From positions 2,795,729-2,859,728 of the forward strand of contig NW_003314271.1 in NCBI RefSeq assembly GCF_000143415.4: 64,000 nt of DNA. Direction: 5' to 3'. The notes under the pieces are model-generated. The model did not search any database, had not been told where the DNA came from, and was given only the letters and a program-made list of their open reading frames with translations. Position numbers and translations under genes: made by a program. This document shows, piece by piece, positions 1 to 64,000 of the stretch (position 1 is the first letter of the stretch; every line of letters starts with the position of its first letter). This stretch comes from Selaginella moellendorffii (taxonomy: Eukaryota; Plantae; Lycopodiophyta).

Positions 1-569
1 GGGGTGAAAGCCCAAAGCGTGTGTTCCTTAGGGAGGGTGGGTTATAGAGGGTTCTAAATGTATAGTAAGGATAGTGGGTAGGTTGGGCATGGCTAACCAA
101 CCTAAAGCATAGTTTAACTCCCATTTGCATGTTTATCTTTGTTTTGTGTTTGATTTGGGTCTAAGCCTAAGTTTTATACCATGCTAGTTAGTAGAGTACC
201 CATATTCCCGCATTAGGCCACTAGTATGCTAAAATAGTGCCAAACTCCGTTTAGCTCTGTTTTGGCTAGTCCTGGCATTAAGATGCTAAATACTCTGGGA
301 CTACTCCAAGTCACTCCATGCTTCTATCCCTTTGCTCCTTGGGCTGTATGTTTGAGAGTTGCTTTGTGCTTTAGTACTTTCGCTCTTTGGCTTTATGCTT
401 AAGAGTTTGGCTTCATTCCTTCATTTAGTGGCCTAAGACCTTGAAACTTAGCTTCCACTCTATTGTCCTTTGGACATGTGGCATGTGATATGTGGCATAT
501 AGACAGTTTAAATTCTGCCTCGTGATTATTCTATGGTAAATCACCATAGGATAAAGGACATGTGCTACA
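1..569 (+). mobile_element. 3' part of a degenerate family-B LTR (cut by window start)
   Basis: Colinear with the 3' half of the solo LTR at 32357-33508; ends ...tgtgctaca at 569; many C>T/G>A changes. Confidence 0.85.
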
Positions 570-599
570 GAGTTCTTTGGATGGGAAAATGTATTTTGC

Positions 600-1201
600 A
601 CCAAATCCAATTGTAGAAGCAGAGTTTCAACTATAGGAGTTTATGGTAAGTTCAAGTGATGCAACAATTTGGAATAAAGAGGTTTTTTCTTCAACAACAA
701 ATAAGGAGTGATGTGCATCCTCGGTAATAGCAAGTTCTTCAGTGGTAAGCTCAAGAAAAAATGCAAATATAGGACATATGGATAGTGAATCTATATTTAA
801 GCTACTAAAACCTATGAAAGTTATAAGCACATTAATTCGAAGTATCATTGCAGGAACTTTTGTGCATTGATCCAGACTTTTTGAAGACTATGATAGGGAT
901 TTGGTCTTTGAGCTTCCACCTTCTAAAAATTCCATGGAGGGGAAGATGAGCATATTTGGGTGAAATATATGGCTTAGAGAGCTAACTACTTTGCAAGAAA
1001 AGTCCAAAGGAGTAGTTCCTTTAATGCTTTAACTTGGACTACTAGACTACAATTAGTTTCAAGAATTCAATTGCAAACAATTTCATGGTGTATTACATAT
1101 ATAACCTTAATAAGGTGAGGTACTTATAGAGCAACTTGATTTTATAAAATGTTACTTTTGCAAGGAGTTTCTATAACGTAAAGGAGAATGTGGAGCTATG
1201 T
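600..1201 (+). pseudogene. Mutator-like (MULE) transposase fossil, N-terminal piece
   Basis: YFCKEF*RKGECGAM ends at the LTR insertion at 1202 and resumes after 23804 as VVLNDMAFTRATIHIGQHNH (WRKY/GCM1-like C..C..HxH finger). Confidence 0.5.
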
Positions 1202-1744
1202 TGTAACGCATGTGGTTTTGACCCTTTATCCTATGGTGATTTACCATAAGATAACACCACGAAGTGGAACCTAAACCCTCTATATGCCATGTGTCCATAG
1301 GACAGTGGTGTGGAACCCGAGGTTCAGGGCCTTGGGCCACTAAACGAAAAAACGGTGCCAAACTCCTAAGCATGAAGCCAGGGAGTGATGGAACAGGACC
1401 ACGGAGCAACTCTCGAGCCTACAGCCCAAGGAGCGAAGGGACAGGAGCACGGAGCAACTTAGAACAGTCCTAGAGTTTCCAACATCCCAATGCCAGAACT
1501 AGCATGCAAAACAGAGCCAAATGAAGTTTGGTGCTATTTTAGTATACTGATGGCCTAACACGAGAATATAGGTACTCCACTAGCTAGCATGGTGTGGAGT
1601 TTGGGCTTAGACCCAAGCCGGACGCAGAACAAGGACAGGAACGCAAGCAAGAGCTAGACTATGCCTTAAGTTGGTCGACCATGCCCAACCTACCCACTAT
1701 CCTTACTACACATTTGGAACCCCCCACAACCCGCATAACCCCCC

Positions 1745-2891
1745 TGTAAGCCACAAATTTTTCCTTTCCAATTTGCCAGCTTACCTCGTCTATCCGACCA
1801 ACTTTGCCTTGGCTTGTGCTAAGTTCCCTCGCCAAGGTTCTCGCCTATGGTACCAGCTCCTACTTGGTCCTACTTGGTTTCAGCTACTCATTGCACGAGC
1901 AACGGAGTGTTAGCCATCCATCTACGGATTCCCAAATCTCTCCCAATCCCCCTCCCCGGGCTAGACTGGACTTAAGGTTCGGCTACACTCCCCGCAGGCA
2001 CAAGCAGCCAAGCACACCAAGCCTCCAGATTCCTAACACCCCTTAGTACCACAAGACTTGATCATAGGACCCTCTAAATCCCAAGCCTTGGGTGCAGCAC
2101 TTGCTTCGGGACGTCGGTGCGAAACACCGTGGCCTAACGGCCCGGTATGGGTACCTCTACCCCCCACTTCCATCTCGAAGGGAAGGCCCAAGCCCTTAGG
2201 AAGGGTGAGGACCAATGAGCCACAAGGTACTCAAGTGGGGCACCACTCCACATGAGCCGGGAGCACCGCAGTCGGTTTCCCTTTCGGGAGTGGGAGCTGC
2301 TCTTGAGCACTTCCCTGGGTGGCCCCTCCGGCACCACTCAAGCCCATGCTCACTCCCACCCAAGGCCCCTCGACCCCAATCTCAACCTCAAGTCGGTTTG
2401 GAAGCCCCACTGGAGAGTTCCTTCAAGACTGGTTCCTGGACCTCACTATCCCTACTATACTTTTGGAACCCCCTGCAGCCCCCCCCCCCCCCTGGGAGAC
2501 ACACGCTTTGGGTTTTCACCCCTTGAGCTATATTAGTATGTGGAGTTAGTCTCAGAATTGATCTCGGACTCGATCTCGGACCTAACTTCGGACTCGGTCT
2601 CAGACTCGATCTCGGACTTGATCTCGGACCCGATCTCGGACTCGACTTCGGACTCGACCTCGGACTCGGTCTCGGACCCGATTTGGATCTCGGACTCTGT
2701 CTCGAACTCGGTCTCGATCTCGGTCTCCGATTCGGCCTCGGCTCGATCCCGGACTCTATCTCGAACTCGGTCTCAGAGTCGGTCTTGGACTCGATCTTCG
2801 ACTCGGTCCCATCCGATGAACTCTTTGTCATTTCGGTCAAGCTTTCAGGGATCCTTTAGCCTACGACATCTCGGGGAGTCGGTTCCTTACA
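1745..2891 (-). repeat. 3' LTR of element 1 (1147 bp)
   Basis: Near-identical to 8115-8356 joined to 15587-16449; PPT gggtggtggagt adjacent at 2892-2903 on minus. Confidence 0.95.
2545..2810. repeat. Degenerate hexamer array (CTCGGA/CTCGAT) inside family-A LTR
   Basis: Tandem hexamers; shorter version at about 16150-16370; related arrays at 17113-17545, 41250-41460, 43670-43830. Confidence 0.9.
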
Positions 2892-3676
2892 ACTCCACCA
2901 CCCATAGAAAAAGTTCGATGCCCACATCAAACGTCTCTTTTTATCCTAGGACTTGTTAACCATGTCTCCGGGGGCATCTCCCCACTTAGCGGTGTGCCTA
3001 AGTTAGCCTCCCCGGCCAAGAGCCCATGACAACGGAATATAGGTGTCCCTATACCCCTCACCTCACCACGCCCTAGTATGGGGTCGGGACTTGAACCCAG
3101 CCTTGCTTTACTAGGGGGTTGGGACTCGAACCCAACTTCCGTAGAATACGTCTACGGATTCGACATCCTCGCGGGGAGTCGGGCGTAGTGCCCTACGCCT
3201 GGTCGACCTATCCAACCCATGCTAATTAGCTTACCTTCGGCGCGCCTTCGGGTCCCAATATATGCCACTTGCTCAACTTTGCAAATTGATATTTTTAATT
3301 GAACTTTGCATAAGTACATAGAGTTCTGCCTTGCAGAAATTCCTCCACTAGATCTCGCGCGTTTGCTAGGTTCTCCTCCGATTCCCATGTTGCTTCGCAG
3401 TGTGGAAATCCTTTCCACTTCACATGGAACTCTCTCACCTCGCGTCCTTGTTGCTTGCTCTTGCGCGCATTGAGGATGGCCTCGACTTCGTATTCCTCTT
3501 CCCCTTGGATAACCTCAGGTAAAGGTCTCACTTGGTCCTTGCGAAGCGGATCCTCAAAGTACGGCTTGAGTAAGTTCACGTGGAGCACTGGGTGCATCTT
3601 CCCCATCTCTCGAGGAAGTCGGAGACGGTAAGCCACTTTACCGATTCGTGCTTCAATCTCGTTACGCCCCGCGAAC

Positions 3677-3728
3677 CTGCTTAAGGAACTCAAGATCAAT
3701 TCATTTACAGGAATACATGCATCTTTAC
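3677..3728 (-). other. 52-nt canonical GT-AG intron-like insert in integrase C-terminus
   Basis: CAA AG|gtaaag...ttaagcag|G TTC; removal gives SRKLTQRFAG, aligning to SRKLLPRYVG of element 2; retention gives immediate TAA. Confidence 0.75.
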
Positions 3729-4160
3729 CTTTGGGTCAACTTTCGGCTGATCCCACTTGGTAGTTCCCACTTGGTAGTCTGAGGTTCTTGGTGTTCAGCC
3801 ACACCTTCTCCCCAGCTTGGAACTCTACATCCCGACACTTCTGGTTCGCGTATTTGGTTTGCCTTTGTTGAGCCCGTTCCAAGGAATCCCTCACTAGATT
3901 CCAAATGCTAAGTCTTTCCGCCGTGAATGCCTCCACTGCGGGCAACTCTCCATGATACTCGGCCATGCCGAGTTCCACAGGACCTTCAATAGCTCACCCA
4001 TTGATGACTTCCCATGGACTCACCCCGATACTCGAATGTGGTGAGTTGTTATAACACATTTTCGCAAGTCCCAAATGACTTACCCAATCGGTTTGGTCTC
4101 CCGAGACATAGCATTGCAAATAATCCTCCAGCTGCCTATTCACCCTTTCCATTTATCCGT

Positions 4161-4206
4161 ATATCAAGAAGTGTTAGTGCCAACAACTTGACTTAACATC
4201 CCATAC
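4161..4206 (-). other. 46-nt intron-like insert in integrase core (GT...CTAAC...AT, acceptor one base off AG)
   Basis: ACA G|gtatgg...cactaacacttcttgatat|AC GGA; removal restores YHPQTDG(*M)ERVN. Confidence 0.65.
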
Positions 4207-6800
4207 CTGTCTGTGGGTGATAGGCTGTGCTGAATTTCAACTTGGTGCGATACTGTTCCAGGAGAGTCCTCCAGAACCTATTGGTGAAGATCTTATCTCG
4301 ATCTGACGGTCTTCCCCGCACTCGAACCACTTGTTCGAAGAATAGCTTCGCCACACCTTCCGCATCCACCTCCGTTGTGGTGGGTATGAAATGTGCCATT
4401 TTCGAAAATCGGTCCACCACCACGAATATCGCATCAAACCCCTCGCTTGGGGGGAGTCCCGTGATGAAGTCCATCGTAAGACATTTCCACGGACGATCTG
4501 GAATTGGGATGCTTTGCAAAAAGCCCCCACTAGCCTTAGTCACGGCTTTTACCTGCTGATATGTTGGACATGTCTTTACATAGTCTTGGACGTCCTTAGC
4601 CATATCTGGCCAATGGTACTTTCTCTTGAGTAAGCCCATTGTCTTGGGCACTCCGCCGTGTCTCGCAAGAGGTCTGTCATGACACTCTTCTAAGGCTACC
4701 TTCCTTAGTTCCCCTTCTGGAACATACACCCTCGTTTGCTTGTAATAGATGAGTCTATTGTGTTCCGCATAGCCTATTTTCTCTTCCGTTGGCAGCTCAC
4801 CTCTCTGGTGAGCTTCCCGTGCCACTAGATTCCTCAGCAACACTTCTTGTGCTAGACCATCGTTCTCATATGCTGTCCGCACATCGTCCCAGAAGGTTGC
4901 TGTTGCGCTGGATATTGCCAACCTCAAGCTCATTTTTCGACTTAGCGCATCCGCCACGATGTTGCTCTTCCCGGGCTTGTACAGAATTTCACAATCAAAC
5001 TCGGCCAAGGCATTGGCCCATTGACCTTGTTTCCCTCTCAGGTCGGGTTGTGACAAGAAGTGTTTCGTTGCCATATTGTCCATATAAACCTTGAAGTGTC
5101 TCCCAAGGTAGTGTTGCCACTCCTTGAGCGCCTTGACCACTGCAAACAATTCCTTCTCGTGGGCAGGCCACTTCCTTTGAGCCTTGTCCAACTTCTTCGA
5201 GAAGAACGCTACCGGATGGTTGTCCTGCTTCAAAACTGCGCCCAACGCAAAGTCCGAAGCATCTGTTTCTACCTCAAAGTCCTTACCAAAGTCTGGTAAT
5301 GCCAATACGGGAGCCTTCTTCAACTTCCCTTTGAGGTGGATGAATGCCGCCTCACATTCCGCTGTCCATACCATCTTCCCTTTTCCTGTTTGATCCGTTA
5401 AGGGCAGGGCTACTCTCGAATAGTGTCTGATAAACTTTCGATAGTAGTTGCATAGCCCCAGGAATGCCCTCAACTCGTGTACATTCGATGGTCGCTCCCA
5501 TTCCTGGATCGCTTGGACCTTCTCCGGGTCCACCTTGAGCCCATCCTGGCCCACCACATGCCCGAGAAACTTTACCTCTTGCTGAGCAAAGTCACATTTG
5601 CTCTCTTTAGCATACAGTTTATGTTCCCTTAGTTTCTCAAACACCTTCGCCAAGTGTTCGGCATGCTCCTCTAGCGTCTCGCTATATATCAGGATGTCGT
5701 CGATATAGACAACTATGAAGTGATCCAGATAGGGTACAAAGATGTGGTTCATCAGTGCCGAAAACGTTGCCGGCGCATTGCATAGCCCGAAGGGCATCAC
5801 CAGAAACTCGAAGCTCCCATACCTCGTTCGACAGGTTGTCTTCTCGACATCTTCCTCAGCTACTCTGATCTGGTAGTATCCTGACCTTAGGTCAATCCTT
5901 GAGAAGTATTTTGCCTTGCCCAACCTATTGAACAGGTCCTCAATCCTGGGCAAAGGGTACTTGTTCTTCTTTGTATACTTCTTGAGCAACCGGTAGTCTA
6001 TGCACATGCGCATAGATCCATCTTTCTTTTTCACAAATAACACCGGCGCCCCATACGGCGACTTGCTCAACCTAAGATACCTTTTGTCCACTAACTCCTC
6101 TAGTTGGCGCTTGAGCTCTTCGAGTTCTTTCTCGTTCAAACGATAGGGGGGACGAACCACCGCCTCAGCACCCTCGACCAGCTTAATCTTATGCTCTATC
6201 GGTCGTGCGGGGGGCAACCCCGCCGGTAACTCCTCCAGCATGGTATCCTGGAATTGGTCCAACACCCGTTGGATCACTAAAGGTACTTCTTCCGTTCCTG
6301 TCTTTTTGTCACTCTTCACCGAGATGCTGCCTTAATTCCTTTAGTGAGTTGTCCTCTCGTGGACACTAGGTTTAAGCAAGATTCTTTGGCCTTGCTTTGC
6401 CCTACCTTTAGATCCTGGGCCTCCACCCTGGACCTTCTTCCTTGGGCATTTGTCAGTACCACAAGGTTTCTACCTTGTCCATGCAGGGCTACCACGAACC
6501 GATTGAACCAGTCCATTCCGAAGATCACGTCAAATCCCGCCATGTCTAACACGGTGAAATCCATGTCTACTTTCCATGTCCCTACTTCGACTCTTGCTTG
6601 TCGAAGTACCTCATCGGTGCTTTGGCTACCTTGAACAAACTCTATAGTCCTTGGTTCGCCTAGCCGCTGCACCATTAGTCCAGCTTGCCAGACTATGTCT
6701 GCAGCCACAAAATTATCCGAAGCACCCGTGTCAATAAGGATTTTAACAAAGCTACCTCCGAGCTTTCCCCGGAGGGCTAGTAGATGTCGCGAACGACTCT

Positions 6801-6855
6801 CTACCAAAGTTGCTCGTGTAATGAGTAACTTTGAGTTAGGGATTGGATCACATAC
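6801..6855 (-). other. Candidate retained 55-nt intron at Gag/protease junction of element 1
   Basis: GAG|gtatgt...ctaac...ttggtag|; phase 0; splicing gives RVVRDIY*. Confidence 0.55.
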
Positions 6856-8098
6856 CTCAATTTGGACTTCACCCGACTTGATGGCCATATTGGCTCTGGC
6901 CTTCTTCGGGTTGGGACATTCCCTCGAAAAGTGTCCCGCTTCACTGTAGTTGTAGCATACGTTGTTTCCCATGCTGCTATACGACTTGACCTTCTTATCC
7001 GTGGGTTTGTCTCTTTTCGCTTGACTCCCCCACGTACTCGCTCGCTGGCCACCGGATTTGCCTTTCCGGAACCCCGAGGACTCATTCTTAGAGAAACTCT
7101 TTTTGAATTTCCCTCTGCTAAACGTTCCCCTTGGTTTAGCCCCTTTGCTAAACGTGGATCCCGACCCCGTTGTGTTCCCCTTTCGCAGGTTATCGTTAAA
7201 ATGCACCGTGATGGCCGCATCCAACGCTTCCTTGTAATTGGTCGGGTTCCACCGCATCACTTCACCGCGAGCCCAGGTTTGTAAACCTGATATGAAGGCA
7301 TGGAACGCATCTATATCCCCCATGTCCGTGACAAGTATCCTCTTTGCCATAAACCCATTCACATACTCCTGAATGGTTTCGGTCTACTTCAGCCTACTCA
7401 GCTCATCCCTTAGATGCAGAGTAGCATTCAGAGGAACGTAAGTTGCGCGGATCCTCGCCTTCATCATTTCCCAAGTGGCCACCGGTCCTTCGTTGGCCTC
7501 TGTCGTTCTCCACCAAGACTTGGCATTATCTGCCAAGTATGGTTTTGCACATGGGACCTTCTCCGAGCTCGGTAATCGCAACGCTCGGAAGTAGTCCTCT
7601 ATATCGTAAAACCAATCCTCCACCACCTTATAGTCGTTCACTCCCTTGAAGACCGGTGGGGGCTTTGGTTTGTACTTCGGAACTGCCTGAGGGACTAATT
7701 CCACTTCGGTTTGTTCGACCTTGTCTGGTTTTACCTCAGTCCCTGCCGAAGGGTCCGCACCTTCTGCGCTGCCAGCATCCGCAGTCTTTCGCTTTTTCTT
7801 CCGCTTCTCATCACGCTTTAGCTTGCATACGAGAGTCTCTAGCAGGGCATTGGTCTGTGCCAATTGTCCTTCTAGAATGTCCAATCGAGCCTTAGACGAC
7901 CGAACCTTGCCACCGGACTCCTGTTTGGAAGTTTCCTCACTGGAGTTCTCCTCATGCAAGGATTCCTCATCCATAGCCTCTTGTTCGACCGGAGGCTCTA
8001 GCTCTAGTGGAGGTTCCGTCTCCGCCTGGGTTCGCTTACGCCCCGCCCTTGCCATCTCCCAGCAATCCGCCTCTATCCTTCGTTAGAACTGAGGAAAA

Positions 8099-8111
8099 GG
8101 CTCTGATACCA
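8099..8111 (-). promoter_or_regulatory. Primer binding site (tRNA-iMet) of element 1
   Basis: tggtatcagagcc just inside the 5' LTR on the minus strand. Confidence 0.9.
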
Positions 8112-9470
8112 AATTGTAAGCCACAAATTTTTCCTTTCCAATTTGCCAGCTTACCTCGTCTATCCGACCAACTTTGCCTTGGTTTGTGCTAAGTTCCCTC
8201 GCCAAGGTTCTCGCCTATGGTACCAGCTCCTACTTGGTCCTACTTGGTTTCAGCTACTCACTGCACGAGCAACGGAGTGTTAGCCATCCATCTACGGATT
8301 CCCAAATCTCTCCCAATTCCCCTCCCCGGGCTAGACTGGACTTAAGGTTCGGCTACTGTCGCGAATGTGACTTCGGGTATCGAAAGATACTTGTCGGCTA
8401 GTACTTACGGACTCTCTCTTCTTACTGCCACGACGGCAGGAGGTCGGTACTGCTGGTTCCCTTTATGGTCTCCGCCCAAGCTAGTTGAGAAATTGGTCAG
8501 CAAATGTGCACTTAGACCGGAAGGGCACTAAGGAAGGAAATCCTAAACTGTCATTAAGTCAAGCATACTTGACACGGTGATGAGAAACTCATGATATTGA
8601 CTTGCACTTGCTAGTGTTGGGAACCCCCGCGATATTGAGACTAGTTCCTCGATATTCGCTAGATGATAGCTTACTGTGTTTGCCAAACACCCTCGCTATC
8701 ACGCCCTTTGTGTTAGTCTCGTTTCGGTCCCAAATGCTATTTATGGAAAGTGTCTAGATTCGCTCATTTGGCATATCTACGGAATGTAGAGGTCAGTCTG
8801 AACACAATGGTGTTCGTCCCGTGTCCAAATTCGCAATCTAAGGCCATTCCATATTTAGTAAGTTTCGAACTTGTCCCAGAGACTAACTCCTGGTACTAAG
8901 GGAGGCTTGGGGTGAAAGCCCAAAGCGTGTGTCCCTCAAGGGGGGGGGGGGCTGTGGGGGGTTCCAAATGTATAGTAGGGATAGTGGTTGGAATGCATGT
9001 CCGACCACTTAAGACATTAGTTTGGCTCCCACTGGGCTGTGTCGCTCCTTGTTCTGCGTCCGGCTTGGGTCTAAGCCCAAGCTCCACGCTGCTCTAGTCG
9101 GTGGAGTACCCTCCTCCTCGCGTTAGGCCACCGGTATGCCAAAATTGTGCCAGACTCCGTCTGACACCATTTTGCGTGTAGGTGCTGGATACGGGGAGCT
9201 GGTGCTCGTGGGATTGTACCGGACCCTCATTTCATAGCGCTACGGGCTTGGAGTTCGGCTCCAAATTTAGGTGCGCTACATTTGGTATCAGAGAATTGTC
9301 TCAGCGATTTCTATCCAACTTTTGTCGGATTTTCTGACTCAAGTTGCATACGCAGAGACTTTTCTAGTAGATCCGAAGCGACCTGTGTAGGATTAGTTGG
9401 ATTGCACCATTCGGTAAGAACGTTGTATGCATGTTTAGTTACTGATAGAGGCATGCATGCAGCTAGCAGG

Positions 9471-12400
9471 ATGGTGAAGAGGAACCATGCTGATGACGCT
9501 GAAACCTCTAGACGGGCAAATCAAGAGGAGGAAACTCCTGCTAGAGATGCTGCGGAAGGGGCTGAGGCCGAGTCAAAAGAGGATGAGCCAAATGCTGCAG
9601 CACTGCAGCGCACGGCTCATGAAGTCGAGATTGAGAATTTGCGAAAGGAGATTTGCAAATTGAAGAAGGAGAACAAGAAGAGGAAGAAAGAAGCTGAGGT
9701 AATTAAACCAGCTAAGCCTAAGCAACCGGACTCCTCTTCAAGTTCTGAGGACGATGAAGTTCTGCAGCCACCCCCGGTTGCACGAGTTTCAAAGTTCAAG
9801 CCTCCAAAACCACCCAATTTCAGAGGCATGCGGGACTATCAGGTTTTGGAAGACTGGGTCTACGATATGGAGAACTACTTCATAGCGGCAGACGTAGATG
9901 ATCGTACGAAAGTTGCGTGCGCGCAATCCTTTCTCACCGATCATGCCAAAACTTGGTGGCGCCAGGTGTGCCGAAAAAGGGCAGACTAGAAGTTGGACCA
10001 AGATGCGGTCTCGTATCCGTAAGGAATACTTGCCGGATGATCTTGGTCTGAGACTTCGCGCAGAGCTGCGGCAGTTAAAGCAGCGAGGGGACCTTATGCA
10101 TTACGTTAATGCGTTTGCTCAGAAGCGCATTATGATTGCAAATATGAGTGACGAAGATGCTCGGAGTTATTTTCTAGAGGGTTTAAGTTCATTTTCTCGC
10201 AATGAGATTTTGAAGTTTAAGCCGAAGACTTACCTGGAGTGTAAGGAGGCAGCACAGCAAGTTGCCTTTAGTCACTCGCTCATGGAACAATATCAGCAAC
10301 CTTATGCTGGTAACTCGGATAAGAATAGGAATTCTGGGAATAAGCAAGGTGATCAGAAACAAAGGGTGGAAGGTAGGTACCACCCTGGGGGCTCACAAAC
10401 TACGGTGAATAAAGGTGGTGGTGGTTGGAGACCACCAGCAGCTTCTTCTGGTCCTAGGCCCTCTGTTCCTCCTCCTGGTGGGTACAAGCAGCAGCAACCT
10501 ACAAAACCTGCTCCTAGCGGAATGGGTAGTGTGGGTCATTGCTTCCATTGTGGAGAGTCGGGACATAGGTCCTCGGAATGTCCCAACAAGCATAAGACAA
10601 GGTCTCGGGTTAATGTCATGAGGGAAGACGGTGGTGGTGAAGTTGAAGGGGTTGACGAGTTGGTCAATGCAGACTATGAGGAAGAAGAGGTGAGTAACTT
10701 TCGTTGCTTTCCTCAAGCTTTTCTTGCAGTCAACGCAAACACTGATCCGTTGATGTATCTGGTAGGCTTTGTCCGTGGACACCGAATCCGAGTGATGATT
10801 GACACGGGAGCTACGCACAGTGTGATATCCGAAGACTTAGTTAAGTTGTTAGGATTGAATGCTGAGCAAATGTCGCCTATGCACTTCCGGTTTGCGGAAG
10901 GTGGGCAAGTAGCCAGAAAGTTTGTGAGTGATGTTCCAATAAAGATATCCAAGTGGAAAGAAAGAGTGGACTTGGTAGTGTTGAAGATACCAGATTTTCA
11001 GATGGTGTTTGGTATGGATTTCTTCAACAAGTATATAAAAGGGATTTATGGTGCTGGACAAAGTCATATCACGTTGAAGTCAGAAGGACATCCTGATGTA
11101 TCCTTTCAGTTGCAAAAACGTTCCTCAAAAGATTGGGATGCAAAGTTCCTGACTGCGAGGGCCGCTCAAAAAGCAGCTAAGAGGGGATGTCAGACCTTTT
11201 GGGTTCAAGTGATGGAAACTGAGGGTATTGGTGACTCAGTTCGAATCGGCGACGGGGTTGATCCCGTACCAAAGAAGATATTGGAGTTGTTGGCGAGGAA
11301 TCAGGATATCTTCCCGAAGGATTTGCCGCCAGGGCTACCTCCTAGCCGTGAGGTTGATCATCGGATTGAGGTTATTCCGGGTTCTAAACCACCTACAAAA
11401 GTTCCATATCGGTTGAACATCAAGGAGATGGCTGAACTCAAGAAGCAACTCACGGAGCTTCTTGACAAAGGTCATATCCGACCAAGCAAGTCACCTTATG
11501 GAGCGCCAGTCCTTTTTGTTATGAAAAAGGATGGAACCATGAGGATGTGTATTGACTATCGGGCACTCAACAAGATCACGGTTAAAAACAGTTATCCTTT
11601 GCCTCGCATTGATGACTTGTTTGACCAACTCTTAAAGGCTAAGTATTTTACGCGACTTGATTTGCGGTCCGGGTATCATCAGATACGGGTGGCAGATCAG
11701 GATGTGGAGAAGACAGCCTTTAAGACTCGGTACGGATCTTATGAGTTCCTTGTCATGCTGTTCGGGTTATGCAATGCTCCGGCAACGTTCAGCACTATGA
11801 TGGATAGAATATTCGGAGATTATTTGGACGCATTTGTTGTCCTATACATCGACGATGTTCTTGTCTTTAGTGAGACGTTGGAGGATCATTTGAAACACTT
11901 GGAGCTAGTGTTTCAGAAATTGCGCGAACACAAACTATATGCTAAGGAAAGTAAATGCGCTTTTGGTCAATTGCACGTAAACTTTCTCGGACATATAGTT
12001 GGTGGTGGCGTGATTGAGGTCGATCCAAAGAAGGTGGAAGCGGTGAAGTCCTGAGAAGTCCCGACCACTGTATCAGATGTTCGTTCCTTTCTCGGTTTGG
12101 CGGGATACTATCGCAAGTTTGTCCGCAATTTTGCAAGGATTGCTCTTTCGTTGACTGAGTTGACAAAGAGTAGTATTCCGTTTCATTGGACACCAGCTTG
12201 CCAGCGTGCTTTTGCATGGTTGAAGGAGATCTTGACTACGGTTCCTGTTCTTAGGATCCCAGATCTTGATAAACCTTTCGAAGTGCATTGTGATGCATCT
12301 GGCTATGCTATCGGTGCCGTGTTGCAGCAAGATTGTGACAAAGCGGTTGGTGTTACGCTAAGGCGACATGGTTGTCCCGTTGTGTTTTATTCCAAGAAAT

Positions 12401-14066
12401 TGGATGAGACCCAACAAAGATGGCCAACGCATGAGAAAGAGATGTTTGCTATAGTGTCGGCCCTGGAACACTGGAGACACTACTTGGGTGGACATACCAA
12501 GGTTTATACAGATAGTAACACACTGAGCTACTTTGCTACGCAGCCTAAGCTTACGCTGAAGCAGGTTCGTTGGCAAGAGAAACTTGCTAGATATGATATT
12601 GAAATCATATATAAACCTGGTAAGGACAATATTGTTCCGGATGCGTTGAGTCGTCAAGCTCAATTCCGGGCAATATCGGCAATCAGTTCAGACTGGTTGG
12701 AAGACGTTCGGGCTTCGTATGGGAGTGATCCATTGGCGAAGACAATCTTACGCCGTGCGGAGTTGTCGAAGCAGAGCTCTGGTAGCGAAGCAGCGAAAGT
12801 TGCTAGTCGCACTAATGCAAAGCTTCACTTCTTAGTTCGGGATGGGCTTATATTCTATAAGCAAGAAAGATTGTATCTTCCCTCTAAGGATCTTCAGCAG
12901 TTATTTCTGCGGGAACATCATGATGTTCCAGCAGCGGGACATGGTGGACAGCGAAAGACTCTAGCTTCATTGAAAAAGGGATTTCATGGCCATTTCAAAG
13001 TGTGACACTTGATTTCGTCACTTGTTTGCCGAAGTCTAAGGGTTATGATACTTTGATGGTGGTTGTGGATCGGTTGTCAAAGATTGCACACTTCATTCCA
13101 ACTGTGGGAACAGTAAATGCGAAACAAGCAGCAAAGCTCTTTTTCCATGAAGTAGTGCGAGTTCGTGGTCTTCCTGAAGAAATGATCTCAGATAGAGATT
13201 CGAGGTTTACAGGGAAGTTTTGGGGAACCCTATTCCAGTTGTTTGGTACCAAGTTGAAGTTTAGTACGGCTTATCATCCTCAAACTGATGGGCAGACCGA
13301 ACGTGTGAATGCTCAAGTTGAGGATTATCTGCGGTACTATGTCGCGGCGGACCAACGCGACTGGGTTGAGCATTTGGATACAGTAGAAATTTGTTATAAC
13401 AACACATTTCACAGCGCTATAGGCTGTTCTCCATGGGAGATGTTGCAAGGAAATGCTCGTGGGGTTCCTCAACAGATCGTTGTCCCGAAACCAATGACCA
13501 AAGTGTTGGTCCCAGCCGTTGAAACTTATGCGGAGCAGCTACGCCAAGGTTGGTCTAGAGCTACTGAGGCGATGGGCAAAGCTCAGGATAGGTATCGACG
13601 TGATAAGGATCAGCATCGTCGGGATGTATCCTATCAAGTGGGAGATCAGGTGTGGCTATCTTCCTGAAACTTGAATATTAAGGGTTCTTTGTCTCGGAAG
13701 CTCTTGCCGAGATATGTTGGACCCTATCGGGTGTTAAAACGTCTTGGTGATGTATCCTATCAGTTGGATATTCCAGAAGAGATGTTCAGCCTTCATGATG
13801 TGTTTCATGTCAGTTTACTGGCCCCATATCATGAGGATCCTAGCCGCTCTAGGAATGTTCGTCCAGCTCCGGATGTTATTGATGGTGAACCGGAGTATGA
13901 GGTTGAGGCCATCCTTTTGTCTCGTAAGGCACGTGGTGGTCGTGCGAAGGAATATCTAGTTAAGTGGAAAGGTTACCCGACTTGTGAATCAACTTGGGAA
14001 CCTCTTAGTAATCTTGTACATGCCCGTGAGCTTGTCACGGAGTATGAGAATAGTAATAAAAAATAG
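9471..14066 (+). pseudogene. gag-pol of element 2 (Gag, CCHC, PR IDTGAT, RT YIDD, RH, IN, GPY, chromodomain)
   Basis: ORFs 9282-9989, 9898-12054, 12097-13005, 13002-13667, 13671-14066; frameshift near 9968, TGA at 12052 and 13665, deletion of IN zinc-finger CxxC near 12990. Confidence 0.95.
10690..10729 (+). other. Candidate retained 40-nt intron at Gag/protease junction of element 2
   Basis: GAG|gtgagt...cttttcttgcag|; phase 0; splicing gives STQTLIR*. Confidence 0.55.
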
Positions 14067-16878
14067 CTTTTGTAAATCTTGTAATAAATCTTGCAAATTA
14101 ATAAAGTAAAATATTTCTATCACTTAAAGTGTCGTTTCTCTCGATCATTTGTACTTGGGTCAGTTTTGGCAAGCTGACTTCGGCACTTCGGTGCATGGGT
14201 CCAATCCATAACCATGGGGATAACTATTATAGACTAATCACAAGTCCCCGCCTCTCTCTCGATGTCTCATTTTCCAAAAGGGGCGTGGTCGTGTAAACAA
14301 CTTCATCTGCCAGTTTATAATAGTTGTCTAAATCTTCCCGACGGGGTTGATTTCTTGCTCAGGGGAAGTTGGGCCTCTGGTCTTCTCCCTATATCCCTGT
14401 GGGCAGGGATGTATCATTCCTTTGTAAGCCGAGTGGTACTCGGAGTAGCAAGGGTGGCTAACTCCGTTGGTCATTTCCTTGTCGGCGACGGCCGGAGGGT
14501 GTCTGAGTCTTAGCGTCTTTCGACGTAGAGGAGAGGTCGTTCCATAACTCAGTGTGTTTCCCACATAGTGTGCCTTCCATTAACTTTCGGAGTTGTTTCC
14601 TTGACGGTTTGCTAGACTCGGGTATGCATCGACGAGGATGTCGATCTTCCCCAAGGGGGGGAGAGTGTCGCGAATGTGACTTCGGGTATCAAAAGATACT
14701 TGTTGGCTAGTACTTACGGACTCTCTCTTCTTACTGCCACGACGGCAGGAGGTCGGTACTGCTGGTTCCCTTTATGGTCTCCGCCCAAGCTAGTTGAGAA
14801 ATTGGTCAACACATGTGCACTTAGACCGGAAGGGCACTAAGGAAGGAAATCCTAAGTTGTCATTAAGTCAAGCATACTTAGCCCGGCTTTTTAGTTCTCT
14901 TTTGCTCTGTCTTACACTGGTTTGGCAAGAACCCTCGCGTATTGAGACTAGTCCCTCGATATTCGCTAGATGATAGCTTACCGTGTTTGTCAAACACCCT
15001 CGCTATCACGCCCTTTGTGTTAGTCTCGTTTTGGTCCTAAATGCTATTTATGGAAAGTGTCTAGATTCGCTCATTTGGCATATCTATGGAATGTAGAGGT
15101 CAGCCTGAACACAATGGTGTTCGTCCCGTGTCCAAATTCGCAATCTAAGGCCATTCCATATTTAGTAAGTTTCAAACTTGTCCCAGAGACTAACTCCTGG
15201 TACTAAGGGAGGCTTGGGGTGAAAGCCCAAAGCGTGTGTCCCTCAAGGGGGGGGGGCTGTGGGGGGTTCCAAATGTATAGTAGGAATAGTGGTTGGCATG
15301 TCCGACCACCTGAGACATTAGTTTGGCTCCCGCTGGGTTGTGTCTCTCCTTGTTTTGCGTCCGGCTTGGGTCTAAGACCAAGCTCCACGCTGCTCTAGTC
15401 GGTGGGGTACCCTCCTCCTCGCGTTAGGCCACCGGTATGCCAAAATTGTGCCAGACTCCGTCTGACACCATTTTGCGTGCAGGTGTTGGATACGGGGAGC
15501 TGGTGCTCGTGGGATTGTACCGAACCCTCGTTTCGTGGCGCTACGGGCTTGGAGTTCGGCTCCAAATTTAGGTGCGCTACAGCTACACTCCCCGCAGGCA
15601 CAAGCAGCCAAGCACACCAAGCCTCCAGATTCCTAACACCCCTTGGTACCACAAGACTTGATCATGGGACCCTCTAAATCCCAAGCCTTGGGTGCAGCAC
15701 TTGCTTCGGGACGTCGGTGCGAAACACCATGGCCTAACGGCCCGGTATGGGTACCTCTACCCCCCACTTCCATCTCGAAGGGAAGGCCCAAGCCCTTAGG
15801 AAGGGCGAGGACCAATGAGCCACAAGGTACTCAAGTGGGGCACCACTCCACATGAGCCGGGAGCACCGCAGTCGGTTTCCCTTTCGGGAGTGGGAGCTGC
15901 TCTTGAGCACTTCCCTGGGTGGCCCCTCCGGCACCACGCAAGCCCATGCTCACTCCCACCCAAGGCCCCTCGGCCCCAATCTCAACCTCAAGTCGGTTTG
16001 GAAGCCCTACTGGAGAGTTCCTTCAAGACTGGTTCCTGGACCTCACTATCCCTACTATACTTTTGGAACCCCCTGCAGCCCCCCCCCCCGCCCCCCCCTG
16101 GGAGACACACGCTTTGGGCTTTCACCCCTTGAGCTGTATTAGTATGTGGACTTAGTCTCGGACTCGATCTCGGACTCGATCTTGGACCTGATCTCGGACT
16201 CGACTTTGGACTCGACCTCGGACTCGGTCTTGGACCCAATCTGGATCTCGGACTCCGTCTCGAACTCGGTCTCAATCTCAGTCTCCGATTCAGCCTCGGC
16301 TCGATCCCGGACTCTATCTCGAACTCGGTCTCAGAGTCGGTCTTGGACTCGATCTTCGACTCGGTCCCATCCGATGAACTCTTTGTCATTTCAGTCAAGC
16401 TTTCGGGGATCCTTTAGCCTACGACATCTCGGGGAGTCGGTTCCTTACTCCCCCCCTTCCCCCCCCCCCCCCCCACCTTGAGGAACACATGCTTTGGGCT
16501 TTCACCCCAAGCCTCCCTTAGTACTAGGAGTTAGTATCTGAGACAAGCTCAAAATTTACTAAATATGGAATGTCTCTAGATTGCGAATTTGGACACGAGA
16601 CAAACATCATTGTGTTCAAAACAATCTCTATATTTCATAGATATGCCAAATGAGCAAATTTGGACACTTTTGATAAATAGCATTTAGGACCAAAATGAGA
16701 TTAACATAAAGGGCATGATAGCGAAGGTGTTTGGCAGACATGGTAAGCTATCATCCAGCGATATTGAGGGATTAATCTTAATACGTGAGAGTTCTTGTCA
16801 AGCTAATGCAAGACAGAGCAAAAGAGAATTAAGAGCCAGGCCGAGTATGCTTAGCTAGAAACACATATGAGTTCCTAC

Positions 16879-18544
16879 TGTGAGACACAAAATCCCTAGG
16901 CCCCAAAGTGGAGCTGGAAATGGTGCCACGTGGTAGTGGCCAAAGTGAAAGCCAAACGAGCGTAACACGTTTGGACTAAAAGCTCCGACTTGAAAGGTCG
17001 AGAGTGGGAGTGGAACTCCCAACAAAGTGCTCGAGGAACAAGCACGAAGCGAGCAATAAGCGAGGCTCCAAAAAGGGACCCAAAAAGGACCAACACATGA
17101 CACGTGGAAGTGTCCGAGATGGAGTCCGAGACGGACCCTAGTTGGAGTCCGAGATGGATCCGAAGTGGAGTCCGATATGGAGTCCGAAGTGGAGTCCGAG
17201 ATGGAGTCCGAGATGGACCCGTAGTGGAGTCCGAGGTGGAACAAGACGGAGGATGGAGTCCGAGATGGAGTCCGAGATGGACCCGAGATGGACCCGAGAT
17301 GGAGTCCGAGATGGACTGAGACGGAGTCCGAGATGGAGTCCGAGATGGACCGAGACGGAGCCCGAGATGGAGTCCGAGATGGAGTCCGAGGTCGAGACCG
17401 AGACCGGGACCGAGACCGAGACCGAGACCGGGACCGAGACCGAGACCGGGACCGAGACCAGGACCGAGACCGAGACCGAGGCCAAGGCTGAGACCGAGCC
17501 CAAGTCCGAGTCCGAGTCCGAGTCCGAGTCCGAGTTCGAGTCTGAGAGGGTGAAAGCCCAAAGCGTTCGTCTCCCAGACCCTGGGGGGTTTGGTGAGCTC
17601 CAAAAGTATAGTAAGGGGGAGGACTGTAGTGGAGCCAGTTTGGCCAGGAAAGGCCAGTTCGGCCCAGGAAGGCCAGACCCAGTGTTGGGTGATGAACTGA
17701 CCACTGGGAAGTCCAAGACTAGAGTGAATACGGACCGACAAGCGGGGTAGCTTGGTGAAGTGTTCAAGAGCTGGCTCTAGTTCCCCCGGGAGATCGACTG
17801 GCCGATGCTCCCAGTCCAAGTGTGGGTGGCACTACCTACTTGGATACCAGGCGTGGCTCAACGGAACCTCGCTCTAAGCCCATGGCTAGAGCACCTAAAG
17901 GCGAAAGGCGGGGAGAGTACCCAGGTGGCTCGCGTAAGGCCACGGTGTTCCAAAATGTTGTCCCAAAGGCCCAGACTGTGGAAAGGAAGAGGAGCAGTCC
18001 TCTGGGGTAGTGACCAAGGACACAGTCGTGTGGTGAGGAAGTCCCAGAGGACCGTGGGACTTAGTGGTCGGGCCTGTGGGCCTCGATCCAGTGGCAGTGT
18101 TGGCAAAAACACGACCAGGGGCAGAAAGGGACTTGGTAGGAACTGACAAAGGGACTTTGGGGAAGGCGATTCCCCAGGTCTGTGGGCATCCTAAGGATGC
18201 TAAGGTGTGGATCTAGGATGACCACTCATGGACAGATGGCCCAGTCTTAGAGAGACGGGATGGTGATGCAAGTGGCATTGGACCACTAGTGCAGCAAAGG
18301 TGAATGGGCATTTCCTTAGCGTAACGGGCCGAGATGTCAGTGGTACCTTTGGGTGTCGGTCTTGGGACCGGACACGTGGAGCACTTGGACCAGGTGCAAG
18401 TGTTGAGTGGCATGGATGCCATTCTTGGGGCTAGCAAGTCCCAAGTCCTGAATTGGACTTATGGAGGTTGTGAATGAGACTCCTCCAAGTGGTCGGAGGT
18501 GTGGTTAAGTGACTAAAGTAGATTGGAAAAATTAGTCACTTACA
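16879..18544 (+). mobile_element. Solo LTR, family C (1666 bp), inserted in a family-B LTR
   Basis: TGTGAG..CTTACA; TSD CCTAC 16874-16878 and 18545-18549; host LTR rejoins as in the uninterrupted copy near 23620; internal hexamer array. Confidence 0.95.
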
Positions 18545-21500
18545 CCTACCTTATGTCCATCTGGCTAAATACAGGTGCTAAGCCCAGTAAACTAACACTT
18601 AAACAAAAGGGGCTAATAAAAGGAATTAACAATACTAACCTCCTACCATCGTGGCAGTAAGGAAAGAGTGTCTGTAAGGATTGGCCGACAGGTAACTTTC
18701 AATACCTGAAGTCAGATTCGCAACACTCTCCCTCCCTAAGGAAGATCGACGTCCTCGTTGATGCATACTCTAGTCTAGAATACTGCCAAGGAAACAACTC
18801 TAGAAAGAAGTTTATGGTATTCATACTATGTGAGAAATGCACCAACTTAAATGAGTTAGGAGGCAGCATCTTTGCCTAACGCGGATGCGCTACTAGCTCA
18901 GACACCTTCCAACCGTCGCCAACAAGGAAATGACCAACAGAGTTAGCCACCCTTGTTGCTCTGGGTGTCACCCAACTTACAAAAGTGTGATACGCCCCTG
19001 CCTACAGGGACATAAAGAGAAAAGCCAGAGGCCCCAACCCTCATGAGCAAAGAAACCAAACTCGTCGGTAAGGTTTAGATAGACTACTATAAATGGCAGT
19101 TAGAGTTGTTTACATGGTCATGCCCTTTAAACGGAATAAGGAACATTGACAGAGAGGCAGGTGATATGATCAGTCGACAGTAGCTACCCCATGACTAGAA
19201 ATTTCACCATGCACATAAAGTGCTGAAACCAGTCTACCTATTTTGGCCCAAACTCAAAGATCAAGAGATGGACAATATCAAAGTCATAAACAATGATATC
19301 TTAGAGACTTAATTATCAATCAATATATCTTAGTTTAGAACACAAAGGTATTCCAAGTAAGTTATCATCCAATAAACTAGTATTATAGGATAGGAACCAC
19401 CAAGATCATTAGAATTGGTAAACACAGGATTCACCATTCAACAAAATTTAATAGCAAGTATATCATCAAGGAAATTCAATGATAAAGTTTAACTATCAAA
19501 GATTGCAGACAAAATGCTAAACAACTTACAAAAGATAACTCAAAGAACATAAAGTATCATTAATTGGCAAGCAAGATGCTCATGAATGTATCACCAAAGG
19601 AAATAACATTCCAATGTATCAGAACTAACTCAAGTAACAATTAACAGAATAGAATGAATGTGGTAAGACCAACAAATACCCATTTATGCCAACTATCACA
19701 AAAGCCAATCTGAATAGATCTCGGTCAATAATACTAAAGAACTAGAGTTGTCTAAGAAAGTTTTAGTAACATCCTACTGTTGTTTCAAACCCAATAGACC
19801 AATCCAGAGTAAACCACAAAGAACATATGATAATGCGAAAGCCAAAAGCTATCAAATAATACAACTAACCATCATAAAAGATCATTAATCATCCTATCAA
19901 TGAAGAGATGCATAATCATTGTTAAAAAAAGAATTTACTATCCCAAAGAATAGCAAATCATTCTATATCAATAATAATCAAGCAAAATCTTTGATAAGGA
20001 TAATCAATTATCCTAGATGATAGTCAATTATCACCAATGATTGCCATATGCAAAAGCCAATTTCAACATCAAAGCTAATAAGCTAAAATGCCTTCTCCCA
20101 ACAACTTTTAACGAATGGAACAATAAGTATAAAACTCAAAGAACCAAAAGCTCGAAGAAGCCTATAGCTAAGTTTTGCTTAATAATGATTAAATAAAAAT
20201 TCAAACATTCTAATATTGATCACTAACTCTTCCTCTTGTAAAGCTAGTATAGTTCACGACTAAATCACTTTTCAAGGAAAAGCTCAAAACTCAACCCCTA
20301 CTAAACAATCTCATCGAAAACTTAACTAACTCAACTTGCCACTCAGTTCATTTGAATGTCAATACAGTTGTTAACTAGCAAATGCACGAATGCTAATAAC
20401 ACAAAGCTATAGCCAAATCATCAACACTATTTTCATCGAGACTAATGAAACTCAAAGTCAATCCTAAGGAGAAACATTTCATCTCACTTAAATCTCAACA
20501 TCAATAATGTCAACGACAAGGCAATACTTCAATATCATTAACACTATAATAAAGCTAGAAGAAAGCAAGAGTGAATCACCACTCAAAGCTCTCTAGCAAC
20601 CAAGCTAACCAAAATCAAAAATACTTTACTAAGTATCCAAGACTAATCCTTCAGCAAAACTTAGTTACAAATAACACTTCATCAAGGAGTGATTCACCAC
20701 ATCCAAGACTTAATGAAATCCAACACTATGAACTAAACACAACCAAATGACATCGACAAATGTAGAATTGACATGCCAACATGGAAAAACCATGTAAGTC
20801 TAATGACACGATCCTCCACAATACCATTCGGTAAAGCAAGCCCATCACTACTAAACCATCATTGAGTGAAGCAAGTGTCAAATAATCTTTGACGAAATCT
20901 ACAAGCAATCACTAGTTGCAAAGCAACTAATAATCACTCTTCAACTTGCCTTCATAAGACCCAACACTAAACTCATGCCATTGAGTCATATACTTGTCTA
21001 GCATAAATATAATACCCCAGGTATAAGATAAAGGTTCATGGACAATCATAAACTAAATAATACATCTAGTCAATAGCTCTGAGTATATCTTGAAGAGGCT
21101 AGCTATGCATAACCAACACTTAGTCAAAACTAAAGTGAAGACTATGAGATGAACTCATATTGGTACACAACCTCTTTAGAAACAAAGCTATAGTACGGGT
21201 ACTAACATCTCAACCTCAAACAACTAAGTTGGACATCACTATCCTCAGCCAAGGTGTAGGGCCACCAAGATCAAATCAAGATCAATGAGAGCTCACTACT
21301 CTCATAAAGTCTAACAAAATACAAGGTGCAACTTGCGACCAAGCTTGTTGCATTATACATATTGCATTATACATATTGTTGCGTTGTTGCATTGTTGTTT
21401 TTTGCGCATAATGCTACAGAAAAAAAGCACAAGGGTCACCCTTCTTAGAAAAGCATAACAGCCACTTTTCTACATTAACTCCAGACTCTATCCAACTCAA

Positions 21501-23804
21501 TTGCTTTAGCCCCAAAGGTCAGCATCCCTTTTAGGTCGCATTATACAAACTACTTACTAAGGTTTAAGCCAACCGAAGTCAACTCCAACCCCTTCACTAG
21601 TTTGTATTAGCTTATGAAAACGAAATGGTTTTTGAGCAAAGTGATCAATAGATCAGCTATTAGAAAAGTCTAAGAAAATTTGTGGAAAATTTTCTATCCT
21701 AGAGAAAGAATGACTCTCAATCTAGGAATACAAACTTTCAAGACTCAACCAACTTCCTCCTACCAACAACTTCACATAAGTTCACCTCAACACAAATTCT
21801 CATGATCCAATAATATGCTTAAGCATTGAACATATTTGCCTCAAGTGCCAACTCAATCTGATAAAATGCAATATAAATGCCACTCTCCATCGATAGAGAT
21901 TTACAACACCCAACACCACTAACTTTTGTTTACAACATAGACAAACTCATGCTACTTTCTTTCCGACCAAACTCAAAACTAATCCAACACCAAATTACTC
22001 AGGGAACAATAGCAAGGTTCCCTGGAAAAGAATTAAGCATTGCGTCCCAAGTCTTTAATAGCAAGCCTAGACAAAATGGTTTAACGCTTCACCACTATCC
22101 ATCCTATGACTCACCACTTGTAAAACCATCATTTCCAATATGCATCAAGGTAGGAACTCTTGATTGCATATTGTGAACACGAGCAATGAGTCACACCTCA
22201 TTGCAAATCATCTCTCCAAGAAGAGAAGATGCTTTACGTGTTTGATCCTTCGTCCCTGATAACTCTCTTTTTGGTCTCATATTTGACCCAACCTCAAGCT
22301 TGCATTCGCATTGCCTTCAGTTCAATCCAAGAAAAGTTTATGAGAGAGCACGGCAATAACTACTTGAATCAATAGACTAATCCCTATAATCTTGATTGAT
22401 CCACTTATAATCATGCCTAAGAAGGATCCATTAGTGCCATGCTAAATAGCTACGGACCAGCCTATTTGCCACTCATAGCAAACCCAGGGAAGGTTTACTT
22501 TTACCCATGGTACATGGAATAACTCATGGAACCACCAATAAGCTAACATTAATCCTGCCAACTCAAAGTGCAACCTTGAGTTGCTAATGCACCTCACTCA
22601 TGAGCCTAAGTGTAAACTCGTGCAAACAAAACATCTCAGTCCATCTTATGAGCCCAAGAGTACGCCATATAACATGATACAAAAATGTAACCAAATCTAC
22701 CTAAAGAACGATTGCGAAATCTTTGCACCCAAACATGTACCCATTCAGATCATTGTTTTCATCTCTGCGTATGCAATGAGATTAGTTGCCCAATCTCATT
22801 GGATAGAACTCGCTGAGACAATTTCTCTGATACCAAATGTAGCACACGTGGTTTTGACCCTTTATCCTATGGTGATTTACCATAAAATAACACCACGAAG
22901 CGGAACCTAAACCTCTATGTGCCACATGTCCATAGGACAGTGGTGTGGAACCCAAGGTTCAGGGCCTTGGGCCACTGAACGAAGGAATGGTGCCAAACTC
23001 CCAAGCATAGAGCCAAGAAATGATAGAATCAGACCACGGAGCAATTGGAGGATATAGGTACTCCACCAGCTAGCATGGTGTGGAGTTTGGGCTTAGACCC
23101 AAGCCAGACGCAAAACAAAGATAGGCACCCAAGCAACAATTAAACTACGCCTAAAATTGGTCGGCCATGCCTAACCCTACCCACTATCCCTACTATACAT
23201 TTGGAACCCCTTGACAACCCCCTCCCCCTGAGGAACACACACTTTGGGCTTTCACCCCAGGCCTCCCTTAGTACTAAGAGTTAGTCTCTGGGACAAGCTT
23301 AAAACTTACTAAATATGGAATGTCCCTAGATTGTGAATTTAGACATGGGACGAACACCATTGTGTTTAAAACAATCTTTACATTTTGTAGATATACCAAA
23401 TGAGCAAATCTGAACACTTTCTATAAATAACATTTGGGACCAAAATGAAACTAATACAAAGGGCATGATACTAAAGGTGTTTGGTAGACACGGTAAGCTA
23501 TCATCCAGTGATATTAAGGAACTAATCTCAATATGCAAGGGTTTTTGTTAAGCCAGTGCAAGACAGAGCAAAAGAGAACTAAGAGCTAAGTTGAGTATGC
23601 TTAGCTAGAAACACATAAGAGTTCCTACCTTATGTCCATCTGGCTAAGTACAAGTGCTAAGCCCAATAAACTAACACTTGAACAAGAGGGGCTAATAAAA
23701 GAAATTAGCAATACCGACCTCCTATCATCGTGGCAGTAAGGAAAAAGTGTTCGTAAGGAACGGCCGACAGATAACTTTCGATACCGGAAGTCACATTTGC
23801 GACT

Positions 23805-25100
23805 GTTGTCTTAAACGATATGGCATTCACAAGAGCAACAATTCACATTGGCCAACATAACCATCTAGTGGCGAGTGGGACATACTTGGAGACTTTGGAT
23901 GTAGTTATATTTGTTGTTTCAAAAATAGTAGATCAATCTCCAAGAGTTTAACCTACAGTTATAACTACTAAAGCAGTAGATGAGTTGATTCTTCAAAATT
24001 TCTTACAATCAATTTTAAACACTATAACATTTTCACCCTAATAATTGAGCAAAGCATTGGATAGTCTTTTGGCACTTACCAATAAATGAAAGTAAGATTT
24101 AGTCAATTTAAAATATTATTTTGTATTTACTTTAAAATATTTTTGCAGGATGTGAATTGTAATAGAAAACTTTAGAAGAAAATCTCTCTTTTTTTTTGAG
24201 AAGTCCTCAAGTCTCAATGCAATTTTAAAGTTTAAAAATGAGTTTAACTACAACTTCTTTTAAAGCATTGCTTTTTTAGGACTAATCTAAGTTGAAGCCA
24301 AAAAATGATGTCATGTTTTCAAGATGTTGGTGGATGGTATTAAAAGTGGAGTTGATCTTGTTAAGTGAATGTTATCAAGTATAGATTTGCAATACTCTTG
24401 GATATGCTTTGATCATACACACATAATTCCTGAATAGTCTAAAATAACTCCCAATGTGTACAATCTAAGGTAAATATGCATTTATTCAATTATTATATTA
24501 ATAATGTTCTTTTATGTAGAGCATAATCCTTAATAGTGATAATTGTTTATGAGATGAGAGGAGAAGACATGCCAGCTCAAGTTCTTTTTTGGACACTACT
24601 AAACAAAATATACTAAGTTGGAACAGGATCTTTAACACCACTAATATTTTATGATTTTGTGAGTGATGAAGTGCAAGCAAATTGATGAGCTATTAGAACT
24701 ATCTACAATAGTGGTTTAGATAAGGTTTTAGTTGGCCAAGAGAGGAGTTGTTTTTTCCATTGGGAGTAAAGTCTACATGAACACAGAGAAATATATTCAA
24801 ATTGAATACTATGATGAATATAAGTAATTGTACTAGAGTTTAAAATTTGCAAACACTTTAGAAAATGCAAAAAAGCAATACAAGTTCATACGTTTATAAC
24901 AAGTTTGAGGTAATGCTTATGAGAAAGCAATTCCAAGCACAATGGTTTAATCTTTCTATTATAGATGAGTTATCAAATAGTTGCTACCTAAATTCTAACA
25001 ATAAATTTTACCAAGAGTTACCATATGATGTGGCTAGCAAAAATAAATGGCTTTAAACGTGTATTTCTATCTAAAACTTGCTAGAATGATTTGGTCATTT
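23805..25100 (+). pseudogene. MULE transposase fossil, core piece
   Basis: IHIGQHNH, CFDHT, FVSDEVQAN**AIRTIY and ERSCFFHW (CxxH) motifs in degraded frames. Confidence 0.6.
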
Positions 25101-25109
25101 TTATCCTAC

Positions 25110-25389
25110 CGTAAGTTCCTGAGTTTAGACTTCGTAGGAGGTCACCCAACTCTATAACCTCTTGAGTTTGGATTTTTTAAGAGGTCAATTAGCCTTGTAA
25201 TCTCTTGAGTTTGGAATTTTTGGGAGGTCACCTAGCCCAGTACTACTCAAACCCAAGGATACTTAACCCCAAATATCTTAAGACCTTTAATCGATTGGAA
25301 AAGGGGGTGCACTTTTATTCATGGGCCCTTTCCCTTTGTATTTGAACTTTATGGATTATCTTTTGAGTTGTTCCTTTTAGTTTCTTACA
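25110..25389 (-). mobile_element. Cassandra TRIM solo LTR (25196-25389, 194 bp) plus two extra copies of its last 43 bp
   Basis: Reverse match to LTRs at 34827 and 35370 including the 5S-derived segment. Confidence 0.85.
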
Positions 25390-25759
25390 TTTACAACAAG
25401 CCTTTATACATGCTTATATGAAAGGCTAGATTATAGGAAATAGACTGAATCTTAAAGATTTGATGGCACACTTATCTGCTATAACATCAATACGACTTCC
25501 TAGTCACAATCTCATAAAGGTGGTGGGATTAGCTTTAAATGATCTTGGAATTTGCTCTACAACAAAACCAATTGGGAATCTTAAAATTATCAGAAGGAAG
25601 CAACAAGCAAATGAGCTGATATAGCTAACAAATTCACACCGTCTCAAGTATGAGTATGTTACTAGAGAACAAAGAGAACCAATGCTTCCAAGCAACCAAA
25701 AGTTTAAATGCTTCCAAGTTAAAGAACAAAAGATTCATAAGATTGAGTAGGTTATATAT

Positions 25760-26905
25760 TGTAGCGCACGTGGTTTTGACCCTTTATCCTATGGTGATTT
25801 ACCATAGGATAACACCACGAAGCGGAACCTAAACCCTCTTTGTGCCACGTGACAGATGCCACGTGTCACATACCATGTGTCCATGCCACGTGTCCATAGG
25901 AACCCGAGGTTCAGGGCCTTGGGCCACTGAACGAAGGAACGGTGCCAAACTCCCAAGCATGACACCAAGGAGTGATGGAACCGAACCACGGAGCAACTCC
26001 CGAGCATATAGCCCAAGGAGCGAAGGGACAGGAGCCCGGAGCGACTTGGAACAGTCCTAGAGCAACCAGCATCCCAATGCCAGGACCAGCACGCAAAACG
26101 GAGCCAAACGGAGTCTGGTGCTATTTCGGCATACCGGTGGCCTAACGTGAGGATATGGGTACTCCACCAGCTAGTATGGAATGGAACTTGGGCTTAGACC
26201 CAAGCCGAACGCAGAACAAGGACAGGCACGCAAGCGGGAGCTAGACTATGCCTCAGGTTGGTCAGCCATGCCCGACCTACCCACTATCCCTACTATACAT
26301 TTGGAACCCCCTACAGTCCCCCCCCCCCTTGAGGAACACACGCTTTGGGCTTTCACCCCAAGCCTCCCTTAGTATCAGGAGTTAGTCTCTGGGACAAGCT
26401 CGAAATTTACTAAATATGGAATGTCCCTAGATTGTGAATTTGGACATGGGACGAACACCATTGTGTTCAGACCGATCTCTACATTTTGTAGATATGCCAA
26501 ATGAGCAAATTTGGACACTTTCCATAAATAGCATTTGGGACCGAAATGAGACTAACACAAAGGGCATGATAGCGAGGGTGTTTGGCAGACACAGTAAGCT
26601 ATCATCTAGTGAATATTGAGGGACCAAACTCAATATCGCAGGGGTTCCCAACACTAGCAAGTGCAAGTCAACGAATGAGTTTCTCTAACCAGGTCAAGTA
26701 TGCTTGACTAATAGCACTTAGGAATTCCGTCCTTATGCCCATCTGGTCAAGTGCACACGCGAGGACCAGTTTCTCAACTAGCTTAGGTGGAGACTAATAA
26801 CGAGTCCAGCAATACCGACCTCCTGCCATCGTGGCAGTAAGGTAAGAGTGTCCGTAAGGACTAGCCGACAAGTAACTTTCGATACCTGAAGTCATATTCG
26901 CGACA
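25760..26905 (-). mobile_element. Solo LTR, family B (1146 bp)
   Basis: TG..CA; perfect TSD TATAT 25755-25759 and 26906-26910. Confidence 0.95.
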
Positions 26906-27139
26906 TATATTGACCTAGAGCAAGATTTACAGTTAAGTGTCTTGCTTGGATTGGAGGAAAATTATATAGTAAACAGATTACCATAAGAACTCTATACACT
27001 CTAGCACTTTGTTATTGGGGATGACAACAATATAGTAATCCTCCACAACACTGTGATCAGTTTATATGGTTCTATCCAACAGAAATTCTATAACATGGTC
27101 TGTTGCAGCACAAATTATCCAAAAACCAGAATATATACC

Positions 27140-27427
27140 ATGCTTTATTTCGTTAAAGTGGGACTTATTCAGTAAAGTGGGACATTAATTAGCATGTGTC
27201 CACATGCCATTTCCTAGTACTTAATTAATATTTATTAATATTTCTATCAGTTTTTTAATTTATTTTTTTATATTTCACAATATTATAACACAAAATCATA
27301 TGAAAAGTTTTTAATTTATAAATTATAAAGTTAAAACTTCAATTTTTTATTGTTGTTATAAAAATGGCATGTGGCCACACACTATAAGTGGGATAATAAA
27401 AAGTCCCACTTTAACGAAATAAAGCAT
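27140..27427. mobile_element. MITE, 288 bp, about 27-bp TIR (ATGCTTTATTTCGTTAAAGTGGGACTT), 4-bp TSD TACC
   Basis: Perfect TIRs; AT-rich interior; second copy at 46579-46866. Confidence 0.9.
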
Positions 27428-27699
27428 TACCATGTACTTAGCCAATTGAAAAAGGGGTGAACTTGATGAATTTGGAGCTTCAAACTTTGGTTGAAGCATG
27501 TTTTAAATTTGAAGAGAACACTTTATAGTCACCTATTCTTAAGAAGTTATGAAAACAAGAAATAATAAATGTGTGAAGATTACAAATATTTGGTCAAAGG
27601 AAGCAAATGCAACATACTCAAAAACATTACAGTTGAAGGTAGAAGTTAAAAGTGTCAATATCAAGTAGCAGTATCGTCATCATGAATATAAAATTCTCA

Positions 27700-27850
27700 G
27701 TTATAGAATTGATATTGTAAATAGGAAGGTTTACAACATCAAAATCAACCAATTCCCAAATTGCACTTGCATATACTTCTTTCAATGTCAGACTTTTATC
27801 AAGTCTTTCATCCCTTGCAAGTATTATATTTTGTATATTGTATGCTTCTT
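27700..27850 (+). pseudogene. SWIM zinc finger remnant of the MULE fossil
   Basis: KVYNIKINQFPNCTCIYF...FIPCK(H>Y)..YFV. Confidence 0.6.
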
Positions 27851-28319
27851 AGGATAGATCCAAATGTTTAATTTTGGATTTGTCTAAATATGAAATGTTC
27901 ATGATATTGAAAAAGAATTAGATATTGGTATTATATTCGAATTTAATATAAGATAAATAATTTTTTATTTATAAATTACATCTAAAATAACATATAGCAT
28001 TTTTATAATAGGGATTTTATGTAAAATAAATTTAATATAAATATACATTATAAATTAGAGGTTTCTTACATAAATAATTAGTATAAATACTAAATATTAA
28101 ATATTAAAATAATAATTTCTTCTGTAAACAAGTTGATAAGGCAAAACATCTATTAAATAGCAACTATTGCTACTAAGATTACAAATCTAAATATTACTAA
28201 AATTATTAATTTGATTTAAAATACCTATTTAATAAAAATATTATTACTAAAACCTTAATAAAATATTCTTTAGTGTGCCAGAATATTCACAAAATATTTT
28301 GTCGCTCCCTTAGCATTGG

Positions 28320-28635
28320 CAGATCCCCCTGGGGAGATGGACAATGGAACATAGATTAGTCCTCACGTCCTGCGCCAAAGGCTCCATCCCATCCCTCCTA
28401 GACATAAATCTATAGCCGGCACTGAATAATTCGTGTTGCTGCTCCACAGAGATGACCTTGCTGCCAGGACACATGGCACACAACACCCCTAGCTTCCATA
28501 TCTCGAGGTAGTGGTTGAGCTTGCCAACGGTCCAGTGCTTACCACAGTGCACATCTCGCAGTTGTTCCATGCCTGCCAGTCGAGATCGTTGTCGTGCTCC
28601 ACACGCGCAAACACCGCTTCAAAAGATTACAGCAT
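28320..28635 (-). pseudogene. N-terminal fragment of REase-like family A gene
   Basis: SFEAVFAR..EHDNDLDWQAWNN..WTVGKLNHYLEIWKLG matches 55398-56276; early stop and frameshifts. Confidence 0.85.
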
Positions 28636-29339
28636 CCTCCTTAACTCAAGGCTCATCCGCTACCAGCCATGATCTTCAAAGCTCGAATTCATAACTTTGA
28701 TTGTGAGACTCCAGAAAGAACATGAACTCAAGCTTCGTGAGAAAAGGTATTGCCAAAGATTATGCCAAATGGTCGACAGGCCAAACCACTTTTGAGCTCA
28801 CGAGCTCAATGCATACCAGGAGATGCAAGGTCAAAACAGTCAATGTAAAGTCAATAAAAGTCCATAATGTCCTCAAAGCTTATTAGAAAAATACAAAAAA
28901 AACTCACTTCTGACCCTGTCAAGGAGTTCAAAACAACTTGTTGCGAATCTTCATACCTGAGCAAGCAATCTTTGCAAGGGCCTCGATGAGTTCCGCTGGA
29001 TGATCTTCACCATCTCCGCCTTGTATCCATGCCTGGAAAAAGAAAAATCTTGAGACAATAGCAACAGGGATGGTCCAAAATTGAGCTCCACATTCTGTCA
29101 TTTCCAGAATGTTCTCCTGTGCAATTGTTCTGAGCATGATCGATGAAGCTGCCAAACCTTTGGCTCGTCCAGTCCCAGTATCGTTGCTTAGTTTGGTTTG
29201 ACAATTTAGTTTGGAAACTAAAAAGAACTAGAGGTCAGGCAGAACAACACAATCGTCAAACCTCCAGTACCATGTTGCTGTGCTTCTTGGGATCGTGCAA
29301 AGGTTGAGCACTCACTTGTTGTTCCTTAAAGGTATTGTC

Positions 29340-29610
29340 CACAGTGCCAGACGCTGCCCGAGCTCCTCTCCTACAAGGACGCCTACTTCCATAGCCCCGA
29401 CTCCAAGGTCCAGATCTTGCTGGCTCTCAAGTGCTACTTGAAGACGTGGATGAGGCAGATGGTGGCGGTGTTGTTCGAGCAAGACAAAGGTGATGGTATC
29501 GCTGCAAGAGCCATCTCGTTTGGGGAGTGTTGAGTATAACATGGTTGCCGTTCAGGAGTGTGGCAACCATGTTATACTTGATCTCTACTGCATCAAGACA
29601 TAGTTCCAGG
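29340..29610 (+). pseudogene. C-terminal fragment of REase-like family A gene
   Basis: QCQTLPELLSYKDAYFHSPDSKVQILLALKCYLK...ISFG; high nucleotide identity to 55841-56040. Confidence 0.85.
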
Positions 29611-30660
29611 ATAGCGCTGGCTATAGAGCTTCTTTAGAAAGCTCGTGAGGTTTGATATAAACCATTGAGGAATATATATCCAAAATATGCTTAGATGCTC
29701 TAGTTTTGTATAGCAAATAAAAAACTAGTTCACTAGGAGGGACAAAGTAGAGAGAAAATATTTGAGATATTCGTTAGTGTTGAAATTATATGATTTCATC
29801 ATGACAGTAACATCTTAGAAGAAATATATAGTGTACAGAATTATAGATTTGATCTTTTGGAGGTACTACTCCCTTTTTCCTTCACATAAGAACTAATTGG
29901 TTTCTCTTTGCTCTAGATATTTCCTTGAACACAACTCAAAGCAATGTGCCATCCAAATCTGTGATAGCGTGGTTTTTCATTTTTGTCTTGGCAACTTTTT
30001 CTAATCACTAGAGCTAATATTACTGTGCCAAAAATATTTCTCATTAATGATCAGAATTAGAAGAAAAGAAAAGAAAAATTTCTGTCAGCAAACACCAATC
30101 CATTGAACATTTGCTCCTAAATATTTAAACAAACTCTTGAAGTTATTTAAAGACACTAAACATTCTAAACAAAATTAATCTGGACCGTCAGATAGAAAAA
30201 TATACTGCTGATAAATATACAAGCATAGAAATATCTGTTTAAAATATCGCTAGATTTTTCAATGCCAATTGTATCCTTGACAAATTTACTCACTCCTAGT
30301 TGAATTTGTCAGTATTTAGGATTTGGGAATATTGAGGGACCAGCTCCTCTTTCCACCTCATTGCACGGATGCATAGGCCTCAATCAGCTTTTTATGAAGT
30401 CCCAGGCTTTGCTGGGAGCTGTGCATGGAGCCAATGTCAAAAAATTAATGTGAGCACATTCTTGGGGGATTGCTATTGCTTGGTATGATGGCTGTATGCC
30501 ATGTATTGTAAGAGTGTATATGGAGCGCATCCACGATGAAAACATAGATACTGCATTTACAGATTCCACTATACGAATCTGGATTTATGTCACTACACAC
30601 CACTTGTCTGGGATCCATGCCACCAGATCTTATTCGAGGAACACCACCATGACCTTGTGT

Positions 30661-31084
30661 TCACACGCCATTTTCTGATTCCATGTTGTCATCTATGGTG
30701 ATTGGAAAACCAATTTCGTCGTCTGTTGGGAGAGCAATGTTGGCGTTGTATCGGCAAGTCTTATTACACCTGATGAAGCCGACTTTGCAACAGTAAGTCC
30801 CTTGCTCGCAACAATAGTTACAACCACCCAATTGATTACGGAGGCAACAGTAGTACTTCTTGTCGGGATTGCACTCCTCCACACAGGTTGCACCGCCAAA
30901 TGGGGTAGCAATACTGAGGCAGCAATCCTTCTTACCAACTGCGCATAAAGATTTCATTCAGAACAATGGCCAACATGAAATTATACTTACGTTTGAAAGG
31001 CGTGCATACTTTTGCTGCGTTAGAGAGCCCCACAATTACAAGTGCCATTGCAAGCAGCAAGAGAAGGCGGAATGAGGCAGCCAT
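30661..31084 (-). CDS. Secreted cysteine-rich peptide, 123 aa, 2 exons (31084-30991, 30938-30661)
   Basis: Signal-peptide-like MAASFRLLLLLAMALVIVGLSNA; 52-nt GT-AG intron keeps frame; 14 Cys; acidic C-terminal tail. Confidence 0.85.
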
Positions 31085-32356
31085 GAGTTGATAACAAAGA
31101 GAATGAAGAACAAAGAACGAAGTGCAAAGGTTCTTAAATTCTCACTCGGGAGCCTCTGCAGCCGTTGGATATCTGGTGCAGCAGCCATCAGATCCTGGAC
31201 CACAAAGAAAAAGATAGATATTCTGTATAAAATAGTTTTGAATCAGACTGGCGAACCTCCATCTTTATCAACCAGTAAATGATTTTTTAACATTTTGTAT
31301 GTTGGGTGCCACGCATGCCCTGCCTTGTAAAAATTTATACAAAAGAGTGGTCCCAGATTGTCAATCAAACTCAATAGAACACTTAAGCATTGATCTCAAT
31401 TTGACACTAACCACAGGAATATTCCAAGAATATTCTATGACTGGTAGGATTTATAGATGCAACATCTTGAAGGGTTGGAAGGTTGGTGTAAGGCTCATTC
31501 TTTGTTTGTTTCATTAGTATTGAAGCATGTTTTTTTAGGGATGGCAGAAGAGCAGAATATAAATCCTAATGAGGAATATATTGTTAGTGAGGAAGAATCT
31601 CTTGATGATATTATTGTGTGGCAAGGTTATTAGATTTTTGAGGTTTAAAGTAACATCAAGGAAGTTAAGGATTCTATCAATCTCATTAAGGATTTCCTAC
31701 TTCACATAAACCTTTAAGAGTTGAATCAATTTTGTATTCATAATTAGTATTGGTACATTAAACATGTTAAGGATTATGGTATTGTGGAATGAAAGTCATC
31801 ATTGGATGTTTGTGATAGCAAGGAAGTTGATTCTTGGTTAGAATTGTAAGAAAGTTGTTGCCATAAAGATAAAGTAAAAATTGATTTTTTTGTGATAAAG
31901 TTTATAGGCCATGCTTCTTTGTAGTGGAAGAATTACATCAAAGCTAATTTGAAGCCGACTCCTTAGAGTGAGTTGATAAAGGTTTTTCACACTTTTTTGG
32001 TCAAAAAGTTTGAAAAGGTTAAAACCAATTACTAGAGATTATATAAGGGATTTTGTTTTTAAATGCATATTACTTGCAAGTTTTGTGATATTTGCTTTAG
32101 TCTCACAAGCATCTATAATGAGCTGTTAAAGGTGCAATATTTCATCAAAAGTTTGAGCTCAGTGGATGTGCAATAGAAGGTTAAGAAGGATTTTCTAGCA
32201 ATGTTAATTGATATTATTATTAAGGCTCAAATCTTTTTGCTAAAACCATCAATCAACTTGGTCAACTCTGATCAACGAGATGGTCTACAGGGTAGTCAAC
32301 ATGATGACTAGCTAGCCAATTCTTCATATTTGGGGAAGAAACAACCGTTGCTATAT

Positions 32357-33508
32357 TCTCGCGAATGTGACTTCGGGTATCGAAAGTTACCTGTCGGCTA
32401 GTCCTTACGGACACTCTTACCTTATTGCCACGATGGCAAGAGGTCGGTATTGCTAGACCCGTTATCAGTCTTCGCCTAAGCTAGTTGAGAAACTGGTCAT
32501 CACATGTGCACTTAGACCGGAAGGGCACTAAGGAAGGAAATCCTAAGTTGTCATTTAGTCAAGCAGACTTGACACGGTGATGAGAAACTCATGATGTTGG
32601 CTTGCACTTGCTAGTGTTGGAACCCCCGCGATATTGAGCTTGGTCCCTCAATATCGCTAGATGATAGCTTACTGTGTCCGCCAAACACCCTCGCTATCAT
32701 GCCCTTTGTGTTAGTCTCATTTCGGTCCCAAATACTATTTATGGAAAGTGTCCAGATTTGCTCATTTGGCATATCTACGGAATGTAGAGATCGGCCTGAA
32801 CACAATGGTGTTCGTCCCGTGTCCAAATTCATAATCTAAGGACATTCTATATTTAGTAAGTTTCGAGTTTGTCCCAGAGACTAACTCCTGATACTAAGGG
32901 AGGCTTGGGGTGAAAGCCCAAAGCGTGTGTTCCTCAAGGGGGGGGGGGGGGCTATGGGGGGTTCCAAATGTATAGTAGGGATAGTGGGTAGGTCGGGCAT
33001 GGCCGACCAACCTGAGGCATAGTCTAGCTCCCGCTTGCGTGCCTGTCCTTGTTCTGCGTCCGGCTTGGGTCTAAGCCCAAGTTCCATTCCATGCTAGTTG
33101 GTGGAGTACCCATATCCTCACGTTAGGCCACCGGTATGCCGAAATAGCGCCAGACTCCGTTTGGCTTCGTTTTGCGTGCTAGTCCTGGCATTGGGATGCT
33201 GGTTGCTCCAGGACTGTTCCAAGTCGCTCCGGGCTCCTGTCCCTTCGCTCCTTGGGCTATATGCTCGGGAGTTGCTCCATGGTCCGGTTCCATCACTCCT
33301 TGGCGTCACGCTTGGGGGTTTGGCACCGTTCCTTCGTTCAGTGGCCCAAGGCCCTGAACCTCGGGTTCCTATGGACACGTGGCACGGACACGTGGTATGT
33401 GACACGTGGCATCTGTCACGTGGCACAAAGAGGGTTTAGGTTCCGCTTCGTGGTGGTATCCTATGGTAAATCGCCATAGGATAAAGGGTCAAAACCATGT
33501 GCGCTACA
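32357..33508 (+). mobile_element. Solo LTR, family B (1152 bp)
   Basis: T(C)TCGCGAA..GCGCTACA; TSD TATAT 32352-32356 and 33509-33513; inverted relative to 25760-26905. Confidence 0.95.
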
Positions 33509-33576
33509 TATATCATGGCTCGAAGAGTGGAAATGGCAATGAGGCTAAAAAACTTTATTTGCATCAACAATGAAAG

Positions 33577-34629
33577 TGTAGCGCACTTTATTTCTCTCCC
33601 TTTAAGCCAACTGGAAAAGGGGCAATTGTTTGATGAGAGAGCCTTTAATGGCTATTTTATCGCTATTTATCCCCCAAGGTTCCAAGGATCCATGGTGACA
33701 GTATATCCAAATCTCATCCCATGATCACATACACTACACTCACCCCCCCTTTAGGTGACAGTATATCCAAATCTCATCCTATGATCACATACGCTACAAT
33801 CACATGCGCTACACTCACCCCCCTTCAAGTGACAGTATATCCAAATCTCATCCCATGATCATATACGCTACACTCACCCCCGTTACACTCACCCCCCCAG
33901 GTGACAATATATCCAAATCTCATCCCATAATCACATACGCTACAATCACCCCTGCTACAATCACCCCCCCTTCTCGGAACCAGCACTTCCATTTCCGCAC
34001 TCAATCTACCAATCCTTCCATTGTGTAGATTAGCTATTCCATATGAGGCAATTAGTCATCCACCCGTACCGCAGTCCCACGGTGGATACCTTCGTCACCC
34101 CCGCTACACTCACCCCCCCTTCAGATGACAATATATCCAAGTCTCATCCCATGATCACATACGCTACACTCACCCCCCCCTTCTGGGAACCAGCACCTCC
34201 ATTTTCGCACTCAATCTACCAATCTTTCCATTGTGTAGATTAGCTATTCCATATGAGGCAACTAGTCATCCACCCGTACCGCAGTCCCACGGTGGATACC
34301 TTCGTCTGTGGATACTTCACACAAGAGGAAGGACGTACGTATGCATGTCCAATATGTACGATTTCAAATTTAGGGGTAGGAATATACTTTGCTCAAGGGT
34401 ATATTATATTTTTAAATAGTCACTAATCAATGGGATTCGAACCCGTGCCATTTGCTCTGATACCAATTGTAGCACACTTTATTTCTCTTATCTTAAGCCA
34501 ACTGGAAAAGGGGCAATTGTTTGATGAGAGAGCCCTTAGTGGCTATTTTATCCTTATTTATCCCCCAAGGTTCCAAGGATCCACGGTGACAGTATATCCA
34601 AATCTTATCCCATGATCACATGTGCTACA
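33577..34629 (-). mobile_element. TRIM with 162-bp LTRs (33577-33738, 34468-34629)
   Basis: PBS tggtatcagagc next to 34468; PPT next to 33738; TSD GAAAG/AAAAG (4 of 5); no ORF. Confidence 0.9.
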
Positions 34630-34826
34630 AAAAGGATAAAGTGGAAGGCAATTGTTTTTGTTGTCAAAAGGTTGGACATCAAGGTAAGGATTGTCCTCTT
34701 ATGAAGGAATCCAAGAATGCTAAGGTGAATGTAGTGAAATCCATCATAAATACAACTTAAGCATTCACTGAAATGGTTTTTCCATATCTTGTGGCGAAAG
34801 TTCAAGAACTTAAATCTTGAGTTTAT

Positions 34827-35563
34827 TGTAAGCAACCAAAGGGGACGACTCGAGAAACGATCCATAAGGGTTCAAATATGAGGGAAAGAGCCTATGAATA
34901 AGAGTGCACCCCCTTTTCCAATCGGTTAAGAGTTTTAGGATACTTGGGGTTAAGCGTCCTTGGGTTTAAATAATACTGGGCTGGGTGACCTTCCAGGAAG
35001 TCTAAACTCAAGAGCTTATATTTGGTATTAGAGGATTCTTGGGTCTGACTTTGTTGGTTGGCTAGGGGAATCATACCACATGTTGATTGACATCTGTCTG
35101 GTCCAATTTGCTCCCGCTGGGCTCAGGTCGACGGGGCTCTCGGGAGAGCTACGAATACCACATGTTGATTGACATCTGTCTGGTCCAATTTGCTCCCGCT
35201 GGGCTCAGGTCGACGGGGCTCTCGGGAGAGCTACGAATACCACATGTTGATTGACATCTGTCTGGTCCAATTTGCTCCCGCTGGGCTCAGGTCGACGGGG
35301 CTCTCGGGAGAGCTACGGCTCTCAGCTTCCGTTCACGAGGGTGTGAACTTGCAGGGAAGCGTGGTGGATTGTAAGCAACCAAAAGGAACGATTTGAGAAA
35401 CGATCCATAGGGGTTCAAATATGAGGGAAAGAGCCCATGAATAAGAGTGCAACCCTTTTTTCAATTGGTTAAGGGTCTTGGGATACTTGGGGTTAAGCGT
35501 CCTTGGGTTTGAATAGTACTGGGTTGGGTGACCTCCCAGGAAGTCCAAACTCAGGAGCTTACA
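34827..35563 (+). mobile_element. Cassandra TRIM, 194-bp LTRs (34827-35020, 35370-35563) with 5S rRNA-derived segment
   Basis: gttaagcgtccttggg..tagtactgggttgggtgacctcccaggaagtcc (35492-35546) matches the internal promoter half of plant 5S rRNA; degenerate PBS-Met; TSD TTTAT/TTCAT. Confidence 0.92.
35073..35317. repeat. Three perfect 82-bp tandem repeats in Cassandra interior
   Basis: Unit starts ataccacatg at 35073, 35155 and 35237. Confidence 0.95.
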
Positions 35564-38002
35564 TTCATATCAACTCTATAAAGTTTAATGGTTCTATGTG
35601 TAATCAACTTGTGAAGACTAAAGTGGACATTCAAGGTAGTGCAATTAGTATTCTTTCAAAGGGGATATTCAAAGTAGTGCAATTAGTATTCTTTTCAATC
35701 TAAGTGTTATATATAACTTTTTGAGTTCTAAGGTGGTGAAAAAACTTGGTTTGCCTATGGAAAAGAGCTCAATAATCTATGAGGTGGTTATAGCATATGG
35801 ATGTAACACTCATATTTACAATGAATGAGCTCTAAATGTTATTTTGACTATTCAAGGGATTTTTGACCATCCTTTATTCCAGTTTATGTGTTTTGGTCAC
35901 ATAGATGTTATTCTTAGGAAGGAATGGTTTTATAACATGAAGTTAGGGATCGATTGGGAGTATAATATTCTACATATTGAAGTTGGTGGCATTGTGAAAC
36001 AGATTTTCGAGACAGACAATAGTGATACTCCATTGATTAATGCTTTAGAATTGGTGACATGCACGCATAAGATAACTAACTCTTTTGTGTTGTACCTGTT
36101 TCTTTCTAATATAATCATGTTTGATTTGGAGTATATTCATGGGCATAGGGCTTATATGAACTGCATTCAAGAGGAGTTCCATAACATTTTTCAAAATGAA
36201 TTGCCTTATGGTTTGCCTTCTGAACATGGAATTGGTTTTTGGAACTACTCTTTATCAGTGCCAACAAATTCATACTAATCCCATTAAAGATGAGGAGATT
36301 AATAGGTAACTTGTTAATTACCTTTAGAAAGTGTGGTTACGGATAAATAAGTCTCTTTGGGCTGCTCCAATAATGATGATCAAGAAGAAAGATGGTATAT
36401 AGCATTTTTGTGTGAATTATAGGGGTTGAATATATTCCCAATTCCTCATATTGATAATTTCCTTGATCATCTTCATGGTGTTTGATATTTTTTAAAGATT
36501 GATTTAAGGAAAATGTATCATCAGATTTATATCAAGCTGGAAGATGTTCTGAAAACTGCATTCCATATGAAGATGGGTCACTACAAGTTTTTGGTGATGC
36601 CATTTGGTTTGACAAATGCTTCTATAATGTTTTAAAGGTTGATGAATCAAATTTTACAGTTTTACAAGGAAAGTTTACAATTGATTATTTTGATGATATT
36701 TTGGTGTTCAACTCTTTATGGAGGAACATGAGATGCATATATGAAGTGTTTTGCAACTTTTAAGGGACAATAAGCTTTACTCAAAGTTATCTAAGGGTGA
36801 CTTTTTCTTAGAGGAGATTGGATATTTTGGGCATTTAATTTCAATGCATGGAATGAGAGTTGATCCCACAAAAGATCCAGGTCATAGTTAATTGGCCTCA
36901 TGTAAACCTTTATAGTAGTGATATAGGCATTGCTCGTAGTGTTGCTAGATTAATGATCAAATCATTATGATATTTATATTATATTTACGTAGTCGTGAGC
37001 AATGTGTTTACAACATTGTTTAGTCAAATAATAATCAACCCCAAAGTGGTTGATAGTGATGCTAGTCTATTTGCAACAAGTAGCATTGAAATAACTTTGA
37101 TTAAGTTCTCAATAGTGATCTATTATGCTAAGTTTAAATTGGTACTTTAATTATTTGAGAATTGCCCATTGAGTTTTGAGAAGGTTATAGCATTTATTTG
37201 TTGTAGTTTGTCGATGGATCAATTAGCACTTAGATTAGATTATTGGATGGAAAAAGTGTGTAATTAAGACATTAATATTGCTAACACTTGTGTTAGTGGA
37301 AGTGACATTGTTATATCAAATAATGAGTTGTCCTTAGAAGTTGATTTTTCATGTTAGTTTTTTTCTTGTTAGTGTTTTAGCTTCATACTACATCTTGAAG
37401 ATGAATGAAAAAGAGTGTTAGTGCAATATGGATATCCGAAGAAATAGTCTTTATAATTGAGTCTTAAGAATTTATTTGCATTTTACAAATGTCAGTCAAA
37501 ACTATAGGCATGATGTTCAATGTTTAAGCATACTAGTAGGTTATGAGAATTTATGTTGAGGTGAATCTTTGTGAAATTGTAGGTAAAAAGTTGATTAAGT
37601 CTTGAAAGTTTGTATTTCTAGACTGAGAGTTATTTTTTTCTAAGATGGAAAATTTTTCTACAAATTTTCTTAAACTTTTCCAATGGCTGATCTATTAATT
37701 ATTTTGTTTGAAAACCATTTCATTTTTATAAGTCATTGCAAGCTAGTTGAAATGGGTTAGAATTGACTTCTATTGACTTAATCCTTAGTAGTTAATTTGT
37801 ATGATGTGGTTTGAAAGAGATATTGACTTTCGGGGATAAAGATAATTAAGTTGGATAGAATTTGGTATTGACATAGAAAAGTGGCTATTACACTTTTTTA
37901 GAAATGTGATTTTTGTGCCTTTCTTCTATAATGTTATGCTTGGTGGTAAGTAACACCTTACATTTCGTTAAACTTTTATGAGAGTAGTGAGTTATCACTA
38001 AT

Positions 38003-38555
38003 TGTTATGAATGTGATTATGAGTATCAAAAGTTACCTCTCAACTAGTCTTTTCAAATATTCTTTCTTTACTTTCACGATGGCAGAAGATCGGTATTACT
38101 ATTTCTTTTTTCAGCCCCTTTTGTTTAAGTGTTAGTAAATTGGGCTTAGCATCTAAACTTAGTCAGATGAACATAAGGTAGAAACTCCTATGTGTTTCTT
38201 GTTGAGCATACTTGGTTTGGCTTTTAATTCTTTTTTGCTCAGTCTTGCACTAATTTGACAACATCTCATATGTATTAAAACTAATCCCTCAATATTGCTA
38301 AATGATAGTTTATCGTGCATGCCAAACTCCCTTGTGTTAGTCCCATCTAGTCCCATTGGCTATTTATAGAAAGTGTCTAGATTTGCTAGTTTGGCATATT
38401 TATGGAATGTAGAGATTGTCCTAAGTATGATGGTGTTATTCCTGTGTCTAAATTTGCAATCTAGAGCCATTCTATATTTAGTAAATTTCATGATTATCCT
38501 AGAAACTAACTCTTAGTAATAAAGGTGAAAGCTCAAAGCATGCATTCCTCAAGGT
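38003..38555 (+). mobile_element. Degenerate 5' part of a family-B LTR
   Basis: Colinear with reverse complement of about 23230-23804. Confidence 0.8.
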
Positions 38556-40469
38556 TTTATATAAGGCCATATAATTGTTTGAAAGGGAAAAAAAAAACTG
38601 TTGACATAAGCTTGTTGCATATAAAAAAAAGGCTTGGTTTTTTTCTAAAATACATTCTTGAGAGGTTTATCATAGCATATTGTATAGAATTTATGGATCT
38701 TTACTCACACTCTTATTCAAAGAGAGGGAAATATATACAAATGTTTGTGGGTTTTAATGCTGGTAATTTTAACTCTTGCAACCTTTCTTTCAGGGTTTAA
38801 GAGTTAAAAGATGCAATAGTTATCCCATTGCATAGCATAACTAAACCACACAACAGAAAGAAAAAAGAGAGAGTGAAGATAATGATCATGAGTTGGAGAT
38901 AAATACAATGATAGAGGGTGCAACAAATTGGGTGAAAAAGAATGCTTTCTTACTTATTTAAAAAAATTGCAATTCTGTGACTTTCAAGAAATACCCTATA
39001 TATTTTTAGTTCATAACCCATTAGCATCTTATTGGCCACTAGTTTTTTTGTTTTATCCTTTGATTGTTGCACTAAGCAACATAAAATCATTACTTCCATC
39101 CTTGAGATATCTTTTTAGTTCCGTAGCAAAAGCTCTACTTTGCCAAATCTAGAGAGTGTTCACCCTTAGTAAATTTATTTAGCATTTCTTGTTGTAGGTT
39201 TTATTTATGGCCTAACCTTGCGACCCTTCCATGGGTCCTTCTTTAGAAATTACTTTCTTGGACTCATAATACTATTGCATTGTTACAGTTTATTATTTTA
39301 GGTGTCTTTCCCACTTGGTCACTTTGACTAAGTTATACCACACCATTTGTTCAAATCACTACTTTAAACAAGGAATACCATTCATTAATCCACTAAAGAG
39401 TTTTTCCTTGATTATCAATCATAACATATAAACATCTAAATGGGTTTACCAATAGATACTAAATTTACCAAACCTTTAAATTGTTGACCATGACCCCGGG
39501 GGCATCCCCCACACTTAGCACAAGCCAAAGGTTGATAACAATTGAGATTTTGTATCCATCTCATTCACCAAGTCCTTAATGCCACTTACACACAAAATAT
39601 TTTAATTGTGCATCATGACTTTGGGGCATTCTCTTATTTGGCGGTGTACCCAAGTCAGCCTCCTTATTAAGAGTCTATGACCACCGAAAAATGAGTGTTC
39701 TCATATTCCAAACTATCACCAAGCCCTAGTAAGTTGGGTCCTTAGTATTTTAAAGTGCTTATATGTTGCAATGATGGATTTCCTAGGTAATGAATATTTT
39801 CTATTATGACACTGACCCATTATATTGCAACATAAGCACATTATCCCTTATGGGAGATGACTAACTTTCTTTTTATCCTATTAAGAAGTATCAAAAAGTT
39901 AGCTCTCTATTTCAATCATTTACTCAAACTTTTTTTTTAGTTACCTCATAATTATCATATTCTACAATTCATTGTCAGTGTTTCCACACCTCATCTATAT
40001 TTGGTATACACACTTGAATCCCATGTTTACCAGCTTGGGATATACCAATCCTATTTTCATTGGGGTTTCTTTGGAAAGGGGTTCTTATGAACTAACCAAC
40101 TTGACCTTAAAGCATTATCCCTTGAAACATTTTGTATCTTCACACCATTGGCTCTATGAATTTATCCTCACCACACATCCTACTTGTGTCTAGATATTTG
40201 CCCAGACCAAAGCAATCACTTCTTATGCCAATTATCAATTAGCACTGCTTCATAGTATTTATACACAACTTTTTGCCGAAGTTGCTTTATTCCACAAACA
40301 CCTTTTCACAACTTTTCACCATCAATAAGATACCCACTATTCTCATACTTAGAACTCATGATCCTCCCAATCTTTCATTAGATATAACATATCTCCATCT
40401 AAATGGGATTCCTCCAAGCTTTTGTGACCATCCCTTGACTCTACAAAAACATCTAAAGTTTGGATTTTG

Positions 40470-41697
40470 TGTAAGTAACTAAATTTTCCATTCCCCTTTA
40501 GTCACTTAACCACACTTTTGACCACTTGGAGGAGTTTCACTCACAACCTTCATAAGTCTTATTCCTAATTTAGGGACATACTAGACCCATAAATGGCATC
40601 TATACCACTCAGCTTTTGTACTTGGTCCATGTGCTCCACGTATTTAATCCCACAATAGACACTCAAAGGTACCACTAATATATTAGCCCGTCACGCTAAG
40701 GCTATATCCATTTAGCTTTGTCTTGTGGGTAATTCAAGACCACTTATTCTATAGACTCGTTTCCCAAAGACTAAGCCATCCATCTATGAGTGGTCATCCC
40801 TTGACCACACTTTAGCATCCTTAGGATGCCTGGAGACCCTTCCTTAATATCCCTTCTTTGTTCCCCACTAAGTCCCTTTTTGTCCATAGTCGTGCTTGTT
40901 AGCACCACCATTGGGTCAAGGTTCAAAGGCCCAACCAGTAAGTCTCATTGACCTTTAAGACTTCTTTGCCATATGACTGTATCCTTGGTCAGTATACAAG
41001 AGGACTACTCTTTTTTTTTTCACAATCCGAGACTTTGAGATGACATTTCGAAACATTGTGGCCCAACACAAGTCTTGTGGGTACTCTCCCCACCTTCTGC
41101 CTTTGGGTGCTGTAGCTATGTGGCTAGAGCAAGATTTTGATGAGCCATACTAGGTATCCAAGTAAGTAGTGCCACCCACACTTGGATTGGGAGCACCAAC
41201 CATTTGATCTTCCAAGGGAGCTAGAGCTCTTAAACACTTCACCAACTCAAACTCGGCCTTGGTCTTGGCCTTGATCTCAATCTTAGCCTTGGTCTTGGTT
41301 TTAGTTTTGGTCTTTGTCTCGATCCCCATTTCACACTCCATCTTGAATTCCTTCTCAGGCTCCATCTTGGAGTCCTTCTCACACTCCATCTTGGACTCTT
41401 TATTAGACTCCTTTTTGGACTTCATTTCAGACTCCTTCTCAGACTTGATTTCGACACTTCCATATGTCATGACACTTGCCAGATGTTAGTCCCTCTTGTG
41501 TACCTTTTTAGAGACTTGTTCACCAATTGCTTCATACTCATTCCTTGAACTTTTTGTTTGGAGTTTTACTCCCACTCTCAACTTTCCAAGTTAAAACTTT
41601 TGGTCCAAAATATTACGTTTGTTGGACTTCCACTTCGACCACTACTATGTGGCACCCTTTTGCCTCCACTTTGGGGTTTAGGGATTTGTGTCTCACA
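40470..41697 (-). mobile_element. Degenerate solo LTR, family C, with internal deletion
   Basis: Reverse match to 16879-18544; TG..CA; flanks TTTTG/CTTTA. Confidence 0.85.
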
Positions 41698-42410
41698 CTT
41701 TACTAATCTGATATTTTATAAGGTTCTAGCTTCATGGTTACTTTTGAGGTGCCACCACACTTAAATACAACTTTTTATATTCACATCATATTCACAATGA
41801 CTGTCTTTGCAAATGTTATTCTGACACTTCATTATCCTTTATTCTATGTGGGTTATGTGGGCACTTTAGAACTATGCTTCCATATGATGAGAACATCTAT
41901 TCATCCTTTGAATACACCCCCCAACTCCTAGTTGTTCTAGCCTTTATTAAGAGTGGCCCTAGATACTATTTCAAGGACATATGTCCTTATCTGTATTTGA
42001 CCTCTTATAGTCATTAACTCTAATATTAAATTCATGAGCACCATCCTTAACCATATGAGGATAATCTTGTGACTCTTTTATTGTTTTGAAGTTTTTATCT
42101 TTCCCATAATCCCAACTATAGTTGTTTACCACAACCACATTACCCAGTTTGCTTAGTCAAATACTTATATAGATCACATTCTCAACTCTCTAAAGGAAAT
42201 CTTTTACTATTCCTAAGACCCCAAAATCATTCTCTTATTGGCCCTTTTCTATCCACAACATTACTCACATGTTTGCATATGAACTCAAGTTGAGAGTCAT
42301 GCTACTCCTCAAGGATAAACACACCTTAAGACCTTCTGATGCTAATATTAAATGGTGATATACTTAACAACTAATAAAAGTTAAAATAAAGAACAGCTCC
42401 AATACCAAGT

Positions 42411-43907
42411 TGTAAGTGACTAAATTTTTTATTCTACTTTTTAGAGGAGTTTCACTCACAACCTTCATAAATCCTATTTGCAACTTGGGGACATGCTAGC
42501 CTCGTGAATGGCATCTATGCCATCTAGCCTTTGCATTTGGTCCAAGTGCTTCAAGTGTCCGATCCCATAACAGATACCCCAAAAGTATCACTGATATTTC
42601 AGCCCATTACACTAAGGCCATATCCATTTACCCTTATCTCATTGATACTCTAGGACCACTTGTGCCATAATCCCATCTCTCAAAGACTGAGCTATATGTC
42701 CATGAGTGGTCATTCTAGGACCACACCTTTACATCCTTAGGATGTTCAAAGACATGGGGAGCACCCTATCCCTTCTTTAAACCCCTCCAAGTCCCTCTTC
42801 ATCCACAGCTATGCTTGCCAACACCGCCACTCAACCAAAGCTTAAAGGCTCGACCACTAATTCTCACTATCCTTTGACTTCTTCACCACATGATCATGCC
42901 TTTAGTCACTATGCAAGAAGACTGCTCTTCTTCCTTTCTATAATCTAGGACTTTGGGATAACCTTTCAAAACACTATGGCCTTATATGAGCTTTGTGGTA
43001 CTCTCCCTACCTTCCACCTTTAGGTGCCCTAGCCATATGGCTAATTTGAGGTTCCAATGAGCCATGCTAAGTATCTAAGTAGGTAGTGCCACCTATACTT
43101 GGACTAAGAGCATTGAGCATTTGATTTCCCGAGAAAACTAAAGTTGGCTCTTGAACATTTCACCAAGTTATCTCATTTATCTATTTGTATTCACTTTAGT
43201 CTTGGACTCCTTAATGGTTATATCATCACCTAACATATGGGTATAGCCTTCCTAGGTCACACTAGCCTTTCCTAGCTAAACTCCAAACTTATTCCATTAG
43301 AGTTCAACCCCCATACTCTCACTACTATACTTTTGGAACCCCCCACAACCTAACATCCTTTGGTAAAACAAAACTTGATCATGGGACTTCTAAATTCCAA
43401 ACTTTAGGTGCATCTCTTGCCTGGAGACCCCAGAAGAGAACACTATGACCTAATGGTTGGGTATAAGTACCCTTATTCCCCCACTTTTGTCCCAAAGGGA
43501 AGGCCCAACCCCCTAGGAAGGAGCGAGGACCAATGAGCCATATGGTATTTAAATGGGGCACTAGTCCACATAAGCTAGGAGCACCACAATTGATTTCCCT
43601 TCAAGGAGTGGGAGCTACTCTTGAGTGTTTCCTTGGGTGGCCTCTTTACCACCATTTGACCTATATTAATAATCAGACTTAGTCTTGGACTTAATCTTAT
43701 ATTTAGCTTTAGACTCAGACTCCAACTCAGTCTCGGACCCAATCTTGGATCTTGGACCTTAGTCTCAGACTTAGTCTTGAATTTGGTCTTGGAGTCTGTC
43801 TCGGACTCGATCTTGAATTTAGTCTTATCTAATGAACTCTTTATTATTTCAGTCGTCATTTCAAGGATCCTTTAGCTTGCAATACCTTGAGGAGTTGATT
43901 CCTTATA
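42411..43907 (-). mobile_element. Chimeric 5' LTR (family-A start, family-C end) of a decayed element extending left to about 39480
   Basis: Degenerate PBS tggtattggagc left of 42411; 39480-39730 resembles the 3' UTR of element 1. Confidence 0.75.
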
Positions 43908-46578
43908 TTGATTTTTGTTGGACAAGTATATAACTCAATGATGAAAGTTTCATATTTTGGTCTTGTGAAGGCAAGTTGAAAAGTGATTGTTGATTGCTTT
44001 GCAACTAGTGATTGTTTGTAATCTTCATTAAGGATTTGACACTTGTTTCACTCAATGATGATTTAGCAATGATAAGTTTGTTTTACCAAATGGTATTGTG
44101 AAGGATTGTATCGTTATCTTTACATGGTTTTCTATATTGGCATGATAATTCTACCTATATCAATATCATTTGGTTATGTTTAATCTGTGGTATTAGATTC
44201 TATTGAGTTTTGGTGATTCACTCCTTAATGGAGTGTTATTTATAGTTAAGTATTGTTAAAAGATTGGTTTTGGATACTAAACAAAGTATCTTCAACTTTG
44301 GTTAATTTGGTTGTTAAAGAGCTTTGAATGGTAATTCACTTTTTCTTTCTTCTAGTTTTATTTTGGTATTTATGGCATTGAAATGATGCTTTGTTGTTGA
44401 TATTATTAATATTCAGATTAAAATGGAATAAGATGTCTCTCCATAAGATTAATATTAAATTTTATTAGTCTCAATGCAAATAATATTAATGATTTACCTA
44501 TGTGAGGTCCAAGTGTACAACTATGATGCCATATACTAATCTTAGTGTAGTAGGATTTTGGTAGTTGTTGGATTGGTTTCAATTTAGACCATTCACTCCT
44601 ATATATAAACTAAAGTTTTTGGGTTAATTGATATGCACATTTTTTGTATTCCCTTTCTATATTCCATACACTCACATTGGTGGAGGTGAGGGGCACCTTT
44701 GATTATCCCTGAGGAGTGCTTGGACTTGGGATTTTGGTTTAGCTCTAACTTTTGCATTGTCTAGATCTACCTTTTTCATTTCCTTTCTTTTATTCTTTTC
44801 TTTCAGGATTTTGGTTTAGATCTAGCTTTTGCATTATCTAGATTTCTCTTTCCTTCTAGCTTTTTTTCATATCTTTTCTTTTACTCTTTCCTTTTCATTC
44901 ATCTTCATAGCAGATAAGTAGTCTCTTTTTCCTTTGACTCTGGAGTAATAGTTGGTACAATTGTTTGATGCTATGTGATTGCAATTGAACAACCAAACTC
45001 AGTTGATGGTAGCATTCTCGGCATGTGGTATAACTCCTCTTGCTCTTGGTGCCAATCCTCGCATTTGGCCGAAGTTCTTTCACAAGAATCCTGAGGATGA
45101 TATATACCATTGGTTCAATCACTTCATGGTGATTGCCACATATCATTTTTAAGATGATGCTCAACGTTTGCATGAGTTTCCTATGTGTCTTCAAGAGATG
45201 GCATTGCAGTGGTACAATAGTTTGAGCGCAACCACTCGTGGGGATTGGAGTGTTCTTCTGAACGTTTTCAAATGCACATTCGGATATGCCGACGATTGTG
45301 ATGATGCTTTCCAACAATTGTATCATCTTCATTAAGGGCCATCTGATTTGGTGATGCAATTTAGTGTTTGTTTCCAAAGCCTCTTGCTTCGTGTGGAGCC
45401 AAATATGTCGGAGCGGATCATGTTAGGAATGTTGTGGCCAGCACTTTGTCAAGATCTTGTCAATCTTGTGTATGCACTTGCTCCCACCACCCTTAACAAT
45501 GCTCCTCGCTTGGCATAACATTATAAAACATCACCTCTTCCATTTCTTGCTGCACGTTCTTCAACTCCACTTCCTATGGGTGATAGTCCTATTTCAATGA
45601 AGGTTGATGCTGCTATTGCTTGAGTCTAAGGACAAGGGTGAGGACGTGGTCATGGCTGTGATGTTCGCTGCTGGGTGTATGATGACGTTGGTCACACTTA
45701 TCAGTGTTATCGGCATTTTCCAAATTGGCGGCCACCATTTCCTGAGTGGAGACCTTGGCGTCAACAACGTCCTATTGGTGTTATTGCAGCAAAAGGTCTG
45801 GACACCAAGATACATCTGGGAAACGAAGAGTCACGCGAGTAACTAAGGGACCTTGTGCGAATAAGTTAGTGACCCCTCCATCTTTCTTTCGAGAGTATTA
45901 TCAAGGGGTTCACTCGCCACCAGTTCATCCAGTGTTTACTTTCTAAGCTTATTTTTATAACAAGTGGTCTCCTATTATTCTCTCCATGCTAGTTTATATA
46001 GGTTCGAGTTTATCTTCTATTGCTTAACCCATTGCCACACGTTGTTGTCTACACTTGTGTCGTGCAGTGGAGCCAGTTTTCATTCTTTATGTCAACAGTT
46101 GTATACATGCATGTGCACAAGATGAGGCGGACCTAGTTGTGCATGTGGGTGATCTCGAGCTTGGGTTGCAATTATCGTAGGTGGTTCCGAGTCAAGCTTT
46201 TAACCTCATCCTTGGTATGGATTGGTTGCAACACAACATGCCAAGTGTGACTTTGAGGCCTCTCTCTTTTGTCTCATACTTCTTTATATTTTATCCATTC
46301 CTCTCACTTCTATACATTTTTGTCCCTCTGCTTCTACCTCTACTTCCATTACTTTTGTCCCTCCACTACTTCCTCCTATGTTTCTGTCTTGTTCCGCTCT
46401 TCCCTTTTTCAATCCCTTCAATAGTCTTTGTGTTGTAGCGGTTAACCGATTCATGAAAGAGTATTCCGATCTCTTTAAATTTGACTTATCATCTGGGGCC
46501 AAGATTGCCACACGTCATCCAATTCCAACTGGGGATGCTCAAAAAATCAAGGTTTCTATTCGTCATCGGTCACCCAAA

Positions 46579-46866
46579 ATGCTTTATTTCGTTAAAGTGG
46601 GACTTATTCAGTAAAGTGGGACATTAATTAGCATGTGTCCACATGCCATTTCCTAGTACTTAATTAATATTTATTAATATTTCTATCAGTTTTTTAATTT
46701 ATTTTTTTATATTTCACAATATTATAACACAAAATCATATGAAAAGTTTTTAATTTATAAATTATAAAGTTAAAACTTCAATTTTTTATTGTTGTTATAA
46801 AAATGGCATGTGGCCACACACCATAAGTGGGATAATGAAAAGTCCCACTTTAACGAAATAAAGCAT
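46579..46866. mobile_element. MITE copy 2, 4-bp TSD CAAA
   Basis: Removing element plus one CAAA restores RT-adjacent frame SPKEIKILRENVKEMLEKG; about 2 substitutions versus copy 1. Confidence 0.92.
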
Positions 46867-47939
46867 CAAAGAGATCAAGATTTTACGTGAAAATGTCAAA
46901 GAGATGTTAGAGAAGGGTGTTATTCGGAAGTCATGAAGTCCTTAGGCATGTGAACCTCATTTTGTGATGAAGCCTAATGGGAGTATTTATTTCATCATCA
47001 ACTATTATCCGTTAAACAAAGTGACAATCCCAAATGAGTACCCTCTTCCTCACACTGCTGATCTCTTGGATCGTCTAAGGTGAAGTCATTGGTTCACCAA
47101 GCTAGATCTTGCTTTTGGGTACTGGCAAATACTGATAGCTAAAGAAAATATTCCTAATACTACTCTTTATACACTATTTGGTTTATATAAGTTCTTAGTG
47201 ATGCCGTTTGGTTTGAACAATGCTTCAGCAACTTTTTAGTGGATGATGGACGAGATTCTTTGTGATATGGCAAAGGTGACTGTTGACTTCATTGATGATG
47301 TCTTAACCCACTTGGAGGGGACATGGGAGGAGCACGTCCATGATGTTTGTAAAGTGTTGGATCAGCTACAAGACATTGGTTTAAAGCTGAAGCAGTCGAA
47401 GTGCATGTTTGGGTCCAAAGACAAGGGTTTGCAAATTGATCTTGACAAACTTATGGCTATTGTAAAGTTCCCTACTCCAAAGTGTGTAAATGATATGCAG
47501 CGCTTCTTGGGTAAGGTGCAATATCTCAGTCATTTTGTGGATCATCTTTCTGATTGCATTGCACTATTGCAAGCATTGCGGAAGTCATCAACGTCATCTT
47601 TCATCTAGTCTCCAGATTGTGAGCGGGCATTCATGGATCTCAAAGAGCTATTGATGACTCCTCCGGTTTTGGCATATCCTAACTACACTCGACCTTTCAT
47701 TTTGAACATGGATGCTTTTTGTATTAGTCTTGGAAGTGTGTTGATACAAGAGAGCCTAAGTATGTTTGGTCAGCATAATTTTATTGCATATATAAGCTGT
47801 ATATTACAACTAAGCAGAGGTGAACTACTCCATGACAAAGAAGGAGTGTTTAGCAGCAATCTAGGGTTTCAAGAAACTTCATGCATATTTACATGGTTCT
47901 CGGACATTACTAGAAGGTGATTATATTATTGTTACTTCA

Positions 47940-48101
47940 TGTGGTGCACTTTATCTCTCTCCCCTTAAGCCAACTGGAAAAGGGGCAATTGTTTGCTAAG
48001 AGAGCCCTTGATGGCTATTTTATCCCCATTTATTCCCCAAGGTTCCACAAATCCACGGTGACAGTATATCTAAATCTCATCCTATGATCACATATGCTAC
48101 A
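47940..48101 (-). mobile_element. Solo LTR of the 162-bp TRIM
   Basis: Perfect TSD CTTCA. Confidence 0.92.
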
Positions 48102-50189
48102 CTTCATTATTGAAGCGAAAGAACTTAGTTAGTCATATTGCTCGGTGGGCTTTAAAGCTCAGATATATGATTTTGATGTTATTTATCGCCTAGGGAGTTC
48201 TATGGCTGATGCTAATGCCCTTTCTTGAGCTTCTTTTCCTTCTCCACTCTCTTCTTATGTTTCTGACGAGCTTATTATTCTAGCATTTGTGAATTTTCTA
48301 AACGAGGATTTTGTGCCATCGACCACAAGGTGCAGAACAAAATCCACCTTCTCTTAATGAGGTCTGCGAAGCTCAAAAAATTGAGCTATGGATTCGAAGG
48401 CTTTGAGATGGGTTTGAGAATCCTATATCACTTGCTGATGACTTGCCATTCTGGTATTTACATCCTCAATATCGCCTTGAAGATGGCCTTCTTTATTTTG
48501 TGAGGATGGATCCTAATGATCATTTATAGCTGGTGGTGCCTTTTGTCTTTATTCCACAATTTCTCTATGCCTACCATGATTTTCCTATTCTAAGCGGGTA
48601 TATGGGACATCATTGTGTGATTGAGAAGCTATGCAAGTCTTTCTATTAGCCGGAGATGTGACATGATATTATCTAGTATGTGCGTAGTTGCGTTTGGTGC
48701 CAAGCTTGTAATACTCCCCCTCGTGTTGTGAAAGGACAATTGGAGTCAATTGCAATTTCCCATTTGTTTGAGTTGGTGGCATTTGATTTTATAGGATCTT
48801 TTCCACAATCAACTACCGGCAATGAATATGTTATTATTGCTTCTAACTATTTGACTTGTTGGGTGGAAGTTGGTGCTCTTGCTAATGCCTCTGCAATTAC
48901 TGTTGGATACTTCCTCTTCAATCAAGTGGTGTTCTAACATTCTTGTCCGGAGCAGATTCTTTCAGATAATGGTCCCACATTTATGGCTGAAACATTTCAT
49001 GTTTTGACGTCTCGATTGGGGATGCGCCACACTTTCACAAGTGCTTACCATCCACAGTCAGACGGTTTAGTGGAATAGCTCATTTGGACATTCAAATAAA
49101 TAATCGCAAAGTACGTGAACTTTCAGCATTCAGATTGGGATAGTTATTTGCCGTCTCTTCGGTATGCATATGTCACAAGGGTGCAAAGTTCTGTCATGAT
49201 CTAATATTACTAAAAGAGCTGGATTTACCTTTGCAATTGCCACAAGCTGCCAATGTTAGGTTATAGGATCAGTATTTGACGAGCATTCTTCCACTTGTCC
49301 AAGCAAAGTCTACCAAACACTTAGGCTATGTACAAGTGGGACAACAATAGCACTACAACTACTATCATTGTTCACCTGTGAAGTACAAAATGGATGATTT
49401 GGTATTAGTTTGTTTTTCCCATTTTACAATATGTGGTTTATCTAAGGGGCTCCTTGCTCAGTGGAAAGGATTGTATCATATGTTGTGGCAAATTGGACCA
49501 CAAGTTTATAAGGTTCGGCATGATGTCCAATAGGTTGATCTTTCAGAAATTGTGCATTTGCAACTGTTAAAACACTTCATACAAAAGGATCAGAAACAAT
49601 TGGTACTACCTATAAATCTACCAATGCCTCTTCTTAACGTCCCTCTAGATCCTAGCCCATCTACAAGAGAACTCTAATGGTCTTCCATTATTCTAAGAGG
49701 AGGGGATGATGTGAGGTCCAAGTGTACAACTACGATGCCATATACTAATTTTAGCATAGTGGGATTTTGGTAGTTGTCAAATTAATTTCAATCTGAACCA
49801 CTCACTCTTATATATAAACTAAGGTTTTTGAATTAATTGATATATACATTTTTTGTATTCCCTTTCCATATTCTATGCACTCACACCTATAACTTTGTAT
49901 TATTAATATTTGTGCATTTATTAGTTAGCAATTATATATTAACATTCTAATGAATTGAGTGTTAAATTTGAAGTAGTTGTATTCTAGACAAGATTGTTTA
50001 TTAGAAATTAAATTTTAATTTTTCATTAAAAAGTGAAGTTTCTTAATGAAAAATATGTCTGCATCAATCTAAAATCCAACCACAATAAAGTTATGCTCTA
50101 CAAATAATTACTAAATGATCTTTCATAAATCCATCTTTAACAAAATATAACTCAACACTCACACACTTGGAATACAAAAAAAAATGCAA

Positions 50190-51098
50190 AATTGCAAACC
50201 TTTTCTCTCTCCAAAAGATTGCACACCCATCCAGTGGCAGTGCCAATTCGACACTGATGGTTTCAGTACAAAAGAAGAGGGAACATACCTTGAACATCCT
50301 GGCATATCCTCTCTTCACTAGCTCGCCTTGCAAATCTGCAAAGCGATCGACCTCCTGAAAACATCATCAGTATAAACATGCTACAAGCATAAAAACAAAA
50401 CAAAGTTCTTTTAACAGTACCTGCAAACAAAGAATGTCCGGTGACCAGTACTCGATTTCTTGCACCTAGCGCACTTTTCTCCAGTCCCATTTGACATAGC
50501 GCATTGGGATGTGATAGTAGAGCTCACGATAATGCTCCCGAGCATTGTCGGCGGCTAGAATGTTGTACGAGAGAAATCTGGAAGGAAAAAGATCCAAAAA
50601 AATGAGAAAAGAAAGGGAGAGAAAGAACAACGAAAGAATTACCTCGAAAGGTGCTTTAGAATGGAGCCAGCGTCGAGTATCATCCTGCCTCACAAACCTC
50701 CCACCTTACCAATTCCTATTGTCTCTTTGGTTCCACGATCTCTTGGGTTGAAAGGCCGCCCTTGCTCCAGTTCCAGGCCCTTGAGAAGTCCTGCGCGTTC
50801 CATCGCCAATATATCGGGGGCTGTTTAGTGGCGCCTGTGGAAACTCGCGAGGAAAATCGTGCCAGCTCTGGTTTTGATTCCTCCACTGCTGCTGCTGCTG
50901 CTGCTGGTACTGCTGCTGCCGCTGGTACTGCTGCCAGAATGGATGATTCGCATTCCTCCACTCGGATTGCTGTTGCTGCTGCTGCTGCCACATTGCTGCG
51001 GGATTCGCCGCCAAACCCTCTTCCAAGATAGACGAGTCTTCCCCGACGCTACATTCCAAGAGCCCTAGCGATGGATCGGAGCCGCGACGCCATGGCAA
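50190..51098 (-). pseudogene. CCR4-like (EEP deadenylase family) pseudogene with Q-rich N-terminus, 3'-truncated
   Basis: FLSYNILAADNAREHYRELYYHIP..W.WRKVR*..WSPDILCLQ|EVDRFADL..RGY..K|..DGCAIFW; in-frame stops and a frameshift. Confidence 0.8.
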
Positions 51099-51366
51099 CT
51101 GCGAGATCCTGGCTTGGAAAGAAGGCGCAAATTGGAGCTAGCAAAAGCGAATGGCGTCGAGTGTACCTTGGGCGTGGGCGCTGCGGTGGGGCGGCCTGGC
51201 GCAGAGAGACTAGATAGAGGCGCCCGTCCCAATTAAGGGCAAAGGATTTTGGGTTTGCCACGTATGACGCAACACATTGCCAGGGTGGCAGACACATCGA
51301 ATGTTAAACGTGCTGTTAAACCACGAATTATTAAAATCGCAATGTCAATGTCTATACAAAGATTTT

Positions 51367-53038
<1,672 letters not shown>

Positions 53039-53229
53039 GGCGTGCTTGTATTTCGAATGAACAGAACGATGAACTTTTTTGATAGAGCCACCACGACACC
53101 ACCACTGCCCATTTAACAGACCATGCACATTGACACGTTGCCTCATTTAATTAAGTAACACTTGGCCTATCTATGATTAATTATACGTTTAAAACCCTTG
53201 CCTCACACAATGCCTAAACCCTAAACCCT

Positions 53230-53740
53230 CAGCTGCGTCTTCTGATCACCAGGAAGATCGGGACCTTGGAGCCGGGGCTCTGGAAGTAGGGGTCCTTGTA
53301 GGAGAGGAGCTCGGGTAGCGTCGGCACTGGCCGATGTCGAGGATGAAGCGCGAGCATGGGCGATTCGTCAGGTACTTCCCCTCATCGGGCTCGAGCTGGT
53401 AGAGATCGGCATGGAAGGCTTCCATGGCGGGGAGCTTGGCGAGATGGGCAAATGGAATGTAGAGTAGTCCCCACGTCCTGCGCCGCAGAGGCTCCATCCC
53501 ATCCCTCCTGGACATAAATCTATCCCTCACGTAGCCGGCGACGAACGATTCCGCTCCACAGCGATGACCTTGCCCGCGGGACGCATGCACGACACCCCTA
53601 GCTTCCATCTCGAGGTAGCGGTTGAGCTTGGCGACGGTCCAGCGCTTACCCACGGTGCACTCCTCGCGGTTGTTCCACTCCGCTTTGCGCTCCACTGCCT
53701 CGAGCGCGAGCGCAAACACGGCTTCAAACGATCGCGGCAT
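53230..53740 (-). pseudogene. REase-like family A paralog, frameshifted and 3'-truncated
   Basis: MPRSFEAVF..DLYQLEPDEGK..RFILDIGQC then 1-nt frameshift into TLPELLSYKD; homology stops at about 53230. Confidence 0.88.
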
Positions 53741-54664
53741 CGTTTACGAGTTTTGTAACAGTTTCCCATCAAAGGCCTGGCTAAGGATCCCTCTATTAGC
53801 TATAGAGATTTCCAGTTGTTAGTCGCGATTGGCCCCAAGAATGGACAGGTAAATGGACATGAAACTTTTCTTCCTTCACTAACTCGGTCACGAGGATTAT
53901 CGTAATCACTGCATCCTTTATTCTTGTAAGCGTTACTTCCAAATTCATGGTTAGTAACTTGCTTGTTGCAGGAAGCAGCGGAGCCCTTCGATCATAGCAA
54001 CGACTGCCCAAGCTGACGGGTGTTCGCAGTTCGTTACAAAAATTGTGTGCTCTTGGTGTTTCTCATATTCCGAAAACACGTCACACCTGCAGGAACTTGG
54101 AGCCGATGGCAGTCACCTCTCAGGTGTTGCGACTGACGTGATAAAACCATGCCAAGGTCGGTTTCGGAGGTTCTGTCAGTATTTATTACCTGGCGTTTAC
54201 AAATTCAGGGTTGTCGGTGACCGCTCGGTTCAATCTCTAGAGCCTGGTGCAGCTGCTTGCTTCAACGTAATTGGCTCCTTATCCTGGAGGGGCTTATTCA
54301 ACAAACAATGATCAAGCTACCATAGCATGCAATTTACATTTGTTTTTTATATACTAACTCTGTTTGTTGTTCAGTCTTCGCAGCTCAGGACTTGCATTCT
54401 TTCTTAAGGACACAGGCCTCGACACGGACATCGTCAGCTTCTAGATTCTGTTGCCATCGCAAAATGATTCTTGGTACACATTTGGTTCGTATTTATCCAC
54501 ATATCTATGTTTCATACCTTAGAGAATCCTACGTCTGAGGAGCTGCTGCTTCCATGTGTACCGCAACAAGCGTGCTTGTGTATGAGAGTCTTTGTTTCAC
54601 GGTACAGCGATATGAAACAATAATTCTTTGTTCATGTGTTCAAGATTTTACGTACATCATCACC

Positions 54665-55300
54665 GAAGGCTGGAGAATCCACACCTAGATCATCAACAGC
54701 GGCCTAGGCAAGGATTTCCATCTCGTCCAAATGTATGCAAATGCGGAAGAGGCCAGGGCGGTCTCTTGACGAGGCCATTGTCCACGATCATGATGCTCCA
54801 GTAGAAAACGTTTGGAGACTCCATCCTCTCGAAGAGCTCTCGAGTTCTACCACTGGACGAAGCTCGAGATGGCGGTGCTCCTCAATCTCGTCAGCGCTTG
54901 CTCGAGCCTGGGCTCGCTCGGCTGGACCATGGAAAGCTCAGATCCGAGCTCGGATCATGTACCGCAAGGCGGCCGGAAGCCTCGGCGACACGAAGAAGTT
55001 CTTCCAGGACATGGCTGGCGACCAGAGCGTCGTCTCGTGGACGGCTTGATCTCCGGTTTTGCTCGTACCCCCTCTGCCACCATCTTCCGGAAGAAATCCA
55101 GCGCAAGGTCCTCACGGCCGTGGTGAGCAACTTTCATGAGCATACTCAGGCGTTTCAAGGCCAAGGGACTGGAGAAGAAGATGGTGCTTGCGATCTCATC
55201 AACATGTATCGAGGAGTCTTGGAGGAGATGAGGCACTGGACTGGACGGCTATCATACTCGGTTCGCGCATCTCGTGGCTGCGTCACAGGGTGGCCAGCCT
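54665..55300 (+). pseudogene. PLS-class PPR gene fragment
   Basis: RIH..IINSG, LVSACSSLG, KKFFQDM..SVVSWTA, LISGFAR, LINMY motifs with frameshifts. Confidence 0.75.
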
Positions 55301-55397
55301 CTGCGACCGAGAGTCGCAGACGGGGCACTGCAGGCCACCAAAAGCTTGGCAAATTACCTATAAAACCTCAGTCCTTTTGAGGCTCATGGGTTTTAAG

Positions 55398-56276
55398 ATG
55401 CCGCGCCAATCCTTCGAGGCTGTGCTCTATCGGGCGCTCGAGGCAGCGGAGCGCAAGGCGGAGCACGACGACGACCTCGACTGGGAGGCATGGAACAAGC
55501 GCAAGGAGTGTCTGGTAGGCACGGGCTGGAGCATGGACAAGCTCCTGGTCTACCGCGAGCGATGGAAGCTAGGGGCGTCGTGTATCGTGCGCCCCATCGG
55601 CAGGGTGATTGCAGTGGAGCGCAAGCACCAATCCTTCGTCGCGGCGTACGTGAGCAGGCGCATGGAGCGACCGGCGCCGTGGGTGTGGACGGTGCAGCGC
55701 AAGCGATTCGCCTATCCTCCCACTGGAAGCATCAAGTACGTGACCGTCCAAGCCCACCACGAGGACCTCTACCGGCTCGAGCCCAACGATGGCAAGGACT
55801 TGACCACTCGCCCATGCCCGCGATTCATCCTCGACGTCGGACAGTGCCAGACGCTGCCCGAGCTCCTCTCCTACAAGGACGCCTACTTCCATAGCCCCGG
55901 CTCCAAGGTCCAGACCTTCGTGGCGCTCAAGTGCTACCTCAAGTCGCAGATGAGGCAGATGGTTGCTGTGGTTTTCGAGCGAGACGAAGTTGATGGCAGC
56001 AGCGTCACTGCCAGGAGTGCCGTCTCGTTTGGGGAGGAGGCGCTGAATCCCGTGACTGTGGGGTGGCTGGAAGAGCAGGGAATTTCGGTGGGCGGGGTCG
56101 GGCATGGCGGGATTGCGTGCGACAGCGAGGGCATCCCAGGGTACCAGATCAAAGTTGACACCACCAGAGTGCTCGAGGGTGCTGGCGACGATGCGGACGC
56201 CATTCGGAATCACTGTGGCGACTACTTCACGTTTGATCTCTACGCCATCAAGTGTGAGCTCCTCACAACTAGATAG
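55398..56276 (+). CDS. Intronless 292-aa Uma2/Crinkler-type PD-(D/E)XK restriction-endonuclease-fold protein (family A)
   Basis: Open frame; paralogs start at the same Met; motif string EP(N)..P.FILDVG..QTL.EL..YF..V..FVALK..M.A...R..SFG..C..G.P.YQI..FDLY.I recalled from fungal/oomycete Crinkler REase domains (not searched). Confidence 0.7.
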   Translation: MPRQSFEAVLYRALEAAERKAEHDDDLDWEAWNKRKECLVGTGWSMDKLLVYRERWKLGASCIVRPIGRVIAVERKHQSFVAAYVSRRMERPAPWVWTVQRKRFAYPPTGSIKYVTVQAHHEDLYRLEPNDGKDLTTRPCPRFILDVGQCQTLPELLSYKDAYFHSPGSKVQTFVALKCYLKSQMRQMVAVVFERDEVDGSSVTARSAVSFGEEALNPVTVGWLEEQGISVGGVGHGGIACDSEGIPGYQIKVDTTRVLEGAGDDADAIRNHCGDYFTFDLYAIKCELLTTR

Positions 56277-56407
56277 TCTAGACGTGTCTTTTCATCTCTG
56301 CTTAATCTCTTACTCATACCCGTGTTTTGCTTGTAAGCTATTATCTATGTATCTTTCATACTCCTCTCTTGCCGCCAAGACATGAACGAAGGACATACTC
56401 TCTCGAT

Positions 56408-57750
56408 TCAGAATAAAAGGCGTTGCGAATGAATTGGATTGCAAACAAGCTTGGCTCTGCCGAGTCGCTTCGAGCTGAAGCCGTGAAAAGCGAAAAGAAA
56501 AGACGTAGACCGAGTTCGGTGGACTGCTCTCTGAATCCGGTAAAGATCGAACCGATACACCGCAGGGGGTGCAGCATTGCCGAAGATCCACTGCGACAAG
56601 ATAGGAACCGAATATATCGCCATCCCGGGTTGGGAGCACACGGGATCCCTGACCTCAATCCCGGACCAGCTGTTGGGGTTTCTGGGCTTGAAGCCGTGAA
56701 ACTCCAAGGTCTGGTCCGCCCTGGTCTTCTCCACAAGATATGTGGCATTTGGGCCGAAGGAGTAGCCGTGAAACGGTTCGGCCAGGCCAAGAGCATCTTT
56801 TCGGTAGAAGACGCAGACCATTCTATCCGGGCAGTGATCCCAGACTTTAATGCCCATGGAGAATCGATTCACATCGGTCAAGCAGGCTCTCGAGGCTTTC
56901 GGAGTTGGCGATCTCGGCGATTCCACGGGGGGAGAGTGCCCTCTGCCCATTCGGCTGGCGAGGGAAGAACAGAACATCCGGTTCTTTGCGGGTGGCGTTG
57001 AACCAGGACGCTTCCAGTGCCACGCCGAGGTCATTCGTGAGGATCTCAAAGTCGCGGGTGAGGCGCCGGGCGATATCCTCATGGAGCTGGTCAGGCATTT
57101 CGAAGCGCGCTCAACTCCTGGCCAAGCTGAAAAAACCAGTGATGGATGGCGGGACTTTTAGCGCTCTGCCGGCGACTGGATCCGGACTGGATGGTATCGT
57201 AGCAATCCGCCGGGCCTTGGAAACAATGAGAGACGCCTCCGGAGTTCCAAGCTTCGAGACCGCTGCACGGAGAAGCGATGAAAGGCGGCCAGGCTCCGCG
57301 GTGATCCGGTAGCTCGAATCCGGCCTATCGCGCCATGGATATCTGGACTCGCCAAGCCTTGAAAAACGCCTCCGGAGTTCCAAGCTTAGCACAGCGCTGA
57401 TCGCTGCCGGCGGACAAGTGATGAAAGCCGGGCTCCGCCAGTGACCGGATGAGATCCCGCCGCTCGAATCCGGTCTCGTCTAGCATGCGATAGTTGAACT
57501 CGCCGAGCCTCGGCAACGATGAAGAACGAGCAAAGCGCTCATCGCTGCGGGGAGAAGTGATGAAAGGCGGCGACTTTCGGCTCTCCGCCGGCGACTGGAT
57601 GATCCGGGAGCTCGAATCTGGCCTAGCGACTGATATCGGAGTGCCTGCGGAGCCTTGGTCCGAAGCTCCAAGCTTAGCAAACCGCTGATCTCTGTGGTGA
57701 GAGGCCTACCAGACGCTAGAGAAGCTGGAGATGGAGCGCTGGTTCCTAAC
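56408..57750 (-). pseudogene. Uma2/Crinkler-type REase gene (family B) with repetitive N-terminal region; frameshifted
   Basis: MPDQLHE..KEPD..P..IAEIANSESL.SL | GIK..M.C.FYR..SFG..C..PG..Y..FDLYRIQ; 26-bp deletion near 56865 relative to copy 2 breaks the frame. Confidence 0.75.
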
Positions 57751-58588
57751 CACGCATTACCTTCCATACATTTCCACCCGGGACTCCATACCTCCAACGC
57801 GAAGAGAGGAAGAACAAGAATCCCCAACGAATATGCTAAGATCCTTAAAACAGTTAAAAATTTTAAAGGTCCTTAACTTCGAGATGAATGCTTTAGCTGC
57901 TTGAAGCACGAGCTGCTTTAGAAGCCTGTTTTCCATCTCCCGCTTGAAGTCCATCCGATCCAGCCTTTTCAGACACTAGGACGTGCTTCTTTGCCTGCGC
58001 ATCAATCGACATTTCAGTTGGAAACTAGAAAGAGCTTTCGAGGCAAACCTTTGCGTAGAGATCAGGCAGAACACAACGCAGCGCAGACGTGAGTCGCCAT
58101 TGCTGTGCTTGTCAGGATGGAACGCTACACTGGCTTCGCATCCCCTGCCTTTAAGTCCCAGCTCCATTCTTCCCCTGTAACTTCCCTTCTTCGAAGAACC
58201 CGAGTCTTCCACCGTGCTTGTCACCTCGGAGAATCCTAAAGCCAAGGTACCTGCGTCTCCTCGTTTGGTGATGATGCAAGCTTTGAAGCGGAAAAATGCA
58301 TCAGCCTACAGCCAGTTTGGCATCCATGGGTTCATGTTGGGCCCAAGGACGGATAGACGTGAGGCACCCGTAGAGGAAACGGCTCCAGCATCGCACACCT
58401 TCTTGTGCCTTCTTGTTGCTTCGTCACCAGCAGCTTTGTAGATTGCAAGATCCACGCCGCCGCCGCCACCACCACCTTTGAGGCGCCTAAAACAAAAAAG
58501 ATCACTAAAGCAGAAAAGCATCTCACCAGTTTGCAGCGTGGGCCTCCAGCAACGAACATGAGAGAGCATGCATGTCCGACCATCACAG

Positions 58589-59777
<1,189 letters not shown>

Positions 59778-59789
59778 AAGACAAACTTC

Positions 59790-60190
59790 TGTCAGTCAAT
59801 GGAAGATCTCGCGCGCTTGGCGATGATCGTTGCCCATCGTCCAGGTCCCAGGATCGCATTCCAGGACAGGCTGATGCTAAAAACAGCCGCTAAGATCGAT
59901 CGCCCTGGCCATGGCCGGATCATCTCGTTCCAAGAGACGAGATGATCTCATCGTGGATTTCCTCCGTGTCCCACAGACACCCGGCCTGGGCGCACGCTGC
60001 GACGGCCAGATTCCAGGAGACTCGTTGCGCTGCGGCATGAGATCAAAGACGCGCTTCGCTCCATAAAATCGCCCGGATTTTCTCCAAGATCGTGGAGGAA
60101 ACCCTGCCAAGATCATCGTCCAAGAAACCACGCTATTCTACGCGTTCTGGGCATACTCTGGATGCCTTGTTTGGGCAAATGCCGTGATAA
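59790..60190 (-). pseudogene. PLS-class PPR gene fragment
   Basis: VVSWTMILAG, GAKRVFDLMPQRN motifs; frameshifted. Confidence 0.65.
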
Positions 60191-60509
60191 ACACACACAG
60201 GTCAAGATTAAGCACTACCACAAGTATCCCGAGCATTGGCAGCCATCCGCCATCGCCTTCTTCGGGCGATCAATCGCAGGAGCAAGGTAAGAGAAATTTC
60301 GTGAGTACTAATCGAAGAACTAACTGAAACGAGGATGGAGAAGCTCTTGGAGGCAATCTGTAGACCTCGTGGTACCGGAGAAATTCAATCTTGATCCAGT
60401 AGAGATCAAGCGGACCGCCGTACCTCCGCCACCTTCGACCGCCTTGGGGCCGATTCAAGAAACAATGATCACAGTAACATAGCATGCTTTTTTTTTTTTT
60501 TTTTTTTTT

Positions 60510-61922
60510 ATCTACTAGCTCTGTTTGTTGTTCAGTCTTCGCATGCACTCTTTCTTAAGGACACAGGGACATCGTCTGTTGCCATCGCAAAATGACTCTT
60601 GGTAAACATTTGGTTCGTATTTATCCCCATATCCATGTTTCTTACCCTAGAGAATGCTGCTGCTGCCTCCATGCGTACCGCAACAAGCGTGCTTGTGTAT
60701 CCAAGGTAAATGAGAAAGGACTGAAATCTTTATTTCTTCCTTTCAAGGTATAAAACCGTTCTTTGTTCATGTGTTCAAGATTTTACGTACATCATCACCG
60801 AGATCTTCGACAGCGGCCTGGGCAAGGATCTCCATCTCGTCCGTTTGGGGAGGAGGCGCTGAATCCCGTGACTGTGGGGTGGCTGGAAGAGCCGGAAATT
60901 TCGGTGTGCGGGGTCGGGCATGGCGGGATTGCGTGCGACAGCGAGGGCATCCCAAGCTACTAGATCAGAGTTGACACCACCAGAGTGCTCGAGGGTGCTG
61001 GCGACGATGCGGACGCCATTCGGAATCACTGTGGCGACTACTTCACGTTTGATCTCTACGCCATCAAGTGTGAGCTCCTCACAACTAGATAGTCTAGACG
61101 TGTCTTCTTATCTCTACGCCAGTTTAGTCTTTTACAGTGATCCCAGACTTTAATGCCCATAGAGAATCGCATTGCAGGCTCGTTCTCGAGCGTGAATTCA
61201 CATCGGTCAAGCAAGCTATCGAGGCTTTCGGAATTCGCGGTTTCAGCAATTCCACGGGGGGAAAGTGCTTCCGCGGCGAGGGAAGAACAGACATCTGGTT
61301 CCTTGTGAGTGTCGTTGAACCACGACACTTCCAGTGCCACACCAAGGCCATTCGTGAGGATCTCAAAGTCGCGGCAATATCCTCATGGAGTTGGTCAGGC
61401 ATTTCAAAGCGCGTCAACTCCCGGCCAAGCCTCAAAACCAGTGATGGATGGCAGGCACTCTGCCGGCGACTGGATGATATCGGGCAGCTCGAATGCAGCC
61501 TAGCAATCGAGATCTGAATCCGCCGGGCCTTGGAAACAATGAGAAGTGCCTCCGGAGTTCCAAGCTTAGCACAGCGCTGATCGCTACGCGCGGAGAAGTG
61601 ACGAAAGCCGGGCTCCACCAGTGATCGGATGAGATCCCGCCGCTCAAATCCGGTCTAGCAAGCAATATATCAATATTTGAACTCTGCTGAGCCTCGGCAA
61701 CAATGAAGAATGAGCAAAGTGCAGATTGCTACGGGGAGAAGTGATGAAAGGCGGTGGACTTTCAGCTCTTCGCTGGCAACTGGATGATCCGGCAGCTCAA
61801 ATCTAGCCTATCAGAGTGCCTGCGGAACCTTGGTCCGAAGTTCCAAGCTTAGCAAAGCGCTGATCTCTGTGGTGTGACGCCTAGCAAACGCTAAGCTGGA
61901 GATGGAGCACTGGTTCCTAACC
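60510..61922 (+). repeat. Deleted duplicate of 54352-57750: family-A REase C-terminus (60843-61090, with TAG) and family-B REase pseudogene 2 (61130-61920, minus)
   Basis: High nucleotide similarity; about 1.3-kb deletion joined near a tctcgt microhomology at 60840. Confidence 0.9.
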
Positions 61923-62669
61923 AAAACTTGCCTCAACTCTCCATCATCTTAGATGATTTACACAATTCATGAGCTTGCCCTCCAGCCCCACTATTGATTG
62001 CATTGCCTTGCATGGCTCTTCAAGCTTAAAAGTATTTGCAAATGTGATTGCAATTATTGAAAATTATTTATTAATTAGTCTTTTAAGATATTCTTCTTTT
62101 ATTGCCATAGTATTGTTAGACTTTTATCATTCTCTACACAAAATACTTGATAAAATGTTTAACACATGTGCATTTATACCCAAAAGGCACTAAGGAATGA
62201 AAATTTAAGTTGTTATTTAACAAAACTCATATTGTTATAAAATTATTAAAATTATTATAAATATAAAAATGTTGTTCTTGCGTCAATTTAGCACCATTCT
62301 ATATTTAATAAGTTTAATAAGCATTGGAATTCCTAGTTTTCTGAATATACTTATAGTTAAACCACTGTTCAATTTGATGTAGCCAGTCTTACAACTTGAT
62401 AATATCATTCTCCAAACTCTAGGACATTGAGTTTACCTTTTTGTGTCAAGAATGACAGCATAGAGTTAGCTAGTGTTGGTGGTACCAAAGCCTGAATAAG
62501 TGGCAAAATATTTCCGTAGCAAAAGATGAGATCCATTACTCTAAGTGGGACAAGGAATTGAGAGAGGATTCCCCACCACTGGAATTCCATTAGGATGGAT
62601 GGAAAATTAAAATCAACCAGCACAAGTGGCCCATCTCCATTCCCACCATTGCTATCTTCCCTGGAATGA

Positions 62670-63100
62670 AAGGCTCTGATACTATGTGAATCTAACTAAA
62701 TATCAATTGATAAGGAAAGAGAGGTAAAGAGAAGGTGGAGTGTATGGAAAACCTAGCATCCTCCCTCCACCTTAGTGAGGCCTTTTATATCTGGTGGAAT
62801 AAGTGCTTAGTATTGTTATATGTGAGTCAGACATCAAGCACCTCATATATCCCCCTGTGTGGTGGTAAGGAGGTCCTCTACCTCTGGCCTGTTGGCACCT
62901 TTCTCATACTTCACGTCATGGTCCAGTACATGGAGCTGCTGGCTACTTCATCCCTAAGAACACCTGCATGCTTATCAACACATACTCTTTAGGAGGAAAC
63001 CCTGTGGTGAGGGATAACCTGCTCAAATTTTGGCAAGAGAGGTTCTAGGAATCCACCATGAGAATCAAGGTGATGGCGTCCTCGTTGCTATTTGATCCAG
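62670..63100 (-). mobile_element. Probable LTR edge with Met-type PBS of another decayed retroelement
   Basis: Minus strand reads ...ttcaca tagtatcagagcc near 62672-62690; other LTR end not identified. Confidence 0.4.
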
Positions 63101-64000
63101 AGTACTAGATGGTGTCCTTTGGAGAGGCTTCTGTAATTTTGGACAAGCCACTCAAGCTCATGGCAACACCTTGGCTACCACCACTGACTGGCTCTATACG
63201 ACACTGGGGCCACATGCCATACAGGAAGAGAGTGCTGCTTGGCAAAGACAATGTAGCTTTTGCAATGGAGCAGCCTTTGGTATAATTTTTTATTTGTAAA
63301 TGGTGGCCGTTGATGGTAGGGTTCCATTTCTGGTCGTCCAATTCCAATGGTCAAAATTTGGCCGTCTGATTTCAACGGTCACATTTTCTTAGGTTTCGGA
63401 ACTGGGCTGTGCATGGAACAGCGTTTGAAATTGAGGGAATCAGATCGTTTCTTAAGTTTTTATCTTGGAGTTTTTCACACGACATCTCTGTGGAGGTTTT
63501 GCTTGACGAACACTGTGGATTGGATCGGCTGAGTTGAAGTTCATAGACTTCAGGTACTCAGTGCCTCTCTGGATCCATTTCGTAGTTTTCTAGAACTTAT
63601 GTTGATCACACAGCTTTGTTTTGATATAGTGAGGATGGAACGCTCTTGGCTGCCACACAGTGGCAAAAAATTTGTGTGGGGGCTTGATGGAGGCGATGTT
63701 CATGGCCGCAGCTCCATCTAGCGTCAAGCTGACAAAACAGTTTCTTTCGCTTACTGTTATTCCTTTCATTTGTAGCTTCCAGGCCATAACCAGAGCGAAG
63801 ACTGGAACGCACGGGGGCTTCACACACATCCTTTCTCAGCCTTTGGCATTAGCGGTGACACAAAGCTACTAGAATTGTAACTGTTGCTTCCTTCCATCGA
63901 TTTGCTTCTCACACAGGGTAGTAACTCATCTCGTGAACAGGAGGTGATAGTGTTACTTCTAGTCTTACCAAGCCTCTAAAAACTGTTTTTCTGAATCAGC

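Follow-up and report, generated by a model that had tools for sequence, protein, structure and literature searches.

How can a retrotransposon keep introns in its own integrase gene? Passage through RNA should rid an LTR element of its introns, a principle on which the standard retrotransposition reporters are built, and the plant exceptions singled out as notable in a review of 2025 are Ogre and EVD (PMC12786077). The question is raised by a retrotransposon, here element 1, in a window of 64,000 nucleotides of Selaginella moellendorffii DNA (the whole stretch analysed), whose integrase is interrupted by two short intron-like inserts. The answer that we consider probable is that the inserts are family-wide spliceosomal GT-AG introns, precisely removed in presumed RNA, that unspliced RNA is likely the form that is replicated, and that complete integrase comes only from doubly spliced RNA.

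Element 1 is a Ty3/gypsy chromovirus: it has LTRs, a primer binding site (PBS), a polypurine tract, the order Gag-PR-RT-RH-IN and a C-terminal chromodomain, with domain matches to Gag, protease, RT, RNase H, integrase, an SH3-like domain and a chromodomain. It lies on the minus strand, as do all the features below unless stated. The 3' LTR (1745..2891, 1147 nt, TGT...ACA) adjoins the polypurine tract (2892..2903). The PBS TGGTATCAGAGC (8100..8111) is presumably of the tRNA-iMet type. The 5' LTR (1105 nt) is in two pieces, its 3' piece at 8115..8356 and its 5' piece at 15587..16449, cut apart by element 2, a related chromovirus on the plus strand (8357..15581; target duplication GCTAC). The integrase of element 2 lacks both introns and serves as intron-free comparator. 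The target duplication of element 1 itself (CCCCC) is uninformative because its insertion site is a poly-C stretch within another LTR.

Exon A (4207..8055) carries Gag with a zinc knuckle, protease, RT, RNase H, the integrase zinc domain and the first two catalytic Asp. Intron 1 (4161..4206; 46 nt, phase 1) stands in the integrase core directly before the catalytic Glu. Exon B (3729..4160) holds the end of the core with this Glu (4147-4149) and a linker. Intron 2 (3677..3728; 52 nt, phase 2, GT...AG) falls in the SH3-like/GPY-F region of the C-terminal part, ahead of the chromodomain, and exon C (3295..3676) encodes the remaining SH3-like domain and a group I-type chromodomain at about 3334-3492 (PF24626, PF00385). 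The window copy is damaged in several further places, as had been cautioned at the outset. Exon A is disrupted by a stop in gag and by a frameshift between protease and RT (at 6300-6340, considered copy-specific by ORF-length arithmetic). Exon B has private stops and a private 14-nt duplication; it measures 432 nt, and 418 nt without the duplication, a length that fits between an intron of phase 1 and one of phase 2.

The surroundings are crowded. Related LTRs and solo LTRs form a dense nest (1200-2900, 8350-9280, 14660-16900, 22800-26900, 32300-33500 and 38000-38600), and a degenerate 12-nt tandem repeat with a 6-nt subunit occurs in the LTRs of element 1 and a related LTR (2560-2810, 16150-16370, 17110-17550). 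Over 1098 aligned sites the two LTRs of element 1 show 27 differences (K2P 0.025). Those of element 2 are more diverged (K2P 0.058), yet its insertion into the 5' LTR of element 1, marked by a 5-nt target duplication, should make it the younger; conversion, template switching or a recombination of two copies might account for this. Two MITE-like AT-rich units of 288 nt, 99% identical and with terminal inverted repeats of about 25 nt, lie at 27140-27427 and 46579-46866, the latter interrupting a decayed Ty3-type pol. Near the two ADH genes lie several diverged copies of a coding-like sequence that has no annotation (28330-29530, 53240-53750, 55390-57900 and 61100-61900). One ADH exon of the window matches a protein of S. 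moellendorffii at 100% identity, in agreement with the host.

The reading of the two inserts in the original prediction holds for the window copy. The 46-nt insert (4206 to 4161) follows an exon end ACAG and runs GTATGG...CTAAC...GATAT, CTAAC being a putative branch-point sequence. The 52-nt insert (3728 to 3677), GTAAAG...AAGCAG, is preceded by the exon end AAAG and followed by GTTC. When retained, the 46-nt insert brings a stop at its fifth codon, and the 52-nt insert at the codon next to LTQR. Alignment of element 1 with the intron-free integrase of element 2 leaves exactly 46 extra nt between HPQT and DG at the first site; at the second, the insertion of 22 residues relative to element 2 corresponds to the 52-nt insert plus the 14-nt duplication private to the window copy. 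The 46-nt insert precedes the catalytic Glu by four codons, and the spacing of this Glu from the second Asp is 35 residues, a DD35E motif shared with the Ty3 integrase (PDB 7q5b). The 52-nt insert lies within the C-terminal SH3-like domain, upstream of the GPY/F motif and the chromodomain.

The inserts also resemble introns in composition. Their GC contents are 0.37 (46 nt) and 0.35 (52 nt) vs 0.49-0.51 in the flanking exons, and such values are rare by chance: only 22 of 2075 windows of 50 nt in intron-free pol have a GC of 0.37 or less. They match the host introns in size, as had been noticed, eight introns of the host ADH genes measuring 46-64 nt with a GC of 0.30-0.42 (by eye). The 4-nt repeat AGGT does flank the 52-nt insert, and the last five letters of intron 1, with the AG ending of the family, are those of the preceding exon (GACAG, by eye). 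These repeats at both introns would fit an insertion with a short duplication, for which they are weak evidence because they overlap the splice consensus. A search for a special RNA fold in the introns, such as a packaging or splice-silencing signal, found none beyond shuffled sequences (z from -0.61 to 1.08).

Since the window copy carries several other lesions, the inserts could be debris of this one dead element, such as repair filler or small insertions. We regard this as practically negligible. The best match of the inserts to other DNA of the window is 12 nt long (E 0.13), which speaks against a filler drawn from nearby DNA. Moreover the inserts are not unique to the window copy. In the DNA run X1, 16089 contigs aligned on positions 3250-4800 at 88% identity or more, most of them 90-99% alike, and each listed site within the inserts is spanned by 34-65 contigs; the inserts are also present in X4, X17 and X18. 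X4 is a second sample, which behaves like low-coverage DNA and was treated as DNA-type (61 contigs aligned); of the runs X1-X14, X1 and X4 made up the comparison. The AT end of the 46-nt insert, which had counted against an intron, is private to the window copy, because the 3' AG at 4161 makes up 97% of the depth in X1 (148395 of 152789, 41 contigs); it is found in all covering contigs of X4, X17 and X18 too. Thus the ends are of the U2 type, GT...AG for intron 2 in the window and for intron 1 in nearly all other copies. Some other copies have one-base insertions within intron 1. Copy-specific filler was rejected on these grounds, the inserts being common to the family and skipped exactly in three presumed RNA runs, as follows.

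Contigs of three runs from three studies (X15, X17 and X18, presumed RNA by guess) were aligned at 82%; these are three of the six presumed RNA contig runs (X15-X20). It had been accepted that inserts never spliced would refute the idea of introns, and this did not happen: the inserts are skipped at their GT-AG ends in all three runs. Each intron is skipped in two of the three presumed RNA runs and kept in both DNA-type runs, the RNA status being guessed. In X15 a single contig of 1083 nt lacks both inserts, skipping exactly 52 and 46 nt, with 222 and 255 nt on its sides; the joint from 4160 to 4207 and the 52-nt skip both have a depth of 9.36. X18 skips intron 2 (depth 59.2) and retains intron 1. 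In X17 a form without intron 1 (depth 10.1) stands beside one that retains it (6.3), and intron 2 is kept at depth 2; the skip of intron 1 there, reported as 52 nt with six exon letters between, is the same junction as in X15. From three raw RNA runs (X22-X24), each sampled to about 12%, 4, 2 and 0 reads aligned, too few to inform. The X18 contig, the deepest presumed RNA contig (59.2; 3453-4240), joins unrelated sequence to the element 34 nt upstream of intron 1; it probably represents a truncated copy driven by an adjacent promoter.

The skipping contigs could instead be intronless active DNA copies, of an ancestral or retro-spliced subfamily, that move in trans an insert-bearing majority whose integrase is dead. 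The guessed RNA status of the runs leaves room for this, and non-autonomous partners are common, as BARE2 on BARE1 (PMC3735527). In addition the DNA depth falls over intron 1, in X1 to 328542 and 522399 in two bins vs about 0.8-1.0 million beside them, and in X4 to 51.5 vs 79-131. The drop may come from faster divergence of the intron, or could hide intronless copies. Against this reading, no joint that skips an insert was seen among 15 listed of the 17 joints of X1 (depths of the listed joints 96-292), where the summed depth inside the inserts is about 100000-775000, and X4 has no such joint among its 61 aligned contigs, while its contigs run unbroken through both introns, one of 532 nt across intron 2 and three of those listed across intron 1. 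The ends skipped are exactly GT-AG at two sites. The X15 contig does not look like one from a rare side lineage, because its alleles are the majority ones in X1 DNA, at 4030 (523300 of 816260, 64%) and at 4259 (468058 of 698050, 67%). As to X18, it keeps intron 1 and shares the alleles at 3853, 3908 and 3943 with the window copy, which has both introns, and so does not look like a rare intronless side lineage. We therefore consider intronless active copies a very unlikely source of the skipping contigs. A minority of rare intronless DNA copies is nevertheless possible, since contigs show presence rather than absence and drop rare variants, 15 of the 17 X1 joints are listed, and the depth falls over intron 1. 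Among more diverged copies, loose ends at 3658-3681 (X4) and 3695-3724 (X1) look by eye like variants of intron 2 at the same position, a weak hint that intron 2 could be older than the main burst.

Is the spliced frame used by the element? Of 65 rows of variants 40 were listed; less six in introns and one in the private duplication, they give 33 exon sites. Among the sites varying between other copies 15 of 19 are synonymous in the spliced frame, vs 4 of 14 among the sites private to the window copy (Fisher p 0.0057, on these 40 of 65 rows). Downstream of intron 1, in exons B and C, the figures are 11 of 15 vs 4 of 13 (p 0.056), and in exon B alone 10 of the 13 sites varying among other copies are synonymous. 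This small sample (40 of 65 rows) suggests that the integrase past intron 1 is used by replicating lineages.

We then come to the origin of the introns. In a tree of RT-RNase H (80 of 122 rows kept, midpoint root, no clade name following from the tree), element 1 groups with element 2, P0006 (1190 residues) and P0020 with a support of 0.976. Site 1 is read through in element 2, P0006 and P0020, and site 2 in element 2 and P0006; P0006 and P0020 are gene calls and could hide introns. For distant relatives the DNA itself was used at 95 loci, and an intron-sized gap is found at site 1 or 2 in none of these outside loci. At site 1, 91 of the 95 loci with DNA span the site without insertion. At site 2, 77 of the 95 span it with at most five extra residues (72 with at most three, 5 with four or five), 3 are in two pieces (-5 to 2 nt), 4 are one-sided and 11 uncovered; with a shorter query 51 of the 95 are one-sided. 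The site-1 motif is also intact in 101 of 120 homologous proteins, a biased sample, because gene prediction favours open frames or stitches exons together. A homolog search with exon C returned four distant proteins, and no close intron-bearing relative was found in another species, the best identities being 44-47%.

As close and distant relatives lack the inserts, both introns would have been gained in this lineage after its split from element 2 and the other close relatives. The original prediction had opposed a family that packages unspliced RNA to de novo intron gain in a transposable element. The two are not exclusive: gain and retention through retrotransposition are both supported, and it is the choice between them that falls.

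By layout, a match of layout and not of sequence, element 1 is SM1-Galahad, a Galadriel-related chromovirus of S. moellendorffii with hundreds of copies about 95% alike, for which no intact copy was found and whose consensus has three ORFs (PMC3350952). That element is about 7.5 kb long, with LTRs of 1076/1146, a tRNA-Met PBS, and ORFs of 3885 bp (Gag-Pol, ending without chromodomain), 316 bp and 309 bp, the last with the chromodomain (PMC3350952). Both share the host, the length of about 7.5 kb, poly-G tracts and the tRNA-Met PBS, and an LTR of 1146 answers to one of 1147 in element 1 (its other LTR being 1105). In both the Gag-Pol ORF stops in the integrase core and two more short ORFs follow, the last of 309 nt with the chromodomain. 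Beside element 1 also lies an SM2-Galahad-like relative of 7.2 kb with LTRs of 920 nt, which is what element 2 is like by size. The 16089 contigs of X1, mostly 90-99% alike, are consistent with the published similarity of about 95%, although they count contigs and not copies.

The ORF sizes agree as well. In element 1 the ORF that starts at the ATG and is stopped inside intron 1 measures 3863 nt, that ending in intron 2 318-321 nt, and that of the chromodomain 309 nt. With 12 nt missing in the window copy and 10-13 nt fitting its protease-RT frameshift, the first would come to about the published 3885. As these sizes fit stops in the introns, the introns account for the three-ORF structure, and the published consensus very probably holds both of them, unrecognised. 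The words "intron" and "splic" do not occur in the main text of PMC3350952, which gives the three ORFs unexplained; the introns and their splicing are thus the new part.

How would such an element replicate? Gag to integrase would be read in one frame without frameshift. The unspliced RNA would yield Gag-PR-RT-RH and an integrase stub lacking the catalytic Glu, an RNA freed of intron 1 alone an integrase with full core and no chromodomain, and an RNA freed of both introns the full polyprotein. New genomic copies keep the introns, and therefore the RNA that is reverse-transcribed should be mostly unspliced. Spliced RNA would be mostly excluded from reverse transcription, through separate RNA pools or an early capture of unspliced RNA by Gag, for which BARE1 gives a demonstrated and Ogre an implied example, because otherwise the introns would be stripped in one cycle. 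The integrase dose per particle would then be set by the host spliceosome. That spliced RNA serves as mRNA and unspliced RNA as genome, a division of labour shown for BARE1 (PMC3735527), is the likeliest reading and one that we expect to hold; in it the selective copying of unspliced RNA, like any regulatory role such as the splice-gated integration and targeting of the original prediction, is what we infer.

This division could go further, the host spliceosome acting as a two-step switch on integration alone while a sorting encoded by the element keeps spliced RNA from reverse transcription. Unspliced RNA would then give particles and cDNA and no integrase; loss of intron 1 would give a catalytic integrase without chromodomain, and loss of both a chromatin-targeted enzyme. 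If so, whether and where new copies insert would depend on the tissues or conditions in which intron retention changes. We put this forward tentatively, as the less probable extension.

The introns may on the other hand be real and passive, that is, spliceable insertions in a master lineage, with inefficient splicing leaving the particle RNA unspliced by default and enough spliced RNA for integrase. Neither dedicated sorting nor a benefit in regulation would be involved, and intronless copies would exist as a small minority, which the contig data accommodate. The retained forms in presumed RNA (both introns in X17, intron 1 in X18), the short repeats at both introns, as after insertion, and the lack of a structure signal agree with such passivity. 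It is less easily reconciled with the spliced depth, which at least equals the retained one where assembled (10.1 vs 6.3 in X17, spliced only in X15), contig depth being a poor measure. Moreover an intronless copy, needing no splicing, should spread, and none is seen in X1 (joints listed) or X4; no intact copy is reported among hundreds (PMC3350952); and two independent gains kept in one domain would be hard to obtain by drift alone. On balance passive introns appear unlikely, and the division of labour between the two RNAs remains our preferred reading.

Two must-remove introns in the catalytic domain of a successful family make a natural marker for the choice between translating and copying an RNA, and the count of intronless genomic copies would directly measure the leak in that choice. 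With hundreds of dated copies, two recent intron gains become traceable. A published anomaly, the three ORFs of SM1-Galahad and its want of an intact copy, would be explained. There is also a warning: ORF-based pipelines will score such autonomous families as dead.

Among retroelements, Penelope-like elements keep spliceosomal introns in genomic copies; they are non-LTR elements with another replication route. For introns inside the integrase of an LTR element we found no report, in a search that excluded most subscription papers and repeat-database entries; a phrase search of the literature returned only an Ogre family. The parts consulted of PMC2533021 mention only an Ogre intron in pol, and those of PMC12477816, PMC7175516 and PMC2864245 hold nothing bearing on introns in integrase.

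In BARE1 only unspliced RNA is packaged, and attempts to amplify a DNA copy of the spliced RNA failed (PMC3735527, PMC5580714). The facultative introns of BARE1 and EVD/Ty1-copia are like those of element 1 in that spliced and unspliced RNAs coexist (PMC3735527, PMC5580714). They differ in that splicing removes coding sequence and leaves Gag only, the unspliced RNA giving the full polyprotein; in element 1 it is the reverse. Foamy virus packages one RNA as its genome and makes its Pol enzymes from another, spliced one (PMC7828637), but the splice there removes gag to give a separate Pol, without a dedicated intron inside an enzyme domain.

Two clades were considered for element 1 and rejected: Tcn1, whose members are mostly without a tRNA PBS and self-priming (PMC6317226), because element 1 has a PBS of the tRNA-Met type after its 5' LTR, and Ogre, because of the chromodomain and of the location of the introns inside integrase.

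Ogre, of the Tat clade of Ty3/gypsy, is nevertheless the nearest in operation: its gag-pro and rt-rh-int are separated by an intron whose removal from part of the transcripts permits the full polyprotein (PMC6317226, PMC4408406). As in element 1, this non-coding intron stays in the genomic copies and is removed from a subset of transcripts (PMC6317226, PMC4408406). The original prediction held that known retroelement introns are not must-remove introns within integrase. The site inside integrase does appear to be new in the literature searched; the must-remove principle is not, the Ogre intron being must-remove for RT-RH-INT (PMC6317226, PMC4408406). As a consequence only the place inside integrase and the number of introns are new, and not the principle of splicing to finish Pol. 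Ogre has one intron, of 274 bp on average, between two ORFs, which sets Gag-PR against Pol, whereas element 1, a chromovirus, has two host-sized introns in one enzyme, and its RT and RNase H need no splicing. Element 1 thus works like Ogre, and is not an Ogre.
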